From a phage: a stretch of DNA of 64,000 nt. Positions 1-64,000 of this stretch are shown here, piece by piece (positions within the stretch are counted from its first letter, which is position 1; the number at the start of each line of letters is the position of its first letter). The position numbers and the translations under genes are program-made. The notes under the pieces are model-generated. The model was not told where the DNA came from and made no database searches. It worked only from the letters and a program-made list of their open reading frames with translations. The stretch is from NCBI GenBank assembly GCA_012439925.1, contig GCA_012439925.1_4519.1; one strand, 5' to 3'.

Positions 1-2
1 TC

Positions 3-509
3 GCCGCTATAATCGAGTGGAAAAAGGAGCTCTTAAATAATAAAGACCCAAACAAAATTATTCGTCAGAATGATACCATCGGTTTAGCAATTATGCTTAT
101 CGCCGAAGGCCTGTCCAAACGTTTCAACTTTTCAGGATATACCCAGTCTTGGAAGCAGGAGATGATTGCAGATGGGATTGAAGCCTCTATTAAGGGACTT
201 CATAATTTCGACGAAACTAAGTACAATAACCCACATGCATACATAACTCGAGCTTGTTTTAATGCTTTTGTCCAACGTATCAAAAAAGAACGTAAGGAAG
301 TTGCAAAGAAATATAGTTACTTCGTTCATAATGTCTACGACAGTCATGACGATGATATGGTAGCGTTGGTAGATGAAACGTTTATTCAAGACATCTACGA
401 TAAAATGACGCATTATGAAGAATCCGCTTATAAAGCTCCTGGGGCTGAAAAGAAGGAAGTTGTTAGCGATTCACCTAGTTTGGATTTTTTATATGAGGAT
501 GACAATTGA
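3..509 (+). CDS. 55: Late-transcription sigma factor gp55 (5' truncated by window edge)
   Basis: Frame 3 reads through from the window start ([36 protein letters not shown]...) and matches remembered T4 gp55; the true start is upstream of the window. Confidence 0.9.
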
Positions 510-708
510 CATCTCTAACTACTTAGAAGAACCTTTTGACGAAGCAATCCCTTATTTGGTAAAACTGTTGGGTCGAGAATTTAAAATTAATTTTGACATC
601 GACCCTTTGAACCCACATGACGTGTCATTTTCAATAAATGGGACTCCAGTTGAGTACGAGTTCTGTATTGAAGAGGACGGACGTTTTTATTTTAATTTAA
701 TGAGATAA
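493..708 (+). CDS. Hypothetical small protein
   Basis: ORF in frame 1 overlapping the gp55 stop; ATG at 493/499 chosen over the upstream start that would overlap gp55 extensively. No recognisable motif. Confidence 0.4.
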
Positions 709-709
709 T

Positions 710-1033
710 ATGACTACCGAGATTATTGAAAATAAAGAAGCAGAAGATGCAGTAGCTAAAATGCTACAAGAAATCCAAAAGAAAAATGAAGCTGAAGCAC
801 GTAAAAAATCCGAAAAGATTCTTAAAAAGAATCGTTTTGAACTAAACCGTCTTTATGCACATGCTCAAGAAGCAGCAATTCAAAACAACTTCGAAGCTTA
901 CGAATATGCTATTAAGAAATCTCGGGATATTCTACGACAACCGTATAATGACAAGTTAATTAAAATCCAGTGGGTTACTACTCGTCAGGCTATTGAGGAC
1001 ATCATTAATGGCGCTAGTTCAAACAAAGTTTAA
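710..1033 (+). CDS. Hypothetical protein (107 aa)
   Basis: ATG ORF immediately after the previous stop; occupies the position of alpha-gt in T4. Confidence 0.5.
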   Translation: MTTEIIENKEAEDAVAKMLQEIQKKNEAEARKKSEKILKKNRFELNRLYAHAQEAAIQNNFEAYEYAIKKSRDILRQPYNDKLIKIQWVTTRQAIEDIINGASSNKV

Positions 1034-1214
1034 ACGTCTGAAGCTGAACGCAGGGTTCACCGTTAAATTGGGTGGTCCTCTTTGTGTTAAAATTTCTGAA
1101 AAGGAATATCACGACGGTTCTATTACAGAAATTTGTCCGCCTATTGTAAAGGCAGACCCAAAACAACTCGTGTGGGTTGATTCATTTCAAGTTAAGAAAT
1201 GGTGGAAACGATGA
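1008..1214 (+). CDS. Hypothetical protein
   Basis: The ORF-track start at 993 is TTG; the first ATG is at 1008 with GAGGA 9 nt upstream. Confidence 0.35.
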   Translation: MALVQTKFKRLKLNAGFTVKLGGPLCVKISEKEYHDGSITEICPPIVKADPKQLVWVDSFQVKKWWKR

Positions 1215-1253
1215 GAGAAATCGATTTAGGCATTTTCTGAGAGGTGCTTATGC

Positions 1254-1427
1254 ATGACGAACATCCCGACTTCTGAAAATTTCGATAAAATCCGTAAAGG
1301 CAAAGCAGAAAGAATGAGACGTTTTAAAGAGTCTTATGATAAAGCTAAAGCCGAAGGAACTATTACGTACAAGCCCATTCGATTTAAAAGTTCAAATGAG
1401 CCTCTGTATGGTGTACTATGTGGATAG
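1254..1427 (+). CDS. Hypothetical small protein (58 aa)
   Basis: ATG ORF below the ORF-track size cutoff, GAGG upstream, ends at a terminator hairpin. Confidence 0.35.
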   Translation: MTNIPTSENFDKIRKGKAERMRRFKESYDKAKAEGTITYKPIRFKSSNEPLYGVLCG

Positions 1428-1450
1428 GAACTCTTCGGAGTTCCTTTTTT
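1427..1450 (+). terminator. Rho-independent terminator hairpin (GGAACTC-TTCG-GAGTTCC + T-tract)
   Basis: Perfect 7-bp stem with UUCG tetraloop followed by TTTTTT. Confidence 0.7.
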
Positions 1451-1475
1451 GCTTTATAAACGGATGATAGAATGA
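1448..1475 (+). promoter_or_regulatory. MotA-dependent middle promoter upstream of gene 47
   Basis: MotA box TGCTTTA, 11-nt spacer, then -10 TAGAAT; the same CGGATGATAGAAT block recurs upstream of gene 39. Confidence 0.55.
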
Positions 1476-1496
1476 ATTAACTAATGAGGAAATAAT

Positions 1497-2516
1497 ATGA
1501 AAATTTTGCACTTAGGCGACTTCCATATCGGAGTCAAACAAGACGACCCATGGGTTCAAGATATTCAACGTGATGGTATTCGTCAAGCAATTGAATACTC
1601 TAAGAAACACGGGATTAAAACTTGGATTCAGTACGGTGATTGGTTCGACGTCCGTAAAGCAATTACACATCGTACGATGGAATTCAATCGTGAAATAGTT
1701 GATATGATTTCTAAAGCAGGCATTCACGTTCATGTCACGATAGGAAACCATGACATGGCGTTTAAGAATACAATAACACCTAACACTGTTTCTGAATTGT
1801 TAACCCAATTTGAAAACTTTACTATTTACGAACATCCAACTACTGTAGATTTTGACGGATGTCTGATTGATATCGTTCCATGGATGTGTGAAGAAAATAC
1901 AGGTGAAATCTTAGAGCACATCAAGACTTCTTCTGCTGCGTATTGTGTTGGTCACTGGGAACTGAACGGCTTTTATTTCTATAAAGGAATGAAGTCTCAT
2001 GGGCTTGAACCTGATTTCTTAAAGACCTATAAACAAGTCTGGTCTGGCCACTTCCACACAATCTCTGAAGCTGCTAACGTCAAATATATTGGGACACCAT
2101 GGACCCTTACTGCAGGTGATGAGAATGACCCGCGCGGATTCTGGGTATTTGACACTGATGTTGAACGTATGGAATTTATTCCTAATGAAACAACATGGCA
2201 TCGACGAATCACTTATCCATTTAAAGGCAAAATCAACTATTCTGATTATACTAATCTAGCCGTACGTGTTATAGTATCAGAAATTGATTCAGAGTTGACT
2301 AAGTTTGAATCTGAACTTGAAAAAGTAGTTCACTCTCTTCGTATGGTTTCTAAAGTTGATAACAGTGTTGAATCTGATGACGACCAGGAAATCGAGATTA
2401 AATCACTTCAAGATATCATTAAAGAATATATTGACGCGATTCCAGATATCTCGGACGAAGACAGAGAAGCGCTGGTCAAATATTCTAACGAACTTTATAT
2501 TGAGGCAACACAATGA
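1497..2516 (+). CDS. 47: Recombination endonuclease subunit gp47 (Mre11/SbcD-like)
   Basis: N-terminal phosphoesterase motifs (LGDFHIG, GNHD); 339 aa; synteny with gene 46. Confidence 0.9.
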   Translation: MKILHLGDFHIGVKQDDPWVQDIQRDGIRQAIEYSKKHGIKTWIQYGDWFDVRKAITHRTMEFNREIVDMISKAGIHVHVTIGNHDMAFKNTITPNTVSELLTQFENFTIYEHPTTVDFDGCLIDIVPWMCEENTGEILEHIKTSSAAYCVGHWELNGFYFYKGMKSHGLEPDFLKTYKQVWSGHFHTISEAANVKYIGTPWTLTAGDENDPRGFWVFDTDVERMEFIPNETTWHRRITYPFKGKINYSDYTNLAVRVIVSEIDSELTKFESELEKVVHSLRMVSKVDNSVESDDDQEIEIKSLQDIIKEYIDAIPDISDEDREALVKYSNELYIEATQ

Positions 2517-2770
2517 CTTTAGATGAATTTAATAATGCTGGGCTCGGGCTTGAAGTTGAAATAGACGTTAAAGATGATGATGGATTCGAGAACACTATCA
2601 AGTATTGGATTGAGCCATTACGCGTTGAAGGCAATGAAGTTAAAGCAGTTCATGTCTGCACCGACTGGGCTATTGAATTTAGCTTTAATATAATGGACAA
2701 CGATACTCCTGGCTCTATTCTTAAAATGGCTGAAGCGTGTATTGAGGATGCGTATAATGACGAAGACTGA
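2513..2770 (+). CDS. Hypothetical protein
   Basis: ATGA start/stop overlap with gp47; acidic 85-aa product. Confidence 0.5.
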   Translation: MTLDEFNNAGLGLEVEIDVKDDDGFENTIKYWIEPLRVEGNEVKAVHVCTDWAIEFSFNIMDNDTPGSILKMAEACIEDAYNDED

Positions 2771-2996
2771 CTATGAAATCCATCGTCACGAATTTAGTAT
2801 TGGTGACGGTTATATTGGTATCGTTGAATGGACTGAGAATTACGAGGAATCAACTCCTCGTTTCTTTGGAACAATGTATGTTACCTGTGAGTACGCACCA
2901 GGTGTTGTTATGTATGCAGAACTAGATGAATATTTTGCTGATAGAGATGACATGTTAAAATATGTAGAGGACTTCATTCGAAGAGAATACATATGA
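2757..2996 (+). CDS. Hypothetical protein
   Basis: The ORF-track start at 2742 is TTG; ATG at 2757 has GAGG 9 nt upstream; ATGA overlap with gene 46. Confidence 0.45.
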   Translation: MTKTDYEIHRHEFSIGDGYIGIVEWTENYEESTPRFFGTMYVTCEYAPGVVMYAELDEYFADRDDMLKYVEDFIRREYI

Positions 2997-4681
2997 AATC
3001 ATTTAAATTAAATCGTGTTCGTTATCAAAACATCATGTCGGTAGGTGGGAATCCTATTGATATCCAATTAGATAAAGTCCAAAAGACATTAATCACTGGT
3101 AAAAATGGCGGTGGTAAATCTACGATGTTAGAAGCCATTACTTTCGGACTTTTCGGTAAACCATTTCGTGATGTTAAGAAAGGACAAATCATTAATAGCA
3201 CGAACAAGAAAGAGCTCTTAGTTGAGCTTTGGATGGAATTCGATGATAAAAAATACTTCATTAGACGCGGCCAAAAGCCCAATATTTTCGAAATCTCCGT
3301 TGACGGTGTTCGTCTCGATGAATCTGCCAGCAGTCGTGACTTCCAAGAAGAATTTGAACGTAGCATCGGAATGTCATACGCGTCTTTTAAACAGATCGTT
3401 GTGCTTGGGACGGCAGGGTATACCCCTTTCATGGCTCTTAACACCCCTGCTCGCAGAAAGCTTGTTGAAGACTTATTAGAAGTTGGAACACTCGCTGAAA
3501 TGGATAAAATCAATAAGTCTCAAGTTCGAGAACTTAATTCCCAGGGACAAGTTCTCGATGCCAAGAAAGATGGTATTATCCAACAAATTAAGATTTATAA
3601 CGAGAATATCGAACGTCAAAAGAAATTATCTGGCGATAATGTAGCGCGTCTACAGAATATGTATGACGACCTGGCTAAAGAAGCTCGGTCATTAAAAGCA
3701 GAAATCGAAGAAGCTAATGAGCGACTACTTAATATCGTTCTTGATGAAGACCCTACTGAGGCATTCAATAAGATAGGACAAGAAGCATTCTTGATTAAAT
3801 CTAAAATTGACTCATATAACAAAGTTATTAAGATGTATCATGATGGCGGTACATGTCCTACTTGCGCATCACAGTTGCACCAGGGTGATCCTATTGTCTC
3901 TAAGATTACCGATAAGCTTCATGAATGTAATCACTCATTCGAGCAACTTACCTGCCACAGAGATAATCTGAGTGTCCTAGTGGACGAATATCGAGCTAAT
4001 GTTAAGACTAAACATGACCTTGCATCCGATATCCGTACCAAGAAACAAGCAATGATTGCCACTATTGATAAAGCTAAGAAAGTTAAAGCTGCAATAGAGC
4101 AAGCCTCGGCGGAATTTATCGACCATGCCGATGAGATAGCTTTGCTTCAAAAAGAACTTGATAAAATCATTAAAACAAAATCGGATATCGTTCTTGAAAA
4201 ATACCATCGTGGTATTATCACAGATATGTTAAAAGATTCTGGTATTAAAGGTGCTATCATTAAAAAATATGTGCCTCTGTTTAATAAGCAGATTAACCAT
4301 TATCTTAAAATCATGGAAGCTGATTACGTGTTTTCTATTGATGAAGAATTCAATGAATCTATAAAATCACGTGGCCGTGAAGATTTTAGTTATGCTTCAT
4401 TTAGTCAAGGTGAAAAAGCACGCATTGATATCGCGTTGTTGTTTACATGGCGAGATATTGCTGAAAAGGTCTCTGGTGTTAAAATCAACACTCTGATTCT
4501 TGATGAGGTTTTTGATGGGGCAGTTGATTCTGAAGCTGTTAAGGCTATAGATACCATTCTTGGAAGTTTACAAAATACTAACGTGTTCATTATTTCTCAT
4601 AGGGACCATGACCCTCAACGTTATGGACAACATTTGCAAATGAGCAAAGTTGGACGATTTACTGTAATGACTGTTTCATAA
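2993..4681 (+). CDS. 46: Recombination endonuclease subunit gp46 (Rad50/SbcC-like ATPase)
   Basis: Walker A GKNGGGKST, central CPTC zinc-hook-like motif, C-terminal LILDEVFDG; 562 aa. Confidence 0.9.
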   Translation: MKSFKLNRVRYQNIMSVGGNPIDIQLDKVQKTLITGKNGGGKSTMLEAITFGLFGKPFRDVKKGQIINSTNKKELLVELWMEFDDKKYFIRRGQKPNIFEISVDGVRLDESASSRDFQEEFERSIGMSYASFKQIVVLGTAGYTPFMALNTPARRKLVEDLLEVGTLAEMDKINKSQVRELNSQGQVLDAKKDGIIQQIKIYNENIERQKKLSGDNVARLQNMYDDLAKEARSLKAEIEEANERLLNIVLDEDPTEAFNKIGQEAFLIKSKIDSYNKVIKMYHDGGTCPTCASQLHQGDPIVSKITDKLHECNHSFEQLTCHRDNLSVLVDEYRANVKTKHDLASDIRTKKQAMIATIDKAKKVKAAIEQASAEFIDHADEIALLQKELDKIIKTKSDIVLEKYHRGIITDMLKDSGIKGAIIKKYVPLFNKQINHYLKIMEADYVFSIDEEFNESIKSRGREDFSYASFSQGEKARIDIALLFTWRDIAEKVSGVKINTLILDEVFDGAVDSEAVKAIDTILGSLQNTNVFIISHRDHDPQRYGQHLQMSKVGRFTVMTVS

Positions 4682-4723
4682 ACGCTTTAACACGATGTGG
4701 TTATAATGACCACATCAAATTAA

Positions 4724-4924
4724 ATGGAGAACAACATGGAGTATTCAACTGGACAACATCTTCTCGTTGTCCCTGAAATTAAAAAATATGTTTTGACCAA
4801 TACGTTTTCAGGTGAAGAACATATTGTTACTGAACAAATGCTCAAATCTGCTTTTAAAGATGAGTATAATAAAATAATGTCTAATCGCAATTCCGCATGG
4901 ACAGTTACCGACTTCTACGAATAA
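4724..4924 (+). CDS. Hypothetical protein
   Basis: ATG ORF between genes 46 and 45. Confidence 0.45.
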   Translation: MENNMEYSTGQHLLVVPEIKKYVLTNTFSGEEHIVTEQMLKSAFKDEYNKIMSNRNSAWTVTDFYE

Positions 4925-4936
4925 GAGAGAAATAAT

Positions 4937-5353
4937 ATGTTTACTACTGCTAAAGGTTTCACTGCTGCTGATCTGAAAGTTACTTCTATCCGTACTGACG
5001 CTAACCCACATAACCATAATCGTGTTCGTAAAGCATGGGTCCTGCATTGTGATGACGCAAGTGCTAAAAAACTCCAATCTTTGCCGCAAGAAACTCGTTT
5101 TATGATTTATGGTTTTATTGATAATGATGTGTCTGATATGTGGATTCATTTGATGCGTAAGCACTATAAAGATTCTATCGAAGCAGGTGCTAAAATCGTT
5201 CTTGATAAAGACGGTTCTGAACGCCTTGAAGATTTTTACTGTGTTGATGCCGACGAACAACTAATTGCAGCTGGCGAAATTGTTGCTTCTAAAATTCCAG
5301 AATATATTGAATCACTGCCTGAAGCTATTAAAAAGCAGATGGTTGCTGCATAA
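4937..5353 (+). CDS. rpbA: RNA polymerase-binding protein RpbA-like
   Basis: Position immediately upstream of gene 45 and remembered similarity to T4 RpbA (MFTTAKGF...). Confidence 0.5.
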   Translation: MFTTAKGFTAADLKVTSIRTDANPHNHNRVRKAWVLHCDDASAKKLQSLPQETRFMIYGFIDNDVSDMWIHLMRKHYKDSIEAGAKIVLDKDGSERLEDFYCVDADEQLIAAGEIVASKIPEYIESLPEAIKKQMVAA

Positions 5354-5395
5354 TAAATTTGTTATAAACTTTGAATTGTCTTGAAAGGAAATAAA

Positions 5396-6082
5396 ATGAA
5401 ACTGTCTAAAGATACTATCGCTATTCTGAAAAACTTTGCCTCTATTAACTCTGGCATTCTGCTGAGTCAAGGTAAATTTATTATGACTCGTGCAGTTAAT
5501 GGCACCACTTATGCGGAAGCAAATATCTCTGATGAAATTGATTTTGACGTAGCACTTTATGATTTGAATAGCTTCTTAAGCATTTTGAGTCTAGTGTCTG
5601 ATGATGCCGAAATTTCAATGCACACTGATGGCAATATTAAAATTGCAGATACACGTTCCACAGTTTATTGGCCTGCCGCTGACAAGAGCACCATTGTTTT
5701 TCCTAATAAGCCAATTCAATTCCCAGTGGCTTCTGTGATTACTGAAATTAAAGCTGAAGACCTTCAACAATTGCTTCGAGTTTCACGTGGTCTTCAGATT
5801 GATACAATTGCTATTACAAATAAAGATGGTAAAATTGTTATCAATGGCTATAATAAAGTTGAAGATTCCGGACTAACTCGTCCTAAGTATTCTTTGACTC
5901 TTACCGATTATGATGGTTCTAACAACTTTAACTTTGTAATCAATATGGCTAATATGAAAATCCAGCCAGGTAACTATAAAGTAATGTTGTGGGGAGCTGG
6001 TGATAAAGTTGCAGCTAAGTTTGAAAGCTCTCAAGTAAGTTATGTTATTGCGATGGAAGCCGATTCTACTCACGACTTCTAA
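5396..6082 (+). CDS. 45: Sliding clamp gp45
   Basis: The ORF-track start at 5381 is TTG; ATG at 5396 gives MKLSKDT..., the T4 gp45 N-terminus; 228 aa; AAGGA SD. Confidence 0.9.
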   Translation: MKLSKDTIAILKNFASINSGILLSQGKFIMTRAVNGTTYAEANISDEIDFDVALYDLNSFLSILSLVSDDAEISMHTDGNIKIADTRSTVYWPAADKSTIVFPNKPIQFPVASVITEIKAEDLQQLLRVSRGLQIDTIAITNKDGKIVINGYNKVEDSGLTRPKYSLTLTDYDGSNNFNFVINMANMKIQPGNYKVMLWGAGDKVAAKFESSQVSYVIAMEADSTHDF

Positions 6083-6157
6083 GTCAAAGCTTTACGTTTA
6101 TTGTGATACGATTATGGAGGAGAAATCCTCCAGTTTAATGATAATGAGGAAAATTAC

Positions 6158-7120
6158 ATGATTACTATCAATTCCAAAGAACACATTCTAGAACAGAAAT
6201 ATCGTCCTTCTTCCATTGACGAATGTATTCTGCCTGCGTATGACCATGAAACATTCAAGTCTTTAGTATCTAAAGGAAAACTTCCTCATATTATTTTACA
6301 CTCTCCATCTCCTGGTACCGGTAAAACAACCGTAGCAAAAGCATTATGTAATGATATCAATGCCGAAATGATGTTCGTCAACGGTTCTGATTGTAAAATT
6401 GATTTTGTACGCGGTCCGTTAACTGCATTTGCTCGTTCAGTCTCAATGGAAGGCAAGCCTAAAGTTATTGTTATTGATGAATTTGACCGTAGTGGCCTTG
6501 CTGAATCACAACGACACCTTCGTACATTTATGGAAGAATTCTCTAGTAACTGTTCTATTATTATTACTGCTAACAACATCGATGGAATTATCGAACCGTT
6601 ACGTAGTCGTTGTCGAGTTATCGAATTCGGACGTCCAACCGAAGAAGATAAAATCTCAATGATGAAGAAAATGATTCATCGTATGGTTGAAATCTGTAAG
6701 AACGAAAATATCGAAATCGCTGATATGAAAGTTGTTGCAGCTCTGGTTAAAAAGAACTTCCCGGACTTTCGACGTACAATTGGTCAATTAGACCAGTACT
6801 CGTCTAAAGGTGTTCTTGATGCAGGTATTTTGTCGATTGTAACCAATGATCGCGGCACGGTAGATGATGTCATAGAAGCAATGAAAAATAAAGATATCAA
6901 ACAGCTTCGTGCGTTAGCTCCAAAATATGCCGCTGATTATTCATGGTTCATCGATAAATTAGTTTCTGAGTGTTATGACAAAGTTGCACCAGGTAAAAGT
7001 ATTATTTCGCTTTATGAAATTGCAGGCGAAAATAATAAGTTTCATGGATTAGCAAGTAATATTGAATTACATGTTATGTATATGCTTCTTCAACTGACCT
7101 GCGAACTGACTTGGAAATAA
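6158..7120 (+). CDS. 44: Clamp loader ATPase subunit gp44
   Basis: AAA+ motifs: Walker [11 protein letters not shown], Walker B VIDEFD, SRC motif LRSRC. Confidence 0.9.
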
Positions 7121-7121
7121 T

Positions 7122-7685
7122 ATGAACTTATTTGATGATGACGTCCAGCTTAACGAGCACCAAATTGCATGGAAGTCTAATGACGCTGATGCGATTCAAA
7201 AATGTGCTGATATGTTTAAAGAAAAACCTGAGAATGAATTCTTTAAAATCATTAATGCTATTAATGAAAAGAAATCTATGTCAATTGCTCAGGTCGACTA
7301 CTCAAAATTTATGGTTGAGAACTCATTATCCCAGTTCCCAGAATGTATGCCAGCCGTTTACATGATGAACTTAGTCGGTTCTGAATTAAGTGATGAAGCG
7401 CACTTCAACTATATGATGGCGGCAATTCCACGTGGTCGTCGATTCTCTAAATGGGCTAAACTAGTCGAAGACACTTCAGAGTTACTAGTTATCAAACTGT
7501 TGATGAAACATTACACAATCAACATGAATGATGCTACCGAGTATAAGCGGCTCCTTGAAAAAAATAACAAGTTGCCAATAGTCCTTAAAGAACTGAAGGC
7601 CATGGTCACTGATGAATTTCTCAAAGAAGTTACTAAAAACGTAAAAGAACAAAAACAATTTAAAAAATTAGCATTGGAATGGTAA
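7122..7685 (+). CDS. 62: Clamp loader small subunit gp62
   Basis: Synteny (44-62-regA) and size (187 aa). Confidence 0.8.
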
Positions 7686-7687
7686 AA

Positions 7688-8056
7688 ATGATTGAAATTA
7701 AATTGAAGAACCCTGAAGATTTTCTGAAAGTCAAAGAGACTCTAACCCGTATGGGCATCGCTAATAACAAAGATAAAGTCCTTTACCAGTCTTGTCATAT
7801 CCTCCAAAAGCAAGGTAAATATTACATCGTCCACTTTAAAGAAATGTTGCGTATGGATGGGCGTCAGGTTGATATTGATGGTGAAGACTATCAGCGACGT
7901 GATTCGATTGCTCAGTTGCTTGAAGACTGGGGATTAATTGTTATTGAAGACTCTGCTCGTGAAGATCTGTTTGGCCTGACTAATAACTTCCGTGTTATCT
8001 CTTTTAAACAGAAAGATGACTGGACTTTGAAAGCAAAATATACAATTGGTAATTAA
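7688..8056 (+). CDS. regA: Translational repressor RegA
   Basis: MIEIKLKNPEDFLKVKETLTRMGIANNKDKVLYQSCHILQK matches remembered T4 RegA; start moved to the ATG at 7688. Confidence 0.85.
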   Translation: MIEIKLKNPEDFLKVKETLTRMGIANNKDKVLYQSCHILQKQGKYYIVHFKEMLRMDGRQVDIDGEDYQRRDSIAQLLEDWGLIVIEDSAREDLFGLTNNFRVISFKQKDDWTLKAKYTIGN

Positions 8057-8060
8057 AGCA

Positions 8061-8080
8061 ATGGGACTTCGGTCCCATTT
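8061..8080 (+). terminator. Stable hairpin (TGGGAC-TTCG-GTCCCA) after regA
   Basis: 6-bp GC-rich stem with UUCG loop followed by TTTGG; weak T-tract. Confidence 0.5.
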
Positions 8081-8110
8081 GGAGTATAATAAGTTCATCA
8101 ACAAACAAAA

Positions 8111-8137
8111 GACAATAACTCGTCTAAAGGAAATTAA
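8111..8137 (+). promoter_or_regulatory. Putative gp43 translational operator (small hairpin with AAUAACUC loop + SD)
   Basis: GAC-AATAACTC-GTC immediately upstream of the SD AAGG and the gene 43 ATG; the loop sequence matches what I recall of the T4 gene 43 autoregulatory operator. Confidence 0.45.
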
Positions 8138-10849
8138 ATGAAAGAATTTTACTTAACGGTTGAACAGATTGGTGATTCAATTTTTGAACGTTACATCGAT
8201 TCTAATGGCCGTGAACGTACTCGTGAAGTAGAATATAAACCATCACTGTTTGCTCATTGTCCAGAAAGTCAGGCTACGAAATATTTCGATATCTATGGTA
8301 AGCCGTGTACTCGTAAGTTGTTCGCTAATATGCGTGATGCCTCCCAATGGATTAAACGCATGGAAGATATCGGACTTGAAGCACTTGGCATGGACGATTT
8401 CAAATTGGCGTATTTGTCTGACACTTATAACTATGAAATCAAATACGACCATACAAAAATTCGTGTGGCTAACTTCGACATCGAAGTAACATCTCCGGAT
8501 GGGTTCCCTGAGCCGTCACAAGCAAAACATCCGATTGATGCTATCACCCATTATGACTCAATTGACGACAGGTTCTACGTATTTGATCTATTGAATTCTC
8601 CATATGGTAATGTAGAAGAATGGTCTATTGAAATCGCTGCTAAGCTTCAAGAACAAGGTGGTGATGAAGTTCCATCTGAAATTATCGATAAAATCATTTA
8701 TATGCCGTTCGATAACGAAAAAGAATTGTTGATGGAATATCTCAACTTCTGGCAACAGAAAACTCCTGTCATTTTGACTGGATGGAACGTCGAGTCATTT
8801 GATATTCCATATGTGTATAACCGAATCAAGAATATTTTTGGTGAATCTACTGCGAAACGTTTATCACCACATCGTAAAACTCGTGTTAAAGTTATCGAAA
8901 ACATGTATGGTTCTCGTGAAATCATTACATTGTTCGGTATCTCGGTTCTTGATTACATTGACCTTTACAAAAAATTCTCTTTCACAAACCAACCGTCGTA
9001 TTCTTTGGATTACATTTCAGAATTTGAATTGAATGTTGGTAAACTGAAATATGACGGCCCTATTTCTAAGCTTCGTGAAAGCAATCACCAACGATATATT
9101 TCTTATAACATTATCGACGTGTATCGTGTATTGCAAATTGATGCTAAGCGTCAGTTCATCAACTTGAGTTTGGACATGGGTTATTATGCTAAGATACAGA
9201 TTCAATCTGTGTTTAGCCCAATTAAAACATGGGATGCTATTATTTTTAATAGCCTTAAAGAGCAGAACAAGGTGATTCCACAAGGTCGTTCTCACCCGGT
9301 TCAACCTTATCCTGGCGCTTTTGTTAAGGAACCTATTCCAAATCGATACAAATATGTAATGAGTTTCGACCTTACATCTCTGTATCCAAGTATTATTCGC
9401 CAAGTGAATATTAGCCCGGAAACAATAGCAGGAACGTTTAAAGTAGCTCCATTGCATGATTATATTAACGCAATCGCTGAACGTCCTTCAGATGTGTACA
9501 GTTGTTCTCCTAACGGCATGATGTATTATAAAGATCGTGATGGTGTAGTTCCAACTGAAATCACTAAGGTCTTTAATCAACGTAAAGAACATAAAGGTTA
9601 CATGCTTGCAGCTCAACGTAACGGTGAAATAATTAAAGAGGCATTGCATAATCCTAATCTTTCTGTTGACGAACCATTAGATGTTGATTATCGTTTCGAC
9701 TTCAGTGATGAGATTAAAGAAAAGATTAAAAAGTTGTCTGCTAAATCTCTTAATGAAATGTTGTTTAGAGCTCAACGTACTGAAGTTGCAGGTATGACTG
9801 CACAAATTAACCGTAAATTGCTTATCAACTCACTTTATGGTGCACTTGGCAACGTCTGGTTCCGTTATTATGATTTGCGTAATGCTACTGCAATCACAAC
9901 ATTCGGACAAATGGCTTTACAGTGGATTGAACGTAAAGTTAATGAATATCTGAATGAAGTTTGTGGTACAGAAGGTGAAGCTTTCGTTCTATATGGTGAT
10001 ACAGACTCCATTTATGTATCTGCAGATAAAATTATTGATAAGGTTGGTGAATCTAAATTCCGTGATACCAACCATTGGGTAGACTTCTTAGATAAGTTTG
10101 CACGTGAACGTATGGAACCTGCTATTGATAGAGGTTTCCGTGAAATGTGTGAATACATGAACAATAAACAACACTTAATGTTCATGGACCGAGAAGCTAT
10201 CGCTGGTCCTCCGCTCGGTTCTAAAGGTATTGGTGGATTCTGGACTGGTAAGAAACGTTATGCATTAAACGTGTGGGATATGGAAGGAACCAGATACGCT
10301 GAGCCTAAACTCAAAATCATGGGTCTCGAAACACAGAAATCTTCGACCCCTAAAGCAGTACAGAAAGCTCTTAAAGAATGTATTCGTCGTATGCTTCAAG
10401 AAGGTGAAGAATCATTACAAGAATATTTTAAAGAGTTTGAAAAAGAATTCCGTCAATTGGATTATATTAGCATCGCGTCGGTATCTTCTGCGAATAACAT
10501 TGCTAAATATGACGTTGGTGGATTCCCTGGCCCTAAATGTCCGTTCCATATTCGTGGAATTCTGACGTATAACCGGGCTATCAAAGGTAATATTGATGCT
10601 CCACAAGTTGTAGAAGGTGAAAAAGTATATGTTCTGCCTTTACGTGAAGGAAACCCATTCGGTGATAAATGTATCGCATGGCCTTCTGGTACTGAAATCA
10701 CAGATTTAATTAAAGACGACGTACTTCATTGGATGGACTACACTGTTCTCCTTGAGAAGACATTTATTAAACCACTTGAAGGATTCACATCAGCAGCGAA
10801 ACTCGATTACGAGAAGAAAGCATCTCTGTTCGATATGTTCGATTTTTGA
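8138..10849 (+). CDS. 43: DNA polymerase gp43 (family B)
   Basis: Exo motif FDIE, pol motifs LYPS and YGDTDS; 903 aa; the N-terminus MKEFYLTVEQIGDSIFERYIDSNGRERTRE is recognisably the RB69 polymerase. Confidence 0.95.
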   Translation: MKEFYLTVEQIGDSIFERYIDSNGRERTREVEYKPSLFAHCPESQATKYFDIYGKPCTRKLFANMRDASQWIKRMEDIGLEALGMDDFKLAYLSDTYNYEIKYDHTKIRVANFDIEVTSPDGFPEPSQAKHPIDAITHYDSIDDRFYVFDLLNSPYGNVEEWSIEIAAKLQEQGGDEVPSEIIDKIIYMPFDNEKELLMEYLNFWQQKTPVILTGWNVESFDIPYVYNRIKNIFGESTAKRLSPHRKTRVKVIENMYGSREIITLFGISVLDYIDLYKKFSFTNQPSYSLDYISEFELNVGKLKYDGPISKLRESNHQRYISYNIIDVYRVLQIDAKRQFINLSLDMGYYAKIQIQSVFSPIKTWDAIIFNSLKEQNKVIPQGRSHPVQPYPGAFVKEPIPNRYKYVMSFDLTSLYPSIIRQVNISPETIAGTFKVAPLHDYINAIAERPSDVYSCSPNGMMYYKDRDGVVPTEITKVFNQRKEHKGYMLAAQRNGEIIKEALHNPNLSVDEPLDVDYRFDFSDEIKEKIKKLSAKSLNEMLFRAQRTEVAGMTAQINRKLLINSLYGALGNVWFRYYDLRNATAITTFGQMALQWIERKVNEYLNEVCGTEGEAFVLYGDTDSIYVSADKIIDKVGESKFRDTNHWVDFLDKFARERMEPAIDRGFREMCEYMNNKQHLMFMDREAIAGPPLGSKGIGGFWTGKKRYALNVWDMEGTRYAEPKLKIMGLETQKSSTPKAVQKALKECIRRMLQEGEESLQEYFKEFEKEFRQLDYISIASVSSANNIAKYDVGGFPGPKCPFHIRGILTYNRAIKGNIDAPQVVEGEKVYVLPLREGNPFGDKCIAWPSGTEITDLIKDDVLHWMDYTVLLEKTFIKPLEGFTSAAKLDYEKKASLFDMFDF

Positions 10850-10889
10850 TATAATACCATGGACGGTAAACTAATTAAATGAGAGAAAT

Positions 10890-11525
10890 ATGAAAACTAC
10901 TCCTATTACTATCGCTATTGACGCAATCATAAAACAAGCTTCTTCTTTGGCCGCTATGGCCAAAGTAATTAGTCAAAACTCTGCCCGATATAATGCTATT
11001 CTTGAAACTCTTCGTCGCCCTGGACTGAGTAATTATGAAAGCCGAGTAATTATTACAGGTGTTGGTAAGAACGCTAATATCGCAACTAAAGCTTCTGAGA
11101 CATTTGCTTCACTCGGTATCCCAAGTATGTACTTGAACACCGGGCATTATTCTCACGGTGATGCAGGATTCATTGCGCCTAATGATGTGTTGATTCATAT
11201 TAGTCGTTCTGGTAAGACTGAAGAAATGATAGGCGTGGCTAAGCATCTTAAAATGATTCGTCCTCAGGTTAAACAGATTCTGTTACATTGTAACCCTGAC
11301 ATTCCGCAAGAATACGAAGCTCTTTTTGATTATACGTTCTGTACCGGCATCGCGGTAGAGGTTGATGAGAATTCTCTGGCTCCTACAATGTCCACTACAT
11401 TGTTGTTAGCGCTTATCGATACGTTCGCTATCAACCTTTCGTCTGAACGCGGATTTACCTCTAATGACTTCCTTAAGTTCCATCCAGGCGGTGCACTAGG
11501 TGCCATGTTACGAGGCGAACAATGA
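10890..11525 (+). CDS. SIS-domain sugar-phosphate isomerase (arabinose-5-phosphate isomerase KdsD/GutQ-like, no CBS domains)
   Basis: SIS signatures VIITGVGKNANIATKASETFASLG, HGDAGFIAPNDVLIHISRSGKTEE and APTMSTT align with the KdsD/KpsF N-terminal domain. Confidence 0.8.
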   Translation: MKTTPITIAIDAIIKQASSLAAMAKVISQNSARYNAILETLRRPGLSNYESRVIITGVGKNANIATKASETFASLGIPSMYLNTGHYSHGDAGFIAPNDVLIHISRSGKTEEMIGVAKHLKMIRPQVKQILLHCNPDIPQEYEALFDYTFCTGIAVEVDENSLAPTMSTTLLLALIDTFAINLSSERGFTSNDFLKFHPGGALGAMLRGEQ

Positions 11526-11665
11526 AAGCAATAACAATAGGACTTTTACTATTGATGCTTGCCATGACTATCTACTGGAGCTTAACGGCTCCAGTAATGA
11601 TTCCGACTCTTATAATCGGATGGATTATGATTGGACTACAAGCAAAGTATGAATGCTTTAACTAG
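11522..11665 (+). CDS. Small hydrophobic peptide (47 aa, predicted membrane)
   Basis: ATGA overlap with the isomerase stop; MKAITIGLLLLMLAMTIYW...; below the ORF-track cutoff. Confidence 0.3.
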   Translation: MKAITIGLLLLMLAMTIYWSLTAPVMIPTLIIGWIMIGLQAKYECFN

Positions 11666-11678
11666 AATAGTGTACAAT
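11652..11678 (+). promoter_or_regulatory. MotA-box middle promoter candidate
   Basis: TGCTTTA, 12-nt spacer, TACAAT upstream of the 11707 gene. Confidence 0.4.
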
Positions 11679-11706
11679 ACACCTACTTACCAATGAGGAC
11701 CACAAC

Positions 11707-13392
11707 ATGAAAAAAGCTGTTATTCTTGGTGCTGGACTGGCAACTCGTTTGTATCCAATAACGCACCATATTCCTAAGGTGCTTGTTAACTATAAACAAG
11801 ACACTATTCTGAGCAATTTGTATACAATTTATTCTGACCTTGGTGCAGATGAAATTATTGTAGTAGTTCATTCAAAATTTGTTGAAACTGTTCGAGCTTA
11901 TTGTGAGCAAGAAGGGTTCAATGTGACTATTCGTACAGTTGATGAAGCGTATGGTTCTGCTTATGCTCTTGCTAAATTATACAAAGATTTAGATGGCCAT
12001 AACGTAATTGTTAACTGGTGTGATATTATTCCTGATTTTGGTTCATGGTCTTGGAATGTTAACGCAATCTATGTTAAGGGTGATGAATGTCGATATAATT
12101 TCGATGGTGAAAATATCACTAACGTAGGTTCAACAGGCGGTAATGTTGTAGGAATTTATCAGTTCAAAGACTGGGAATTCTACATGGGTTCTACTGATGA
12201 GGAAATTCACGAATACTGCAAAGGACGTGATTTCGTAGAATTCCTTTACGGCAGTGCATTCAATAAATCAGAGCTTATGAATCTAATTGATTTAGGTGAT
12301 ATGCCTAAACTTGAAAAGGCTCATGAAGTTCGTGAACTGAATCGTAGTTTTAATGCAGTTGAAATTGGCGAAGAAACTGTAACTAAATTCGCGTTAACCG
12401 AACAAGGTCGAGCTCTTCAAAAAGATGAGATTTCATGGTATTTGAAAGTGAAATCAGATTCAGTTCCTCAGTTAGTTTCGGTAAATGAAAATAATTTTGA
12501 AATGGAACGCATTAAAGGTAAGCCAGCATTTGAATATATTAAATCCAAATCAAGTCTTGCTCGTCCACAAATTGTTGATGCAATTTTAGATGCACTGAAA
12601 TTCAGCACAGACACTTATTTTGTAAGTCCTGAAACTGTTCGTCGTGATTTCACTAAAGAATTCTATACGAAAGTTATTGATCGTTGTGAAAGCATTCAAC
12701 CATTGATTGATTCATTTGGTAAAATCACACATGTGAACTACACTAAGATTGGACGGCTGAAGCCAATGCTGAAACAAGCTTTAGAACACCTTATTCGTTA
12801 TCATAACCGTTCTCAGGGACAGTACTCTGTTATTCACGGTGACCCAAACTTCAGTAATACTATGATTACTGATAACGGCGAAGTCAAGTTTATCGACCCT
12901 CGTGGATATTTTGGTGAAACCAAGATTTACGGGCCAAAATTGTATGATGAAGCTAAAGTGCTTTATGCTGTTTCAGGTTATGATGAATTCAACGCTAATC
13001 CGACCTGGGGCCAGTTTACTATTGATGAAACAACTTGTAATGTGACTATTAACATCAATCCATTAGTTTACAAATATGGAAAGATGAGTTCGTTTAACGA
13101 GTATCATCATTTGGCAGTGGCAATTATCTGGATTGCATTAGGTGGTTATTTCAAGAATAATCCACTTAAAGCGGTAGCCGCATATTATAAAGGTATGGAA
13201 CTTCTAACTAAGCAATTACGTAACATGGGCCGTGTACTTCAAGACGGCTCTATTAGTTATGACGTAGCAGAACCTGTAACGGCTACTCTGATTACAAAAA
13301 ATCCTGGTAAATGGGTACTAACTGATAAAGAAACTGGTGTTTCCTATCGTCCAATCGGTGGCGATATCACTCATCAATGGGAACGAATCTAA
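11707..13392 (+). CDS. Bifunctional sugar-1-phosphate nucleotidyltransferase / anomeric sugar kinase (MurU-AmgK-like fusion)
   Basis: N-terminal MKKAVILGAGLATRLYPIT is the sugar nucleotidyltransferase G-x-G-x-R-L motif; C-terminal HGDPNFSNTMI ... KFIDPRG are the Brenner (HxDxxxxN) and DFG-like motifs of APH/choline-kinase-fold kinases. Confidence 0.75.
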   Translation: MKKAVILGAGLATRLYPITHHIPKVLVNYKQDTILSNLYTIYSDLGADEIIVVVHSKFVETVRAYCEQEGFNVTIRTVDEAYGSAYALAKLYKDLDGHNVIVNWCDIIPDFGSWSWNVNAIYVKGDECRYNFDGENITNVGSTGGNVVGIYQFKDWEFYMGSTDEEIHEYCKGRDFVEFLYGSAFNKSELMNLIDLGDMPKLEKAHEVRELNRSFNAVEIGEETVTKFALTEQGRALQKDEISWYLKVKSDSVPQLVSVNENNFEMERIKGKPAFEYIKSKSSLARPQIVDAILDALKFSTDTYFVSPETVRRDFTKEFYTKVIDRCESIQPLIDSFGKITHVNYTKIGRLKPMLKQALEHLIRYHNRSQGQYSVIHGDPNFSNTMITDNGEVKFIDPRGYFGETKIYGPKLYDEAKVLYAVSGYDEFNANPTWGQFTIDETTCNVTININPLVYKYGKMSSFNEYHHLAVAIIWIALGGYFKNNPLKAVAAYYKGMELLTKQLRNMGRVLQDGSISYDVAEPVTATLITKNPGKWVLTDKETGVSYRPIGGDITHQWERI

Positions 13393-13778
13393 TGCACCGT
13401 GTAGAAAACATGCTTAATCTTTGTTTTGATGTCGATGATTGTATAACAGAGTGGAATAACAATCGTGATTACGTGAACTTCAAACCAGACGTAGAAATGG
13501 TGACCGCCATTAATGCCCTGTATGATGCAGGGCATACCATAACGCTTTACACTGCTCGCGGTATGAAGTCAGTAGGTCCTGGACGTATAGCAATTGACAT
13601 TCTCCCAAGTCTGATTCAGAACTTGGCAAACATTGGCTTGAAGTACCATAATTTGCTAACACATAAACCAGTATATGATTGGATTATCGACGACAAAGCT
13701 ATGCGTCCTGACGAATTCAAAGCTCTTATGAATAAAGGCGAATTCGAAACATTTAAATCGTATAAACCGAATCTATAA
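13392..13778 (+). CDS. HAD-like phosphatase
   Basis: N-terminal LCFDVDDCIT (HAD motif I-like), TLYTARG, WIIDDK (motif IV-like); TAATG overlap with the upstream gene. An alternative ATG at 13377 exists. Confidence 0.55.
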   Translation: MHRVENMLNLCFDVDDCITEWNNNRDYVNFKPDVEMVTAINALYDAGHTITLYTARGMKSVGPGRIAIDILPSLIQNLANIGLKYHNLLTHKPVYDWIIDDKAMRPDEFKALMNKGEFETFKSYKPNL

Positions 13779-13835
13779 TAATTTAAGTAAGACCTGCAAA
13801 AAACCATCGCATCAATTAACGTGAGATGCAAAAAA

Positions 13836-14996
13836 ATGAATACTTTTAAAATCGGAACGAATTTTGATTTAGCTCTTCTTGATAAAATCGTAGAGCTCAA
13901 TAAAACTTATCCTAATAGCTTGATAAACGAAGTATATGGCTCTACAAGAGAAATGGCTTTTGTAGCAGCCAGACCTGATTTTAGGCTTCCTGACGTTGAC
14001 AAAAAGATGTTAGAAGACTACGTTAAACGTTGTAACGAATTAGGTATTTGCTTTAACTATACACTCAACACGATAAATCCTGGTTCAAAAAGAGAACTAG
14101 TTGAGTGGAAGAAGAAAGCTATTCAGGATTATGTTCAGTATCTTTGGTCAATAGGCGTATGGCGTATTACTATCGCTAACCCTGTTGTTATGGAAATTGT
14201 TCGTGAAGTCAATAAAGATATTGAGATTGAAGTTTCAACAATTCTACATGTTGATGCTGTAACTCAAATCAAATACTTGCATGACCAATATAACATCAAA
14301 AAGGTCTGTTGCGGAATTCATAAGAACCGTTCAGTTTCTTTCCTGAAGCGTGCAGCAGAGTTTTGCAATAAGAACAATATAATATTTGAAGTTCTTGTAA
14401 ATGAGTTCTGTTCTAATGCTGGTAAAGGGTATACAACACATTGTAGCTATCGTGACTCTTGCTATATTTTCCATAGTACTGATGTTACCGCTGATGATGC
14501 TAAATCCTTAAATGGATATCCTATGCAGCACTGTATTAAAGCTCGTGATACAGACCCATTTAACTGGCTGAGAACTCGTTTTGTTCGTCCTCAAGATTTG
14601 AAACTTTATAATGATATTGGTATCACTCAATTCAAAGTTTCAGGACGTACAGGTAGCACAGACTACATTTTGAAAGTTCTTGAAGCATACGCTTCTGAAA
14701 AGTTTGAAGGTAATTTGTTAGAACTGTGGAAGCCTTTAGAGACTATTTTCACTCTTGAAAATGAGACTGAGTTTTCACATACAGTAAATATTGAAACCTC
14801 TTTGTTAGATGGCTTTTTAGAAAAAAGGTGGTTCAGACATCCAGATTTTGATTGTGCTAATGAAATCTGTGGGTCAACGTGTACATATTGTGAAAGGTAT
14901 TATAAACGTCAATTATCTAAAAACGGGTTAGCAGAAAACTCCATATCTATTATTGATATAACTAACTCTGATGACGCTTTGAGGTACCCGGAATGA
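13836..14996 (+). CDS. U32-family protein (peptidase U32 / RlhA-TrhP-UbiU-like fold)
   Basis: Blockwise correspondence with U32 proteins (RPDFRLP ... GICFNYTLNTIN ... NPVVMEIVRE ... EVSTILHVDA ... FEVLVNEFCS) plus a C-terminal Cys cluster CANEICGSTCTYC. The ORF-track start at 13821 is GTG; the first ATG is 13836. Confidence 0.6.
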   Translation: MNTFKIGTNFDLALLDKIVELNKTYPNSLINEVYGSTREMAFVAARPDFRLPDVDKKMLEDYVKRCNELGICFNYTLNTINPGSKRELVEWKKKAIQDYVQYLWSIGVWRITIANPVVMEIVREVNKDIEIEVSTILHVDAVTQIKYLHDQYNIKKVCCGIHKNRSVSFLKRAAEFCNKNNIIFEVLVNEFCSNAGKGYTTHCSYRDSCYIFHSTDVTADDAKSLNGYPMQHCIKARDTDPFNWLRTRFVRPQDLKLYNDIGITQFKVSGRTGSTDYILKVLEAYASEKFEGNLLELWKPLETIFTLENETEFSHTVNIETSLLDGFLEKRWFRHPDFDCANEICGSTCTYCERYYKRQLSKNGLAENSISIIDITNSDDALRYPE

Positions 14997-15232
14997 TTTC
15001 TAGAAAAAGTTTTAATTATAAACTTAACGAAGAGATTTTGACTATGAAACTGAACACTAACGAACAAATTCTTAAAAAGGCCCTTATGGGCCTGTTTGAA
15101 ACCAAAGCGGCTAAAGTGATTAAAGAACCTGTTCAATTGGAATACTACACTGATGCATTCCTTCATAGTGTTCTTGGAAGTATAGATTCTGAAGCTTTAC
15201 GGTATATCAACACTGCCAAGAAATTCAAATAA
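14993..15232 (+). CDS. Hypothetical protein
   Basis: ATGA overlap with the U32 gene; GAGG SD. Confidence 0.45.
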   Translation: MISRKSFNYKLNEEILTMKLNTNEQILKKALMGLFETKAAKVIKEPVQLEYYTDAFLHSVLGSIDSEALRYINTAKKFK

Positions 15233-15256
15233 GCTTTACGAATTGAGTATATAATA
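15230..15256 (+). promoter_or_regulatory. Middle-promoter-like element upstream of gene 42
   Basis: AAGCTTTAC (one mismatch to the MotA box), 11-nt spacer, TATAAT. Confidence 0.35.
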
Positions 15257-15274
15257 AATTGTATTGAGGTAAAC

Positions 15275-15991
15275 ATGGGAAAACATAACACAATGAAATA
15301 TATCAAAGCCGCAGATTTTCAAACCGCATTTAAAGCAGTCAATCGTGAAATTTTAGAAAACCCGGAATTCGTAACTGATTCTCGTATTGGACGTTGTAAT
15401 GAAATTGGGTCTATGACAGTAGTTGTTGACACTCCATCATCATTCAAAATGACCGACCCACGTATTAACCGCATCTCTTATGAATATGCCGAAGACTTCT
15501 GGAAGTTTATGATTTCTGGTGGTACCAACGCAGAAGAAGCGTTTAAGGCATATCCTAATGTCGCTAAATTTATTTCTAAACCAAAATCAGATGTTTTGCC
15601 GGCGAACTTCAACACTTTCTATGGTCCTCGCATTGCGGCCCAATTACCAACTCTTCTAAAAGAACTTAAAGAAAAACCTAACTCTCGAAGAGTTGTGTTC
15701 CAAATTCTAGAAAGTTCTGATCAGGCTTTGCTTGATTCGGACGAAACACTTGAATATCCATGTACTGACTCAGTAACTTATTATATTCGTGATGGTAAGC
15801 TTTATACCCACTGTCATATGCGTTCTCAGAACTGTGCTGTTGTTATGCAGTTGGATTTTTATCTCCAAGGAAAATTACTTCATTATATCGCTAACGAATG
15901 CGGTGTAGAAGTTGGTGATTATACTCATACCATGGTAAGTGCCCATGTGTTTGAACGTGATTTTGATTATGTTAAAGGATTCCTTGACTAA
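15275..15991 (+). CDS. 42: dCMP hydroxymethylase gp42 (thymidylate-synthase fold)
   Basis: TS-superfamily core PCTDSVTYYIRDGKLYTHCHMRSQNCAVVMQLDFYLQ (catalytic Cys and the RS(Q/N) block); 238 aa; located between 43 and uvsX as in T4. Confidence 0.7.
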   Translation: MGKHNTMKYIKAADFQTAFKAVNREILENPEFVTDSRIGRCNEIGSMTVVVDTPSSFKMTDPRINRISYEYAEDFWKFMISGGTNAEEAFKAYPNVAKFISKPKSDVLPANFNTFYGPRIAAQLPTLLKELKEKPNSRRVVFQILESSDQALLDSDETLEYPCTDSVTYYIRDGKLYTHCHMRSQNCAVVMQLDFYLQGKLLHYIANECGVEVGDYTHTMVSAHVFERDFDYVKGFLD

Positions 15992-16890
15992 TGGCTATTT
16001 TCCGCGTACCTATCTTGAGTATGCGGTCTTATGAAACTGGACAGTATGCTATCCTTAAGGATGGCAACTTCCAACTTCATTTGCACCGTGCTAATCCGGG
16101 TGATGCGATTACATATCCACGTAATGCATCTGATATTAAAGAATGCGAACGTCTTTTCCCAGAATTTAAGTTTGTTCCATTATGGTATAAAGATAACGCG
16201 TATAACACTCGTAAATATTTCTGGACTGAAAATGAATTTGTAGTTGATTCATTAATTGATTATTATGATTGTGATTTTCTAATCACAGATATCACCGGTT
16301 ATGGCGGCGCTTTTGATGTGGAATTCAATTTCAATATCACTGCAGACCCTAATAAACCACGCTTTTATATTGATGAATTCTTAAAAACCGATATGTTGTC
16401 AGTTAATCGTTCACTTCAAACTACTGTGTTGAATGAACGTCAAAAGGAAGTGCTGGTTAACGCAGGTGCAGATGGTAATAAGATTATTGTAACGCAGAAA
16501 GTTATACGTCCTTCCATCATGCAGCGTCTTGTAGGTGATTTGGCTCCTATTCATCTAGATGGTATTTTTCATCCATTTCGAATTAGTGACCCATGTTATC
16601 GTTTTGAACAAGTGGTTGAATGTGCAATTCAATTAGGTCAACCGCTTTATATAACTGATCCAAATAATAGCTTTGACAGAAATAAGTATCCTGAAGAAGC
16701 GCTGATTCGAATTTTTAAACCAACTAAAACTGAGTACTATCAAATTCTTAAAGGACGTCCGAAGATTCAATATTTCGAAAATCCTGAAGAAGTATTCCAT
16801 CCAGGTCTTGGTGAGTTCATCTACTTTAATGCTTTAATTTCTTCACCGTATAATATACCTAAATACGAAGATGTCGTAATCGAGGAATAA
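15991..16890 (+). CDS. Hypothetical protein (299 aa) at the beta-gt locus
   Basis: TAATG overlap with gene 42; occupies the position of beta-glucosyltransferase in T4 but has no similarity to it that I can see. Confidence 0.6.
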   Translation: MAIFRVPILSMRSYETGQYAILKDGNFQLHLHRANPGDAITYPRNASDIKECERLFPEFKFVPLWYKDNAYNTRKYFWTENEFVVDSLIDYYDCDFLITDITGYGGAFDVEFNFNITADPNKPRFYIDEFLKTDMLSVNRSLQTTVLNERQKEVLVNAGADGNKIIVTQKVIRPSIMQRLVGDLAPIHLDGIFHPFRISDPCYRFEQVVECAIQLGQPLYITDPNNSFDRNKYPEEALIRIFKPTKTEYYQILKGRPKIQYFENPEEVFHPGLGEFIYFNALISSPYNIPKYEDVVIEE

Positions 16891-16891
16891 A

Positions 16892-17440
16892 ATGGCTAAA
16901 ATTATTTTAGTAGACGGCCCAGATAATGCTGGTAAAACAACTTTCATTAATGACATAATGGAAATTAGTGAAAGATATGTAAAGATTGATTTCCCTAAAC
17001 GAACAGTTGATGGACGTTTCGATGTTAAGTCTCGAAATGAAGTTGGTTGTTTCGAAACGATGTTGAATTATTTAGACCCTACTAAGATTTATCTGTTAGA
17101 CCGTGGATATATTAGTAACTGGGTTTATGGACGTATTCGACAAGATGCGGACTCGGTTCTTGACGTTTATGAACAGGACTATGTTCGTCTTTGCCAAAAC
17201 CATGATGTGTTCACAATTATTTTAACACGTAACGAAATGACTGAAAGTTTTGAAGACGACCTTATTACTTTGTCTTCATTCGGTTTTAATACAGTCATTT
17301 CACATTTTGAAGAGTTTGCAATTCATAACAAAATCCAAACGTATCAATTACTTAATCATGATGGTTCTAACAAAGTTATAGGATTTAATGCAAGCGAACG
17401 TAATAATTTGATTACAGAAATCATCAAATGGGCTCGTTAA
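16892..17440 (+). CDS. Thymidylate-kinase-like P-loop nucleotide kinase
   Basis: P-loop IILVDGPDNAGKTT and LLDRGYISNWVYG resembling the TMPK DR(Y/H)xxSxxAY motif. Confidence 0.5.
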   Translation: MAKIILVDGPDNAGKTTFINDIMEISERYVKIDFPKRTVDGRFDVKSRNEVGCFETMLNYLDPTKIYLLDRGYISNWVYGRIRQDADSVLDVYEQDYVRLCQNHDVFTIILTRNEMTESFEDDLITLSSFGFNTVISHFEEFAIHNKIQTYQLLNHDGSNKVIGFNASERNNLITEIIKWAR

Positions 17441-17538
17441 GAGCCATTTAAAGTTTTAAATGCTGTATAACCCTTAGTATATAATCGTCTTATCTTTTAA
17501 ACATGAGTAAAATATAATGATGCCTATGGAAAAATACA

Positions 17539-18711
17539 ATGTCTGATTTAAAATCTCGTCTGATTAAAGCTTCTACTTCTAAAATGACTGCGGACTTGAC
17601 TAAGTCTAAGCTGTTTAATAATCGTGATGAAGTCCCTACTCGTATTCCGATGTTGAATATCGCACTAGGTGGTGCTCTGAATGCAGGATTGCAATCAGGC
17701 TTGACTATTTTTGCTGCACCTTCTAAACACTTTAAAACGCTGTTTGGACTAACTATGGTTGCAGCATATATGAAGAAATATAAAGATGCAATCTGTTTGT
17801 TTTATGACTCAGAATTTGGTGCTTCAGAATCTTATTTTCGTTCAATGGGTGTTGATTTAGACCGTGTAGTTCATACTCCGATTCAATCTGTCGAACAACT
17901 TAAAGTTGATATGACTAATCAGCTTGACGCTATTGAACGCGGTGATAAAGTTATTATCTTTATCGATTCAATCGGTAATACTGCATCTAAGAAAGAAACC
18001 GAAGATGCATTGAACGAGAAAGTCGTAGGTGATATGTCTCGTGCTAAGGCACTTAAATCTCTGTTCCGTATTGTGACCCCGTATCTGACTATTAAAGATA
18101 TTCCATGTGTTGCAATCAACCATACAGCAATGGAAATCGGCGGACTATATCCTAAAGAGATTATGGGTGGTGGTACAGGTATTCTTTACTCTGCTAACAC
18201 TGTATTCTTTATCTCTAAACGTCAGGTTAAAGAAGGTACAGAATTGACCGGTTATGACTTCACGTTGAAAGCAGAAAAATCTCGTACAGTTAAAGAGAAA
18301 TCTACTTTCCCAATCACGGTTAATTTTGATGGCGGTATTGATCCATTCAGTGGCTTGTTAGAAATGGCAACTGAAATTGGATTTGTTGTTAAGCCTAAAG
18401 CCGGTTGGTATGCTCGCGAATTCCTTGACGAAGAAACAGGTGAAATGATTCGTGAAGAGAAATCGTGGCGTGCTAAAGCTACTGATTGTGTAGAATTCTG
18501 GGGACCGTTGTTTAAACACAAACCTTTCCGAGATGCAATTGAAACTAAATATAAACTAGGTGCTATCTCTTCTATTAAAGAAGTTGATGACGCTGTTAAC
18601 GACCTTATTAATTGCAAAGCAACAACTAAAGTTCCTGTTAAAGCTTCTGATGCTCCGTCTGCAGCAGATATAGAAAACGACCTTGACGAAATGGAAGATT
18701 TCGATGAATAA
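17539..18711 (+). CDS. uvsX: Recombinase UvsX (RecA-like)
   Basis: RecA fold with Walker A FAAPSKHFKT; 390 aa; synteny. Confidence 0.9.
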   Translation: MSDLKSRLIKASTSKMTADLTKSKLFNNRDEVPTRIPMLNIALGGALNAGLQSGLTIFAAPSKHFKTLFGLTMVAAYMKKYKDAICLFYDSEFGASESYFRSMGVDLDRVVHTPIQSVEQLKVDMTNQLDAIERGDKVIIFIDSIGNTASKKETEDALNEKVVGDMSRAKALKSLFRIVTPYLTIKDIPCVAINHTAMEIGGLYPKEIMGGGTGILYSANTVFFISKRQVKEGTELTGYDFTLKAEKSRTVKEKSTFPITVNFDGGIDPFSGLLEMATEIGFVVKPKAGWYAREFLDEETGEMIREEKSWRAKATDCVEFWGPLFKHKPFRDAIETKYKLGAISSIKEVDDAVNDLINCKATTKVPVKASDAPSAADIENDLDEMEDFDE

Positions 18712-19045
18712 TCTCGATGATTTAAATCTAGAAATCGTTGATGAATCCCCTTCTTCGGAAGGGGAAGACATTCGCAAAGAACGAGTGTTTAATGAATCTC
18801 TTAAAATTATCCGTTCAGCAATGGAAAATGTCATTCAAGAGATTCTGATTACACTTGAAGACGGTTCCCATCATATAGTCTATATTACAAAACTAGACTG
18901 GGTTGATGGTAAAATCGTAATGGACTTTGCAGTTCTTGACCAGGACAGAAAAGCAGAACTTGCACCACATGTTGAAAAATGTGTTACAATGCAAGTACAA
19001 CAAGCTTTTAATGAACGAACCAAGAAAAAATTTAAATTCTTTTAA
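18704..19045 (+). CDS. 40: gp40-like protein
   Basis: Between uvsX and 41 as in T4; ATG at 18704 overlaps the uvsX stop (the ORF-track start at 18683 is TTG). Confidence 0.5.
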   Translation: MNNLDDLNLEIVDESPSSEGEDIRKERVFNESLKIIRSAMENVIQEILITLEDGSHHIVYITKLDWVDGKIVMDFAVLDQDRKAELAPHVEKCVTMQVQQAFNERTKKKFKFF

Positions 19046-19054
19046 GGAGTTATC

Positions 19055-20497
19055 GTGGTAGAAATTATTTTGTCTCATCTAGTATATGACCAGGCTTATT
19101 TTTCTAAGGTCTGGCCTTATATGGATTCTGAGTATTTTGAGCGTGGACCGGCAAAAAACGTCTTTAAAATTATAAAGAGCCACGTTAACGAATATAATGC
19201 AATGCCATCTATCAATGCATTAAAGGTGGCTTTAGATAACAGTTCTTTAACTGAAGCCGAATATAAAGGAACTTCAGACCTAATTGAAAAATTGGCTGAT
19301 ACTCCTGAAGACCACGAATGGTTGGTTAAAGAAACTGAGAAATATGTCCAGCAAAAAGCGATGTATAATGCCACGTCCAAAATCATTGAGATTCAGTCTA
19401 ATGCTGAACTACCTCCAGAACAACGTAACAAGAAAATGCCTGACGTAGGAGCTATTCCTGATATTATGCGTCAAGCGCTTTCAATTTCGTTTGATAGTTA
19501 TGTTGGTCATGACTGGATGGAAGATTATGAAGCACGCTGGCTTTCTTATCTAAATAAAGCACGTAAGGTCCCGTTCAAATTAAACATTCTGAATAAAATC
19601 ACCAAAGGTGGTGCAGAAACAGGTACACTGAATGTTTTAATGGCTGGTGTTAACGTCGGTAAATCTTTAGGCCTTTGTTCACTTGCTGCAGATTATCTTC
19701 AAACAGGACATAATGTTCTTTATATTTCCATGGAAATGGCTGAAGAAGTTTGTGCTAAGCGTATAGATGCAAACATGCTTGACGTATCACTCGATGATAT
19801 CGATGATGGTAACGTATCTTATGCTGAATATAAAGCCAAGATGGAAAAATGGCGTTCAAAAACAACATTAGGACGTTTAGTAGTTAAACAGTATCCTACT
19901 GGTGGAGCTAACGCTAATACATTTCGTGCATTGCTTAATGAATTGAAACTCAAGAAGAACTTTGTGCCATCTGTAATCATGGTTGATTACTTAGGTATTT
20001 GTGGGTCTTGTCGTATCAGAGTTTACACTGAAAATAGCTATACATTAGTTAAAGCTATCGCAGAAGAACTTCGTGCATTAGCAGTAGAATCTGAAACAGT
20101 TCTATGGACTGCAGCTCAAGTAGGACGTGCAGCATGGGATGCTTCAGACATGAACATGAGTGATATTGCAGAATCAGCAGGTTTACCAGCAACAGCAGAT
20201 TTCATGTTGGCTGTAATTGAAACCGAAGAACTTGCACAAGCTGAACAACAACTTATCAAACAAATCAAATCACGATATGGTGATAAGAATAAGTGGAATA
20301 AATTCCTGATGGGTGTACGTAAAGGTAACCAGAAATGGATTGAGATTGAGCAAGAAGGCATGAACACACCTAACACAGTAAATGAAAACGCAGGTGCTCA
20401 GATGCGTCAGGCAGAGGTGAATCGTACGGAACGCGTAGGTAAAGCCAAAGCAACACGTGCTGACCTAGATAGCTTAGCCAACGAGTTAAAATTTTAA
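19055..20497 (+). CDS. 41: Replicative helicase gp41 (DnaB-like)
   Basis: GTG start with AAGGAG SD; MVEIILSHL... matches T4 gp41; Walker A GVNVGKS. Confidence 0.9.
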   Translation: MVEIILSHLVYDQAYFSKVWPYMDSEYFERGPAKNVFKIIKSHVNEYNAMPSINALKVALDNSSLTEAEYKGTSDLIEKLADTPEDHEWLVKETEKYVQQKAMYNATSKIIEIQSNAELPPEQRNKKMPDVGAIPDIMRQALSISFDSYVGHDWMEDYEARWLSYLNKARKVPFKLNILNKITKGGAETGTLNVLMAGVNVGKSLGLCSLAADYLQTGHNVLYISMEMAEEVCAKRIDANMLDVSLDDIDDGNVSYAEYKAKMEKWRSKTTLGRLVVKQYPTGGANANTFRALLNELKLKKNFVPSVIMVDYLGICGSCRIRVYTENSYTLVKAIAEELRALAVESETVLWTAAQVGRAAWDASDMNMSDIAESAGLPATADFMLAVIETEELAQAEQQLIKQIKSRYGDKNKWNKFLMGVRKGNQKWIEIEQEGMNTPNTVNENAGAQMRQAEVNRTERVGKAKATRADLDSLANELKF

Positions 20498-20503
20498 TAA
20501 AAA

Positions 20504-20522
20504 GGAGACTTCGGTCTCCTTT
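20504..20522 (+). terminator. Terminator hairpin GGAGAC-TTCG-GTCTCC
   Basis: Perfect stem with UUCG loop followed by TTT; the identical hairpin recurs at 54547 and 62835. Confidence 0.6.
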
Positions 20523-20526
20523 CGGG

Positions 20527-20560
20527 GTTTACATCTTCCTCTAGGCATGATATGATGTAC
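20527..20560 (+). promoter_or_regulatory. Early promoter (GTTTACA -35 / TATGAT -10)
   Basis: -35 and -10 hexamers separated by 17 nt upstream of the 20586 ORF. Confidence 0.5.
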
Positions 20561-20585
20561 TTACACCAACCAAGAGGAAAACATT

Positions 20586-20960
20586 ATGAATATGTCTCAA
20601 GCAATTTTTACTGCAATCACCGAAAACACAACTGTTGAAGTAGTTTCTCCGCTGGTAACCTACGTTATTCTTGCCCCTAAAACTATTGTATCTCGTATGG
20701 AAAACATGGGCAAACGTATCGTACAAATTGTCGGAGCCGGAAATCAAAAACTTGATTATCTGCGAACCATCAAAGCTTATGAACATTTCCAACTCGAAAA
20801 AGGTTCTCCTATCCAGGTAGAACTCGTAAATGGTGATATCGTTCGAGCAATGTTCCATCATTTCTATGCATTGAATGACCCATCTAAAGCGGTTCGTTTA
20901 ATTGCATACGATGCAAACCAAAACGAAATCAACGCAGATGTATCTAAATTACGTTTTTAA
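20586..20960 (+). CDS. Hypothetical protein
   Basis: ATG ORF with AGAGGA SD downstream of an early promoter. Confidence 0.5.
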   Translation: MNMSQAIFTAITENTTVEVVSPLVTYVILAPKTIVSRMENMGKRIVQIVGAGNQKLDYLRTIKAYEHFQLEKGSPIQVELVNGDIVRAMFHHFYALNDPSKAVRLIAYDANQNEINADVSKLRF

Positions 20961-21000
20961 GTTTACTTCTCCAGTAGTTTTGTTATTATAGACCTATCAA
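20961..21000 (+). promoter_or_regulatory. Early promoter cassette (PeSL-like)
   Basis: GTTTAC ... TATTATAGACCTATCAA; the 9-bp inverted repeat CTCCAGTAG/CTACTGGAG flanks the -10 and its 3' arm overlaps the SD. Confidence 0.55.
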
Positions 21001-21015
21001 CTACTGGAGAACAAA

Positions 21016-21333
21016 ATGAAAACCATCGATTGTAAAGCAGAATTTAAGATTTTTTATCACGGTTCAAGTAGTTCAGCTAACATCGAAAACATGCTTTGTC
21101 CTCCTGAAGAAACAGGAGTTCTGTCTGAAACTGGACGTAAGAAAAACTTGGATCGTGTATTCTTTACTGAAGATATCGGTTTAGCAAAGATTTATGCAGG
21201 ACGAGCAGCACGCTCTTATGGAGGTGAACCACGTCTCTATCGAGTAATTTCTCCGGTAGACGTAGTTCAAATGAATGATACTAAAGGTGCTACAGTTTAT
21301 CACGCTGAATGGGCCTTCTGTGAGGAAATATGA
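21016..21333 (+). CDS. Hypothetical protein with HGS ... Y-x9-Y ... E pattern
   Basis: FYHGSS, KIYAGRAARSYGG and a C-terminal HAEWAFCEE resemble the H-Y-E ADP-ribosyltransferase triad, but the protein is only 105 aa. Confidence 0.5.
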   Translation: MKTIDCKAEFKIFYHGSSSSANIENMLCPPEETGVLSETGRKKNLDRVFFTEDIGLAKIYAGRAARSYGGEPRLYRVISPVDVVQMNDTKGATVYHAEWAFCEEI

Positions 21334-21521
21334 GCAAATTAACTAAAGTTACTTTTATCGGTTGGTTTAAAAGCGGCGAGATGTTCACTAAAGATATCAT
21401 GTTATCAGGTGATCGCGAAGAAATCGAGTGGGTTGCGGTACAACTTGCCGAAGTGAACAATGCATTAGTTAAAGCATTTATTAATGACGAGAAAGTTTTT
21501 GAAGCTGATTTCAGAGGATAA
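21330..21521 (+). CDS. Hypothetical protein
   Basis: ATGA overlap with the previous gene. Confidence 0.4.
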   Translation: MSKLTKVTFIGWFKSGEMFTKDIMLSGDREEIEWVAVQLAEVNNALVKAFINDEKVFEADFRG

Positions 21522-21522
21522 T

Positions 21523-21735
21523 ATGTATTCAACTGTGTTTAAACCATCGACATACGAATTTGCATCAACTACACAATGGAAAGCTCTTATTCTGGAAGGA
21601 TGGGAACTAATGATGGATTGTGAAGCATCTGAAAAGTTTCCACACGGCAAAGTGGACTTCGTTAAATTTGCTGTACGTCCGACTAAACGACAGATTCGTC
21701 AAGAAAAACGCAAATTTCGCAAAAGTTTAAAATAG
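21523..21735 (+). CDS. Hypothetical protein
   Basis: ATG 1 nt after the previous stop with AGAGGA SD (the longer ORF-track form overlaps the upstream gene). Confidence 0.4.
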   Translation: MYSTVFKPSTYEFASTTQWKALILEGWELMMDCEASEKFPHGKVDFVKFAVRPTKRQIRQEKRKFRKSLK

Positions 21736-21737
21736 CT

Positions 21738-21778
21738 GTTTACAAGCACTACATACTGTGTTACTATCTTTCTATCAA
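21738..21778 (+). promoter_or_regulatory. Early promoter cassette (PeSL-like)
   Basis: GTTTACA, 17-nt spacer, TACTAT, then CTTTCTATCAA. Confidence 0.5.
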
Positions 21779-21795
21779 CTACAGAGGAAATTGAA

Positions 21796-22164
21796 ATGAA
21801 AAAATTAATCGCTTTAGCAATGGTATTTGGATTAACCGGATGTGGTGCCCGTGGCTTTATCCCTAATAATGTCGGCCAATTGATTTATAACCCGAATGTT
21901 AAACAGTACAACCAACCTAAAGTTGAAGTGGAAGACCCGGTTACTGTAGGTAATCGAATGATTCAAGCTGATGCCAATGCTCAACGTTATCGTGACTCTG
22001 ATACTGTAGCATTGTCAAAAGAACAACGCGTTAAAGAACATTGCTTACAGGCTACTGAAATCGCATTCATTCGCTATGTTGAAACAACTGGTAAAGAGCC
22101 TTCCCAGAAACAAATCGCGAATAACTACGTCCAGTGTATTGAACGTTTAAACAAATTTAATTAA
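21796..22164 (+). CDS. Putative lipoprotein
   Basis: Signal peptide with lipobox: MKKLIALAMVFGLTGC. Confidence 0.55.
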   Translation: MKKLIALAMVFGLTGCGARGFIPNNVGQLIYNPNVKQYNQPKVEVEDPVTVGNRMIQADANAQRYRDSDTVALSKEQRVKEHCLQATEIAFIRYVETTGKEPSQKQIANNYVQCIERLNKFN

Positions 22165-22167
22165 TCG

Positions 22168-22205
22168 GTTTACACCAAAGTTAAAATAAGATACTATAAA
22201 CATAA
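22168..22205 (+). promoter_or_regulatory. Early promoter
   Basis: GTTTACA, 17-nt spacer, TACTAT. Confidence 0.45.
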
Positions 22206-22225
22206 CAAATCAAGAGGAAATTAAC

Positions 22226-22474
22226 ATGGAATTATTCGTAGCTAGTTCAGTAGCAGTTTTAATCGCAGGTATTGGTTCAATCATCATTTACATGTTGCCT
22301 TGGGTAATCGCACTTATTCGTGGCACAAAAAGCACAACAGCAATCTTCTTTGTATCTTTACTCTTTAACTGGACGATGATTGGTTGGATTGGAACTTTAA
22401 TTTGGTCTATCGTTGCCGAAAAGAAATCTGCTCAGCAGCCTCAACAAGTAATTATTATTCGCGAAAAAGAATAA
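22226..22474 (+). CDS. Small two-TM membrane protein (Imm-like superinfection-immunity candidate)
   Basis: Two hydrophobic helices separated by RGTKSTT; 82 aa. Confidence 0.5.
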   Translation: MELFVASSVAVLIAGIGSIIIYMLPWVIALIRGTKSTTAIFFVSLLFNWTMIGWIGTLIWSIVAEKKSAQQPQQVIIIREKE

Positions 22475-22478
22475 ACTT

Positions 22479-22520
22479 GTTTACATTATAGATGGACTAT
22501 GGTATAGTAGTCCTATCAAA
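22479..22520 (+). promoter_or_regulatory. Early promoter cassette (PeSL-like)
   Basis: GTTTACA, 17 nt, TGgTATAGT (extended -10); inverted repeat GGACTA/TAGTCC straddles the -10. Confidence 0.55.
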
Positions 22521-22537
22521 TCAACTAAGGAGTTAAA

Positions 22538-22831
22538 ATGAAAAAGTTATCATTGGCAGCAATCTTACTTGCAGTATCATGTGCACCAGCTCCAGTTACA
22601 GCAGGTTATGATAAAGACCTCTGTGAGTGGTCAATGACTGCAAATCAAGAAGATGTTGAACAACAAATCTTCTCTGATATCGTGAACATCACTAAACGAG
22701 ACCGTCCTAATATGGTTAATAAAGTTGTTGAACAACTTAAGTCCGGCGGTATCATGCAGTACAACTATGTTTTGTATTGTGACCCTAATTTCGATAACAA
22801 AGATATCGTAACCGAAATCACAGGTGAATAA
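22538..22831 (+). CDS. Secreted small protein, Spackle (Sp)-like
   Basis: Signal peptide MKKLSLAAILLAVSC...; 97 aa; GYDKDLCEW...YNYVLYCD resembles what I recall of T4 Sp. Confidence 0.5.
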   Translation: MKKLSLAAILLAVSCAPAPVTAGYDKDLCEWSMTANQEDVEQQIFSDIVNITKRDRPNMVNKVVEQLKSGGIMQYNYVLYCDPNFDNKDIVTEITGE

Positions 22832-22832
22832 T

Positions 22833-23483
22833 ATGATTTATTACATGCACAAAAACGCACCATTCAAATATGGTAAATTTCCTAATGCACAATGTTATAA
22901 TATAACGCCGAATGAAAATAATAACGGATACCATATTGGTGTAATTTTTGTAATTGTTAAAGATAACGAAATCGTTGCCTGGGCAGATTTTAAAGGTACA
23001 ACATACGATGTTAATCCTGTGCCTTTCACATATTACAATATAATGGATTTGGCATATGATTATAATTGGTTTACTCATGACACGTTGGCTCATATTGAAG
23101 GTGTAGGATTTGACATCTCTTATTCTAGCTATTCGTTATGTCCTATGAGCCGAGCTCACGGTAAAGATGTATCATATCTTTCAATTCGGAAACGTGTAAA
23201 CTTCAAACGTAGTACAGAGTATGTTGGTGGACTCTTTGTTAAAGATAATAAAATAACCCGTATTAGTTATCCTTTAAGTGTAGATCAAAAAGATGTTGAT
23301 GTTGATTTAGACTTAACTGAAAGTAACATTAATCGTATTGCTTCTGTATATTTTGATATCGATGAAAAAATTGTAGTGTGTGGATACGAATTACCACTTG
23401 AAGAAAAGGCTGAAGCAATTGAAGTCGAATTAGAAATTTCTGTTGATGACCAAATATTTAATGCATTTATGAATCGAGGTTAA
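22833..23483 (+). CDS. Hypothetical protein
   Basis: ATG directly after the previous stop; about 216 aa. Confidence 0.5.
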   Translation: MIYYMHKNAPFKYGKFPNAQCYNITPNENNNGYHIGVIFVIVKDNEIVAWADFKGTTYDVNPVPFTYYNIMDLAYDYNWFTHDTLAHIEGVGFDISYSSYSLCPMSRAHGKDVSYLSIRKRVNFKRSTEYVGGLFVKDNKITRISYPLSVDQKDVDVDLDLTESNINRIASVYFDIDEKIVVCGYELPLEEKAEAIEVELEISVDDQIFNAFMNRG

Positions 23484-23484
23484 A

Positions 23485-23682
23485 ATGACTACTGCAATTT
23501 GCACTGGTTCTAAAATTAGTGTTTTTACAAGTTTTGAAGATTATGAAGTTGTTTCAAAACACCAATGCCATATTAGCGTAAAAGCTAATGATGGTGTAAT
23601 TTGGAATATTCCACACTATGAAGACACTACATATGAAGTCACAGATGCGAACGGTGATAAAGCGATCTTTGTGATTGATTAA
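23485..23682 (+). CDS. Hypothetical protein
   Basis: ATG ORF 2 nt after the previous stop. Confidence 0.4.
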   Translation: MTTAICTGSKISVFTSFEDYEVVSKHQCHISVKANDGVIWNIPHYEDTTYEVTDANGDKAIFVID

Positions 23683-23701
23683 ATATACTCAGGAGGTACC
23701 T

Positions 23702-24169
23702 ATGGGTATTATTAACACTGCAATAGATTCAGTTTATGCATATAAGTTTATTCGACTAATGCAAAAACCTTTTACCGAATGGAAAGCGTACGAAGCCAAA
23801 ATCATCGACGAACGTGGAAGTGTTCTTAAACGTCCTTCCACTCCTGAAGAGAAAGCGGCTTATACACCTTTTCATGCTTCAGTTCGTTCAATGAAGCGAA
23901 TGATGAGTACTGTTCCAGGTCTTAATGGAATGGCCTCAATGATGTCTGCCTGGAGTGCTGTAGCATCCCGCTATAACATTACAGAAGAACAGCAGAAAGA
24001 AATATTTAAAGAACTCCCTTTATTTGAGGATATGGTTGCTGGTGATTCAGGTGGCAGTCCTCAAGCTATTGCATCAGGAACTACTACAGGTGCAATTGTA
24101 AATAAAGGTCCAGAACAAATTCCTTCCAAGAAAAGAAAGCGAATTAAAGTAAATATTAATAAGTTGTGA
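23702..24169 (+). CDS. Hypothetical protein
   Basis: ATG with AGGAGG SD 8 nt upstream (the ORF-track start at 23675 is TTG). Confidence 0.5.
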   Translation: MGIINTAIDSVYAYKFIRLMQKPFTEWKAYEAKIIDERGSVLKRPSTPEEKAAYTPFHASVRSMKRMMSTVPGLNGMASMMSAWSAVASRYNITEEQQKEIFKELPLFEDMVAGDSGGSPQAIASGTTTGAIVNKGPEQIPSKKRKRIKVNINKL

Positions 24170-24171
24170 TA

Positions 24172-24191
24172 AGATGGCCTTATTAATTTAA
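24172..24191 (+). other. Hairpin GGCCTTA-(6 nt)-TAAGGCC upstream of gene 61
   Basis: 7-bp inverted repeat seen directly; no T-tract, so not clearly a terminator. Confidence 0.35.
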
Positions 24192-24208
24192 GGCCTCTGG
24201 AGAATACT

Positions 24209-25231
24209 ATGGCTGAATGGATAGATAATGAATTTGCTTATCGTGCGTTTTCTCACCTCCCTCGTTTTAGACAAATCAATAATTCAAGCACATTTAAATT
24301 AACATTTCGATGCCCAGTTTGTGGCGACTCTCAGACAGATGCAATGAAAGCCCGCGGATGGTATTACGGCGGTACTCCAGGTAATGTGCATTGCTATAAC
24401 TGTCAATACCACAATACAATTTCCGGATACTTAAAAGAGTATGATGAAGAGCTTTATCGCGAATATCTAATGGAAGTTCGTAAAGAAAAAGCTAGAATGG
24501 AACCGAAGATTGAAAAGGTTCCTGAACATAAACCAGAACCGGAGAAAAAGACTATAAATTCTTTGCCGTCTTGTTCTCGTCTGGACAAGTTGCCTGAAGA
24601 GCATCCTATTGTGAAATATGTTAAGTCTCGGTGTATTCCTAAAGAATCATGGAACAGATTATGGTTCACATTAGAATGGCCTAAATTGGTCAACAAGATT
24701 CAACCAGGCACGTATAAGAAAGAGATTCCAGAACCGCGTTTAGTGATTCCTATTTTTAATAAAGATGGGAAGGCCGAGTCATTCCAAGGACGTGCACTTC
24801 GTAAAGATGCTCCTCAAAAATATATCACTATTAAAGCGTTTGAGTCTGCAACAAAAATTTATGGTGTTGAACGTGTTAAGGAAGGAGACGTCTGGGTAAT
24901 GGAAGGCCCTATTGATAGTTTATTCATACCCAATGCAATCGCTATTACAGGCGGCTCGATAGATTTAGATGTGGTACCATTTAAAGAACGTCGGGTATGG
25001 GTAATGGATAATGAACCTAGGCATCCGGATACTATAGCTCGCATGAAGCGATTAGTTGATGCAGGCGAACGTGTCATGTTCTGGGATCGAGCTCCATGGA
25101 GATCAAAGGATGTGAATGATATGGTAATGAAAGAAAATGCAACACCACAAGAAATTTTAGAATATATGAAACAGAATATTTCAAGTGGGTTGCATGCTAA
25201 AATGAGATTATCTCGTTATTCGAAGATTTAA
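24209..25231 (+). CDS. 61: DNA primase gp61
   Basis: Zinc ribbon CPVCGDS ... CYNCQ and toprim-like VMEGPIDS ... MDNE; 340 aa. Confidence 0.9.
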   Translation: MAEWIDNEFAYRAFSHLPRFRQINNSSTFKLTFRCPVCGDSQTDAMKARGWYYGGTPGNVHCYNCQYHNTISGYLKEYDEELYREYLMEVRKEKARMEPKIEKVPEHKPEPEKKTINSLPSCSRLDKLPEEHPIVKYVKSRCIPKESWNRLWFTLEWPKLVNKIQPGTYKKEIPEPRLVIPIFNKDGKAESFQGRALRKDAPQKYITIKAFESATKIYGVERVKEGDVWVMEGPIDSLFIPNAIAITGGSIDLDVVPFKERRVWVMDNEPRHPDTIARMKRLVDAGERVMFWDRAPWRSKDVNDMVMKENATPQEILEYMKQNISSGLHAKMRLSRYSKI

Positions 25232-25425
25232 ACAAGTCCTATAATAGCAAAGGCCAAATCAACTACAGTATCCAATGGAACAGAAGGAACTATAATACCA
25301 TGGGCAACTAACAATGGTGCAATCCCGAAGTTCCATGAAATAATGCCACCTACAACTATTGCGGCGATAGCAGTTTTCTTTTTATTGCCTTTAATAGCGT
25401 TGATTAACGATGGAAGTTTAAACAT
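25228..25425 (-). CDS. Small membrane protein (65 aa) on the opposite strand
   Basis: Strong SD (AAGGAG, 5-nt spacer) on the - strand; hydrophobic AIAAIVVGGIISWNFGIAPLLVAHGIIVP; its stop overlaps the gene 61 stop. Confidence 0.45.
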   Translation of the reverse strand: MFKLPSLINAIKGNKKKTAIAAIVVGGIISWNFGIAPLLVAHGIIVPSVPLDTVVDLAFAIIGLV

Positions 25426-25513
25426 AATATCTCCTTAGTTACCTATTATTTATTACGCTTTATAAAATTAATGTTATAATTAACTCTCTTATACTGAATT
25501 GAAAGGAAAAATA

Positions 25514-26035
25514 ATGGCGCACTTTAATGAATGTTCACAACTTATTTCTGGTGTTGATAAAGCAGAAGAAGCTTATTTTAATGCTCTGATTCACGAAGAT
25601 AAAGACCCACTGCAGGTAATGCTTGATATGCAGAAATCTTTACAGGTTCGTCTGGCAAATGACAAGCCTGAACATAACAAACATCCTGATGAATTGGCTA
25701 CTGCTGGTGATGTTGTTGATTGGCTGCGTAATCAGAAAGATTATATTGATGATGAATTCCGTGAACTGTTGACTTCACTTGGTGGTATGAGCAATGGTGA
25801 AAAAGCCGCCAGCAGTGTATGGAAGCCTTGGAAAGCACAACATGCAGAATATCGAAATCGTCGTATCGATGAACTGTCTCCTGAAGACCAGCTTGAAATT
25901 AAATTTGAGATGATTGATATTCTTCATTTCGTTCTGAATATGTTCCAGGGTCTTGGTCTTACAGCAGAAGAAATCTTTAAACTTTACTACTTGAAAAACC
26001 AACACAACTTTGAACGTCAGGATAATGGTTACTAA
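25514..26035 (+). CDS. 56: dCTP pyrophosphatase gp56 (MazG-like)
   Basis: MAHFNEC ... DPLQVMLDMQ ... EIKFE ... FHFVLNMF matches remembered T4 gp56; start moved to the ATG at 25514. Confidence 0.8.
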   Translation: MAHFNECSQLISGVDKAEEAYFNALIHEDKDPLQVMLDMQKSLQVRLANDKPEHNKHPDELATAGDVVDWLRNQKDYIDDEFRELLTSLGGMSNGEKAASSVWKPWKAQHAEYRNRRIDELSPEDQLEIKFEMIDILHFVLNMFQGLGLTAEEIFKLYYLKNQHNFERQDNGY

Positions 26036-26041
26036 TTAAGT

Positions 26042-26049
26042 TATAAATA
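26042..26049 (+). promoter_or_regulatory. Late promoter TATAAATA
   Basis: Exact T4 late-promoter consensus about 30 nt upstream of the soc ATG. Confidence 0.6.
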
Positions 26050-26080
26050 CACCTGTAATTAAACAACAAAGGAGTTAATT

Positions 26081-26317
26081 ATGGGTGGTTATGTAAACAT
26101 CAAAACCTTTACGCATCCTGCTGGTGAAGGCAAAGAAGTTAAAGGTATGGAAGTTTCTGTTCCGTTTGAGATTTATTCAAACGAACATCGGATTGCAGAT
26201 TCTCATTATCAGACTTTCCCGTCCGAAAAAGCTGCTTACACTACTGTGGTGACTGACGCAGCAGATTGGCGTACTAAGAACGCTGCAATGTTTACCCCTA
26301 CACCAGTAAGTGGTTAA
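26081..26317 (+). CDS. soc: Small outer capsid protein Soc
   Basis: GYVNIKTF ... AHYQTFPSEKAAY matches remembered T4/RB69 Soc; 78 aa; preceded by a late promoter. Confidence 0.7.
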   Translation: MGGYVNIKTFTHPAGEGKEVKGMEVSVPFEIYSNEHRIADSHYQTFPSEKAAYTTVVTDAADWRTKNAAMFTPTPVSG

Positions 26318-26326
26318 ATAATTTAA

Positions 26327-26350
26327 GGAATCCTTCGGGATTCCTTTTTT
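26327..26350 (+). terminator. Terminator GGAATCC-TTCG-GGATTCC + T6
   Basis: Perfect hairpin followed by TTTTTT. Confidence 0.7.
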
Positions 26351-26360
26351 CGTTTCTAGA

Positions 26361-26395
26361 GTTTACATCCACTAAAAACTATGTTAAGATATTCT
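26361..26395 (+). promoter_or_regulatory. Early promoter
   Basis: GTTTACA, 17 nt, TAAGAT. Confidence 0.4.
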
Positions 26396-26418
26396 TACTT
26401 ACTCAAGAGGAGAACATT

Positions 26419-26646
26419 ATGTTAAATCGTTGGATTAAACCTAATAACACATTAGGCGCTTTGATTGCACAAGAAGTTTCGCTGAAATACGGTCTTGGAT
26501 ATTATGATGACGTAGTCGTACACTCATTCATGATGGATGGTGAAGACGTCAAATTTAATGCCGAAATCCATTGGGATGATGGCGGTGTTCGTTTTGTTCG
26601 AGGAACAATTAATGCTTACGATGCTGAAGAAGTTATTTGTTGTTAA
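26419..26646 (+). CDS. Hypothetical protein
   Basis: ATG with AGAGGAG SD. Confidence 0.45.
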   Translation: MLNRWIKPNNTLGALIAQEVSLKYGLGYYDDVVVHSFMMDGEDVKFNAEIHWDDGGVRFVRGTINAYDAEEVICC

Positions 26647-26659
26647 ACCAGGCGAAGGT

Positions 26660-26848
26660 ATGATGCCTATTCCTGATACACATGAAAAAAGTTGGGAATA
26701 TATTGGTGACGGCATGATGGAAGAAGTTATTCGTCCTAAGTCTGCTTCAAACTCTTCAAGTTATAATCATTCTTACGTATCATCCTGGTCTGGAGATTCT
26801 GGTTCAAGTTATTCCGATTGTAGTTCGGACTCTGGGAGTTGTGATTAG
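26660..26848 (+). CDS. Hypothetical Ser-rich small protein
   Basis: ATG after GAAGG; the longer ORF-track form overlaps the upstream gene. Confidence 0.35.
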   Translation: MMPIPDTHEKSWEYIGDGMMEEVIRPKSASNSSSYNHSYVSSWSGDSGSSYSDCSSDSGSCD

Positions 26849-27026
26849 TGAACAGAATAGTAAAATGGTTTAAAAGCTGGAATGATGGAGTCGGACCAGA
26901 AGATTGGTTAGATGTTCTTGAAGAGAATATGGCTAAAGAATTCCAGAAACATGAAGAAAAGCTCGTCGAAGATGAAGGCGAACGTATTGTAAAACTTTAT
27001 ATGGGTGAACCATCGAGGAAATTATA

Positions 27027-27491
27027 ATGGATGCTATGTTATTTAAAATGTATTTGCTTGAAGCCAAGTCATTTAAACATATACCAGTAGAAGATAAGAC
27101 TCCACTAGAAATAGCTATTCTCATTAACAAAAGTCTAAATAATCCGCAATATATCGTAGAAGAATTCTGCAAATTGCAGATTCCTAAAGGTTACAAAATT
27201 CGTGTAGAGCGAGTTGGAGCTATTACTCGCTCTAAAAATTCTCCGTTTAGTCTTGAAGAAGGCATAAAGGATTTAGGGTACGAATCTACAGAAAATGCTG
27301 TTTATGTGAATCCTGAAAAGCGTTTAGACCTGTTTGAAAAGCGAGACCATACGTATTTTGCAAAAAAATACTTTATTACATCATTAGCAGATTTAATCCA
27401 TTTGCAACGAGCTATTTGGAAATTTTTTAAGACAAAAGGTGTAGCGCTAGAAACATTCTCTGAACCTGCTAGTTTTTATTTAGGTGAATAA
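27027..27491 (+). CDS. Hypothetical protein
   Basis: ATG ORF of 154 aa. Confidence 0.5.
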   Translation: MDAMLFKMYLLEAKSFKHIPVEDKTPLEIAILINKSLNNPQYIVEEFCKLQIPKGYKIRVERVGAITRSKNSPFSLEEGIKDLGYESTENAVYVNPEKRLDLFEKRDHTYFAKKYFITSLADLIHLQRAIWKFFKTKGVALETFSEPASFYLGE

Positions 27492-27492
27492 T

Positions 27493-27672
27493 ATGGACCT
27501 TATGAGTATGTTTGATGAGCCTGAAGTCAAGGCTCCTAAAGTGCATCGTAGTGAACTTGTTGATGAACTAGATAGTATTATACAACGACACGGCTTTAGT
27601 TTACCTGTTGAAGCCCTGAAAGACCTTGCCTCTTATTATGACGACCCTCCACCATGGAGTCCTTGGAAATGA
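27493..27672 (+). CDS. Hypothetical small protein
   Basis: ATG 2 nt after the previous stop (the ORF-track start at 27484 is GTG). Confidence 0.35.
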   Translation: MDLMSMFDEPEVKAPKVHRSELVDELDSIIQRHGFSLPVEALKDLASYYDDPPPWSPWK

Positions 27673-27832
27673 AAGAGAAATTTAAAGAGAAATTCTTACT
27701 AGAAATCAAGGAAAAAGACTTTGAGACATGGTATCGAATGGTGAAAGGGTTAACATTGCTTTTTAAAGCATCGTTATTCATGTTAGAACAACCTGGCCCA
27801 TCAGGGCCTTTAGTAGGAAAGCTTAAAAAGTA

Positions 27833-27870
27833 GTTTACATTCCCTCCTCTCGTGTTATGATAGGCTTATC
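27833..27870 (+). promoter_or_regulatory. Early promoter
   Basis: GTTTACA, 16 nt, TATGAT. Confidence 0.45.
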
Positions 27871-27888
27871 TTTAAATGGAGGTCTATC

Positions 27889-28470
27889 ATGACATGTCAA
27901 TCTGAACTTCAAGAACGCGAATATCTCGCAGCACTAATTGATGATAAATTCACTAAACAAGAACAAAACATTCTCTGGGCTTGCACTGATTATAAGGAAG
28001 ACCCAGATTTCCACTATGAATTAGACCATCTTGTTCGTAAGCATATGACTTCTACAGTACCAGTAGAACTCTACCGTGGTGTAACTCCAGAAGAAGTAGA
28101 ACGTCTTTCCCTTCTTTCTGTTGGATGTCATTGGTCTCCCGGACGAGTAACATCGTTTACAACAGACTTTGGTACGGCCAGACAGTTCTCTGGGAGTTGG
28201 GAATATCAAACGTACACTATTCTTAGTCTCAGGAATGCTCCGTTCATTTTCGATTACTACCAAAACATGGTTAACATTGTACTCGCCGGAAAGAACCCTA
28301 AGCATGTTATGGAAGAAAAACGTGTTGACGTCCTAGATATGATTGAATCTGAACAAGAATACATGGTCTCAGGTATCTCTAGATTTGAGATTGTAGAAAT
28401 TGAAGACTTAGAATATGACCCTTTATCTCGGTTATACAAAATCATTCATTTGAAAATGTTGAATTTTTAG
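27889..28470 (+). CDS. ADP-ribosyltransferase, ModA/ModB family (R-S-EXE)
   Basis: YRG (Arg), TSFTTDFGTARQF (S-T-S-like), EQEYMVSG (Q/E-x-E); 193 aa; tandem with a paralog. Confidence 0.55.
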   Translation: MTCQSELQEREYLAALIDDKFTKQEQNILWACTDYKEDPDFHYELDHLVRKHMTSTVPVELYRGVTPEEVERLSLLSVGCHWSPGRVTSFTTDFGTARQFSGSWEYQTYTILSLRNAPFIFDYYQNMVNIVLAGKNPKHVMEEKRVDVLDMIESEQEYMVSGISRFEIVEIEDLEYDPLSRLYKIIHLKMLNF

Positions 28471-28510
28471 TGTACAAACTCTTCCGATGATGATACTATA
28501 CCTTTATCAA
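28470..28510 (+). promoter_or_regulatory. Early promoter cassette
   Basis: GTGTACA ... TACTATACCTTTATCAA. Confidence 0.4.
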
Positions 28511-28527
28511 CCACAGGAGAAACCTAA

Positions 28528-29136
28528 ATGTTTATGCCGTATAACGAGTGTGAAATTGAAGAAATGGTTCGTCGTGCTCAATGCCCAGATTATCAAGATA
28601 TGCTTCAGTACAAAATCGATGAGCAATTCAGCGACATTGAACAAAGTGTACTATGGCAGTGTATGGAAAACAAGCCAGACTGTATTCAACAGGAGTTAAG
28701 TTCAATCGTTCGTAGAAATTGGACGTCTTCAGTTCCTGAGACAATGTATCGTGGAATCTCTAAGAAAACTATGGCCACACTCGACGATAAAGGCATTGGT
28801 AGTATTATTAAATTTGACAGAGTAATGAGCTTCAGTCCGGTGTTCAGTGTAGCACGTAACTTCGCTTCATATAATTTTTATGGAACATTTAATATGTTCT
28901 GCATCAAAGATGCACCATTTGCTTTCAACTTCCGTGAACATATGCTTAACATGATTCTGGCTGCGCCATCTTGTGAGTTCAATGGAGCTTTCCCTGAAGC
29001 GACAAGACGGTCTAATGCTAGACTTATATCTGACGAATGCGAATTTATGCTCCCTATAGGGACTACACTACGTGTAGATTCTATTATTCAAGATGGACGT
29101 TATACAATCTGGAATCTGTCTATTGTCAGTTACTGA
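28528..29136 (+). CDS. ADP-ribosyltransferase, ModA/ModB family (paralog)
   Basis: YRG, MSFSPVFSVARNF, ECEFMLPIG; 202 aa. Confidence 0.55.
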   Translation: MFMPYNECEIEEMVRRAQCPDYQDMLQYKIDEQFSDIEQSVLWQCMENKPDCIQQELSSIVRRNWTSSVPETMYRGISKKTMATLDDKGIGSIIKFDRVMSFSPVFSVARNFASYNFYGTFNMFCIKDAPFAFNFREHMLNMILAAPSCEFNGAFPEATRRSNARLISDECEFMLPIGTTLRVDSIIQDGRYTIWNLSIVSY

Positions 29137-29210
29137 CTGAATTGGAATAACCGGATGGAACTCAGAACCATTATAACACATAAAAAATTAAAGCATTTTA
29201 TGAAAAAAGA

Positions 29211-29250
29211 GTGTACACTACCTGAGGGCATGATATTATAGACCTATCAG
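29211..29250 (+). promoter_or_regulatory. Early promoter cassette
   Basis: GTGTACA ... TATTATAGACCTATCAG. Confidence 0.4.
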
Positions 29251-29289
29251 CTAAATGACCTTAACGTCCGTAAGACAGAGGAAAATATT

Positions 29290-30036
29290 ATGTTATCAAA
29301 TAATAAAATTAACAAAATCAATCGTCGTCTTGACCACACCAGAGCTTCTGCGAAGAGACGCTCTAAGGATTTTAACTTAGACTTTAATTACCTTAAAAAC
29401 ATTCTTGATCAAAAGGTCTGCGCTTACTCAGGTGAATCTTTCAATAACTCTGTTGAAGGTGAGAAATTATCCTTAGAACGTTTTAATAATGATATAGGCT
29501 ACATTAAAGGTAATGTTATCCCGGTTAAGAAAAAATATAACACTGCTCGTTCTGATTTAACATTAGAAGAACTTATTGGGAAACGCGATGCCATTGCAAG
29601 ACGTATCGCTAATCCTTCTGTCCGTAAAGTAGAGAAACTTAATCTCGACGAGAAGAAATGGGCCCAAATTAAAAAGGTTTATGATACTATTTTAAAAATC
29701 CGAGCAAAACGTGAAAATCGTGTTAAGCATATGGCGAACATGATGAAAAATCAACCTTTATCTAACGAATCTAAACTTAGAATTGTTGCTTTGAAAGCAC
29801 GCATTAATGGCTCACATCAAGCAGAAGGCCATGAACTTACTAAACTCAACGTTCTTCTTAAAGGCTCTGACTGGAAAACTAAAACTAAATTAACTGATGC
29901 TGAATCGCTTTTCGATACATATGATAAAGTTATCCAAGGTTTGCAACGTTTTGAAAAGATTGGTTTCATTGGTAAATTAAAATTGAAACGTGGCTTACCA
30001 CTTAGCGCATCATTATTCCAACTTATTAAAGGTTAA
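29290..30036 (+). CDS. Hypothetical protein (at the position of srd in T4)
   Basis: 248 aa, basic; synteny modA/modB - this gene - dda.1 - dda. Not verified as Srd. Confidence 0.5.
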   Translation: MLSNNKINKINRRLDHTRASAKRRSKDFNLDFNYLKNILDQKVCAYSGESFNNSVEGEKLSLERFNNDIGYIKGNVIPVKKKYNTARSDLTLEELIGKRDAIARRIANPSVRKVEKLNLDEKKWAQIKKVYDTILKIRAKRENRVKHMANMMKNQPLSNESKLRIVALKARINGSHQAEGHELTKLNVLLKGSDWKTKTKLTDAESLFDTYDKVIQGLQRFEKIGFIGKLKLKRGLPLSASLFQLIKG

Positions 30037-30038
30037 TT

Positions 30039-30350
30039 ATGGTTTATGTATATGCAATAGTTTATCGAGATATGGAAGGATTTACTGTCCCGGTTCCACT
30101 TGATGAGCATCGTCCTGCAGTATTTTTTAGAAAGGATATTGCAGATAAAGTTTTCGATACTTTGAAAACACAGTATAAAACAGATTTAAAAATGGGAGTT
30201 CTAAGAATGGTCGAAACTCCGCGTAAGTTCTGGTTTAATAAGCTTGAAATGAAACACGTTAAACTAGATGCGGAGACGCAAAGATTATATCAACGAATCC
30301 TGGACACAGGCCGTATTGTTAGTATTCCAATTGCAGGGACTTTACGATGA
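30039..30350 (+). CDS. Hypothetical protein (dda.1 position)
   Basis: ATG 2 nt after the previous stop; ATGA overlap with dda. Confidence 0.45.
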   Translation: MVYVYAIVYRDMEGFTVPVPLDEHRPAVFFRKDIADKVFDTLKTQYKTDLKMGVLRMVETPRKFWFNKLEMKHVKLDAETQRLYQRILDTGRIVSIPIAGTLR

Positions 30351-31660
30351 CATTTGATGATTTGACCGAAGGCCAGAAAAACGCCTTCAACGTTGTTATG
30401 AAAGCTATTAAAGAAAAGAAACATCACGTAACTATTAATGGGCCTGCCGGTACAGGTAAAACAACCCTTACTAGATTCATCGTTGAAGCCCTTATTTCTT
30501 CTGGAGAATCAGGTATTATTTTAGCAGCCCCTACACACGCTGCTAAAAAGGTTCTAAGCAAACTTGCAGGTCAAGAAGCATCGACTATTCATAGCATTCT
30601 TAAAATCAACCCAACTACATACGAAGAAAACGTGTTATTTGAACAGAAAAAGGTTCCCGACTTAGCCTTGTGTCGTGTACTGTTATTTGATGAAGCGTCA
30701 ATGTGCGACCGTCCTCTGTTTAAAATAATGTTAGCTAGTATCCCTAAATGGTGTACAGTAATTGGAATTGGCGACCGATGTCAGATTCGACCGGTAGACC
30801 CAGGCGAATCCACTGCGTATCTAAGTCCTTTCTTCACACACAAAGACTTCGTGCAATGCAACCTTACAGAAGTTAAACGTAGCAATGCGCCAATTATTGA
30901 TGTTGCGACTGATATTCGTAACGGCAAATGGATTTACGATAAAGTAGTTGATGGGCACGGTGTTCATGGATATACAGACCTTAAATCGTATATGATGAAC
31001 TATTTTAATGTCGTTAAAACTCCTGAAGACCTTTTCGAAAATCGAATGATGGCATTCACAAATAAGTCGGTGGACAAGTTAAATTCAATTATTCGCCGAA
31101 AACTTCTTGAAACAGAAAAACCATTTATTAAAGACGAAGTCATTGTTCTACAAGAGCCGTTTACCAAGACATATAAGCTAGATGGCAAAAATATGACCGA
31201 AATGCTTTTCAATAACGGGCAGTTCGTTCGTATTCGAGACGCTGTAGAAACGTCTACATTCGTTAAAGCACGTGGTGTTTCAGGCGAATATATGATACGA
31301 TACTGGAATCTTACAGTAGAAACATATGGCGATGATGAAGAATACGTCCGCGAAGATATAAAGGTTATTTCTTCTGAAGAAGAGCTTTATAAATTCAATT
31401 TGTTTTTGGCTAAGACCGCAGAAACATACAAATTCTGGAATAAAGGTGGTAAAGCTCCATGGAGCGAATTCTGGGATGCTAAACGTATGTTCACTAAGGT
31501 GAAGGCACTACCAGTATCAACCTTCCATAAGGCCCAGGGTATGTCTGTTGACACGGCCTTTGTTTATACACCGTGTATCCATTATGCCGATTCAGAATTA
31601 GCTAAACAGTTATTGTATGTCGGCACAACTCGTGGCCGGTTTGACGTCCATTTTATTTGA
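30347..31660 (+). CDS. dda: DNA helicase Dda (SF1)
   Basis: Walker A GPAGTGKTT, LLFDEASM Walker B; 437 aa. Confidence 0.85.
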   Translation: MTFDDLTEGQKNAFNVVMKAIKEKKHHVTINGPAGTGKTTLTRFIVEALISSGESGIILAAPTHAAKKVLSKLAGQEASTIHSILKINPTTYEENVLFEQKKVPDLALCRVLLFDEASMCDRPLFKIMLASIPKWCTVIGIGDRCQIRPVDPGESTAYLSPFFTHKDFVQCNLTEVKRSNAPIIDVATDIRNGKWIYDKVVDGHGVHGYTDLKSYMMNYFNVVKTPEDLFENRMMAFTNKSVDKLNSIIRRKLLETEKPFIKDEVIVLQEPFTKTYKLDGKNMTEMLFNNGQFVRIRDAVETSTFVKARGVSGEYMIRYWNLTVETYGDDEEYVREDIKVISSEEELYKFNLFLAKTAETYKFWNKGGKAPWSEFWDAKRMFTKVKALPVSTFHKAQGMSVDTAFVYTPCIHYADSELAKQLLYVGTTRGRFDVHFI

Positions 31661-31669
31661 GAGAAAATT

Positions 31670-32347
31670 ATGAGCACTGATGTTATTATAGATTTTGAAA
31701 CATTCGGCAATACATCAAAAGCGGCTGTTATTGACCTTGCGGTTATTGCATATAATTCCGACCCTGAAGTTGTTGAATCATTTGAAGAACTTGTTCAACG
31801 AGGTAAGCGAATTAAATTTAATTTAGCTTCTCAGAAAGGGAAGCGAGTTTTCGCTAAATCCACTATGAAATGGTGGAAAGAACAATCGGCTGAAGCGCGT
31901 AAAAACTTGGCTCCGTCTGAAGACGATGTCACTACGCTTGAAGGCATTAAAATCTTTTTAGATTATTGTCGAGCTAATAAAGTTGACCAATGGAAATCAC
32001 AGATGTGGTGCCGTGGTATGAGCTTTGACTTCCCGATCTTGGTCGATTTGATTCGTGACCTCTATCGTGATGAAGGTGTTCTTGAACCAGATATTGATAC
32101 TGATAAATTAGAACCGGTTAAATTCTGGGCTCAACGCGATATTCGTACGGCAATCGAAGCTTACTCGTTGACACGAGGATTAAGTATGTGTCCATTACCG
32201 ATGGGTACGCTGAAAGGATTCGTTGCCCATGATAGTATTCACGATTGTGCTAAAGATATTTTGATGTTAAAATATGCTCAGCGTTATGCGCTTGGCCTTG
32301 AAGATGTCCCTGAGAATCCTGACCCGATAAGTGTAAAACAGCGATAA
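31670..32347 (+). CDS. dexA: Exonuclease A DexA (DEDD family)
   Basis: IIDFETFG exo motif I and the conserved C-terminal HDSIHDCAKDILM; matches remembered T4 DexA. Confidence 0.8.
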   Translation: MSTDVIIDFETFGNTSKAAVIDLAVIAYNSDPEVVESFEELVQRGKRIKFNLASQKGKRVFAKSTMKWWKEQSAEARKNLAPSEDDVTTLEGIKIFLDYCRANKVDQWKSQMWCRGMSFDFPILVDLIRDLYRDEGVLEPDIDTDKLEPVKFWAQRDIRTAIEAYSLTRGLSMCPLPMGTLKGFVAHDSIHDCAKDILMLKYAQRYALGLEDVPENPDPISVKQR

Positions 32348-32352
32348 AATCA

Positions 32353-32392
32353 GTTTACAACCAAGGATGGTTGGAGTATAATCTTTCTATCT
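32353..32392 (+). promoter_or_regulatory. Early promoter
   Basis: GTTTACA, 17 nt, TATAAT. Confidence 0.55.
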
Positions 32393-32413
32393 TAACCAAA
32401 CAGGAAAAACATT

Positions 32414-32908
32414 ATGAATATCAATACTACGGCTACTTACATCCTGAAAGACGAAAAACAAATCAACTGGTACAGTGCTTCAGTGCGAGCTTACGAAAAG
32501 TTTTGTGAAATTTTAGGTGCCACTCAAGGCAATAGTTTCACTATTGTTAACTTCATCAAACAAGCTGAAGGCCCTTGGTTATTCTTAGAAATTAAAAATT
32601 CATATGGTACAATTTCTACTACCGCCCTTCCAAGCACAGACTTTGAACTGTTGATTGAAGAAGTAGAACCCGTTAAAGACATCTGTATTGATATGGATAT
32701 CGCTTGTATGTACGGTACTCTGATTAAGCCTATTGAGCCTACTGATTTGTTGTGTAAATATGTTTCAATTCGACGTCCGTTCGCAGGTCCAGTAAATGGA
32801 TGGGTAACTGACCAGTGGATTGAAGACGGTGTTGAACTTCTGAACGTTGTTCATGCAGGTGATTTTAGTGTAGTTCCACGTAGTGCTGTGGTTAATATCC
32901 TTAATTAA
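32414..32908 (+). CDS. Hypothetical protein, paralog family member 1
   Basis: Shares a C-terminal domain (GWVTDQWIEDGVELLNVVHAGDFSVV) with the next two genes. Confidence 0.5.
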   Translation: MNINTTATYILKDEKQINWYSASVRAYEKFCEILGATQGNSFTIVNFIKQAEGPWLFLEIKNSYGTISTTALPSTDFELLIEEVEPVKDICIDMDIACMYGTLIKPIEPTDLLCKYVSIRRPFAGPVNGWVTDQWIEDGVELLNVVHAGDFSVVPRSAVVNILN

Positions 32909-32950
32909 TGTTGTATATCCAAGGATGGATGGAGTATAATGAATTCAATT
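32909..32950 (+). promoter_or_regulatory. Early promoter (near-duplicate of the 32353 promoter)
   Basis: TTGTATATCCAAGGATGGATGGAGTATAAT versus GTTTACAACCAAGGATGGTTGGAGTATAAT. Confidence 0.45.
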
Positions 32951-32970
32951 TAAACAAAGAGAGAGAAATT

Positions 32971-33456
32971 ATGAATCTTGGTATTATTGGTGAAATCGTT
33001 CGCGTATCTAACAAATCTCGTTCTAAAGCCGCAGGAAAATTGGTCGAAGTTGTAAGTATTCAACTTAAAGAAGGCGTTAAAGATGAAGATTCTGAGGTAA
33101 AAGTTCGTATTATTCCTAGTTTTGGGACACAGGAAACCAAATTTGCTTATGTTCGTGCAAAGTTCTTGGAAACGCCTGTGAGTAGTGCTTTTGCTTCAAG
33201 AGAAAAAGTTGAATCCACAGAGCATAATGTACAGTTCAAATGGGCCCTTTGCAAAGGCGTTGAATTCCAGACTGATAAAGAATTTGACTTCATCGATGAA
33301 TACGGTTATCCAAGCAAAACTGATACTATGTGTGGCTTCATTAGTGACCAATGGGTTGAAGATGGTGAAAAGTTATACAATATCGTATTCTTAGGTGACT
33401 TCAGAGTTGTTAAAGAATCCGAAATCACTCGTTATGTGTCTCCTCGTAAAGCTTAA
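32971..33456 (+). CDS. Hypothetical protein, paralog family member 2
   Basis: Start placed after the internal promoter; GFISDQWVEDGEKLYNIVFLGDFRVV. Confidence 0.5.
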   Translation: MNLGIIGEIVRVSNKSRSKAAGKLVEVVSIQLKEGVKDEDSEVKVRIIPSFGTQETKFAYVRAKFLETPVSSAFASREKVESTEHNVQFKWALCKGVEFQTDKEFDFIDEYGYPSKTDTMCGFISDQWVEDGEKLYNIVFLGDFRVVKESEITRYVSPRKA

Positions 33457-33465
33457 GGAATTATT

Positions 33466-33885
33466 ATGAATATTGCAAATCTCTCTATTGGTGATTATGT
33501 ACACGTATCAGATGCTTCTCGCTCTAAAGTTGCTGGTAAGTTGGTTGAAGTTCTTTATGTAAGTGATCCGGTTTTTGGTCGCAATGAAGTTAAAGTTCGT
33601 GATGCTGATGGCAACATTGGTTATGTTAAAAGCCAATTCATTGAACCGGAAGAAAAATCGTTCAAATGGGGACTATGCAGATCAGTTTCTGTTGAAAAAG
33701 ACCATGAATTCACTATTGCTGCGGCAACTGATGGAACACCATGGAAAACTAAGCAAATCGCTGGATTTATTAGCGACCGTTGGGTAGAAGATGGTGTTAA
33801 GCTTTATAACATCGTTTTCGCTGGACAGTTCATGGTAGTTCCTGAATTCCAAATTAAAAAATATAGCCCGGCTGCTTTCGCATAA
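33466..33885 (+). CDS. Hypothetical protein, paralog family member 3
   Basis: GFISDRWVEDGVKLYNIVFAGQFMVV; the N-terminus is also similar to member 2. Confidence 0.5.
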   Translation: MNIANLSIGDYVHVSDASRSKVAGKLVEVLYVSDPVFGRNEVKVRDADGNIGYVKSQFIEPEEKSFKWGLCRSVSVEKDHEFTIAAATDGTPWKTKQIAGFISDRWVEDGVKLYNIVFAGQFMVVPEFQIKKYSPAAFA

Positions 33886-33888
33886 AGT

Positions 33889-33931
33889 TGTTTACTTCTC
33901 CTCTGGTTTTGATATTATAACCATATCAACC
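33889..33931 (+). promoter_or_regulatory. Early promoter cassette (PeSL-like)
   Basis: GTTTACTTCTCCTCTGGTTTTGATATTATAACCATATCAACCAGAGGAG; inverted repeat CCTCTGG/CCAGAGG flanks the -10; near-copy of the 20961 cassette. Confidence 0.55.
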
Positions 33932-33944
33932 AGAGGAGAATAAT

Positions 33945-34469
33945 ATGTTAGTTTACCGCGTAGAACGTAGTTTTTGTACTCAACGTGAATCATTACCAGG
34001 AATTGCCATCGAAGACGGTAAAGCCGTCAGAATTTGGGAAACCTCTTGGAATAAAGAACCTCGCTCACCTTACGGTTGGTCTGGCACTGACAACTCTGAA
34101 GAAACATGGGAGTTCCTTGATAAACATGGAATACTCTCAGGTAACTTCTACCATCACGGCGACAACTATAATGTCCCTAATCGTCCTACAGTAAATGAAG
34201 ACAAACTCCTTGAACAAAATATCTTAAGATACCATAGAATTGAGCACACATTTGAATTGAACAAAGATTGGGCTCAAGAGTTCTATTTTGGATTTGAAAG
34301 TGTTGACGCGGTTTATGCATGGTTTGATGACCAGGTGGATGTTGAACTCTTGAAAGCTAAAGGATACTACATCGCGGTCTATGAAGCACCTGATTTCATA
34401 CTCGGAAGTTGTCAATTAATGTTTAGACGTTCATTGGCAGAACAAGTTGATTTTATTTTGCTAAAATGA
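33945..34469 (+). CDS. Hypothetical protein
   Basis: ATG ORF of 174 aa. Confidence 0.5.
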   Translation: MLVYRVERSFCTQRESLPGIAIEDGKAVRIWETSWNKEPRSPYGWSGTDNSEETWEFLDKHGILSGNFYHHGDNYNVPNRPTVNEDKLLEQNILRYHRIEHTFELNKDWAQEFYFGFESVDAVYAWFDDQVDVELLKAKGYYIAVYEAPDFILGSCQLMFRRSLAEQVDFILLK

Positions 34470-34510
34470 TGTACAACAACTATGGTCTATGATACTATAG
34501 ACCTATCAAA
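34470..34510 (+). promoter_or_regulatory. Early promoter cassette (PeSL-like)
   Basis: TGTACAA ... TACTATAGACCTATCAA; inverted repeat GGTCTAT/ATAGACC. Confidence 0.45.
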
Positions 34511-34526
34511 ACAAGAGGAGAATATT

Positions 34527-34754
34527 ATGAAACGTCAAATCATTAAAAACGTAACTACTGATTCAAACATCGATGAGTTTGAAGATGTTCTGTTTAATCC
34601 TGATTTAGTTGTTGTACAGAAAAACTGGACCGAATTTTTATGCTACACCGAAGTGGTTTACGTTTACGAAAAACTTGGCGATGAAATGCCTATCTACGGT
34701 ATCTTCCGTGAAATCACTGAAAACGGTACAACTTATTGGAAGGAAACTTACTAA
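34527..34754 (+). CDS. Hypothetical protein
   Basis: ATG after AGAGGAG, downstream of the promoter. Confidence 0.45.
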
Positions 34755-35164
34755 TGGCTAATAAATTCCGCGTTAACTCATGGTACCAATTTAAAGATAA
34801 ACGTGCCCAAGAAGAGTTTATTAAGGACCACACCGATAATGGGATTTATGCACGACGTCTTGGCATGGAACCATTTAAAGTATTAGATGTTGACCATCTT
34901 GGTCGTCCTACTAAAATTGTGACATCTACTGGCATGGTTGGATACGCAACAGGCGGTGATATTCTTGATGAAAACTTTATCTGGCTCTCCACGAATGAAG
35001 CAGAGTTCTTTGACGAAGTTGGAAATCCATATCAAGCGTCTGAAGAGCAAGACTCTGGAGAACTTGATGAATTGTCTGAATTTCCGGTGATGACGATTAC
35101 TATCAAAAATAACGACCAGGCATGGTCGTTGTATCAAATGTTGAAAGCACATTTTAAGGAATAA
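34754..35164 (+). CDS. Hypothetical protein
   Basis: TAATG overlap with the previous gene. Confidence 0.45.
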
Positions 35165-35166
35165 TA

Positions 35167-35346
35167 ATGCCGTTATACGACTATAAATGCCAATCTGAAG
35201 ATTGTGGTCATGAATATGAAAAAATTAAAAGGATTTCTGAACGAGAAAACGATGTTTGCCCTGAATGTCATTGTCTGTCTACTCGTCGGGTTTCTGCTCC
35301 TAAACATGTGAACGGTGGTTTTTACGACTTACTTAAAAAGGGTTAA
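35167..35346 (+). CDS. Zinc-ribbon small protein (FmdB-like CxxC ... CxxC)
   Basis: MPLYDYKCQSEDCGHEYE ... CPECH; 59 aa; below the ORF-track cutoff. Confidence 0.45.
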   Translation: MPLYDYKCQSEDCGHEYEKIKRISERENDVCPECHCLSTRRVSAPKHVNGGFYDLLKKG

Positions 35347-35348
35347 TT

Positions 35349-35774
35349 ATGGCTTTTAAAGGTTTTGAAGTTGGTAAGAAATATCATATTATCAAAGGTC
35401 AAGAAGATAATTTCTTGAGAATTCTTAATACGACTGGTAAACGTCTTAATACTAATCTGCATACTACTTTATTGTCCAAAGATTTTATTGTGGAAGAGAT
35501 GATTGGTTACGGTGTTTCGGTTATTGCTGTAGAAGCCGTAGGCGATTATGGCCGAACTATTCATAGTATGCAAGGTGATATTCTGCTTTATGGTGCAGAA
35601 TTTAAATTCTTTGAAGAAGTTCAGGAACCAGATACAGCTGTCGATTTCAAAAAAGGCTCTATAGAATTTGTTGATGGTTCGGTGATCGTATCAGGCGATG
35701 TGGTCATTACAGTTAAAAGTGAACAAGGGCGTTTGGCTGCAATTGATGCACTTCAGAAAATTAAATTTAAATAA
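35349..35774 (+). CDS. Hypothetical protein
   Basis: ATG ORF of 141 aa ending at a terminator. Confidence 0.5.
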   Translation: MAFKGFEVGKKYHIIKGQEDNFLRILNTTGKRLNTNLHTTLLSKDFIVEEMIGYGVSVIAVEAVGDYGRTIHSMQGDILLYGAEFKFFEEVQEPDTAVDFKKGSIEFVDGSVIVSGDVVITVKSEQGRLAAIDALQKIKFK

Positions 35775-35791
35775 GGGCTTCGGCCCTTTTT
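35774..35791 (+). terminator. Terminator GGGC-TTCG-GCCC + T5
   Basis: Hairpin followed by TTTTT. Confidence 0.6.
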
Positions 35792-35816
35792 GCTTTAGAT
35801 TTCGGATGATAGAATA
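35789..35816 (+). promoter_or_regulatory. MotA-dependent middle promoter upstream of gene 39
   Basis: TGCTTTA, 12 nt, TAGAAT; the block CGGATGATAGAAT is identical to the one upstream of gene 47. Confidence 0.55.
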
Positions 35817-35837
35817 CCTTCATAACGAGGAGACAAC

Positions 35838-37655
35838 ATGATTAAAAATGAAATTAAGGTATTGTCAGATGTAGAACATATTAAGAAACGTAGTGGTATG
35901 TATATTGGTTCTTCTGCTAAAGAAGCCCACGAGCGTTTTTTGTTTGGTAAATATCAACAAGTTGAATATGTTCCTGGTCTGGTTAAATTAATCGATGAGA
36001 TTATTGACAACTCGGTTGATGAAGCTATTCGTACATCATTTAAGTTTGCAAATAAAATTGATGTGCAAATTAAAAATAATCAAGTTTCGGTGGAAGATAA
36101 CGGACGTGGTATTCCTCAAGGTTTAGTTACCGACCAAACAGGTGAACAAATTCCTGGGCCTGTAGCAGCCTGGACTATTCCAAAGGCCGGTGGTAACTTT
36201 GGCGATGACTCTGAACGCAAGACTGGTGGTATGAACGGCGTCGGGAGTAGTTTAACTAATATCTTCTCCACGTTGTTTACAGGCATCACGTCAGATGGTG
36301 AAAATGAAATCACTGTTAACTGTTCAAACGGAATGGAAAACAAATCATGGTCTTCTAAGAAATCTAAAGGTAAAGGCACTAAAGTAATCTTCACTCCTGA
36401 TTTCACTTCATTTGAAGAGCATAATTTATCTCAAATTTATTTAGATATTACTTTAGACCGACTTCAAACATTGGCAGTCGTTTATCCTGATATCAAGTTC
36501 ACATTTAATGGTAAAAAGGTTGATGGTAATTTTAAACGATTTGCTAAACAATTTGGTGAAGATAACATCATTCAAGAAAATGATAAAGTCTCTATAGCAT
36601 TCACAACATCACCAGATGGCTTCCGTCATTTAACTTATGTGAATAACATCCATACTAAAAATGGTGGTCATCATGTTGAATGTGTAATGGATGATATCTG
36701 CGAACATCTTTTGCCCGGTATTAAAAAGAAATATAAGGGTATTGAAGTCACTAAAGCTCGTGTTAAAGAATGTCTCACAATGTTGATGTTTATTAGAGAC
36801 ATGAGCAACATGCGTTTTGATTCTCAGACTAAAGAACGTTTAACGTCAACGTATGGTGATATTCGTAATCATATCCAATTAGATGCTAAGAAAATTGCTC
36901 AGGCGCTTCTTAAAAACGAAGCCTTGATTATGCCTATTGTTGAAGCAGCATTAGCTCGTAAATTGGCGGCAGAAAAGGCTGCAGAAACTAAAGCAGCTAA
37001 AAAGGCAACTAAAGCTAAGGTTCATAAGCATATTAAAGCTAACCAATGTGGTAAAGATGCAGATACGACATTGTTCTTAACAGAAGGTGATTCGGCAATT
37101 GGATATCTCATTGATGTTCGTGACCGTGAACTACACGGTGGATTCCCATTACGTGGTAAGGTGATGAATAGCTGGGGTATGTCATATGCTGATATGATGA
37201 AGAACAAAGAGCTCTTTGATATCTGTGCTATCACAGGTCTTATTCTTGGTGAAAAGGCAGAGAATACGAACTATCGTAATATTGCAATTATGACTGATGC
37301 CGATCATGACGGCCTTGGAAGTATTTATCCTGCTTTGCTTGCTTTCTTTAGTAATTGGCCTGAATTGTTTGAACAAGGACGTATTCGCTTTGTTAAAACA
37401 CCTGTAATTATTGCACAAATTGGCAAAACTCAAAAATGGTTTTATACTGTAGCTGAGTATGAAGAAGTTAAAGATACGCTGCCTAAGCATAGTATTCGAT
37501 ACATCAAGGGATTAGGCTCCCTTGAAAAGTCAGAGTATCGTGAAATGATTCAGAACCCTGTGTACGACGTAGTTAAACTTCCTGAAAATTGGAAAGAACT
37601 CTTTGAAATGTTGTTGGGTGATGATTCAGAACTTCGTAAAGAATGGATGTCCTAA
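35838..37655 (+). CDS. 39: Topoisomerase II large subunit gp39 (39+60 fused, GyrB-like)
   Basis: GHKL ATPase motif (EDNGRGIP) and toprim (EGDSA, DADHDG); a single 605-aa ORF, so no separate gene 60. Confidence 0.9.
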   Translation: MIKNEIKVLSDVEHIKKRSGMYIGSSAKEAHERFLFGKYQQVEYVPGLVKLIDEIIDNSVDEAIRTSFKFANKIDVQIKNNQVSVEDNGRGIPQGLVTDQTGEQIPGPVAAWTIPKAGGNFGDDSERKTGGMNGVGSSLTNIFSTLFTGITSDGENEITVNCSNGMENKSWSSKKSKGKGTKVIFTPDFTSFEEHNLSQIYLDITLDRLQTLAVVYPDIKFTFNGKKVDGNFKRFAKQFGEDNIIQENDKVSIAFTTSPDGFRHLTYVNNIHTKNGGHHVECVMDDICEHLLPGIKKKYKGIEVTKARVKECLTMLMFIRDMSNMRFDSQTKERLTSTYGDIRNHIQLDAKKIAQALLKNEALIMPIVEAALARKLAAEKAAETKAAKKATKAKVHKHIKANQCGKDADTTLFLTEGDSAIGYLIDVRDRELHGGFPLRGKVMNSWGMSYADMMKNKELFDICAITGLILGEKAENTNYRNIAIMTDADHDGLGSIYPALLAFFSNWPELFEQGRIRFVKTPVIIAQIGKTQKWFYTVAEYEEVKDTLPKHSIRYIKGLGSLEKSEYREMIQNPVYDVVKLPENWKELFEMLLGDDSELRKEWMS

Positions 37656-37697
37656 GCTCCTTAGGGAGCTTCATTTTAATTTTAATAAGGCTTAATT

Positions 37698-38798
37698 ATG
37701 AAAGTTATGTTTATCCCATCTCGCGCAGTCCCATTTAACCCAGAACGTGTACAAGGTGGTCTTGAAGCAGTACATTTAAATGTGTTGAAATATCTTGTGT
37801 CCATCGGTGCTGATATTGATTATATCGGCTTTGATAATGACACATTTGGTGATTGGAAGGTTAATCATCATCCTGTTGGTCATCTGACTAAATTCAGTCT
37901 AGGTATGAGTTATACTATGGCTCGTAAGATTGTTGAACTAGCCGGCATTAATGAGTACGATTTCGTTGTTACAATGGAACCGACCAAACTAACCGTTCAG
38001 GCAATTAAAGACGCAGGTCTTTCTAAAGTTCATAAGAATTTTATGGCAACACCATTTGAACCAGTATCTCGTGGCATTGTTCAAATTTGGGACCAGACTA
38101 TTCAAATTCATAAGAACGGTGGTAAGAGTTATGCTCCTACTAAAGCCTTCCGTGAATTTGAACGTAAATATTGTTATATGACTTCAGGTCTGACTGACAA
38201 AATTGATTATGATTATTGGCGAGCAAATCCGTTGTTTGAAGCCGAAGATTATCCGGTTATTTGTTTGAATGAGAAACCTGAAGTTCTTCCGGCGACTGAT
38301 CTGATTATTAGTGCACAACGTTATGACACTAAAATGCGTCGTACTGATGTTGCTCTTGAAGCGATTAAAGCACTAGGCGAAAATGGTATTGGTTATTGTC
38401 CTAGTAAATGGGCACCACCGGCTAAGTATCCTGTTATTATTGATGCTCCACACGGTGAAATCATGGAACGTCTTAAAACAGCTAAAGCACTTATCAATAC
38501 GTGTCCTGACACGGGTACGGTAGAGAATAGTTCTATTGAAGCCATCTCTAAAGGTGTCCCTGTAATTCAGTTAGTTTTTAAGGATTATCCTCATGCGACA
38601 TTCGAATACGACCCAGATACTGTGCGTGTAGAAATTGATTCCTCTACTCCTAAGAAAGAAGTAGTTGCGCTTTACACAAAAGCTGTATTAGAATTCACTG
38701 ACACATACGAAGCTCGAGTTAAACGTGCTGAAGCAGTATGGAAGAAGTATAACCGAGATGCAGTTGTTGCGATGTGGGATAAAATCTTCACAGCGTAA
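37698..38798 (+). CDS. GT-B-fold glycosyltransferase (candidate DNA sugar transferase)
   Basis: N-terminal MKVMFIPSRAVPF ... GG.E and C-terminal TGTVENSSIEAISKGVPVIQ resemble GT4-type donor-binding motifs; T4 has no such gene between 39 and rIIA. Confidence 0.6.
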   Translation: MKVMFIPSRAVPFNPERVQGGLEAVHLNVLKYLVSIGADIDYIGFDNDTFGDWKVNHHPVGHLTKFSLGMSYTMARKIVELAGINEYDFVVTMEPTKLTVQAIKDAGLSKVHKNFMATPFEPVSRGIVQIWDQTIQIHKNGGKSYAPTKAFREFERKYCYMTSGLTDKIDYDYWRANPLFEAEDYPVICLNEKPEVLPATDLIISAQRYDTKMRRTDVALEAIKALGENGIGYCPSKWAPPAKYPVIIDAPHGEIMERLKTAKALINTCPDTGTVENSSIEAISKGVPVIQLVFKDYPHATFEYDPDTVRVEIDSSTPKKEVVALYTKAVLEFTDTYEARVKRAEAVWKKYNRDAVVAMWDKIFTA

Positions 38799-38814
38799 AT
38801 CCTGAATAGCCTGA

Positions 38815-38865
38815 GGCACTATTACACATAAGATGATAGATTATATGGTCTTTAGTAATAGTGCC
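38815..38865 (+). other. 11-bp perfect inverted repeat GGCACTATTAC / GTAATAGTGCC with a 29-nt spacer
   Basis: Seen directly; lies between the glycosyltransferase stop and rIIA.1. Confidence 0.5.
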
Positions 38866-38890
38866 CTAGGAATCTACTGAAGAGAATATT

Positions 38891-39091
38891 ATGAGAACAT
38901 ATAACGTGGACTTGGAACTTTTTGATAAAGCAGTGCTCCGGGAATTCCGGCTTATCCAAAGATTTTTTGATATCGAGTCAGCAGAGTCCTTTAAAGAACG
39001 CTTTAAAGAAATTCGATATAAAATACAAACCGATACAGCTACTAAAGAAGAACTTCTTGAAGTAGCAGAAATTTTTAAACGTAACTTGTGA
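38891..39091 (+). CDS. rIIA.1-like small protein
   Basis: 66-aa ORF immediately upstream of rIIA, as in T4. Confidence 0.5.
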   Translation: MRTYNVDLELFDKAVLREFRLIQRFFDIESAESFKERFKEIRYKIQTDTATKEELLEVAEIFKRNL

Positions 39092-39103
39092 TGAGAGAAA
39101 AAT

Positions 39104-41317
39104 ATGATTATTGAAACGGCTAAAGAAACGATTATTGGTTCAGGCGGTAAGAGCACAGCATTCACTATTCAAGGCAATAGCAAAGTTTATAAGATTTTGT
39201 CTAATGACCTTTATACAAACAAAGAATTGGCTTGTGTACGTGAATTAATTACAAACTGTATCGATGGGCAAATTCTTAATGGTTGCACTGATAAGTTTAT
39301 TGTTCAGGCTCCAGGTCGTTTAGACCCACGCTTTGTAGTTCGAGACTTTGGTCCTGGTATGAGCGATTTCACCATTAGAGGTAATGACGAAGAGCCAGGA
39401 ATCTATAACTCATATTTTGCTTCAACTAAAACATCGAGTAACGATTTCATCGGTGGATTCGGACTCGGCTCTAAAGCTCCGCTAGCATATACCGATACGT
39501 TTAACCTTACGTCTTATCACAACGGCGAAGTTCGTGGTTACGTAATCTACCAAGATGACACGGGTCCACAAATTAAGCCGACCTTTGTAGATAAGATGGG
39601 TCCTGATGACCGTACTGGTGTAGAAGTAGTTGTACCGGTTAACCCGGAAGATTTTGAAAAGTTCGCATCCGAAATTGCATATGTTATGCGTCCTCTAGGT
39701 GATATTGCAGAAGTTCGTGGTGTTAAAGATATTAAATACTTCCCTGAATTTGACGATGTATATTTGGCCAAGGAAGCTCCATGGGGTGAACGTGGTAATA
39801 TCATGGCTGTTTATGGCGGTATTGTATATCCAATCGGAAGTGTTATTAAAGAACAAACATGGATGATGACACGATGCACTACAGCTTATATTAAATTCCC
39901 TATGGGTGAACTAGATGTAGCCCCGTCTCGTGAAGCATTGTCATTTGACAAACGTACAGTAGCAAATATCCATAAACGCGTTGCAGAAATCGATGCTAAA
40001 TTGTTCGCTGAAGATTCTAAGAAATGGATTGATTGTAAATACCCACGTCATGTGTTCCGTGAAATTGATTCTCTTGGCTATACCGCTCGTAAATACATGG
40101 AAAAGGCCGGGTCTAATATTGAATCACTGAAATACTCTAAAGAACAACTAACTTATTCTGAGTTGTACAAACGTTTTAAAATGGGGCCTGAGTGGTGTAA
40201 TCTTGGCGTCGTATACGATATCGTTGAATCCCCTCGTCTTCGTCGTATTCGTGAAAGTGGTAGCTCATCATCAACTATTTCAATTAACAGCCTGATTGGC
40301 ATTAACATTAAAAACGTTGAAATTGTTATTGACGACGTTAAGGGACGCGTTCCATTAATGCGAGCTCTTAATTCAATTGAAATGTCTAAAGACGAGGTTA
40401 AATTAACCGGTAAAGTTCCACGCGGTTTTGGTAAAAGTGTACTATTCGTTGACCCTACAGACGAAGATGCAATGAAACTTCTGGAACGCCTTAAAGTTAT
40501 CTTTGATGGCGACAACATTAACATGTACAAGACTTCAGAGCTTTTACAAATCGTTAAGCCATGGATTGAAGTCAGGAAACGGACTAATGAGCCTCGTCCT
40601 AAATCGCCAAGTGCTCATCGATTCTTTAAGAATGAAAACGATGTTTGGGTATCAGAAGACCTCTTTATTCCGGCAAGTGAAGCAGATGAAATCCAAGGTT
40701 ATGCTATAGTTCGTAATCGTTCTAATGCTGAATGTCTTGACGCAGATAAAGGTTGGTTGAACTATGACTCCAATTTCTTGACCCGTATTGCTGATTTGTC
40801 AGGTATTAAAGAGTTCACTGTAGTTCGTCCACAGATTGCTAAGAAAGTTCGTAAACTTGGTGAAGTAGAATGCTTGTTCGAAAAATCAATTAATGACTAT
40901 ATTACGCTAATCGATAAAGTGGATTATGATGAGTATGTATCACCAAGTCGTAGAGCACAGCCTTATTTGAATCATATTACTCGTAATGAAGAGCTTAACT
41001 TCCTTAGTAAGTATTTTAGCTCTAAAAACAAAGAAATCAGTAAAGATTTTGCAAAACTCTCAACAGTAAATAATCGTTGGGGATGGAATCGATTCTCAGG
41101 TGCTACTAACAGAGAACTGAATAAAAAGTTAGAATTGTGTGCTAAAATTTTCGATAAGCTTAAAGATAATGCTTACGATAATGATGATAAAATGGTTATT
41201 GAATTCGAAACCAATTATCATATTGTGTCAGACTACATGGGACGACGTGGTACTCTTTCTAAAGAACAGGTCGCTCAAATTGTTAAATTCATGAAGGCCG
41301 TGGAAGCGGCCAAATAA
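39104..41317 (+). CDS. rIIA: rIIA protein
   Basis: N-terminus MIIETAKETIIGSGGKSTAFT ... LITNCIDG ... DFGPGMSDF (GHKL-like) matches remembered T4 rIIA; 737 aa. Confidence 0.9.
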   Translation: MIIETAKETIIGSGGKSTAFTIQGNSKVYKILSNDLYTNKELACVRELITNCIDGQILNGCTDKFIVQAPGRLDPRFVVRDFGPGMSDFTIRGNDEEPGIYNSYFASTKTSSNDFIGGFGLGSKAPLAYTDTFNLTSYHNGEVRGYVIYQDDTGPQIKPTFVDKMGPDDRTGVEVVVPVNPEDFEKFASEIAYVMRPLGDIAEVRGVKDIKYFPEFDDVYLAKEAPWGERGNIMAVYGGIVYPIGSVIKEQTWMMTRCTTAYIKFPMGELDVAPSREALSFDKRTVANIHKRVAEIDAKLFAEDSKKWIDCKYPRHVFREIDSLGYTARKYMEKAGSNIESLKYSKEQLTYSELYKRFKMGPEWCNLGVVYDIVESPRLRRIRESGSSSSTISINSLIGINIKNVEIVIDDVKGRVPLMRALNSIEMSKDEVKLTGKVPRGFGKSVLFVDPTDEDAMKLLERLKVIFDGDNINMYKTSELLQIVKPWIEVRKRTNEPRPKSPSAHRFFKNENDVWVSEDLFIPASEADEIQGYAIVRNRSNAECLDADKGWLNYDSNFLTRIADLSGIKEFTVVRPQIAKKVRKLGEVECLFEKSINDYITLIDKVDYDEYVSPSRRAQPYLNHITRNEELNFLSKYFSSKNKEISKDFAKLSTVNNRWGWNRFSGATNRELNKKLELCAKIFDKLKDNAYDNDDKMVIEFETNYHIVSDYMGRRGTLSKEQVAQIVKFMKAVEAAK

Positions 41318-41326
41318 GGAAACATT

Positions 41327-42262
41327 ATGTACAATATCAAATGCTTGTCCCAAGAAGAACAGTTAGAAGCTTACGGACTGGTTAAATCAGGCCAATGGAC
41401 TCGTCAGGAAATTGCTGATTACTTCAATATTTCCACCGACACTCTTCGTAAGATTGTTAAGAATTTTAAAGCTGAAGAGAAAGCCGCTGAATTTGAAGAC
41501 GAAGAACAGGTCCCAGAAAATAATGAACCTATTATTACAGGTCATCGTCCAGAAATCGTATGGAACGCGTCATCTAAATTTATTTCAATCATTGAAGGAC
41601 GCGTAGCATACAATGCGACCCCATCAAGTCATGCAAATTTTGAAGAAATTAAAGCTAATCTGGTCGCAGGAAACCTTAGTAAAGCTGTCGAACTTATTAA
41701 CATCAAGAAAGCTATTACTAAGTTTGTTGACGGTAATGTTACTATTGAAGGTGGTAGTTTATTTTATCAAGGTATAGAAATTCGTTCAGGACTGGTTAAT
41801 CGTATTATTGATTCCATGGAAAAAGGCGAAGACTTTAAATTCTATCTGCCGTTCCTTGAAAACCTGTTAGAAAACCCAAGCGAAAAAGCTGTACAACGTT
41901 TATTCGACTTCTTGGTTGCAAACGATATTGAAATCACTGAAGATGGGTATTTCTATGCGTGGAAAGTAGTTCGTAAAGACTATTTAGACTGCTATAGTGG
42001 TACATTTGATAACTCCCCAGGTAAAGTTGTTTCAATGCCTCGCACTCGAGTTAACGACGATGATACTCAAACCTGTTCTCGCGGTCTCCACGTTTGTGCT
42101 AAATCTTATATTCGCCACTTTGGTTCAAGCTCAGATAAAGTTGTTAAGGTTAAAGTTCATCCACGTGATGTTGTATCCATCCCAGTTGACTATGGTGATG
42201 CTAAGATGCGTACTTGTCGTTATGAAGTAATTTCAGACGTTACTGAATTATTTGCAGAATAA
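41327..42262 (+). CDS. rIIB: rIIB protein
   Basis: MYNIKCL ... CSRGLHVC ... KVKVHPRDVVSIPVDY matches remembered T4 rIIB; 311 aa. Confidence 0.9.
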   Translation: MYNIKCLSQEEQLEAYGLVKSGQWTRQEIADYFNISTDTLRKIVKNFKAEEKAAEFEDEEQVPENNEPIITGHRPEIVWNASSKFISIIEGRVAYNATPSSHANFEEIKANLVAGNLSKAVELINIKKAITKFVDGNVTIEGGSLFYQGIEIRSGLVNRIIDSMEKGEDFKFYLPFLENLLENPSEKAVQRLFDFLVANDIEITEDGYFYAWKVVRKDYLDCYSGTFDNSPGKVVSMPRTRVNDDDTQTCSRGLHVCAKSYIRHFGSSSDKVVKVKVHPRDVVSIPVDYGDAKMRTCRYEVISDVTELFAE

Positions 42263-42267
42263 TAATT

Positions 42268-42289
42268 GGGGACTTCGGTCCCCTTTTTC
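42268..42289 (+). terminator. Terminator GGGGAC-TTCG-GTCCCC + T5
   Basis: Perfect hairpin followed by TTTTT. Confidence 0.7.
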
Positions 42290-42302
42290 TTTAGGGGTAA
42301 TT

Positions 42303-42590
42303 ATGATTCATCCATTTGACGTATCAGAATCCAAAATTGCTAATCTTCGTGGTCATCATAAGTGTAAATCAGTTTATTGTGCTAAATTGGTAAAACATCC
42401 TGGTGATGCACACTACGGCTGGTTAGAATGCGACGAAGTTGTTATTGAAATCCCACCGGTAGATGCTAACTATCTTGAAGAAGGAGACCGCATTTATTTT
42501 GGCGAACTACACATCAGAGGTATCTATGGTAAAGACGAACTTGGGACTGTTGAGACTGAAGAATCTTCCGACATTTATCCTGTCGAATGA
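42303..42590 (+). CDS. Hypothetical protein
   Basis: ATG after the terminator (the ORF-track start at 42252 is TTG and overlaps the terminator). Confidence 0.45.
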   Translation: MIHPFDVSESKIANLRGHHKCKSVYCAKLVKHPGDAHYGWLECDEVVIEIPPVDANYLEEGDRIYFGELHIRGIYGKDELGTVETEESSDIYPVE

Positions 42591-42606
42591 GTTTTTGACT
42601 AGTGAA

Positions 42607-43083
42607 ATGAAAGTGAAGATTGCTGACACCGCTCGGTATTCCCTGAGCCAAAATCCAGACCAAAACAAAGAAGATGTAGTTCGACGTTGTAAGGTTGCAG
42701 TCTTTGCAGAGTATGTAGTAGCAAATTGGCTAGACGGATATGTTAATAAAGGTATTGAAGATGTAGAAGACCCGTACACGTATGCATGGGACGTGTTAGC
42801 CCATCCCAAATATTGTGGAATTCGTGTAGAAGTCAAGACACATCAGATGGATTCTAAATGGATTTCTGTTACCACAGGATACAGTGGTGATTATCCGGGT
42901 GGCAACGGAATCAACATAGGGCCCTTCCTTAATCATCGAGTCGCTGACTGTATTATTATATTGAATGTCAAAGAAACCTCACCTGACGTCTTCTCTTATT
43001 CTATAAAGTTCGTGGGAGACCATGAAGACCTAAAGAAAATCGTCCGCAAGAGCAACTACAACGGGTGGTATCTTCATCTTTAA
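42607..43083 (+). CDS. Hypothetical protein (position of denB in T4; unverified)
   Basis: First ATG downstream of the previous stop within the 42463 ORF. Confidence 0.4.
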   Translation: MKVKIADTARYSLSQNPDQNKEDVVRRCKVAVFAEYVVANWLDGYVNKGIEDVEDPYTYAWDVLAHPKYCGIRVEVKTHQMDSKWISVTTGYSGDYPGGNGINIGPFLNHRVADCIIILNVKETSPDVFSYSIKFVGDHEDLKKIVRKSNYNGWYLHL

Positions 43084-43095
43084 TTTCATAAAAGT

Positions 43096-43134
43096 GTTTA
43101 CAACTAAGTAGGACTATGATATAGTAGTCCTATC
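43096..43134 (+). promoter_or_regulatory. Early promoter cassette (PeSL-like)
   Basis: GTTTACA, 17 nt, TGaTATAGT; inverted repeat AGGACTA/TAGTCCT straddles the -10. Confidence 0.55.
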
Positions 43135-43151
43135 TAAAAGAGGATAACATC

Positions 43152-43415
43152 ATGAAATTTAAATTTTTCTACGCAAAACATAAAGTAACAGGCGAATTTG
43201 TTTCAATGTACAACACCGCAGATGACGAAGGGATGATTTATACTCATTTAGGTCTATCTCATTGGGACTCAGACGTGCCTTATATGTCATCCGAAGCCGA
43301 AATAACTCGTTTAGTTAATGGACATATGAATGACCATTTTGGTGTTATTCTTTCTAAAGACCTTAAAGAGGTTATCAACAAAGGATATATGGAACTCACG
43401 GAAGTTGAGATATGA
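43152..43415 (+). CDS. Hypothetical protein
   Basis: ATG with AGAGGA SD. Confidence 0.5.
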   Translation: MKFKFFYAKHKVTGEFVSMYNTADDEGMIYTHLGLSHWDSDVPYMSSEAEITRLVNGHMNDHFGVILSKDLKEVINKGYMELTEVEI

Positions 43416-43607
43416 GCTCTAAAATGTGGATAGGAATATGGTTGCTTAGTATCCCAATGATTTGTATAATATTTTCAATTGTGTTGAGGTACTTATGAAA
43501 AATGCACTTCTTATTGTACTAAGAACATTTTGTGATACGGTTTTTTACATTGCATGTTCGTTCACTGGAACATGGTTGGCTTTAACATATTTTAATGTAA
43601 TTTAATT

Positions 43608-43647
43608 GTTTACAACACAATAGGATTATGGTATAGTAGTCCTACTT
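43608..43647 (+). promoter_or_regulatory. Early promoter cassette (PeSL-like)
   Basis: GTTTACA, 17 nt, TGgTATAGT, then AGTCCTACTT. Confidence 0.5.
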
Positions 43648-43666
43648 AAACATGAGGAATACAAAA

Positions 43667-43867
43667 ATGGCTAAGCTTTTTAAAGATGTTGAAATTGGTG
43701 AAAAATTTGTCCTGAATAATGGACAGCAGCTTATTCGTGTAGCTTCTATAGCTGGACAAACTCATAACTGCATCGCCCCAACGTGTTGGACCCGATTCTT
43801 TATCGAGGATGACACTGAATGTTTAACTGTCGAAGAGCTTTTTGAACGTTCTGATATGGCCGAATAA
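43667..43867 (+). CDS. Hypothetical protein
   Basis: ATG after GAGGA. Confidence 0.4.
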   Translation: MAKLFKDVEIGEKFVLNNGQQLIRVASIAGQTHNCIAPTCWTRFFIEDDTECLTVEELFERSDMAE

Positions 43868-43870
43868 AAT

Positions 43871-43906
43871 TGTACAAACTCTTGAGAGCAGAGTATAATG
43901 CTCTCA
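43871..43906 (+). promoter_or_regulatory. Early promoter cassette (PeSL-like)
   Basis: TGTACAA ... TATAAT, with the 7-bp inverted repeat GAGAGCA/TGCTCTC flanking the -10. Confidence 0.5.
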
Positions 43907-43944
43907 TGGATTACAAAAAACATTAATCAATTGAGGAAATTAGC

Positions 43945-44391
43945 ATGTCCAAATATTTAACTCGTAAAGACCTTCTGGCAGTTGGCGGTGAAGTTGTTGC
44001 AGTAGTTCGTAATGGCGAATACGGTTCTGAAGTTTCTAAAGAGTTTCGTTCTCGTGAAGGTTTTTACTTCTTTGTTAAAGGTTCATCTGATTGGCGACAA
44101 GTGGCAGCACGATTCTTTGTAGGACGTCAACGTTCTAAACAAGGGTTGGATGCAATTCTTTCTCACATTCGTCAAGGCCGTTCGCAACTAGCCCGTACCA
44201 TGGGTACTAATAATATTGAATATGACGTAATCTTTGTTTCAGCCAAGAACATGAAACCCCTGACTACTGGTTATGGTAAAGGACAATTGGCTCTAGCGTT
44301 CACTCGCAACCATACATCAGAATATCAAACACTCACTGAAATGAACCGTCTTCTGGCCGATAATTTCAAATTTATTCTGCAGAGTTACTAA
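43945..44391 (+). CDS. ndd: Nucleoid disruption protein Ndd
   Basis: [12 protein letters not shown] ... [30 protein letters not shown] ... [15 protein letters not shown] matches remembered T4 Ndd. Confidence 0.7.
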
Positions 44392-44397
44392 TTTATA

Positions 44398-44423
44398 CAG
44401 GCCTAACTTAATAGGCCTTTAAT
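44398..44423 (+). terminator. Hairpin AGGCCT-(8 nt)-AGGCCT + T
   Basis: Self-complementary AGGCCT arms followed by TTTAATTTATTT. Confidence 0.45.
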
Positions 44424-44443
44424 TTATTTGTGAGGTAATTAAA

Positions 44444-44590
44444 ATGGTATCATGGATTATTGCATTGTTGTGTTGGTCGTTTTTATTCGTTAACACTTTA
44501 GTTACAGGCGAAACAACAGTATTTCAACAGGCCGTATCACAAGGCACCTTAGCGGTCTTAGCTCTTTTTAACGTGTTAAAAGGCGAGTAA
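44444..44590 (+). CDS. Small membrane peptide (48 aa)
   Basis: GAGGT SD; MVSWIIALLCWSFLFVNTLV...; below the ORF-track cutoff. Confidence 0.35.
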   Translation: MVSWIIALLCWSFLFVNTLVTGETTVFQQAVSQGTLAVLALFNVLKGE

Positions 44591-44730
44591 TGATTAAGAA
44601 AATCTTAGCAGGAGCCTTCGGGCTCTTGTTGTTGCTTACGGTTCTGTACTATGGTGTGTTGTTTGGACTAATCCAAGTAGTGCTTTTCATTTCAGATGTT
44701 ATAATGGATATTCGTTCATTAATATGGTGA
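44590..44730 (+). CDS. Small membrane peptide (46 aa)
   Basis: TAATG overlap; MIKKILAGAFGLLLLLTVLYYGVLFGLIQVVLF... Confidence 0.35.
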   Translation: MIKKILAGAFGLLLLLTVLYYGVLFGLIQVVLFISDVIMDIRSLIW

Positions 44731-44734
44731 AAAT

Positions 44735-46060
44735 ATGCAATTGAATTCTCGTAATCTAAAAAGTATTATTGATAACGAAGCCTTAGCATATGCGATGTAC
44801 ACCGTTGAAAACCGTGCAATCCCAAACATGATTGATGGATTTAAGCCGGTTCAACGTTTTGTGGTTCATCGTGCATTAGATTTGGCTCGTGGTAATAAAG
44901 AAAAATTTCATAAACTTGCGTCAATTGCAGGCGGTGTTGCAGATTTAGGTTATCACCATGGTGAATCTTCTGCACAAGATGCAGGTGCATTGATGGCTAA
45001 CACATGGAACAACAACTATCCACTGTTAGATGGCCAAGGCAACTTTGGTTCTAGAACAGTCCAAAAAGCTGCAGCATCTCGTTATATTTTTGCTCGTGTA
45101 AGTAAAAATTTCTATAACGTATATAAAGATACTGAATATGCTCCAGCTCATGAAGATAAAGAACACGTTCCACCAAAATTCTATCTTCCTATTATTCCGA
45201 CAGTTCTTTTGAATGGTGTATCTGGTATTGCAACCGGTTACGCAACAAATATTCTGCCTCATAGTTTTAAATCGGTAAAAAAGGCTGTATTACAAGCTCT
45301 TCAAGGTAAAAATGTCACTAAGCCAAAAGTTGAATTCCCGGAATTCCATGGTGAAGTACATGAAGTTGATGGGCGTTATGAGATTCACGGAACATATAAG
45401 TTCACATCTCGCACTCAAATGCAGATAACTGAAATCCCATATAAATTCGACCGTGAAACGTATGTGAGTAAGGTTCTTGACCCGTTGGAAGACAAAGGTC
45501 TAATCTCATGGGAAGATGATTGTGGTGAACACGGCTTTGGGTTTAAGGTGAAGTTCCGTAAAGAGTACTCGCTTCCTGATGATGAAGAGCTACGTCATGA
45601 AAAAATCATGAAAGATTTTAGTCTCATCGAACGTCGTTCACAAAACATCACAGTGATTAATGAAAAGGGTAAATTAGCAGTCTACGATAACGTAGTGGAC
45701 TTAATCAAAGATTTTGTTGAAGTCCGTAAGACTTACGTTCAGAAACGTATTGACAACAAAATCCTTGAATCTGAAAAAGCATTTAAACTGGCTTTTGCTA
45801 AGGCACACTTCATCAAAAAAGTTATCAACGGTGAAATCGTGATTCAGGGCAAGACTCGTAAAGCTTTGACTGAAGAGCTAGCACAAATCGAAATGTACAA
45901 AGAACATGTCGATAAACTGGTGGGTCTTAACATCTTCCATATCACTTCCGACGAAGCACGTAAACTAGCAGAAGAAGCTAAAGCTAAGAAAGAAGAAAAT
46001 GAGTATTGGAAGTCTACTGATGTTGTGACAGAGTACACTAAAGACTTGGGGGCACTTTGA
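44735..46060 (+). CDS. 52: Topoisomerase II medium subunit gp52 (GyrA-like)
   Basis: MQLNSRNLKSIIDNEALAYAMYTVENRAIPNMIDGFKPVQR matches remembered T4 gp52; 441 aa. Confidence 0.9.
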   Translation: MQLNSRNLKSIIDNEALAYAMYTVENRAIPNMIDGFKPVQRFVVHRALDLARGNKEKFHKLASIAGGVADLGYHHGESSAQDAGALMANTWNNNYPLLDGQGNFGSRTVQKAAASRYIFARVSKNFYNVYKDTEYAPAHEDKEHVPPKFYLPIIPTVLLNGVSGIATGYATNILPHSFKSVKKAVLQALQGKNVTKPKVEFPEFHGEVHEVDGRYEIHGTYKFTSRTQMQITEIPYKFDRETYVSKVLDPLEDKGLISWEDDCGEHGFGFKVKFRKEYSLPDDEELRHEKIMKDFSLIERRSQNITVINEKGKLAVYDNVVDLIKDFVEVRKTYVQKRIDNKILESEKAFKLAFAKAHFIKKVINGEIVIQGKTRKALTEELAQIEMYKEHVDKLVGLNIFHITSDEARKLAEEAKAKKEENEYWKSTDVVTEYTKDLGAL

Positions 46061-46136
46061 GTGCCCTAGCCTTAGGATTTCTCGGTGCAATAGCTGCACT
46101 AGTGATTTGGCTGTATTGGTTGGACAAACATGATTA

Positions 46137-46157
46137 GGGAGCTTCGGCTCCCTTTTG
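46137..46157 (+). terminator. Terminator GGGAGC-TTCG-GCTCCC + T4
   Basis: Perfect hairpin followed by TTTT. Confidence 0.65.
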
Positions 46158-46179
46158 TGCATTTTTTTCTCACAAAACA

Positions 46180-46220
46180 GTTTACATGTGCTTCAAACAT
46201 GATATTATAGACCTATCAAA
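46180..46220 (+). promoter_or_regulatory. Early promoter cassette
   Basis: GTTTACA ... TATTATAGACCTATCAA. Confidence 0.5.
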
Positions 46221-46247
46221 ACAAAACAGCCAAATTGGAGAAATAAA

Positions 46248-46880
46248 ATGTCTAAAGTTACTTACATCATCAAAGCTTCTGAAAACGCTCTGAATGAAAA
46301 AACTGCTGCAATAATGGTTTATATCATTAAGAACAACTTCACCACTGCTGCCAATGTCCGTGAAGCTCTGGAAGCAGAATACAGTGCATCAGTTGTTAAC
46401 TCTAACATTGGTGTATTGATTAAGAAAGGTTTAGTCGAAAAATCCGGTGATGGACTTGTAGCAACAGGCGAAGCAATGGATATTATCCAAAAAGCTGCAG
46501 ACCTCTTTGCCCAAGAAAATGCTCCAGAACTTCTTCAGAAACGTAACACCAGAAAAGCACGTGGAGTTACTCCTGAAATGCATGAATTAGCAAACTTTGT
46601 TTTTGAAAATATTAAAGATAAAGTTGAAGTTAAAGAAATTGGTGAAAACCGTAGTAACTTAGAAGTTCGATTCGCTAAACGAGTTCTAGGCATTCGCCAA
46701 ATTGAAATTCGACGAGATGGCGCTCTTAGAATCTTTGCATACAACATGTCAGAAACTGAATCAAAGCTGTTTACTTCTCTTGAAAATGATGTTAAGATTA
46801 AGATCGGTGGTAAATATACTTACATTGACTTCCCTAATGTGTCTAAAGAAATCATTACCCTTGTAACTAACGTACTGTGA
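46248..46880 (+). CDS. motA: Middle-transcription activator MotA
   Basis: MSKVTYIIKAS ... NSNIGVLIKKGLVEKSGDGL matches remembered T4 MotA; 210 aa. Confidence 0.85.
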   Translation: MSKVTYIIKASENALNEKTAAIMVYIIKNNFTTAANVREALEAEYSASVVNSNIGVLIKKGLVEKSGDGLVATGEAMDIIQKAADLFAQENAPELLQKRNTRKARGVTPEMHELANFVFENIKDKVEVKEIGENRSNLEVRFAKRVLGIRQIEIRRDGALRIFAYNMSETESKLFTSLENDVKIKIGGKYTYIDFPNVSKEIITLVTNVL

Positions 46881-46890
46881 GGAATACATA

Positions 46891-47220
46891 ATGAATAAGC
46901 TGAATATTATTAACGAACTTCGTAAATGTGCAGAACCTACTCAGGAAGGATGGGATATTTGGTACCACGGGGCTTATTTAGGGACAATTGTAAAGATTAA
47001 AGCAGGCCAATATACGGTTATTCGTGAAAATAATGACGCGCCATTTGGCCTTCGTAAAAACTACATGGCAGCGATCAGTTCATTTGTTGATGCAGCTTAC
47101 GAAATCTATAAAGAAGATTATAAAGAATATCAGCAGTCACAACCGGTTATTCGTTCGATTGGTGTAAATAAACAAGCACAAAAATCTATTTGGCAACGTA
47201 TTAAGGAATGGTTTAAATGA
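46891..47220 (+). CDS. Hypothetical protein
   Basis: ATG with GAGGA SD. Confidence 0.5.
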
Positions 47221-47678
47221 AAACTTTTAAAGAACGTTTAGCTCTGTTAGATAAAGCTTTGTCGCGTGAGACTCCGGAAAGTCTGGCTGCTAAATTAGCT
47301 TCTTACGGTGGTGAATATACAGAACAAAATGTTTTAGACGAAGTTCCTGAAATCTGTTGGCAGACTCTGTATTGGGATGAAAACCAAAAGTATCAACGAC
47401 GAATTGTCTGCGCAGCCAACCGTTTTAAATTAAAAGATGGACGAACTCTTATTATTCCAGGTGCTCGTCATTATTCTAAAGATATGGCAGAAGTTTTAGA
47501 TGTAGTTAAACCTCAATTAGTTACTCAACAAGTTTGTGATGATGACCAAGGGTTTATTGACCAATATAGTAATTATTGGACACGTGAAGAAGCAATGATT
47601 ATTGCAACTTACGCTGGACAAGTACGTATTGAACGTGGTGGTAATGAAAAAGAACTTTACTCTGAGGACCTTTACTAA
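47217..47678 (+). CDS. Hypothetical protein
   Basis: ATGA overlap. Confidence 0.5.
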
Positions 47679-47959
47679 TGAATCTTAAACAACTCCAGAT
47701 TGATGCTATTGAAGCCCACATTAATCATATCAAACGCCTGAATGTTATGATGGAAGAAAATTATGGTATGTATGCTAATCAGCCTGGTTGGGATGCTTTA
47801 GATCATCCTTATTTGGTTAATTTATGTAAAGGTGATACGTTAGCAATTATTCGTGATGGGTTAAAACCTTTCTTGCGCGACATGTATATTAAAATGAACG
47901 AAGAAATTATTAGCTCGTTGCAATATCAATTAAGGAAATTAGATGATGAGAATAATTGA
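47678..47959 (+). CDS. Hypothetical protein
   Basis: TAATG overlap. Confidence 0.45.
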   Translation: MNLKQLQIDAIEAHINHIKRLNVMMEENYGMYANQPGWDALDHPYLVNLCKGDTLAIIRDGLKPFLRDMYIKMNEEIISSLQYQLRKLDDENN

Positions 47960-48170
47960 TTCTAAAGCAGATTATTTTAATTCTGTTAATGATAAGAATA
48001 AAGCTTTAATTCGCCACTTTATTACTGAGATGGGTTATACTGACTCTAAAGATTTGAAAGAACACATCATCGAATGTTCTGTGGCTAAAAAGTTTTCTTT
48101 TACCGATAAATGTTTAAATGAGGTTATAAATCATTATGAACAATCTTGTAGCAAAACACGATTTCAATAA
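47943..48170 (+). CDS. Hypothetical protein
   Basis: Overlapping ATG ORF. Confidence 0.4.
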   Translation: MMRIIDSKADYFNSVNDKNKALIRHFITEMGYTDSKDLKEHIIECSVAKKFSFTDKCLNEVINHYEQSCSKTRFQ

Positions 48171-48244
48171 GGCTTCTGTCCATAAGGACAAGAAGAAAGT
48201 AGAACTCCAATCTAAACGTAAACAAAAACACAAGGGTAAAGACT

Positions 48245-48532
48245 ATGTTTACTAAAATCAAAGAGAATCCTGCTACTGAACTGGTTATTCGCTGCGAAGA
48301 ACTTGTAGAGCTCTATCACGTCAACAAGAACGTATATCGTAGTGTTGTTGCAGATATGGCAGATGAAGTTTGTTCTCGAATTCCATTTAGTGTTGATTTT
48401 GATCGTACAGCACCGGGAGAAATCACTATCGTCTTTGGTTCTGACTATACTGAAGAACGGGCTCTTAATGCCCTAGAATATGAAATGTCATTCTTTGACA
48501 TACAGGACTACATTGATAGTTATAAGGAATGA
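48245..48532 (+). CDS. Hypothetical acidic protein (Arn-like candidate)
   Basis: Strongly acidic 95-aa product close to asiA, where T4 carries arn; sequence identity not verified. Confidence 0.45.
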   Translation: MFTKIKENPATELVIRCEELVELYHVNKNVYRSVVADMADEVCSRIPFSVDFDRTAPGEITIVFGSDYTEERALNALEYEMSFFDIQDYIDSYKE

Positions 48533-48533
48533 T

Positions 48534-48695
48534 ATGAGCCATAATCTGCAGAACGTAGTAGAGGCAGAACGTGAGCGTGAGGCTTTAGTCTATAATGAAC
48601 TATTAGCCACGTTCTTGGCCTTACACTCGTATGAACAGGAAGACTACACTGATTACGTTAAAAGTGTAGAAAAAGCTGTTTACAATCAACACTGA
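48534..48695 (+). CDS. Hypothetical small protein
   Basis: ATG after AAGGA; alternative to the overlapping 48480 ORF. Confidence 0.3.
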   Translation: MSHNLQNVVEAEREREALVYNELLATFLALHSYEQEDYTDYVKSVEKAVYNQH

Positions 48696-48720
48696 TAATG
48701 GTACTATACTCATATCAACA
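48678..48720 (+). promoter_or_regulatory. Early promoter upstream of asiA
   Basis: GTTTACA, 17 nt, TGgTACTAT, then ACTCATATCAACA. Confidence 0.5.
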
Positions 48721-48741
48721 AAATGGAATGAATAAAACGTT

Positions 48742-49014
48742 ATGAATAAAGATATTGAAATTGTACGTGAAATTATTACGGTTGCTTCTATTTTGATTAA
48801 ATTCTCTAGGGAAGATATTGTTGAAGACCGAGCAAATTTCATCGGATTCTTGAATGAGATTGGAATTAAAAAAGATGGTCGGCAGCTAAATCAGAATTCG
48901 TTCAGAAAACTAATTACAAATTTAACTGCCGAAGAAAAGAAAACACTGATTAGTGAATTCAATGAAGGTTTTGAAAATATTTATCGCCATTTGACGATGT
49001 ATTCTAACAACTAA
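48742..49014 (+). CDS. asiA: Anti-sigma-70 factor AsiA
   Basis: REIITVASILIKFSREDIVE ... matches remembered T4 AsiA; 90 aa. Confidence 0.85.
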   Translation: MNKDIEIVREIITVASILIKFSREDIVEDRANFIGFLNEIGIKKDGRQLNQNSFRKLITNLTAEEKKTLISEFNEGFENIYRHLTMYSNN

Positions 49015-49674
49015 TTATTTAGCCCGCCCTAATATCCTTGCTGCTTGGTTGCATATTGCAGCCAAGCGTTCTTCATTTAATACATCCGACCCCTTATACC
49101 AATACATAGAAACAGTTCCCGCATATATGTTATCCAAATTGAAGTAAGGACAACTATACATATACGCCAGTTCAGGAGTTTTTGATTTGGTAGGTAAGAA
49201 AGCAAAATCTGTTTTAGAAGTAAAGTGAAGTCCACTTAAATGGACCGAATATTCTGCTGTCGTTTTATCGACAGGAAATCCTCCCATAGATTTTTCAGTT
49301 ACTGTGCTAGGTAACTTACCTTCATACGCAATAAGGTCGACGAAATAATTTAGATTTTTAGGTCTGAAAGAATACACCGAACTAAAATCCGCCCTTGATG
49401 TGACGTGGACTATTTGTAGTTGTTCTAAAGCCGCAGATTCAAATCGTGTATTTCTTTCTTTTTGAATTACTTCTGTGTAAGTATCATATTTCGACCTCAC
49501 GTAATAATCCATAAAAATATTCCCTTTGTACCATATTAGTGCCATTAGGAACAAAAGAACTACAACAGCAACTCTTGAAATAAGAATATTTCCAGAGGCG
49601 TTATCTTTGAAAATGCGGTCTAGCAACCCAAATAAAATATCACTAGGCGAAAATGATACTTTTGGTGCTGCCAT
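49015..49674 (-). CDS. t: Holin T
   Basis: MAAPKVSFSPSDILFG ... CPYFNLDNIYAGT ... AARILGRAK matches remembered T4 holin; start placed at the MAAP methionine. Confidence 0.9.
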   Translation of the reverse strand: MAAPKVSFSPSDILFGLLDRIFKDNASGNILISRVAVVVLLFLMALIWYKGNIFMDYYVRSKYDTYTEVIQKERNTRFESAALEQLQIVHVTSRADFSSVYSFRPKNLNYFVDLIAYEGKLPSTVTEKSMGGFPVDKTTAEYSVHLSGLHFTSKTDFAFLPTKSKTPELAYMYSCPYFNLDNIYAGTVSMYWYKGSDVLNEERLAAICNQAARILGRAK

Positions 49675-49693
49675 ATTACCTCCCATTTATCAA

Positions 49694-49701
49694 TATTTAT
49701 A
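49694..49701 (-). promoter_or_regulatory. Late promoter TATAAATA (gene t)
   Basis: Exact late consensus on the - strand about 20 nt upstream of the t start. Confidence 0.6.
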
Positions 49702-49719
49702 ATTGAGAGGTATTATCGT

Positions 49720-50493
49720 TTAAATCCAGGAGCCGTAGATTGTGCCTGTAGCACCCCATGACGGTGAACTTCCGAATACTGCTCTGCCAGGAGCACCACC
49801 GCCAGATCTAGATAAGTGATTACCCCATCCATCTCCGCCCCGACCCCCAGCATCGCCACCATTACCACCGCCGAATTGGGAAGTGTAACCGGCACCACCA
49901 GGCGCGTCATAACTAGCATTACCACCCGGCCAATTAACGCCACCTCCGCCGATGCCAAATGGTCTACCACCACCGCCACCTGCTGTAGCATTTGGCGCCC
50001 AGCTATTCTGTAATGACACTGCACCACCTCCGCCACCGCCTGATGCAATAACACCATAGTTCCAAATACGAAGTCTTCCGCCGATATCATTTTGGATTAC
50101 ATCGCCACCATTAGTGCCTGGGTTTCCGTTTACAGTACCGTTACCACCTCGTCCCCACATATGAACTCCACCATGAATATTCAAAGTAACATATTCATTT
50201 GGCGTATCGCCATACATAAAGAATAATGGAACATCTTTACTATATGATACCAAATTTCCGGTGATATTAAACACTATAGGTGCACTACCCGCCTCAAAAC
50301 ATCTATCTCGGAACCATTGACCGTTGAAGTTATGGTCTGCTCCAAGTGTGTGAATTATTTCAACAGATCGACCTATCATATTACTCATCCAAAACGGAAT
50401 TCCCATTCTCAATCTCTGCGCGGCACCACCCATCCAATTTTGTCCTGTATTAACTACTGCAGACGATCCTACCCACGGTCCTGTTACTGCCAT
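49720..50493 (-). CDS. 38: Tail fiber adhesin gp38 (T2/T6-type, glycine-rich)
   Basis: N-terminus [13 protein letters not shown] plus poly-Gly segments ([14 protein letters not shown] ...) typical of T2-type gp38 adhesins. Confidence 0.8.
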
Positions 50494-50505
50494 ATAAACC
50501 TCCAA

Positions 50506-50519
50506 GGGGCCGAAGCCCC
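50506..50519 (-). other. Hairpin between genes 37 and 38
   Basis: GGGGC-TTCG-GCCCC on the - strand immediately upstream of the gp38 SD. Confidence 0.5.
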
Positions 50520-50524
50520 TCTTA

Positions 50525-53500
50525 TTATTTTAACAATGATTTAACTAATGCTTTAAGTTCTTCAATTTCTGATTTAAGTTCCGCAATTTCTGCAGTATGC
50601 TCATTGATTGCAGCTGTATTTAAACCAATTACACCGTTATAGTTCAAACGAAGTAAAGCTTCACCATCCGGGTCGCCTTCAACTAATTCTGGTAAAATAG
50701 CTTGAACTTCTTGAGCAATTAAACCGGCGTTAGGTTCCCATTTCTGATTGCCTTCTTCGTCCGTTCCACGTTTCTGCATATAAGTGTAACCGTTAATTTT
50801 AGAAAGCTTCTGAGAAGCATTTTCAAATTTAACGAGGTCTTTTTTAACACGAATATCAGAGCGGACATAAACATCACGGACAAACGTTGAATAGCTGTCA
50901 TTCGCCTGAACGAGATGCCCATGAGAAACGATAGCTCTTCCAACTTCTGTCCAAAAAGCACCGGTTGAATCCCAAAGCCCAGGATGAGATTGATAGCCTG
51001 CTCCCCAGTTTGCAATATGTATACCATTGGCAACCATATTGATTCGGCCGTCACCACCATGAACTAATCCAGTATCATTATCGCCAATAACAAGACATGG
51101 TCCAGTCCACACCGGGTCACCACCGCCAGCCGATAATCTTGCTCCAGTTTGTACCATGTTAGGAGCATACATAACTCCATTGTGGTGGAATTCATAGATA
51201 GCTTGTGGATCGCTAGCATTTTCCTGGTTACCAACACGAATAATAGCCTGAGCCCATTGGTTAGTGGTACGGCGCATACCAAAATCAACACCAGATACGT
51301 ATCCTTCATTCGTAATAACAGATTTTCCTTTGATAATTGGATAATAACTATCATTACCGACATAGCCAAAATCCACAAATACGGGGGCTTCTAAGCCCCA
51401 TTGGTCGCCCCAAGCGCCAGATTTATGTGCAACCCATTGACTAGCATTTATATAAAGGCGGTCTCTATTAAAATTAAATGTTCCTTGTCCTTGAGGAGAA
51501 AGCGATATTTCACCGGTATTTGTTATGTATACACCGCCTTGTGTAATGTAACTGTAAAAACCTAGACCATTGTCGGCACCGCCTTTACCAATATACCAAT
51601 TATTGGCCCCGGCCGTATCAGAACGAATAAATGATGAATCACTGGTCAAAGGAGGATTAAGAACTATTCCAGCGGCATCTTTATTAATCCAAAGAGTGCC
51701 GGTCATCGTGTCGCCTTCTTTCGAAACACGAGTCGCAATAGCATCGCGAATATTTGTAGTATCACCGGCAGAAGTAAACGTTTTCCAGATATCAGACCAG
51801 ATATTACCATTGCGAGCAATAGTAGCTTCACCGCCGCCAACAGCAACGTTATCTGGGAAGTTAACAGTACCGTCTTGATTAAAACGAGACGTATGGCCTT
51901 GTGAACCATCTTCTTTCAGATGATGAATAACGAATGTACCCGAATTAATTTCAGTACCTAAAGACCAAACGGCTTTACCATTTAAAAACTTCTGTTTAAC
52001 AATAGGATAATATTTGCTTACAGCATCATCATCAATTTCCTGGAAAATAGGAGCCGCTTGGGCATATTGAATATCATATCCACCTGCGCCAGCGCCATGA
52101 CCAACAAATTTAATATAGCCGTTCGCTGCGAACGTATTGTAACTTGATTGTAAATCTGGAATAGTAACTTTACCGGTATCTAAAGCCATACTAAACGGGC
52201 GAAGTGGACCGATATCACCATTTTTGCCTTCACCGTAAGCAGTTGGAATAATATGAAGACTACCTTCTGAACGTCTAAAAATGGCTCCATAATCTGCATT
52301 CCAAATGCGAAGTGCATTCACTGCTCCAGATGAAATTTCACCTGTTGTGTGAACTCCTCTATCTCCAGCAGTAACACCAGATGATTCAAATGAACCATTA
52401 ACGTTCATTTCTACTTCGCCAGTAGTAAGTCTTTGAATATAGCTCATCCAGCTAGTTGCATCAGAAATTTCCATAATGTTTTTACGGATACCTCCGCTTG
52501 GATCAACAAACGTATTACCCCAAACTTTAATATCCATATTATCAACCGAGCTGTATCCTGTTGTGTTGCCTCTAAACATTAGTGTAGAAGAATTATTTCT
52601 ACCATCTATATTTACAGAACCGCCAATAACGTCAATATTACCAGGAGTAACTAACAAACCGCCGTGAGTATTAATGTTTGTAGTACCCTTGCCGCGGAAA
52701 TAATGATGATAGTTACCGCCTTGATAATATCCCAAAAGAGTCTGACCATCTCCAAACGCGTTATTATCGTGATATGTCACAACAGTAGCAAGAGCATAGT
52801 TTTCAGTTGGAGGAGTAGTTAAATCGGTTCCATTAGTAGAATATCCAGCTACAAATTTTCTTAGGCTAGTTGTTTCGCTAGGATTAAATAAAAACGTTTT
52901 TGTTCCATTATTAACGCTGAAATAATATCCGTCTTGATGCCATTTAAATCCAGTATCATTATCTCCTAAAGCAATGCTAGATGGTCCTAATATTGAATAA
53001 TCTTTATTACCTGGTGTTAAACCGATAGAAATTGAGTGACTTGATTTAATTCCGCCGCTCCAGGTAAATGACCAAAGATAAGCATCTAATCCATCTCCAC
53101 TATACCAAGTTATTCCATCATTATCTTTAACTTCATGGAAAATACCAGAACCAACGGCATTACGCATGACACGAAGATGATTAATAGCAGTAGTGCTTTC
53201 AGACAATGGAACATTGTCTGCCATCGAATAGATGTCATAATCACCCGTAGATTTATTATTAGTAATGACTTTGTTGGTTAGAATTTGTGGAGACGAAATA
53301 GATTTCCATGCTGATACTTCAGGTGAAGTAAATAGTCCACTGCCTGAAAATGCATAAGTGCTTTCGCTACCAGCGGCATAGTCTTGAACCCTGATATTAA
53401 GTACTTGTGTAGTTAAACCATCATTAGCCGGGGCATAAATGATTCCGCGTTCGCGACTATTGTTATCGAAAAAACGAACATGTGCTGTGCCTGAACTTTT

Positions 53501-53839
53501 TGTAATAAGTTCACCGCCTTCAGTCATAATCTGCCCGGCGGCAAAAATATCGCGAGTTACTCGAGCAATACCAGTTAAATTAAAATTACCCGTCTGTGTG
53601 AAGACGCCATTTAAAGTATAATCACCAGTTTGGTTGTAATTGCCAGTATGAATAACATTCCCGTCAATACTACCACCTTTAGCAAAACCTAGATCAATAA
53701 TATTTCCTTGGTCATCTTTAGTAAAAAGTACACGGTCTTTTAAGTTTATAGCCAATTCACCTTCGGCTAATACTGAAGCGGCAGGACGTGCTCCTGCAGT
53801 TTTGCTTCTTTTAAATTGTATTTGTTTTAAAGTAGCCAT
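50525..53839 (-). CDS. 37: Long tail fiber distal subunit gp37
   Basis: [36 protein letters not shown] matches the T4 gp37 N-terminus; 1104 aa. Confidence 0.9.
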
Positions 53840-53847
53840 AAGTCCTC

Positions 53848-54504
53848 TTAATAATAGCCGAAATCTTGAACAGAATCCTTAATAACAATTTGGTCAAATC
53901 GTGGAACATGCGATGGTTGAGATGCAGGATTCTGTGAGAAAAAGTTTGGGGCGGTTAGCGCGCCGGTCATCGTATCTCCTGAACGGAGTACACGACTGTT
54001 TGCATTAGCATTAACTGTATTTATTTGACTATCAACATAATCTTTGCGAGTAAGGTCGTAATTATTTAAAGGTGCTAACGTTGTGGCTCTGAATTGAGAT
54101 GCTTCAATAACGCCTTTAGAACTTATATTACCGGTGCGAGTATCAATTACAGCAGTTCTTTCACCTGTACCTTGAGATGATTTAAACCCAATACCATACC
54201 ACGAAACAATATCCATGTTTGTTTGGTCGAATGTCGCGGCGTCACCACCACCAGAAAAAATACCATTCGTTTGGTCATCTGCTGTTTTGACTGCAACACC
54301 TTCGTTAAAGATTACCTTTTTGAGATATGTCCCACCGTTTGCTTTAGATACGAAATCGTTATCAGCCGCTTTTGGCTTGTTATATTCGGTGTATAATTTA
54401 AATGTTTTATATAGGATGTCATCGCCAGCTGGCATTAAAGGAAAATTGCCTTGATGCCATATGACGGAACCACCAACTGTACTTCCGGCTTTTAAATCGG
54501 CCAT
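53848..54504 (-). CDS. 36: Long tail fiber subunit gp36
   Basis: MADLKAGSTVGGSVIWHQGNFPL matches T4 gp36. Confidence 0.85.
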   Translation of the reverse strand: MADLKAGSTVGGSVIWHQGNFPLMPAGDDILYKTFKLYTEYNKPKAADNDFVSKANGGTYLKKVIFNEGVAVKTADDQTNGIFSGGGDAATFDQTNMDIVSWYGIGFKSSQGTGERTAVIDTRTGNISSKGVIEASQFRATTLAPLNNYDLTRKDYVDSQINTVNANANSRVLRSGDTMTGALTAPNFFSQNPASQPSHVPRFDQIVIKDSVQDFGYY

Positions 54505-54530
54505 TTCGTGTCTCCTTATTAATATTAAAG

Positions 54531-54538
54531 TATTTATA
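54531..54538 (-). promoter_or_regulatory. Late promoter TATAAATA (gene 36)
   Basis: Exact consensus on the - strand upstream of gene 36. Confidence 0.6.
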
Positions 54539-54546
54539 CGCGAAAA

Positions 54547-54562
54547 GGAGACCGAAGTCTCC
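54547..54562 (-). terminator. Terminator GGAGAC-TTCG-GTCTCC after gene 35
   Basis: Same hairpin as at 20504, on the - strand, followed by TTTT. Confidence 0.55.
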
Positions 54563-54563
54563 T

Positions 54564-55688
54564 TTATTCTGTGTACTCTTTAAATTCCTGCCCAAATACC
54601 TTACCTGTGTCGTTAGATAACTGAGTAGGCAAGTCCATTATATCATTACCGATTAATGATTCATCGATGTAATTAGCACGAATACCGTTTAGGCCAAACT
54701 CGGCGGGTTTTGCTATACTTCCGTTACATGATACTTCAGTGAAAATAACATTTCTTAGTCCACCTTGACCGACTGGGGCCGTACGGTAACAATATACTGT
54801 AAAGCCATCGGCTTCAGCTGGTATTTCAACATATTCTTCATATAGCTTCCACACCCCGGCAGTTCCGTCAAAGTTTATATCTTTAGATGATATAGGAGAG
54901 CTAGATGGAGACTTAAAGAAACGAATTGAAAGTCTTGTGGTTCCTTCCTCTAGTAATGCTTCATCAGCCATTAATTGAAATTTCAAATAAAGAAAATCTG
55001 TAGGCTTTAATCCATAGTTTGCGATAGGAGTAACAAGGGATGATGTAGGCACCCTTTTTATTTCATTGTTAGTTCCTCCAACAGGAGATAAAAACGTTTC
55101 TAGAGCTTCATATGTACGTCTAGGATAGCCGGTAGCACCTATATCAGCAATAGAGTCATATACAATATCTAATGGAGTTGAGTAATCAGAAATTGTTTTC
55201 TTATTACTGTATTTTATGTGTTCTAATGCAATAGTATTTTTACCTGAAACATAAAACGCTGAATATGAAATATCAACAAGACTAGCAACTTCAATTGACG
55301 GTATAACTGAACTCCCAGCAGCTTTAAACCATTCAATTATTTCTGGCGGCAAATTAAATTTGTTATTAGAAATAAATGCGAAAATGAAATTATCTGCGTA
55401 TGTATTAACAAACGAAATAAATGCAGCTGAAGTTGCATTATTTGTAGGCGCAAAATTGTATAATTTACTATCAACTATAGTTCCATTTTCCGGATTTATT
55501 ACCCTAACATTTAGTCCAATACCAAAAGACTGCAACCCTAAAGGCTCATTTTGGAACAAAATATACGGATTAGTTGTTGAAAGCGGGCATGAACCCGCTA
55601 TACTTAGCTTAAATCTAACTGAATTGCTTTCCGATAAAAACGGCGTTTGGACGTATCCTTGTCCAAACCTTGCCATAAATTTTTCCAT
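54564..55688 (-). CDS. 35: Long tail fiber hinge gp35
   Basis: N-terminal match to remembered T4 gp35; 374 aa. Confidence 0.85.
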   Translation of the reverse strand: MEKFMARFGQGYVQTPFLSESNSVRFKLSIAGSCPLSTTNPYILFQNEPLGLQSFGIGLNVRVINPENGTIVDSKLYNFAPTNNATSAAFISFVNTYADNFIFAFISNNKFNLPPEIIEWFKAAGSSVIPSIEVASLVDISYSAFYVSGKNTIALEHIKYSNKKTISDYSTPLDIVYDSIADIGATGYPRRTYEALETFLSPVGGTNNEIKRVPTSSLVTPIANYGLKPTDFLYLKFQLMADEALLEEGTTRLSIRFFKSPSSSPISSKDINFDGTAGVWKLYEEYVEIPAEADGFTVYCYRTAPVGQGGLRNVIFTEVSCNGSIAKPAEFGLNGIRANYIDESLIGNDIMDLPTQLSNDTGKVFGQEFKEYTE

Positions 55689-55696
55689 ATAACCTC

Positions 55697-58600
55697 TTAT
55701 TCAACCCATATAAATTTAACTGTTTTGTTAACCGGGTCTGGAACAATTCTCACATTTCCTAATTGTAAGAAGTCTCGAACAGTAAGGTTTCCAATCACAG
55801 CATTATCGGACGGGATAGCACCGACATCGCTAGGTGAAGGTGGGTTGCCACTATCAAATACCATTGCAAATGAGGTCCAAGCATCTTTATTTTTCTGCCA
55901 GGTACGAGTATAACGAATACTACCACCATTTGCACCTGTAGGATAACAAATCCAATCCTGATAAAGCGAATCTAAGCTATTACCAAATTGAGTCAAAGTA
56001 CCAGGATATTTAATTTCTTGGTCACGGTTACCTTTGTTATCACGCGTCCAGTATCCAGGGAATTGGCTATATACAGCAGAATCGTTAATGTCAATAGACC
56101 AAAAACCTACAGTAGAAGCTGTTGGTTTATCGGTATAAACCGTGGCAGTTTTAACGCCGTTAGAAATAATCCTGTTATTTACAGTTAACCCACCGGTAGT
56201 TATTGTTGCACCACTTGTGATTTGAACACCGTTGTCAAGACGAACTAGGCCTGTGGCATTGTTAATCGTGATCGGGCGTAAGTTATTAAACGTCCCTGTC
56301 TGGTCACCTGAGTTAGTTAATGCAATATAAGAACTGTTACCAGCATTATAAAGCATAACACCATAGTTACCGTTAATAGCTCTGAATGCAATAGGAGAAC
56401 TAGAAACAATTTCGCCTGTAGCACTAATAGGCCCGGTAAAGGTAGAAACACCTGTAACGTTTAATCCATTTGTAGAAACAATGCCTGTTGAATAAAGTGT
56501 TCCATTAATATTAAATGATACTTTATTATCAGAAGCGCGCTGAGAATAGAAATGGTATCCAGTTTCGTCACCCGCTTCAAATACTGTATCACGGGCACCA
56601 TCTGTAGCGCTATTACCCCATGCTCTAACAACGAAATTCTCTTTATTACTAAGAGATTGAGTTCCTTTAGTGAAAACTATTTCGGAACCGCTAGAGTCAT
56701 TAAGAGTTAATCTACGAGTAACAGATGCTTCGGAACCAAAAGAAGCAGTGCTTGTAGATACTAAAGGAGCACTCAGGTTGGTCTGTTTAGTAAGACTTAA
56801 AGAACCATTAACAGTCTGGTCGATGTCTCTACGGATGAACTGAAGAGAATCTAGACCATCTAACAGATTACTATCTACGGCTTTAGCTTTCAATGGCAAA
56901 TAGTTAGCAAGTACACGGTTTAATTCATATGGAGAAATAGCATAACTATTTTTCTCGTAAAGATTCAGGTCCTGGGTACTACCTTGAGTATCGTCACCAA
57001 CGAATGTAATAGAACCAGATGAAGTTTTAACGAATCCACGAATTGCCGTAGTAGCAGCCCATGTTGGTTCATCCTGGACAATCCATTTTAAATTCTTAGG
57101 CGATACAGCAGTATTAGCAGAAGTTCCTGTTACAGTTTCAGCCTGAGTAGCAACCTTAATCACGCCTTCAGACGTTTCAGTGGACTTAGTCCCTAAAAGT
57201 TTTTTAGGAGTAATAAGAACATCATCTAAAGTTCCGGCATTAGATTCTGCCTGAGTCGCTACGCGAAGTGTACCACGTTGTGTTTCATTTGCTTTAGAAA
57301 TATCAAGAGTATAATGGTTCCACAAGGTTCCTTCTTCAATAAGTCCGGAATCAGAATTAACACTGGTACGGTCAGAAGAATCAAAATGAGTTTTAATTTT
57401 CAGTGGAGACGAGATACGAGTATCGTCAGTTCCAGTATCAAATTCAACTTGCGTAGCAATTTCGGCTATGCCGGATAATCCTTCCGTAGCTTTCCTATCA
57501 TTTAACGTCTTAGGCGTTACTGCTCTAGTATAATCAGTTCCAGTGTTAGTTTCTGCTTGCGTAGCAATTTCAATTAAACCAATACGTCCATCAGTAGAAG
57601 TTTTCTTATGTAGTGTTTCAGGGGTCACTACAGCATTAGCCCAACCGGCTTGTGATTCACCAGCGATAACTTCACTTTCAATAGCAAGAATTACTGCGCC
57701 CTGTTGAGTAGGGGTAGCTTTATACTGGTCAAGAGCCTTTGGAGAAATAGTTAAATTATCTACGGCTTTGTTATAAACGTTAGTCCCAGCATTACCACGA
57801 ACAGTAGCCGCTGTAGTACCAGTCGTAGATGTGTATTTTACAATACCAGATAAAACTTCAGAACCTTGACGGGCATCCAATTTCTTAGGAGTAATAATAG
57901 TGGTATCATCTATGCCAGCATTAGTTTCATCCTGAGTTGCAACTTCAGCAACACCTCTACGGGTTTCAGTTGCTGTACGTTCGTTCAATTTCTTAGGAGA
58001 AATAATCAAGTCGTCTTGGAATGCAAAATCGGTATTCTGGTTAACTTGTGCAGTTGTTGCAATACGAGCAATACCACGACGAGTTTCAGTTGCTGTACGA
58101 TTTGCTAATGTTTCCGGAGTAATAGCAAGTTCTTTACCAGGAGCATTTTCTAAATCGACATTTGCTTGCGCTTGAGAAGCAAGAGCAATAACACCTAAAC
58201 GAGCTCGAGTTGTATTGCTCGATGCATCGACTCGTTCGACGGTTACAGTGTTTTGTTGAACTACCCAATATTTTGTTTCAGATGAATAATCTTCTATATA
58301 AGCTAACTCAAGTACAGGTACATACGAAGTATCGCCATTAAATTCCAGCTCACTAACAGAAACCCATTGTGCATCAGGTGGATACTCTGAACGTTTTGGG
58401 AACTGTAATAAAGAAATACTGCTAGCAATTGTATCGCCTTCAGCAGCTTTAATTTTTACAGTTTGCCCTTTACGCATATAATTCAACGATATTTTAACAG
58501 TATCACCAGACAAAATATCTGTAGGCAAAGTAAGATTTACCGTCGAGATTGTATCATTATTAGTTCCAAAAACAAGAACTTCTTCATTAGGGCGTAAATC

Positions 58601-59530
58601 AGTATCATTACGAACTATACGTAAACGAGATTTCTGGTCACCTTCCCAAACACGCCATAAGCTATTAGCAGAATCATAAACAAAGAATGCTTCCGCAGTA
58701 TTACGTCCTTCTGCTACATGAACACCGGCTTCTCGTATAGAAGTTGTATCATCGTAAGTTTTGACAATTGTGTGATATAACGGGTTTAATTTGTCTAAAT
58801 CAACTAAATTAATAATATCACCATTATTAGCATTACGAGGCAATGTAATATTAATAGGAGCGGCTGATGTAAAACGTCGAATGATAAAATCATTAGGTTG
58901 CGCCTGATACGGCTTAGCAGGAGTTACTGTGACTGCATTACGTTCGTAATCAGAAACATACATTTGCCATAGGCGGTTGCTAAAAATGAAGACCATTTTA
59001 GATTTTGGGTGCGTCATTAAAACTGAACGAACCTGTTGTCCTCTAAAGTTTACAATACTTTGAGCCTCTGCAGTAATTTGAACTTTTACATAGCCTACTC
59101 TACCGCCAATATCAGACAAAATAACTGTATCGCCATTTAAAGGATTTTTAGGCAAAGTGAAATTAATATCAGTGCCAGCTGAAGTATCAACCACAATAGA
59201 GTTACCTACTGATAATTGGAAATCTCCGCCTTGAACTGTAATCCATTCTGCATCTGTACGAGTTGCCTTCCATTTAGCCAAAGAGAAAGGGCCTGCCGGA
59301 GCTGGAATATCGCTTAAAGCTTGATAAAAACGATTATCATAAAGAACAATAAAATCTTTTGTATACGCGCGCGTATCGTCATAATTCTGTACGGTGTTTT
59401 CTTGCACCAAAAAGTCAACGTTCACGCCATCGGTGCCAACTGTGCGGTCAGCAAGCGCAACGTTAACTATCTTATCACCGCCTGCGTCAAGACCATCTTC
59501 GGCCCTGAACTTACGTTTGATGTCAACCAT
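55697..59530 (-). CDS. 34: Long tail fiber proximal subunit gp34
   Basis: M.DIKRKFRAEDGLDAGGDKIVNVALADRTVGTDGVNVD matches T4 gp34; 1277 aa. Confidence 0.9.
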   Translation of the reverse strand: MVDIKRKFRAEDGLDAGGDKIVNVALADRTVGTDGVNVDFLVQENTVQNYDDTRAYTKDFIVLYDNRFYQALSDIPAPAGPFSLAKWKATRTDAEWITVQGGDFQLSVGNSIVVDTSAGTDINFTLPKNPLNGDTVILSDIGGRVGYVKVQITAEAQSIVNFRGQQVRSVLMTHPKSKMVFIFSNRLWQMYVSDYERNAVTVTPAKPYQAQPNDFIIRRFTSAAPINITLPRNANNGDIINLVDLDKLNPLYHTIVKTYDDTTSIREAGVHVAEGRNTAEAFFVYDSANSLWRVWEGDQKSRLRIVRNDTDLRPNEEVLVFGTNNDTISTVNLTLPTDILSGDTVKISLNYMRKGQTVKIKAAEGDTIASSISLLQFPKRSEYPPDAQWVSVSELEFNGDTSYVPVLELAYIEDYSSETKYWVVQQNTVTVERVDASSNTTRARLGVIALASQAQANVDLENAPGKELAITPETLANRTATETRRGIARIATTAQVNQNTDFAFQDDLIISPKKLNERTATETRRGVAEVATQDETNAGIDDTTIITPKKLDARQGSEVLSGIVKYTSTTGTTAATVRGNAGTNVYNKAVDNLTISPKALDQYKATPTQQGAVILAIESEVIAGESQAGWANAVVTPETLHKKTSTDGRIGLIEIATQAETNTGTDYTRAVTPKTLNDRKATEGLSGIAEIATQVEFDTGTDDTRISSPLKIKTHFDSSDRTSVNSDSGLIEEGTLWNHYTLDISKANETQRGTLRVATQAESNAGTLDDVLITPKKLLGTKSTETSEGVIKVATQAETVTGTSANTAVSPKNLKWIVQDEPTWAATTAIRGFVKTSSGSITFVGDDTQGSTQDLNLYEKNSYAISPYELNRVLANYLPLKAKAVDSNLLDGLDSLQFIRRDIDQTVNGSLSLTKQTNLSAPLVSTSTASFGSEASVTRRLTLNDSSGSEIVFTKGTQSLSNKENFVVRAWGNSATDGARDTVFEAGDETGYHFYSQRASDNKVSFNINGTLYSTGIVSTNGLNVTGVSTFTGPISATGEIVSSSPIAFRAINGNYGVMLYNAGNSSYIALTNSGDQTGTFNNLRPITINNATGLVRLDNGVQITSGATITTGGLTVNNRIISNGVKTATVYTDKPTASTVGFWSIDINDSAVYSQFPGYWTRDNKGNRDQEIKYPGTLTQFGNSLDSLYQDWICYPTGANGGSIRYTRTWQKNKDAWTSFAMVFDSGNPPSPSDVGAIPSDNAVIGNLTVRDFLQLGNVRIVPDPVNKTVKFIWVE
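57230..58200 (-). repeat. Internal tandem repeat motifs within gp34
   Basis: Recurring peptide T-E-T-R-R-G-x-A-x-(I/V)-A-T-Q and repeated DNA ACGGGTTTCAGTTGCTGTACG. Confidence 0.4.
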
Positions 59531-59564
59531 GGTAGTCCTCTTATCATTATGTGTTCTATTTTAC

Positions 59565-59572
59565 TATTTATA
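59565..59572 (-). promoter_or_regulatory. Late promoter TATAAATA (gene 34)
   Basis: Exact consensus on the - strand about 35 nt upstream of the gene 34 ATG. Confidence 0.6.
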
Positions 59573-59587
59573 AATGAGTAAAAGACT

Positions 59588-59625
59588 ATTTACGCTTTCG
59601 AACTAGTATGTTACTATAGTCCAAG
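59588..59625 (+). promoter_or_regulatory. Early promoter upstream of rnh
   Basis: TTTACG, 17 nt, TACTAT, then AGTCCAAG. Confidence 0.4.
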
Positions 59626-59650
59626 TTGACTAACTGAACAAGAGGTTCAT

Positions 59651-60568
59651 ATGGATTTAGAAATGATGTTGAATGAAGATTACAAAGAAGGTATTGCACT
59701 TGCCGACTTTAGTAACATTGCATTGGCAGCTGCATTAAACAACTTTGAAGACGGTGATAAAATTACTGTTCCGATGGTTCGCCATGTAGTCTTGAATTCA
59801 ATTCGTAAAAACGTAGTGATGTTCCGTAAGCAAGGTTATACAAAATTTGTATTGTGCATGGATAACGCTACTTCTGGATATTGGCGTCGTGACTTTGCTT
59901 ACTATTATAAGAAAAATCGTAAAACCGATCGTGAAGCTTCAAAGTGGGATTGGGAAGGATATTTTACTGCACTTCATCAAGTTGTTGATGAGATTAAGAA
60001 ATATATGCCATACGTTGTAATGGATATTGACAAATACGAAGCGGATGACCATATCGGTGTATTAACTAAATATTTGTCATTAGCTGGTCATAAGGTATGT
60101 ATTGTTGCATCAGATGGTGACTTTACACAATTACACAAATATCCTAACGTTAAACAGTGGTCGCCACCACAGAAAAAATGGGTTAAAATTAAGAATGGTT
60201 CTGCTGAAATTGATTGCATGACTAAAATTCTTAAAGGCGACCGTAAGGATGGTGTTGCATCTGTTCGAGTTCGTGGTGACTTCTGGTTTACTCGAGTTGA
60301 AGGTGAACGAACTCCAAGCATGAAAACATCAATTATTGAAGCAATTGCTAACGACCGTTCTCAAGCTGAAGTATTATTAAGTGCAGAAGAATATAAACGG
60401 TATCAAGAAAATTTGGTTCTCATTGATTTTGATTATATCCCTGATAATATTGCTTCAACCATTATAGAGTATTATAACTCGTATAAACAACAACCTAAAG
60501 GCAAGATTTATTCATACTTTGTAAAATCTGGTCTTTCTAAATTAACAAGTGTAATTAATGAATTCTGA
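59651..60568 (+). CDS. rnh: RNase H (5'-3' exonuclease, FEN family)
   Basis: 305 aa; matches remembered T4 RNase H. Confidence 0.85.
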   Translation: MDLEMMLNEDYKEGIALADFSNIALAAALNNFEDGDKITVPMVRHVVLNSIRKNVVMFRKQGYTKFVLCMDNATSGYWRRDFAYYYKKNRKTDREASKWDWEGYFTALHQVVDEIKKYMPYVVMDIDKYEADDHIGVLTKYLSLAGHKVCIVASDGDFTQLHKYPNVKQWSPPQKKWVKIKNGSAEIDCMTKILKGDRKDGVASVRVRGDFWFTRVEGERTPSMKTSIIEAIANDRSQAEVLLSAEEYKRYQENLVLIDFDYIPDNIASTIIEYYNSYKQQPKGKIYSYFVKSGLSKLTSVINEF

Positions 60569-60575
60569 GGTAAAC

Positions 60576-60845
60576 ATGGCTAAGAAAGAAGCAGTTGAAT
60601 TTAATCAAGATGTGCATGGTGAAGAACTGGCTAAACTAGTCAAGGAAGCTTCCGATAACAAACTTAAAATTTCTGGTTATAATGAACTGATTAAAGACAT
60701 TCGTACTCGTGCTAAAGAAGAGCTTGGTGTCGATGGAAAAATGTTTAATCGTTTGTTAGCTCTTTATCATAAAGATGCTCGTGACCAATTTGAAGCTGAA
60801 AACGAAGAGGTAGTCGAGCTTTATGACACAGTTTTCACTAAGTGA
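60576..60845 (+). CDS. dsbA: dsDNA-binding protein DsbA
   Basis: MAKKEAVEF ... KLKISGYNELIKDIR matches remembered T4 DsbA; start at the ATG with GAGG SD. Confidence 0.7.
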   Translation: MAKKEAVEFNQDVHGEELAKLVKEASDNKLKISGYNELIKDIRTRAKEELGVDGKMFNRLLALYHKDARDQFEAENEEVVELYDTVFTK

Positions 60846-61161
60846 TATTAAACCGGTTGATGAGGCCGGTTTATCTGAACAAGAATTAGCAGTAAAACAT
60901 GATAAAGATGATATCGCTAAATTGCTTGACCGCCAAGAAAACGGATTCATTATCGAATCTATGGTTGAACAATTTGGTATGTCTTATTTAGAAGCAACAA
61001 CTGCTTTCTTAGAAGAAAATTCTATTCCAGAAACACAATTTGCTAAATTTATTCCTACAGGAATTGTTGAAAAAATTACAAGCGAAGCAATTGACGAAAA
61101 CATGCTTCGCCCGTCAGTTGCTCGTGGTGAAAAAACTAATACGTTAGATTTCTTATTATGA
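60823..61161 (+). CDS. 33: Late transcription co-activator gp33
   Basis: 112 aa; synteny dsbA-33-59-32. Confidence 0.75.
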   Translation: MTQFSLSDIKPVDEAGLSEQELAVKHDKDDIAKLLDRQENGFIIESMVEQFGMSYLEATTAFLEENSIPETQFAKFIPTGIVEKITSEAIDENMLRPSVARGEKTNTLDFLL

Positions 61162-61811
61162 TTAAAATACGCATGCCTCCTGATGGAGAACGTTATATTA
61201 ACGGAAAATCGGTATACAAACTATACTTGATGTGCAAAAACCATTTTGGTGGTCGGTATGACGTAATCAAATATAACTGGTGCATGCGTGTTTCGGATAA
61301 TGCGTATCAAAAACGTCGAGATAAATATTTCTTTGAAAAACTAGCAGAGAAATATAAGTTAAAGGAACTCACTTTGATATTCATCAGTAACTTAGTTGCT
61401 AACCAAGATGCATGGATTGGTGAGATATCAGACGCTGATGCATTAGTTTTCTATAGGGAATATATTGGACGTCTCAAACAAGCCAAGGAGACGTTTGCTG
61501 AAGATGTACGTAACATCTACTATTTCAGTAAGAAAGTGGAAGTTAGTGCGCTTCAAGAGATATTTGATTATAATAATAAAGTTCAGTCGAGCTACATATT
61601 TAAATTGCTACAAAGCAATATAATTTCGTTTGAAACCTTCTTGTTGTTGGATTCATTCTTGAATATTATAGATAAGCACGACGAACTCACCGACAATTTA
61701 GTCTGGCAAAATTATTCTACCAAATTAAAGGCATATCGAAAAATACTTCAAATCGATGGAAATGCTGCTAAGAAATTGTTCATAGAAACAATCAAATCAT
61801 GTAAGTATTAA
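61158..61811 (+). CDS. 59: Helicase loader gp59
   Basis: 217 aa; synteny, ATGA overlap. Confidence 0.8.
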   Translation: MIKIRMPPDGERYINGKSVYKLYLMCKNHFGGRYDVIKYNWCMRVSDNAYQKRRDKYFFEKLAEKYKLKELTLIFISNLVANQDAWIGEISDADALVFYREYIGRLKQAKETFAEDVRNIYYFSKKVEVSALQEIFDYNNKVQSSYIFKLLQSNIISFETFLLLDSFLNIIDKHDELTDNLVWQNYSTKLKAYRKILQIDGNAAKKLFIETIKSCKY

Positions 61812-61840
61812 GCTTTATTTCTTGTGTGTTAAAATTACTT

Positions 61841-61848
61841 TATAAATA
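61841..61848 (+). promoter_or_regulatory. Late promoter TATAAATA upstream of gene 32
   Basis: Exact consensus. Confidence 0.5.
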
Positions 61849-61858
61849 AATCATACCA

Positions 61859-61927
61859 GCTACGAGGTATAAGTGTCGTAGCAACCAACTGTAAATAAAT
61901 TAAATAATCTAAATAAAGGTAAATATA
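61859..61927 (+). promoter_or_regulatory. Gene 32 autoregulatory translational operator (hairpin + A/U-rich tract)
   Basis: Hairpin GCTACGA-(10 nt)-TCGTAGC followed by TAAATAAATTAAATAATCTAAATAAAGG up to the ATG; consistent with the gp32 operator in T4. Confidence 0.5.
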
Positions 61928-62827
61928 ATGTTTAAACGTAAATCTACTGCTGACCTCGCTGCTCAAATGGCTAAACTGAATGGTAACAAAGGTTTCTCTT
62001 CAGAAGATAAAGGCGAATGGAAGCTGAAGCTAGATGCATCAGGTAATGGTCAAGCGGTAATTCGTTTCTTGCCAGCAAAAACTGATGATGCACTACCATT
62101 TGCAATTCTTGTTAACCACGGTTTCAAGAAAAATGGTAAATGGTATATTGAAAATTGCTCTTCTACACATGGTGATTACGACTCTTGTCCTGTATGTCAG
62201 TACATTAGTAAAAATGACCTGTACAATACCAACAAAACTGAATATTCTCAACTGAAACGTAAAACTTCTTATTGGGCTAATATTCTGGTTGTTAAAGACC
62301 CTCAAGCTCCAGATAATGAAGGTAAAGTATTTAAATATCGTTTCGGTAAAAAGATTTGGGACAAAATCAATGCAATGATTGCAGTTGATACCGAAATGGG
62401 TGAAACTCCAGTTGATGTTACTTGTCCGTTTGAAGGTGCTAACTTCGTTCTGAAAGCTAAGCAGGTTTCCGGTTTTAGCAACTATGACGAATCTAAATTC
62501 TTGGGTCAATCTGAAATTCCTCGTATTAATGACGAAGCATTCCAGAAAGAACTATACGACCAGATGGTAGACCTTACTACTTTGACGGCTAAAGACCAGT
62601 TCAAATCCTTTGAAAAATTAAATGAATCTTTCGCTAAGGTTCTTGGTACTGCCGCTCTTGGCGGTGCAGCAGCTGCCGCAGCTTCTGTCGCAGATAAAGT
62701 TGCTTCCGACCTTGACGATTTTGATAAAGACATGGAAGCCTTTAGTTCTGCAAAAACTGAAGATGACTTCATGAGTTCCTCGTCTTCTGACGATGGCGAC
62801 CTCGATGACCTGTTAGCTGGTCTATAA
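61928..62827 (+). CDS. 32: ssDNA-binding protein gp32
   Basis: [36 protein letters not shown] ... zinc site H/CxxC ([16 protein letters not shown]); acidic C-terminus. Confidence 0.9.
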
Positions 62828-62833
62828 TAAATT

Positions 62834-62855
62834 GGGAGACTTCGGTCTCCCTTTT
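62834..62855 (+). terminator. Terminator GGGAGAC-TTCG-GTCTCCC + T4
   Basis: Perfect hairpin followed by TTTT. Confidence 0.7.
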
Positions 62856-62872
62856 GAGTATCTGTAAATTGC

Positions 62873-62912
62873 CGAAAAAAGTTGTTTACTTCTTCCCTGG
62901 ATGTGTTAGTAT
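62873..62912 (+). promoter_or_regulatory. Early promoter cassette
   Basis: GTTTACT ... TAGTATAGACTTATCAA. Confidence 0.5.
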
Positions 62913-62941
62913 AGACTTATCAACAACATGAGGAAATCAAA

Positions 62942-63334
62942 ATGGAAATCGGAAAATCTTATATCATTAACCCTTTATTTAAAGATGACTTTGTTCAAGA
63001 AGCACCACACAATAATGCTAAGATGTTAAAATTGATTGAACTCCACGGGCCTAGTTTTGTTGTAAACGGAATGGAACCTGATTATGATAGCGATACGTCA
63101 AACGTAGTAAGTGTAACTATGGAAGATGGTACGGTATGTTCTGCCGGTGGTGAAATTGAAACTTATTTTGAGATTTATCCTGACGAGTTCAAATACTTTA
63201 CTGAGGTAGATTTAGTAAAGCCTCAACCTACTAACGAAGGTATAACTTTAGGTGTAACAAAAATCCATTGTATCGTAGATGAAACCAACGTCGACGAAAT
63301 CATCAAACTTTTGCAAAAAACTTTTAAAAAGTAG
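62942..63334 (+). CDS. Hypothetical protein
   Basis: ATG with GAGGAAA SD; 130 aa. Confidence 0.5.
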   Translation: MEIGKSYIINPLFKDDFVQEAPHNNAKMLKLIELHGPSFVVNGMEPDYDSDTSNVVSVTMEDGTVCSAGGEIETYFEIYPDEFKYFTEVDLVKPQPTNEGITLGVTKIHCIVDETNVDEIIKLLQKTFKK

Positions 63335-63375
63335 TTTATAACAAGATAGGGCTATGTTATAGTAGTCCTATCAAA
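63334..63375 (+). promoter_or_regulatory. Early promoter cassette (PeSL-like)
   Basis: GTTTATA, 17 nt, TGtTATAGT; inverted repeat GATAGGGCT/AGTCCTATC with one mismatch. Confidence 0.5.
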
Positions 63376-63398
63376 TCAAAAGTGAAATGGAGAATAAA

Positions 63399-63641
63399 AT
63401 GAGATTGCAACGTCAGAGCATCAAAGATTCGGAAGTTAGAGGTAAATGGTACTTCAACATCGTTGGTAAAGATGCTGAACTCCTTGAACAAGCTGAAGAA
63501 GCTTTACGTGAAATGGGTTGGAACGAAGAATGTGATGGATGTCCACTCTACGAAGATGGTATATCATCCGGATTCTGGATTTATCACTCGGATGTCGACC
63601 AATTTAAAGCTGATTGGAAAATTGTGAAAAAGTCTGTTTGA
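63399..63641 (+). CDS. Hypothetical protein
   Basis: ATG with GGAG SD (the alternative ATG at 63387 lacks an SD). Confidence 0.45.
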   Translation: MRLQRQSIKDSEVRGKWYFNIVGKDAELLEQAEEALREMGWNEECDGCPLYEDGISSGFWIYHSDVDQFKADWKIVKKSV

Positions 63642-63650
63642 GGAAATACA

Positions 63651-64000
<350 letters not shown>

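Follow-up and report, generated by a model that had tools for sequence, protein, structure and literature searches.

Results

Two paralogous genes between mrh and srd

The DNA analyzed here (the window, a stretch of 64,000 nucleotides) comes from a Mosigvirus, i.e., an RB69-like T-even phage. Over its segment 27700-29300, the identity to Escherichia phage CCU7 is 98.5%, and 154 phage records, essentially all of them Mosigvirus, match at 90–99%. Two open reading frames lie in tandem on the + strand of this segment, namely ORF1 (27889-28470, 193 aa) and ORF2 (28528-29136, 202 aa), which are separated by 57 bp and which we assign below to the Mod family of ADP-ribosyltransferases, in the modB and modA position, respectively. 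The two proteins are 32% identical (E 6e-26) and hence paralogs, as had been predicted for the interval 27833-29136 from the letters of the DNA; the first base of that interval is also the first base of the promoter-like site P1 (see below).

On the upstream side, a Mrh-like gene (27027-27491, PF24070) is followed by two small conserved ORFs before ORF1. On the downstream side, ORF2 is followed by Srd (29290-30036, PHROG 1400), Dda.1 (PF25693) and the Dda helicase. The gene order of the window, mrh – modB – modA – srd – dda.1 – dda, is that of T4 and RB69, and ORF1 and ORF2 thus occupy the genome position of the Mod family (mrh or modA.2 – mod – srd – dda.1 – dda). A tblastn search of the window with 12 Mod proteins as queries found no third, Alt-like paralog. 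The pair itself is already known: it is annotated as modB and modA in RB69 and in about 150 other Mosigvirus genomes, and with ORF1 and ORF2 being ~95% identical to genes annotated in 2003, the original finding is correct and ordinary. The labels modA and modB are, however, used inconsistently for the two genes between database and GenBank records.

A few further observations were made on the reading frames of this region. ORF2 begins with ATG-TTT-ATG, and modA of RB69 is annotated from the second ATG (28534 here), two codons after 28528. The start at 28528 is favoured, because the spacing from the AGGAG at 28515-28519 is 8 nt to the first ATG but 14 nt to the second. Terminator-like matches inside ORF2 (28900 and 29063) are short stems of 6 bp and, with 7 such matches in the region against 2.8±1.7 expected, were put down to chance. 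Further upstream, two ORFs on the + strand overlap in different frames (26537-26848 and 26419-26646) and match phrog_2031 and phrog_1873. The 103-aa ORF of this overlapping pair has a Ser-rich C-terminal tail, SSSYNHSYVSSWSGDSGSSYSDCSSDSGSCD, and its true start is probably internal, since its PHROG match begins at residue 26.

Family, catalytic motifs and predicted fold

Both proteins match PHROG 832, ‘RNA polymerase ADP-ribosylase’ (E 1e-37 for ORF1 and 2e-39 for ORF2). BLASTP against T4 ModB gave E 2e-27 (90 bits) for ORF1 and E 2e-35 (111 bits) for ORF2, and the corresponding values against T4 ModA were E 1e-09 (42 bits) and E 2e-20 (72 bits). Local scans with Pfam-A and NCBIfam returned no matches for either protein. 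A profile search of a large protein collection retrieved 26 clusters, nearly all from T4-like phages and all with the precomputed assignment PF26816.1. Two of these clusters are labelled as Escherichia coli and Enterococcus faecalis ‘hypothetical protein’, and they are probably phage contigs within bacterial assemblies.

The original prediction had quoted, for both proteins, an Arg in a YRG context, an S-x-S/T segment and a Q/E-x-E motif, and had proposed an alignment with T4 ModA and ModB as a check. Indeed, all three are present in both. ORF1 carries LYRGV (R63-G64), VTSFTTDFGTARQF (S89-F-T91) and EQEYMVSG (E155-Q-E157), and ORF2 carries MYRGI (R75-G76), VMSFSPVFSVARNF (S101-F-S103) and ECEFMLPIG (E170-C-E172). 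The motifs survived in an alignment of 12 Mod proteins of eight genera, taken from eight sources (the window, T4, JS10, VR7, S16, JD18, RB49 and EnC07), where R63-G64, S89 and E155/E157 of ORF1 fall into the same invariant columns as R75-G76, S101 and E170/E172 of ORF2. In T4 these columns hold R72/E163/E165 of ModA and R73-G74/E171/E173 of ModB, and a R73A/G74A mutant of T4 ModB is dead for both ADP-ribosylation and RNAylation (PMC10468400). The catalytic Arg of the Y-R-G motif lies in a predicted strand (beta-1) in both ORFs, the S-x-S/T motif, with its invariant first Ser, on beta-2, and the E-x-E motif, with both Glu invariant, at the start of beta-5.

The folds predicted for ORF1 and ORF2 are confident and match C3, VIP2, Vis, Tre1 and HopU1, as expected for ADP-ribosyltransferases. 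A profile search of the PDB gave weak matches to XopAI and Vis (E 0.09-0.3), and sequence searches of the PDB found no solved Mod or Alt structure. Hits of the single sequences to ArdA, nucleophosmin and Cas9 in the PDB (E >= 0.02) were discarded as noise. A ‘Mod family’ has already been recognised within the RSE clade in a published survey (PMC9503650). The PHROG and BLASTP matches, the gene order and the predicted folds support the assignment of ORF1 and ORF2 to the T-even Mod family of R-S-ExE ADP-ribosyltransferases, in agreement with the ModA/ModB-like nature first proposed for them.

Early promoter-like sequences

The early promoters of T4 are strong promoters with UP, -35, TGn and -10 elements (PMC2988021), and T4 ModA and ModB are early proteins (PMC9697503). 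From three local sites we derived the motif G?T[TG]TAC[AT]-N12-15-TGnTAnnnT, which occurs at 17 distinct sites on the + strand of the window and at none on the − strand, with <1 expected. The sites start at 20527, 20961, 21738, 22479, 26361, 27833, 28470, 29211, 33890, 34470, 43096, 43515, 43608, 46180, 46769, 48678 and 62884, precede ORFs, and have the downstream consensus ...CCTATCAAC in common. Downstream of many of the sites there is a AGACCTATCAAC-like sequence. From this distribution, the window as a whole has the look of a single region of early transcription.

Three of these sites flank or separate the genes discussed here, and all three fit the T4 type of early promoter in their -35, TGn and TAnnnT elements, spacing, orientation on the coding strand and intergenic placement. 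P1, the candidate promoter of ORF1 (27833-27861, +), reads GTTTACA (-35)-N13-TGtTATGAT with a predicted start near 27868; a generic sigma-70 scan scored it at 10/12 with TG. Equivalent sites precede T4 modB and the homologs of six other genera; they were noted in RB69, JS10, S16, JD18 and EnC07. P2, the candidate promoter of ORF2 (28470-28499, +), reads GTGTACA (-35)-N14-TGaTACTAT with a predicted start near 28506. Its -35 element overlaps the last base of the ORF1 stop codon, and the Shine-Dalgarno (SD) sequence of ORF2 is the AGGAG mentioned above. P2 was missed by the generic scan because it matches only 8/12 sigma-70 hexamer positions, but it shares with the other early sites the extended -10 TG and the downstream consensus ...CTATCAAC. 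RB69 and AlbertHofmann have the identical sequence, JS10 has the site with a better -35, and the VR7 form is degenerate (CGt instead of TGn). By genus, P2 occurs in Mosigvirus and Dhakavirus and, in degenerate form, in Gaprivervirus; it is missing from T4, where modB and modA overlap by ATGA. Of 155 records, 139 are at least 95% identical across the ORF1-ORF2 junction. The sequence therefore speaks for an early promoter of each gene's own, as originally claimed, although more weakly so for ORF2.

P3, the candidate srd promoter (29211-29239, +; GTGTACA, TGa, TATTAT), has equivalents in T4, JS10 and RB69. The srd 5' leader also contains an 11-mer, CGTCCGTAAGA, at 29265-29275 (+), about 15-25 nt 5' of the start codon, which is identical in T4, RB69, AlbertHofmann, JS10, VR7, JD18 and BovinicusUrsus amid divergent flanks (L001:3299-3309(-), L002:4566-4576, L003:3818-3828, L004:3182-3192, L006:3085-3095, L009:2511-2521(-) and L014:1057-1067 in our set of loci). 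Possible readings are a small stem-loop (GUC-CGUAA-GAC) and a site for a protein or an RNase.

A conserved hairpin in the leader of the first mod gene

The leader of ORF1 folds into a hairpin of 16 pairs at 27851-27896 (+), with an RNA minimum free energy of -22.5 kcal/mol (z -6.9). Its 5' arm is the TGn/-10 region of P1, and its 3' arm contains the SD sequence GGAGG (27878-27882) and the ATG (27889-27891) of ORF1, so that a stable helix covers both signals for translation initiation. In contrast, RNA from the predicted start at ~27868 is unstructured (-3 kcal/mol). Of the window's 15 early-promoter leaders that are followed by an ORF, only this one has a strong hairpin; the others range from -1 to -11.5 kcal/mol with z above -1.6, and the leaders of ORF2 and srd are without significant structure (z +0.1 and -0.65). 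A search of 26000-30500 against Rfam gave no matches.

The same hairpin is found upstream of the first or only mod gene in T4 (modB), JS10, VR7, S16, JD18, EnC07 and RB49, with folds of -14 to -26 kcal/mol and z of -3.2 to -8.0. Further examples are CkP1, PhiKpNIH-6, Vettismorki and IT22 and, in a weaker form, BovinicusUrsus, which brings the free energies across the other phages overall to -9 to -26 kcal/mol. The hairpins lie at L001:4620-4672(-), L003:2424-2476, L004:1810-1862, L005:2370-2422, L006:2310-2362, L008:2370-2422 and L007:2457-2509, and in L010-L013. RNAalifold returned an empty structure for a 12-sequence leader alignment in which MAFFT had put the helices out of register, and conservation was taken from an alignment of 8 sequences and from single-sequence folds. 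Of the 14 pairs predicted from this alignment of eight genera, 7 have changed in both partners; pairing holds in 91% of cells, as compared with 38-49% when the partners are slid, and none of the shuffles reached the observed covariation. The hairpin and its compensatory changes extend over T4 and 11 other Straboviridae phages from about 10 genera.

An early-promoter-like site lies upstream at 26361-26390, and there are no terminator-like sites on the + strand between it and ORF1, so that read-through RNA over ORF1 is to be expected. Since the -10 hexamer of P1 is located within the 5' arm, the proximal transcript would start inside the helix and escape it, which implies that the longer transcripts would go untranslated. 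Judging from the sequence, ORF1 is probably untranslatable on read-through transcripts and translated only from mRNA initiated at P1. An earlier description of a modB leader hairpin was not found in the literature searched, which did not extend to the primary ModA and ModB papers.

Which paralog corresponds to ModA and which to ModB

In T4, ModA completes the modification of RNA polymerase alpha, at Arg265 of both subunits, whereas ModB acts on ribosomal protein S1, EF-Tu and trigger factor and is also able to attach NAD-capped RNA (‘RNAylation’). Going by position, the upstream ORF1 is the counterpart of T4 modB, and ORF2, which adjoins srd, is that of T4 modA, with identities to these positional counterparts of 31% and 29%, respectively. 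By raw BLASTP similarity, however, both ORFs are closer to T4 ModB than to T4 ModA, and the T4 targets are thus not confidently transferable. In a neighbour-joining (NJ) tree, ORF1 clusters with JS10's upstream copy (100), and the downstream copies of JS10 and VR7 form a group with ORF2 (100). The links of these groups to T4 ModA and ModB have low support, as has their joining to the single-copy genes of S16, JD18, EnC07 and RB49, and the bootstrap labels of the deep nodes are unreliable after rerooting.

Hidden Markov models (HMMs) were built without T4 from the downstream-copy, upstream-copy and single-copy sets. T4 ModA scored 87 bits with the downstream-copy model, 60 bits with the upstream-copy model (33 bits without VR7) and 86 bits with the single-copy model, and T4 ModB scored 118, 115 and 166 bits, respectively. 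Three features of the alignment are common to the ORF2 group and T4 ModA, namely NKPD with a shortened loop, FP[DE], and D-E-x-E. The HMM scores and these signatures point, with moderate confidence, to ORF2 as the ModA ortholog, and ORF1 is taken as the ModB counterpart mainly by position. Given the poorly supported T4 links in the tree, the assignment of targets leans on position and on the 27-bit difference between the HMM scores, and as orthology to T4 ModA and ModB is only partly resolved, the caution attached to the original prediction, namely that the targets may differ from those in T4, was a fair one.

The number of mod genes varies between genera. In many Straboviridae genera there is only one mod gene, lying between srd and either modA.2 or mrh (L005 from S16, L006 from JD18, L007 from RB49, L008 from EnC07, and L010-L014), and the tandem pair was seen only in Tequatrovirus, Mosigvirus, Dhakavirus and Gaprivervirus. 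In PhiKpNIH-6 a dmd gene is inserted between mod and srd, and the mod homolog of IT22 looks split into ORFs of 447 and 132 nt.

Discussion

We consider it highly probable (roughly 90%) that ORF1 and ORF2 are the arginine mono-ADP-ribosyltransferases of the ModB and ModA position, expressed early from P1 and P2, with translation of ORF1 gated by the leader hairpin. The observations behind this reading are homology, motifs, predicted fold, synteny, promoter-like sequences and the conservation of the hairpin; from them we infer the enzymatic activity, the targets, the transcription start sites and the translational gate. Both proteins would be small, single-domain, arginine-specific enzymes of the R-S-ExE clade, in which the Arg on beta-1 and the S-x-S/T on beta-2 are expected to hold NAD+ and the E-x-E at the start of beta-5 to catalyse the transfer of ADP-ribose to arginines of host proteins. 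Position and shared signatures suggest that ORF2 does the job of ModA and ORF1 that of ModB. Both would be expressed immediately after infection from predicted sigma-70 early promoters (UP / -35 / TGn / -10), ORF1 from P1, and ORF2 from P1 read-through as well as from its own, weaker P2. The hairpin would silence translation of ORF1 on transcripts that start further upstream, thereby tying ORF1 synthesis to the activity of P1.

The division of labour between the two proteins may not be that of T4. Both proteins might be ModB-like, acting on the translation apparatus and possibly RNAylating, or they might have swapped or new targets, neither being a dedicated modifier of Arg265 of RNA polymerase alpha. 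Such a non-T4 split would fit the higher scores of both ORFs against T4 ModB (90 and 111 bits, as opposed to 42 and 72 bits against T4 ModA), the low identity to the positional counterparts in T4 (31% for ORF1, 29% for ORF2), the poorly supported deep nodes of the tree, and the single-copy genera (S16, JD18, EnC07, RB49), which limit the two-gene arrangement to some lineages. The low ModA scores, however, can also be explained by T4 ModA being a long branch, and T4 ModA scores better with the downstream-copy than with the upstream-copy HMM, shares NKPD with the shorter loop, FP[DE] and D-E-x-E with the ORF2 group, and like ORF2 has the conserved position adjoining srd. We regard a split unlike that of T4 as rather unlikely. 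That one of the paralogs is a catalytically inactive pseudo-enzyme acting by binding seems, on the other hand, very improbable. Nothing specific points in this direction apart from the E-C-E of ORF2 in place of E-Q-E and the missing P-x-G in ORF1, which most homologs have after ExE; the middle residue of ExE varies among active ADP-ribosyltransferases of the R-S-E clade, both proteins retain all four catalytic positions, which do not vary across the family, and both models are confidently predicted to have the ADP-ribosyltransferase fold.

A different question is whether P2 functions at all. If the intergenic likeness were incidental, ORF2 would depend entirely on a bicistronic transcript from P1, as in T4, which manages without P2 with its modB and modA overlapping by ATGA; the match to just 8/12 sigma-70 hexamer positions, at which the consensus scan passed over the site, and the VR7 site without TG would agree with this. 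We nevertheless find a non-functional P2 unlikely, and a little more so than the non-T4 split, as the site conforms to a motif with 17 occurrences on the coding strand and none on the other (<1 expected), possesses the extended -10 TG and the CTATCAAC-type downstream consensus, and has been kept in RB69 and JS10 despite ~60% protein identity of the flanking genes.

As a discovery the gene pair amounts to little, modB and modA being annotated in RB69 and many Mosigvirus genomes and the family being biochemically characterised in T4. The T4 names should nevertheless not be transferred blindly, since sequence by itself is silent on which paralog acts on RNA polymerase and which on the translation apparatus or in attaching RNA, and the naming has gained relevance with the current exploitation of ModB-type RNAylation. 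The conserved hairpin between promoter and SD sequence would offer a simple explanation of how expression of a toxic early enzyme is restricted to the opening minutes of infection: if the gate is true, a toxic ModB-type enzyme would be translatable only from its own early promoter, and its synthesis would stop once early promoters are shut off. That the -10/SD-AUG hairpin is an undescribed, family-wide translational gate and, separately, that the targets of the Mosigvirus paralogs differ from those of T4 ModA and ModB, are tentative proposals to which we give odds well below even. Further effort might pay off only for the leader hairpin and the partly resolved ModA/ModB orthology.

The closest known system is RB69, the type species of Mosigvirus (NC_004928), with the same gene order, matching intergenic spacing and an identical P2. 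Its P1, hairpin and P3 are near-identical to those of the window (1-2 differences in the stretch considered), and its ModB (NP_861709) and ModA (NP_861708) differ from ORF1 and ORF2 by a few substitutions, with identities of 95.3% and 96%, respectively. T4 ModB (AAD42602) resembles ORF1 in being the upstream gene, in its R-S-ExE motif, with R73/G74 aligned to R63/G64, in its early promoter and in the same -10/SD leader hairpin, but it is only 31-36% identical and has a longer insert before ExE (KYTYEDTDGLDSE). T4 ModA (AAD42601) resembles ORF2 as the downstream gene adjoining srd, in NKPD, FP[DE] and D-E-x-E, and in its better HMM score with the ORF2 group, although the identity is 29-33% and ORF2 scores higher against T4 ModB and has a promoter-like site of its own. 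In T4, modB overlaps modA by 4 bases without a promoter between them, whereas the window genes are separated with P2 in between, and separated mod genes with an internal promoter are common to the RB69-, JS10- and VR7-like phages. Identity to the arginine-specific toxins and effectors of the R-S-E type (C3, iota/CDTa, VIP2, Certhrax, Vis, Tre1, HopU1 and ART2.2) is 10-19%. Unlike these, ORF1 and ORF2 lack a delivery or binding domain; they are early, cytoplasmic phage enzymes with a helical extension at the N terminus.

For the proposed gate, the best precedent is found in T4 itself. Leader hairpins of the T4 genes e, soc, 49 and I-TevI hide the SD sequence and AUG on long transcripts, and a proximal promoter that starts inside the hairpin gives a short transcript that is open (PMC3014915). 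The list of SD-sequestering hairpins in that review does not include modB. Two features would set the ORF1 leader apart from these T4 genes, namely that the block is relieved by an early promoter here and by a late promoter there, and that here the -10 hexamer of the relieving promoter itself forms the 5' arm of the hairpin.

Follow-up and report, generated by a model that had tools for sequence, protein, structure and literature searches.

Old motB paralogues and a repeated early promoter in the motB region of an RB69-like phage

Between dexA and gene 39 of a phage genome, three consecutive open reading frames (ORFs) encode related proteins, and similar promoters precede the first two; the question that this locus (positions 32353–33885 of the 64,000 nucleotide stretch analysed here, called the window below) raises is how old such an arrangement is and what the promoter copies do. 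The initial annotation read it as a recent duplication of gene-plus-promoter cassettes. The window belongs to a Mosigvirus (an RB69-like, T4-type phage), with 98.8% nucleotide identity to the Mosigvirus Shigella phage Shf125875. Public annotation names the three ORFs motB.1, MotB and MotB-like, and their products all exceed the curated 25-bit cut-off of the Pfam motB family, PF17613 (ORF2 with 182 bits, ORF3 with 81.5 and ORF1 with 35.3). They are motB.1, motB and a second motB (RB69ORF010c), members of a known early-protein family of T4-like phages, and the locus is very probably a block of old paralogues in which a promoter repeat serves as a recombination substrate.

The earlier observation that the three proteins have a common C-terminal domain is correct. 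In pairwise BLASTP alignments the shared motifs are significant in all three pairs, with E values from 3e-10 to 7e-31: ORF2 and ORF3 are 42% identical over 154 columns (E=7e-31), an alignment that includes the N-terminal SRSK(A/V)AGKLVEV similarity previously noted for this pair, ORF1 and ORF2 have 16 of 36 residues of the C-terminal motif in common (E=3e-10), and ORF1 matches ORF3 with E=9e-11. A six-frame search of the 64-kb window found no fourth copy of this C-module.

ORF2 (32971–33456, 161 amino acids; all features described here are on the plus strand) is motB by its match to PF17613 (E=9.4e-54, HMM positions 5–157 of 162) and its orthology to T4 MotB (58% identity, E=1e-59), and the ATG at 32971 is most likely its start, rather than that of a longer ORF from 32908. 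Like T4 MotB (Patterson-West et al. 2018, 2021) it lies upstream of cef and has the plan N-domain, linker and C-barrel; in ORF2 these are a basic KOW-like domain, a disordered stretch at residues 70–85 and an acidic barrel, respectively. ORF3 (33466–33885, 139 amino acids) is 98.6% identical to its orthologue RB69ORF010c and matches PF17613 at HMM positions 3–162 of 162 (E=8.1e-23); it is 39% identical to T4 MotB and has the same architecture but lacks most of the linker. The MotB combination of a KOW-like N-domain (SRSKAAGKLVEV) and a C-terminal barrel is present in ORF2 and ORF3 and not in ORF1. Whereas T4 MotB has a pI of 9.2, those of ORF2 and ORF3 are 5.6 and 6.1; neither is basic overall (only the N-part of ORF2 is, its C-domain being acidic), and they might consequently bind DNA less strongly than the T4 protein or in a differently organised way.

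ORF1 (32414–32908, 164 amino acids) is motB.1; it matches phrog_2333 over its full length (E=1.3e-82) and is 37% identical to T4 MotB.1 (E=1.6e-26). The Pfam motB match is above the cut-off and covers only residues 84–159 (HMM positions 78–153, E=1.3e-8), so ORF1 has the shared domain but is not a MotB orthologue. It has the LSm-like or SH3-like beta N-domain and the DPTDLLCK...GWVTDQWIEDGVELLNVVHAG motif of the MotB.1 family (phrog_2333; "Category 2" of PMC7827196); this C-domain motif does not vary among the aligned sequences. Its plan is an N-terminal beta-domain, modelled by AF2 as five strands and a helix, a disordered linker at residues 86–108, and a MotB-type C-terminal five-strand barrel. 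[quoted passage not shown] 2025), is its orthologue and has the same N-terminal beta-domain; ORF1 differs from it in its length, in having the whole MotB-type C-domain and in one further linker motif, "DMDIACMYGTLIKP". An Rfam scan of the locus also placed a Y_RNA inside ORF1, but with 26 bits where the gathering score is 38, and we take it to be a chance match.

The initial annotation assigned these genes no function beyond a possible part in host takeover or anti-defence. The orthologue of ORF2, T4 MotB, has in fact been studied: it binds DNA and changes how H-NS binds, and its known properties agree with a part in host takeover. It is a non-essential early protein, made in abundance, that coats DNA with no sequence preference and alters the footprint of H-NS; it relieves repression in part of the H-NS regulon, its over-production is toxic, and it raises the burst size twofold (PMC6070864, PMC7827196). 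By homology ORF2 would act like T4 MotB, ORF3 would be a compact second version of it made from the same mRNA, and ORF1 would add a different, possibly RNA-binding, N-domain to whatever target the common C-domain binds. Each protein is predicted to consist of a small N-terminal beta-barrel (KOW-like in ORF2 and ORF3, LSm-like in ORF1), a disordered linker, and the same near-invariant C-terminal five-strand barrel; the AF2 models, a check proposed in the initial annotation, give C-domains with pLDDT above 90 (about 90 in ORF1) and disordered linkers. The published assignment of the MotB C-domain is an OB-fold with cold-shock or eIF5A C-domains as neighbours, in which case the common domain could itself be the DNA-binding unit, with all three proteins coating DNA and differing in accessory N-domains. 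This is possible, though we consider it doubtful. The modelled fold suggests that the C-domain is an SH3/Tudor-like barrel, acidic in most members, which would make the N-domain the more likely seat of DNA binding. A sequence search of solved structures returned only a chance match (E=0.52), and a search of a viral fold library only family members.

How old are the three copies of this domain? The near-exact promoter repeat and the plasticity of the locus are what one would expect if a gene and its promoter had recently been duplicated in tandem as a cassette and the copies had then diversified fast, in the manner of arms-race families that serve anti-defence or host takeover. The plasticity is real, and the placement of these genes in a plastic early region stands, as motB.1 is subject to an indel (below) and ORF2 has exchanged its N-domain. 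In an identity profile against RB69-type phages, 32930–33230 is only 50–85% identical while the remaining locus is mostly 95–100% identical, and ORF2 is 96% identical to RB69 MotB in its C-part and 67% in its N-part; by these comparisons ORF2 is a chimeric allele with a swapped N-domain. Gene set and order are otherwise the same as in RB69 (motB.1/RB69ORF012c/motB/RB69ORF010c), except that motB.1 is a single intact ORF in the window. The exchange replaces an allele, with a sharp step in identity, and is not faster point substitution. The paralogues themselves are too divergent for a recent origin, being 42% identical or alike over just 36 residues. The dN/dS comparison proposed for them was run but proved uninformative, as ORF2 and ORF3 have a dN of 0.51 and a saturated dS of 1.29, and dN/dS was taken from orthologues instead; the values are 0.14 for ORF1, 0.21 for ORF2 and 0.15 for ORF3, contrary to a diversifying family, and indicate that purifying selection acts on all three genes.

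Phylogenetic spread also contradicts the claim of recency. ORF1 and ORF2 have orthologues in T4, Tequatrovirus teqhad carries ORF3 too, and ORF3 is about equally distant from ORF2 (42%) and T4 MotB (39%). The distribution of ORF3 orthologues is bimodal, with about 208 phage records carrying one at 80% identity or more and about 550 records having motB only. Nor are there three cassettes. ORF3 starts 9 nucleotides past the end of ORF2, is served by a separate AAGGA ribosome-binding site and lacks a promoter copy; the spacer, GGAATTATT, contains no promoter and is invariant across the relatives examined, and ORF2 and ORF3 form one transcription unit. The repeat flanks a single cassette, motB.1, and is not the trace of a gene having been duplicated with its promoter. 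The ORF2/ORF3 duplication is ancient, and a recent origin of the array is largely refuted and very improbable.

We give equally little credence to the idea that motB.1 is a decaying or dispensable gene, although the T4 and RB69 reference genomes carry shortened versions of it, some relatives lack it (at least two close ones, probably about 17), and its deletion from T4 leaves a wild-type burst size and no laboratory phenotype (PMC12152347). T4 reference MotB.1 (NP_049627, P39415) is 119 amino acids long, an extra base confined to that old record having cost it the core of the C-domain; the 13 other T4-type records listed (11 of T4/T4T, plus RB55 and RB59) do not have this base, and in the two inspected the encoded protein is intact at 143 amino acids. 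This matters, since the 119 amino acid form is apparently the one that was synthesised and assayed in 2025. In the RB69 record the gene is annotated as 132 and 29 amino acid ORFs, being split there by two 1-nucleotide insertions, so the 29 amino acid peptide is a fragment of motB.1 and not a separate extra copy; no such ORF occurs in the window. The gene is intact in the window, L001 and L004–L007, is constrained (dN/dS 0.14, as above), and its C-module is nearly invariant among 37 diverse homologues.

The promoter copies bear on the recombination substrate of the preferred reading. P1 (32353–32382), upstream of ORF1, is an early sigma70-type promoter with -35 TTTACA at 32354–32359, a 17-nucleotide spacer and -10 TATAAT at 32377–32382; its consensus score of 11/12 is the best of the region, its layout (GTTTAC-N17-TAnnAT) is that of other early-type promoters in the window, it is kept in every Mosigvirus relative examined, and from its sequence we infer that it is active. 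Its last 22 nucleotides, CCAAGGATGGTTGGAGTATAAT (32361–32382), recur with one mismatch at 32919–32940 within P2 (32909–32940), upstream of ORF2 at the position of the T4 motB promoter (GTTTACAAACTC...AGAGTATAAT). P2 was described as a near-copy of P1, which holds for this repeat but not for the whole promoter: its -10 is a perfect TATAAT (32935–32940), and its -35 is degraded (TTGTAT for TTTACA). From the sequence P1 would drive ORF1, P2 ORF2 and ORF3, and P3 the downstream gene motB.2; the activity of P2 is uncertain because of its poor -35, and ORF2-ORF3 transcripts may come mainly from P1. A hairpin in the P1 and P2 spacers (AACCA-AGGA-TGGTT and ATCCA-AGGA-TGGAT, seemingly compensatory) was considered and rejected, as the folding z-scores are -0.25 and -0.11 and relatives show a T-to-C change without compensation. 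Convergence of P1 and P2 on a strong early-promoter consensus, with no common ancestry or recombination role, might explain a TATAAT in both, T4-type early promoters being highly stereotyped, but is already refuted, as the match spans 16 nucleotides of spacer shared by none of the 15 further early-type promoter matches on the plus strand of the window, the repeat has no further match there at three or fewer mismatches (0 expected by chance), and the empty-site junction described next falls exactly within it.

The two promoter copies flank motB.1, and phages that are otherwise near-identical differ in whether they carry motB.1 plus one repeat copy. In AV114 and JK45, which have an empty site, only one promoter, a hybrid, lies between dexA and motB, in the order dexA, GTTTACAACCAAGGATGGTTGGAGTATAAT, GAATTCAA..AAAGAGAGA and the ATG of motB; this is an exact hybrid of the left part of P1 and the right part of P2, and no motB.1 N-domain is found within 5.2 kb in either phage. 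Records that match a 60-nucleotide query across the empty junction from end to end, with at least 93% identity, number 19 and come from 17 distinct phages, although the query is only partly clean, as P2 of occupied genomes aligns to its positions 6–60. The junction is present in the phage GenBank collection, and an exact-pattern scan of IMG/VR gave 0 matches. The comparison shows the 22-bp repeat to be a recombination substrate by which motB.1 and one repeat copy are gained or lost together, and P2 is the left junction of both this indel and the ORF2 N-domain swap.

These junctions resemble the promoter-mediated (PeSL-like) modular shuffling proposed for hyperplastic regions of T4-type phages (PMC4122927). 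As in PeSL cassettes (Arbiol 2010; Comeau 2014), repeated early promoters with a Shine-Dalgarno sequence (SD) and ATG flank small non-essential genes and are sited where close relatives differ by an indel or a replacement; the repeat marks both ends of the motB.1 indel, and the exchanged segment of ORF2 starts at P2. The PeSL promoter form (TTTACW-N17-TAYWAT, SD and start codon) is found in P1 (TTTACA-17-TATAAT) and in P3 (TTTACT-16-TATTAT), while P2 has the -10 and SD but the degraded -35. In contrast to PeSL promoters, no significant stem-loop precedes the -35 of P1 or P2 (z=-0.25 and z=-0.11), nor does a terminator-like site, and the hairpin at P3 wraps the promoter and is not in front of it. 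P3 (33891–33918, the whole element extending over 33891–33940) lies in a hairpin (33896–33940; -23.9 kcal/mol, z=-5.4) whose 3' arm covers the GAGGAG ribosome-binding site (33933–33938) of motB.2 (33945–34469); RNA begun within the hairpin loop is unstructured. P3 and its hairpin form the right limit of the paralogue unit, and the leader of T4 motB.2 has an analogous hairpin of different stem sequence (-23.7 kcal/mol, z=-4.5).

What the locus may add beyond this is tentative. At least four different N-terminal architectures are found joined to the C-module, at 74–88% identity, and rather than a DNA-binding OB fold this module may be an SH3/Tudor-like docking unit through which interchangeable nucleic-acid-binding N-domains, of KOW-like, LSm-like and at least two further kinds, reach one common target, perhaps the transcription complex or DNA coated with H-NS. 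Because the domain charges of ORF2 and ORF3 are reciprocal, the co-expressed paralogues may assemble together, and motB.1 may be actively excised and integrated through the 22-bp repeat in present-day phage populations. Jointly, a portable docking or oligomerisation barrel, mixed paralogue assemblies and active excision and integration of motB.1 make up a proposal that we consider unlikely to hold as a whole.

Earlier publications already describe the paralogy, the number of these genes in RB69-type phages and shuffling mediated by promoters; a common MotB-type C-terminal domain, and two motB genes and one motB.1 in RB69, were reported in 2021 (PMC7827196). The original observation on this sequence is thus true but not a discovery. 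What the locus provides is a base-precise case of cassette gain or loss through a repeated early promoter, one copy of which is also the junction of a domain swap.

The nearest DNA relative of the phage is Shigella phage Shf125875 (98.8% identity), a Mosigvirus (RB69-like Tevenvirinae). The region contains dda (30347–31660), dexA (31670–32347), ORF1 (32414–32908), ORF2 (32971–33456), ORF3 (33466–33885), ORF4 (33945–34469), cef (inside the ORF at 34482–34754), goF (34754–35164), 39.2 (35167–35346), an ORF005c-like gene (35349–35774) and the fused 39+60 topoisomerase gene, which starts at 35838. ORF1, ORF2 and ORF3 all pass the Pfam motB family PF17613, ORF2 and ORF3 at full length (9.4e-54 and 8.1e-23, respectively) and ORF1 in its C-terminal part only (1.3e-8); in PHROGs, ORF2 and ORF3 are classed as "MotB-like transcriptional regulator" and ORF1 matches phrog_2333 (E=1.3e-82). 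ORF2 is the orthologue of T4 MotB (58% identity, E=1e-59), ORF1 that of T4 MotB.1 (E=1.6e-26), ORF4 is the T4 MotB.2 counterpart (E=2e-15), and ORF3 is a second MotB, 39% identical to T4 MotB. The same genes are annotated in RB69 as motB.1, motB and RB69ORF010c "similar to motB". It has been reported that MotB and MotB.1 have a conserved C-terminal domain and different N-terminal domains, that one of the two genes is perhaps a duplicate of the other, and that RB69 carries a 29-aa peptide besides one motB.1 and two motB genes (PMC7827196); the LSm-like barrel that forms the MotB.1 N-domain also occurs in GoF and Frd.2 (PMC12152347). The system is thus already known, as the MotB/MotB.1 family in its RB69-type arrangement with promoter-mediated shuffling.

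The initial annotation had taken the three genes and their promoters for a recent, diversifying cassette duplication. Their paralogy through a shared C-terminal module is upheld by BLASTP: ORF2 and ORF3 align over their full length (42% identity, E=7e-31), and ORF1 matches ORF2 across a 36-residue C-terminal motif (E=3e-10) and ORF3 at E=9e-11. No additional copy of the module was found anywhere in the window. Nei-Gojobori dN/dS values between the window and orthologues from five or six relatives (Shf125875, RB69, PhAPEC2, JS09, SF and teqhad) are 0.14 for ORF1, 0.21 for ORF2 and 0.15 for ORF3, with 0.15–0.17 for goF and 0.05 for dexA. The paralogous pair ORF2/ORF3 has a saturated dS of 1.29 and a dN of 0.51, and ORF3 orthologues of at least 80% identity are present in ~208 phage records, including some Tequatroviruses such as teqhad; motB alone is present in ~550. 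The saturated paralogue dS, the low orthologue dN/dS and the spread of ORF3 indicate an old duplication, every copy of which has been kept by purifying selection, so the original observation holds but its interpretation does only in part, "recent" and "diversifying" both being unsupported. In Escherichia phage teqhad (L006, 1151–2620), where gene order is that of T4 with motB.2 first, identity to the window is 96% for motB.1 (against ORF1) and 86% for the second motB (against ORF3) but far lower for dexA (67%), cef (65%) and goF (75%); this suggests that part of the motB block has moved between the Mosigvirus and Tequatrovirus lineages.

The putative promoter of ORF1, P1 (TTTACA-17-TATAAT), is of near-consensus early type and the best in the region; that of ORF2, P2, has the spacer and -10 of P1 with a degraded -35, and occupies the position of the T4 motB promoter. 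The 22-nt repeat CCAAGGATGGTTGGAGTATAAT lies at 32361–32382 in P1 and again, with one mismatch, at 32919–32940 in P2, which bears out the near-copy promoter first noticed there; no third site exists in the window at up to three mismatches, the chance expectation being zero. That P1 and P2 are alike merely as early promoters is rejected, since none of the 15 remaining early-type promoter matches on the plus strand of the window has a spacer related to the repeat and the similarity therefore exceeds the early-promoter consensus.

A synthetic junction of the left side of P1 with the right side of P2 is matched as a single piece in several phages, and the 60-nt empty junction is present at full length and at least 93% identity in 19 records from 17 distinct phages, two of which, AV114 and JK45, were inspected directly. 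Both have the gene order dexA, motB, second motB, motB.2, cef, and the motB.1 N-domain was not found within 5.2 kb in either. Their dexA-motB spacer, GTTTACAACCAAGGATGGTTGGAGTATAAT / GAATTCAA..AAACAAAGAGAGA..ATG, consists of the P1 -35 and spacer, a single repeat copy and then the P2 leader. This hybrid spacer without motB.1 indicates that motB.1 plus one repeat copy constitutes an indel with edges exactly at the 22-bp repeat. The promoter repeat behaves as a shuffling junction, like the promoter-mediated modular shuffling (PeSL) known from T4-type hyperplastic regions (PMC4122927); unlike canonical PeSL, P1 and P2 have no upstream stem-loop.

The locus is mostly 95–100% identical to RB69, PhAPEC2, JS09 and SF, the exception (50–85%) being 32930–33230, from P2 (leader) through the ORF2 N-domain and linker. 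Relative to RB69 MotB, the ORF2 C-part is 96% and the N-part 67% identical. The fall in identity beginning at P2, together with this difference between the parts, indicates that the motB of this phage is a chimera, produced by a domain swap whose left junction is also at P2. The 32930–33230 segment contains a core stretch that resembles T4 MotB by eye. We note that, within 32908–32970, the longest ORF2 frame begins at ATG 32908 and the publicly annotated 175-aa protein at ATG 32929, both upstream of or within P2; homologues and a AAAGAGAGAGA ribosome-binding site favour ATG 32971 (161 aa) as the true start.

ORF2 and ORF3 are inferred to be co-transcribed because only 9 invariant nucleotides, including AAGGA, separate them. 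Within 33886–33947, the putative ORF4 (motB.2) promoter, P3 (TTTACT-16-TATTAT), is enclosed by a strong hairpin (-23.9 kcal/mol, z=-5.4); the 3' arm of this hairpin overlies the GAGGAG ribosome-binding site of ORF4, and RNA begun at P3 is predicted to be unstructured. Read-through RNA would be translationally masked at ORF4 and P3-initiated RNA would be open. An equivalent hairpin, of another stem sequence, is present in the leader of T4 motB.2, although T4 motB.2 is placed elsewhere, directly after dexA.

AlphaFold2 models of ORF1 and ORF2, built with family alignments, have a common plan in which a disordered linker (residues 86–108 and 70–85, respectively) connects an N-terminal beta-domain to a five-strand C-terminal domain (pLDDT >90). 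A sequence search of solved structures gave no match. The MotB.1-type C-module (DPTDLLCK..IRRPF..GWVTDQWIEDGVELLNVVHAGDFSVVPRS) is almost invariant and is joined to at least four N-terminal architectures (LSm-like, KOW-like, tandem LSm-like, and ~180 and ~250 aa forms). MotB N-parts are basic (pI 9–10.4); C-domains are acidic in ORF1, ORF2 and RB69 MotB (pI 4.5–4.7) and basic in T4 MotB (8.6) and ORF3 (8.1). Nucleic acid would be contacted through the N-domains, with the common C-barrel serving as a shared docking or assembly module; the literature's view of the C-domain as a DNA-binding OB fold stands as a rival. The most likely activity of ORF2 is that of T4 MotB, an abundant early protein whose non-specific DNA binding alters the seating of H-NS along the DNA, lifts repression from part of the H-NS regulon and benefits the burst twofold (PMC6070864, PMC7827196). 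The reciprocal domain charges of ORF2 (N-part pI 9.1, C-part 4.7) and ORF3 (5.2 and 8.1) are compatible with heteromeric pairing.

The ORF1 linker contains a short motif, DMDIACMYGTLIKP (residues ~93–106; ~32690–32731), that is at or near the N-terminus, ahead of the N-domain, in the ~180 and ~250 aa relatives. T4 MotB.1 lacks this sequence, which has the look of a movable linear motif. GoF and the ORF005c-like protein both match phrog_622 (E=8e-39 and 3e-21), and the ORF005c N-part weakly matches the motB.1 family phrog_2333 (E=6e-4), so the locus may hold three members with LSm-like N-domains (motB.1, goF and ORF005c) besides the three with MotB C-domains.

In the T4 reference (AF158101/NC_000866), motB.1 carries a single surplus G, CAATGGATT[G]GAAGATGG (~4300, minus strand; equivalent to ~32822 in the window), which truncates MotB.1 to 119 aa (NP_049627, UniProt P39415) within the conserved GWVTDQWIEDG motif. 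It is missing from all 13 other T4-type records listed (11 T4/T4T, RB55 and RB59), and the two inspected, MT984581 and HM137666, encode a 143-aa MotB.1 with a complete MotB-type C-domain. A 2025 MotB.1 study obtained its genes by GenScript synthesis, gives NC_000866.4 as the reference for its amber constructs and describes a 13.8 kDa monomer (PMC12152347), so the truncated form was probably assayed; the source sequence of the expression clone is unstated in the paper. In the one RB69 record read (AY303349, 1182–1678, equivalent to 32414–32908), two 1-nt insertions, CGTCCGTT[T]CGCAGG and GACGGT[T]GTTGAAC, break motB.1 into "motB.1" (132 aa) and "RB69ORF012c" (29 aa). The latter is the 29-aa peptide that Patterson-West 2021 (PMC7827196) lists as the stand-alone "Category 3". 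The worth of the locus lies in its precise cassette junction, in the corrections to reference annotations and in a refined assignment of the fold of the shared C-terminal domain.

Follow-up and report, generated by a model that had tools for sequence, protein, structure and literature searches.

A glycosyltransferase gene next to rIIA of a Mosigvirus probably encodes the enzyme that adds a second arabinose to 5-hydroxycytosine in phage DNA

A glycosyltransferase gene where T4 has none

Which step of DNA modification is served by a glycosyltransferase gene that lies between topoisomerase gene 39 and rIIA? The question arises in a stretch of 64,000 nucleotides of phage DNA (contig GCA_012439925.1_4519.1 of GenBank assembly GCA_012439925.1), analysed as a whole and called the window below; it belongs to the genome of a Mosigvirus (RB69-like). 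A sequence-only reading of this DNA had pointed to a 366-aa product as the best candidate for transferring a pentose to hydroxymethylcytosine (hmC). The gene and its neighbours are as follows.

35838..37655: gp39-type topoisomerase subunit of 605 aa, flanking the glycosyltransferase gene
37698..38798, plus strand: 366-aa glycosyltransferase ORF, with an ATG start and AAGG 7 nt upstream
38891..39091, plus strand: rIIA.1 homologue of 66 aa (71 % identity to T4 rIIA.1, E 2e-28), next gene downstream and a landmark of synteny
39104..41317: rIIA, downstream of rIIA.1

The ORF is real and sits where it had been placed, with the gp39-type gene on one side and rIIA.1 and rIIA on the other. No competing ORF of more than 50 aa was found at 37698..38798 on either strand. 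The product matches PHROG 8302 over residues 1-366 of 366 (E 2.5e-222) and has homologues in 212 phage records (tblastn, E<=1e-3), which places the ORF far beyond chance. A hairpin upstream of the gene (37654..37671) does not exceed shuffled sequence in stability (z -0.85) and was not adopted as a terminator.

In T4 the corresponding order is rIIA, rIIA.1, 60, 60.1, mobA, 39, and it was thus rightly noted that T4 carries no glycosyltransferase between 39 and rIIA. The two T4 glucosyltransferase genes, alpha-gt and beta-gt, are indeed missing from the window: in tblastn searches of its full length with the T4 proteins, E was 2.5 and 1.5 at best, and the weak matches all lie outside the 366-aa ORF. 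The genes for gp55 (6..497) and gp47 (1497..2513) are only about 1 kb apart.

A known family with a lagging annotation

The 366-aa protein is ~98 % identical to RB69 ORF003c/gp3 and to a glycosyltransferase of phage HY126, of which an apo structure (PDB 9IQZ; match at E 3e-248) and one with UDP (9IR0) have been deposited. Identity is 98.6 % to the RB69 protein and 97 % to that of HY126. Both are full-length orthologues (97-99 % identity over 366 aa) encoded at the same locus between gene 39 and rIIA.1/rIIA, with the same companion genes as in the window; they differ from the window protein by a handful of substitutions, none of which suggests a functional difference. In 2018, Thomas et al. put forward ORF003c as the RB69 arabinosyltransferase (PMC6024577). 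The core idea of an arabinosyltransferase at this locus is right, yet it has been known since 2018, and the gene represents an already known enzyme and no discovery.

The annotation of the family has fallen behind this literature. Neither Pfam (E<=10) nor NCBIfam returned a match to the 366-aa protein, PHROGs gives PHROG 8302 no functional name, and public records mostly carry the label “hypothetical protein” or, occasionally, the mislabel “DNA alpha-glucosyltransferase”. A Pfam scan of seven family members yielded a single match, to GT4-conflict (E 0.0028). When the family profile was run against PDB sequences, 9IQZ was the sole glycosyltransferase found and no GT4 protein appeared. A HMMER search of 1.84 billion representatives recovered only some 10 genuine relatives and nothing that links the family to the bacterial GT4 families. 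The GenBank record of HY126 is devoid of gene names, and one metagenomic homologue bears the JGI label “glycosyltransferase involved in cell wall biosynthesis”.

Fold and conserved motifs

An AF2 model of the protein (pLDDT 90.3) has a GT-B fold, in which two Rossmann-like beta/alpha/beta domains face each other across a cleft and the C-terminal helices return to the N-terminal domain. Such packing of C-terminal helices onto the N-terminal domain is a hallmark of GT-B enzymes. The best Foldseek matches are 9IR0 (“phage HY126 glycosyltransferase with UDP”) and 9IQZ, at 98 % identity and TM 0.94-0.97; superposed on 9IR0, the 98 %-identical HY126 protein, the model gives a TM of 0.94. The fold, its Foldseek neighbours and the near-identity to a UDP-bound crystal structure bear out the proposal of a GT-B glycosyltransferase, and the UDP in 9IR0 suggests, indirectly, that the window protein binds a nucleotide-sugar donor.

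Fold recognition, which had been suggested as a check, has a divided outcome: the GT-B fold is found and the nearest non-phage neighbours are GT4-type, but the sequence models of Pfam and NCBIfam do not match. These neighbours are bacterial retaining enzymes (BshA, MshA, PimA, WaaG and sucrose-phosphate synthase) with an identity of 10-15 %. In contrast to them, the 366-aa protein has no Pfam GT4 match at E<=5, and it is one distant family member that matches GT4-conflict (E 0.003). The parts of the protein, from the order of secondary structures in the model and from alignment columns, are:

37698..38231, plus strand: N-terminal Rossmann-like domain, about residues 1-178
37755..37766, plus strand: invariant glycine-rich loop G20-G21-L22-E23 in the N-terminal domain
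38232..38705, plus strand: C-terminal Rossmann-like domain, about residues 179-336
38316..38339, plus strand: invariant Q207-R208...R214 in the C-terminal domain
38511..38570, plus strand: motif TGTVENSSIEAISKGVPVIQ, residues 272-291, the best-conserved stretch in the family
38592..38615, plus strand: family-specific invariant H299-A-T-x-E303-x-D305-P306 in the C-terminal domain
38706..38798, plus strand: C-terminal helices, residues 337-364 (H337-351 and H353-364 in the model, packed onto the N-terminal domain), then the stop codon

By general GT-B architecture, the N-terminal domain is presumed to be the acceptor-binding half and the C-terminal domain the UDP-sugar-binding half; roles of single residues are likewise presumed. 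The donor-binding-like motif that had been singled out in the C-terminal part is present at residues 272-291, and T272, G273, T274, E276, S279, E281, A282, I283, G286 and Q291 within it are invariant in family members down to 36-41 % identity. By comparison of the sequence with the motif, we take this block to be the presumed positional counterpart of the “EX7E” donor-binding region of GT4 enzymes. The block reads G273...E276-x4-E281, and the second Glu of EX7E would correspond to E281 in “EAISKGVPV”. The position of the first Glu, 8 residues before E281, is held by the invariant G273, and the invariant E276 gives E-x4-E instead. Compared with the bacterial GT4 enzymes, the first Glu of the motif appears to have been replaced.

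The modified base and the sugar

The 366-aa gene shares the window with genes for a 5-hydroxy-dCMP (5ho-dCMP) synthase, for a UDP-arabinofuranose (UDP-Araf) module and for a second glycosyltransferase of 299 aa:

10890..11525, plus strand: SIS-domain arabinose-5-P isomerase (Pfam SIS)
11707..13392, plus strand: bifunctional NTP-transferase/kinase (Pfam NTP_transferase and kinase-like matches)
13377..13778, plus strand: small phosphatase-like protein, by homology
15275..15991, plus strand: ThyA-family enzyme of 238 aa (Pfam Thymidylat_synt), assigned as 5-hydroxy-dCMP synthase and not as dCMP hydroxymethylase of the T4 type; source of the acceptor base
15991..16890, plus strand: second GT-B glycosyltransferase of 299 aa, homologue of RB69 gp46:47 and DLP3 gp79

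From its homology to RB69 gp55, gp52:53 and gp51 and to HY126 AfhE/AfhF, the region 10890..13778 is predicted to be the module that supplies UDP-arabinofuranose (PMC13326640).

As to the base, an acceptor of the T4 type had been assumed, i.e., hmC. A T4-like genome in which a ThyA-family gene occupies the place of gene 42 invites this assumption, and in 2018 the DNA of RB69 was described as arabinosyl-hmC (PMC6024577). The ThyA-like enzyme does not agree with it. Its identity to T4 gp42 is no more than 24.8 %, and the HY126 enzyme deposited as PDB 9IQC/9IR2 is nearly the same protein (E 3e-160). Moreover, the window enzyme has Asn at the position of E. coli D169, where T4 gp42 keeps Asp, and Asp at that of N177. 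This combination is the signature of 5-hydroxy-dCMP synthases according to Lee et al. (2026), who also describe the activity (PMC13326640). The D169N signature and the low identity to T4 gp42 indicate that the window phage uses 5-hydroxycytosine (5hoC) and not hmC. The chemistry of related phages already contradicts hmC: by mass spectrometry and NMR, RB69 DNA contains beta-D-Araf-(1->3)-alpha-D-Araf-5-hydroxy-dC, its arabinose ether-linked to 5-hydroxycytosine (PMC13326640), and MS/MS and NMR of the DNA of Mosigvirus NP likewise gave 5-hydroxycytosine with ether-linked arabinose, the hmC assignment being called erroneous (PMC13390438). That the 366-aa protein moves arabinose, or glucose, to hmC in the manner of T4 has therefore next to no probability.

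A second glycosyltransferase in the window

The 366-aa protein had been taken for the sole recognisable glycosyltransferase of the window, which the ORF at 15991..16890 disproves. The stop codon of the ThyA-like gene and the start of this ORF overlap (TAATG), and the ORF's product is confidently a GT-B enzyme whose closest structural neighbours are retaining GT4-type enzymes. tblastn finds it in 349 phage records, among them Shewanella phage Thanatos-1 and Serratia phage LC53. The two families show no relationship by profile-profile comparison (hhalign probability 0.4 %) or BLASTP (E 1.7), and a PDB search returned no entry with the 299-aa protein.

This enzyme is the best candidate for initiating alpha-arabinose transfer to 5-hydroxycytosine. 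Its DLP3 homologue gp79 was inactive on 5hoC DNA when assayed alone, as was every single DLP3 glycosyltransferase on bare 5hoC DNA (PMC13326640). The first transfer might take place at the nucleotide level, as an alternative to DNA.

It could be argued that the 366-aa protein is an obligate partner in a complex of two glycosyltransferases, for instance with the 299-aa enzyme, such that neither step is assignable to one protein. The third arabinose of DLP3 was only obtained with gp76 and gp77 together, each being inactive singly (PMC13326640), and the several chains of the same protein in 9IQZ, up to a chain H, hint at oligomers. Against such a complex, the family is single-copy in Mosigviruses, and a pairing of the gp76/gp77 type does not apply as such. 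The two window genes are also 21 kb apart and not in one operon, their products have neither sequence nor profile similarity, and the 299-aa protein is absent from the PDB. We consider this arrangement improbable.

Copy number follows the number of arabinoses

The 366-aa family is confined to Mosigviruses (one copy), Acinetobacter phages (two tandem copies) and one further record, and both organism groups also have the 299-aa glycosyltransferase. About 137 phage records outside these groups contain the rest of the pathway without the 366-aa gene. Dhakaviruses such as JS98 and Klebsiella phages such as Marfa also have the 299-aa gene and no member of the 366-aa family, and their DNA is predicted to be mono-arabinosylated only. 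In Thanatos-1 and LC53, tblastn (E<=1e-3) finds no member of the family while the 299-aa gene is present. Thanatos-1 and LC53 thus have no copy, RB69, HY126 and other Mosigviruses a single one, and DLP3 and Maestro two. Mahler et al. (2025) are said to have found three arabinoses in the DNA of Maestro.

These numbers can be set beside the published DNA chemistry. Thanatos DNA is mono-arabinosylated (PMC13326640), LC53 has one arabinose and Bas46 two (bioRxiv 10.64898/2025.12.19.695335), the latter number also being reported for Bas46 and Bas47 elsewhere (PMC12923530). RB69 and NP contain one and two arabinoses (PMC13326640, PMC13390438) and DLP3 three (PMC13326640). Copy number is hence always one less than the count of arabinoses (zero, one and two copies against one, two and three arabinoses), which argues that the family is a chain-extending transferase. 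Lee et al. (2026) and Readshaw et al. also propose that two transferases act one after the other in RB69 and that gp3 is the later one (PMC13326640, PMC13390438). In addition, Bas46 devoid of the arabinosyltransferase “Aat” is viable and sensitive to defences (PMC13216743), a phenotype compatible with a dispensable accessory step if Aat is the 366-aa gene.

The same data bear on whether the 366-aa protein could be the initiating transferase, which puts the first arabinose directly onto 5-hydroxycytosine, as the sequence-only reading and Thomas et al. (2018) would have it once the base is corrected. ORF003c was in 2018 the only RB69 protein found by glycosyltransferase HMMs (PMC6024577), a member of this family was the one selected for crystallisation with UDP, and the 299-aa homologue DLP3 gp79 alone was inactive on 5hoC DNA in vitro (PMC13326640). 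Nevertheless, the mono-arabinosylated phages Thanatos-1 and LC53 manage with the 299-aa enzyme and no 366-aa family member, as do the about 137 further records, copy number tracks the additional arabinoses, and DLP3 gp76 and gp77 extend chains but are inactive on bare 5hoC DNA (PMC13326640). We therefore regard initiation by the 366-aa protein as unlikely, though less so than the two-enzyme complex. The candidacy as DNA arabinosyltransferase accordingly stands as regards membership in an RB69-like arabinosylation pathway (PMC6024577, PMC13326640, PMC13390438); attachment to the base itself is probably not its role, since Thanatos-1 and LC53 lack the family.

There is very little likelihood that the enzyme has its target outside DNA, for instance in a glycan of the host envelope, a protein or a small molecule. 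It is true that the structural neighbours PimA, BshA, BGluT and WaaG have lipids, thiols, pterins and LPS as their substrates, and that JGI ties one metagenomic homologue to the cell wall. By comparison, the family is restricted to phages with the 5hoC-arabinose pathway, the copies of Acinetobacter phages are embedded in the arabinosylation gene cluster, and homologues are active on DNA in vitro (PMC13326640).

Comparison with Acinetobacter phages and with T4

The Acinetobacter phage proteins are DLP3 gp77/gp76 and Maestro 078/077, which match the window protein end to end at 41-44 % identity and have all the conserved motifs in common with it. In DLP3 and Maestro, the two paralogues directly follow the genes for the ThyA-like enzyme, the 299-aa glycosyltransferase and a kinase. 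gp76 and gp77 are 56-57 % identical to each other, lie in tandem inside the pathway cluster and are both needed for the third arabinose: purified and supplied with UDP-Araf, they added it to RB69 DNA (PMC13326640). In comparison, the window phage has one copy, 21 kb from the pathway cluster, and its type of DNA does not go beyond two arabinoses. Relative to the gp76/gp77 duplication, the window protein takes the position of an outgroup. With gp77, the proposed second-step enzyme, it shares 31 diagnostic columns and 43 % identity, as against 25 columns and 41 % for gp76, the proposed third-step enzyme, too small a difference to make it the orthologue of either.

The T4 alpha-glucosyltransferase (GT72) and beta-glucosyltransferase (GT63) have no detectable sequence similarity to the 366-aa protein. 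They place glucose on a 5-hydroxymethyl base, whereas the system of the window deals with arabinofuranose and a 5-hydroxy base. The acceptor of the T4 enzymes is the base; that of the 366-aa enzyme is probably a sugar hydroxyl on an existing arabinose. The beta-alpha-glucosyltransferase of T2 and T6 makes gentiobiose, and with such an acceptor the logic of the 366-aa enzyme would be nearer to this protein.

A proposed order of reactions

On the ORF, its fold, the near-identity to a UDP-bound structure and the pathway context seen here, and on the RB69 DNA chemistry and the DNA activity of the Acinetobacter phage homologues reported in the literature, the ground is firm. The 366-aa ORF probably encodes the accessory DNA arabinosyltransferase of Mosigviruses (RB69 gp3/ORF003c, HY126 glycosyltransferase) that adds the second arabinose; the step and the residues involved are what we infer.

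[quoted passage not shown] UDP-arabinofuranose would be made by the module at 10890..13778, and the 299-aa GT-B enzyme (15991..16890) would put alpha-D-arabinofuranose on the 5-hydroxyl of the base. The 366-aa enzyme, with UDP-Araf bound by the C-terminal Rossmann domain near R208, R214 and the TGTVEN...E281 block, would then add another arabinofuranose, beta-(1->3)-linked, to the first one already on the DNA, presumably after replication. The product, di-arabinosyl-5-hydroxycytosine, would shield Mosigvirus DNA from nucleases.

Which bacterial defences are able to cut or sense phage DNA seems to depend on how many arabinoses its cytosines carry; restriction enzymes, CRISPR-Cas, enzymes of the GmrSD/BrxU type and DNA glycosylases are among the published cases. 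Assigning the step would make DNA chemistry predictable from the genome: the 299-aa glycosyltransferase alone would signify one arabinose, one additional family copy two and a second copy three. It would also permit the level of protection of therapeutic Mosigviruses to be adjusted, and offer enzymes for the glyco-labelling of DNA.

Stereochemistry

If UDP-Araf is the only donor, an alpha first linkage and a beta second one require that one glycosyltransferase of the window retains and the other inverts. It speaks against the proposed order of reactions that both have retaining GT4-type enzymes as their closest structural neighbours. In a further difference from the bacterial GT4-type enzymes, the linkage proposed for the product of the 366-aa enzyme is beta; that of its companion is alpha. 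Tentatively, and with the odds rather against it, one may picture the 366-aa enzyme as a GT4-looking scaffold of a usually retaining clade, with an altered donor motif (G273/E276), that transfers arabinofuranose with inversion and in beta-(1->3) linkage to a sugar already present in the major groove, possibly without base flipping, unlike the classical phage DNA glucosyltransferases.

The gene and its surroundings

By megablast, the window falls among the RB69-like T-even phages of the genus Mosigvirus, with 154 records at 80 % query coverage or more and Shigella phage Shf125875 at 98.8 % identity. The ORF put forward as a candidate DNA arabinosyltransferase encodes a glycosyltransferase of 366 amino acids (the 366-aa GT), which is 98.6 % identical to RB69 ORF003c and lies in the following neighbourhood.

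35838..37655 (+), gp39-type topoisomerase subunit, 605 aa, upstream of the 366-aa GT, 79 % identical to T4 gp39
37698..38798 (+), 366-aa GT, ATG start with AAGG 7 nt upstream
38799..38890 (+), 92-nt spacer between the 366-aa GT and rIIA.1
38891..39091 (+), rIIA.1 homologue downstream of the 366-aa GT, 71 % identical to T4
39104..41317 (+), rIIA, downstream of rIIA.1

The ORF is genuine, and any other reading frame that overlaps it, on whichever strand, is 50 aa or shorter. The T4 gene order at the same locus (rIIA, rIIA.1, 60, 60.1, mobA, 39) bears out the claim that T4 has no glycosyltransferase between 39 and rIIA. The alpha-gt and beta-gt genes, said to be absent, are indeed without a match when the T4 proteins are compared with the whole window (E 2.5 and 1.5), and the gap between gp55 (6..497) and gp47 (1497..2513) amounts to just ~1 kb. 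The donor-binding-like motif noticed near the C-terminus can be placed at residues 272-291, the best-conserved block across the family. The factual content of the sequence-only reading holds, except for the statement that the window has no other recognisable glycosyltransferase.

One uninterrupted ORF encodes the topoisomerase large subunit here; T4 has it in two parts, gp39 and gp60, separated by mobA and the gene-60 translational bypass. Since the alignment with T4 gp39 (516 aa) covers only 35838..37259, the remainder of the 605-aa ORF presumably corresponds to gp60. The spacer downstream of the 366-aa GT contains a strong hairpin with perfect 11-bp arms (38815..38825 / 38855..38865, dG -28.6 kcal/mol, z -4.4 relative to shuffles). 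The hairpin (38815..38865) lacks a following U-run and so does not qualify as a classical intrinsic terminator; it might be an mRNA 3' end stabiliser or a processing site.

Fold and family

The 366-aa GT has no match in Pfam or NCBIfam, even at E<=10, and matches PHROG 8302 ('unknown function') over its full length. A PDB sequence search retrieves entries 9IQZ and 9IR0, which contain a near-identical chain (E 3e-248); both were released on 2025-07-16 and presumably originate from He et al. 2026. For the structure predicted from an alignment of the few homologues available (pLDDT 90.3, pTM 0.87), the best Foldseek matches are 9IR0, 'phage HY126 glycosyltransferase with UDP', and 9IQZ, the apo form (TM 0.94-0.97). 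Beyond these, fold recognition, which had been proposed as a check, returns GT-B enzymes at TM about 0.6-0.68 and 10-15 % identity, the majority of them GT4-type (BGluT, BshA, LmbT, PimA, MshA, WaaG). A GT-B fold and UDP binding are thus well supported for this enzyme. At the sequence level, GT4 membership is unsupported.

The family is very small: among 1.84 billion representatives searched exhaustively with HMMER there are 15 matches at E<=1e-3, about 10 of which are true relatives. The paralogues of Acinetobacter phages (gp76 and gp77 in DLP3) are 56-57 % identical to one another and 41-44 % to the 366-aa GT, which shares 31 diagnostic columns with the gp77 type versus 25 with the gp76 type, a slight lean towards the former. 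In the HY126 genome record (PP658200.1, 3244..4344, - strand) the gene reads '...AISKGVLGIQ...' within the invariant motif where PDB 9IQZ and every other family member have '...AISKGVPVIQ...', a discrepancy that probably stems from an error in sequencing or assembly. Phage EP32B has the gene broken into two pieces. Public annotation is inconsistent, with 'hypothetical protein' in most records and 'DNA alpha-glucosyltransferase' (HX01, many Acinetobacter phages) or 'putative glycosyl transferase' in others; arabinose is named in none of the matched records.

The acceptor base and a second glycosyltransferase

15275..15991 (+), ThyA-like ORF at the 'gene 42' position, near-identical to PDB 9IQC/9IR2/9IQU, codes that adjoin 9IQZ/9IR0
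15991..16890 (+), 299-aa glycosyltransferase (299-aa GT), GT-B by its predicted model (pLDDT 94.9)

The sequence-only reading took hydroxymethylcytosine (hmC) as the acceptor. When the ThyA-like ORF is aligned to E. coli ThyA (RSCDVFLGLPFN) and T4 gp42 (RSNDVVFGFRND), its segment RSQNCAVVMQLD has Asn where E. coli ThyA has D169 and Asp where it has N177. D169N is the signature of 5-hydroxy-dCMP synthase according to Lee et al. (PMC13326640); the base made by this genome is 5-hydroxycytosine (5hoC), not hmC. Identity as a dCMP hydroxymethylase is ruled out by D169N/N177D, by an identity of only 24.8 % to T4 gp42 and by the near-identity to the three PDB entries.

The 299-aa ORF has no match in Pfam or among PDB sequences; judged by its model it is clearly a GT-B enzyme, which contradicts the view of the 366-aa product as the only recognisable glycosyltransferase. 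Its start overlaps the ThyA-like stop (TAATG), it appears to be translationally coupled to that gene, and DLP3 gp79 is 46 % identical to it. The confirmation of the 5hoC signature in the window and this second GT-B enzyme are added here.

Published work on the pathway

Thomas et al. (2018) proposed this protein as the RB69 DNA arabinosyltransferase on the same argument as the sequence-only reading (PMC6024577). Lee et al. 2026 showed that RB69 DNA carries beta-D-Araf-(1->3)-alpha-D-Araf, ether-linked to 5-hydroxy-2'-deoxycytidine and not to hmC, the 5-hydroxy base being the product of a thymidylate-synthase homologue that depends on flavin and O2 (PMC13326640). They named RB69 gp46:47 'arabinosyltransferase 1' and gp3 'beta-arabinosyltransferase 2', and stressed both assignments as hypotheses (PMC13326640). 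Readshaw et al. likewise place RB69 gp3 as the later of two transferases acting in sequence (PMC13390438). DLP3 gp76 and gp77 jointly put a third arabinose on RB69 DNA with UDP-Araf, and no single glycosyltransferase modified bare 5hoC DNA (PMC13326640). For the 366-aa GT, the assignment as a DNA arabinosyltransferase dates from 2018, the structure from 2025 and the proposal of a likely step from 2026. The candidacy for DNA arabinosyl transfer matches the 2018 hypothesis; its hmC chemistry has since been corrected to 5hoC, and the second glycosyltransferase had been missed.

Copy number and arabinose number

The 299-aa family comprises >136 clusters and occurs in 349 phage records (Escherichia 177, Acinetobacter 57, Klebsiella 26, Shigella 15, Serratia 14, with Enterobacter, Proteus, Yersinia, Edwardsiella, Pectobacterium and Shewanella as further hosts), in which the gene almost always adjoins a thyA-like gene. 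It is the universal glycosyltransferase of the 5hoC-arabinose system across these 349 records, and likely the initiating enzyme. The 366-aa family forms just 10 clusters, profile search included, in 212 records: Mosigviruses have one copy, 55 Acinetobacter phages two, and one record is labelled 'Tegunavirus'. The searched phage collection contains Thanatos-1, LC53, 92A1, HY126 and DLP3, and none of its Shewanella or Serratia records matches this family. The measured arabinose chemistries line up with copy number, a link made explicit here across about 350 genomes.

Arabinoses measured and copies of the 366-aa family (sources of the chemistry in brackets)
Thanatos-1, LC53: 1 arabinose; 0 copies (PMC13326640; bioRxiv 10.64898/2025.12.19.695335)
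RB69, NP: 1 and 2 arabinoses; 1 copy (PMC13326640; PMC13390438)
Bas46, Bas47: 2 arabinoses; 1 copy (PMC12923530)
DLP3: 3 arabinoses; 2 copies (PMC13326640)

In the Acinetobacter phages DLP3 and Maestro the ThyA-like, 299-aa-GT and kinase genes are followed immediately by the tandem pair of paralogues, a context that ties the family to the pathway; the lone Mosigvirus copy lies 21 kb away. About 137 phage records have the 299-aa GT without a 366-aa-family gene, among them Dhakavirus JS98/JS10/MX01, Klebsiella Marfa/F48, Enterobacter CIP9, Edwardsiella PEi20, Yersinia TG1, and Proteus, Serratia and other phages. The prediction for these phages is one arabinose only, or else an extension of another kind.

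Proposed mechanism

The 366-aa GT is almost certainly a UDP-sugar glycosyltransferase of the DNA arabinosylation pathway, and it probably performs the second, not the first, arabinose transfer. In the most likely mechanism, the 299-aa GT would first have placed an alpha-arabinose on 5hoC in duplex DNA. The C-terminal domain of the 366-aa GT would bind UDP-arabinofuranose, with invariant R208, R214, T272-G273-T274, E276 and E281 as putative donor residues by analogy with GT4 enzymes and given the existence of the UDP complex, and the enzyme would then move arabinofuranose to O3 of the alpha-arabinose already in place. The family-specific invariant H299-A-T-x-E-x-D-P, together with the N-terminal domain, might form the arabinosyl-DNA recognition site. 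Since one linkage is alpha and the other beta, with one donor one glycosyltransferase must invert. Both enzymes of the window most resemble GT4 enzymes of the retaining kind, and in the 366-aa GT another residue seems, from the sequence, to stand in place of the first Glu of the GT4 EX7E motif.

The Peptidase_U32 ORF

13821..14996 (+), Peptidase_U32-family ORF of the arabinose module, taken with 3992..5502 of Erwinia phage Virsaitis27
14993..15232 (+), 79-aa ORF overlapping the U32 stop codon, at the position of chorismate mutase in Winklerviruses

Of all the pathway proteins, the Peptidase_U32 ORF shows the highest conservation, with at least 80 % identity in 222/222 phage records; it is 82 % identical to Shewanella Thanatos-2, whereas the 299-aa GT is 48 % identical to Thanatos-1. 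The DLP3 and Maestro clusters lack it, and the matches listed for it include no Acinetobacter phage; Acinetobacter is a strict aerobe. Winklerviruses have a genuine chorismate mutase (CM_2, E 1.7e-11) between the Peptidase_U32 ORF and the ThyA-like gene; the 79-aa ORF has no Pfam match and no similarity to this enzyme. The U32 proteins RlhA and TrhP hydroxylate C and U of RNA at C5 in a prephenate-dependent reaction, TrhP without O2 (PMC5727448, PMC6599085). A back-up link between Peptidase_U32 and 5ho-dCMP synthase was not found in the literature searched. From the chemistry of RlhA and TrhP, taken with the pattern of conservation and context, the Peptidase_U32 ORF could stand in for the O2-dependent 5ho-dCMP synthase under anaerobic conditions.
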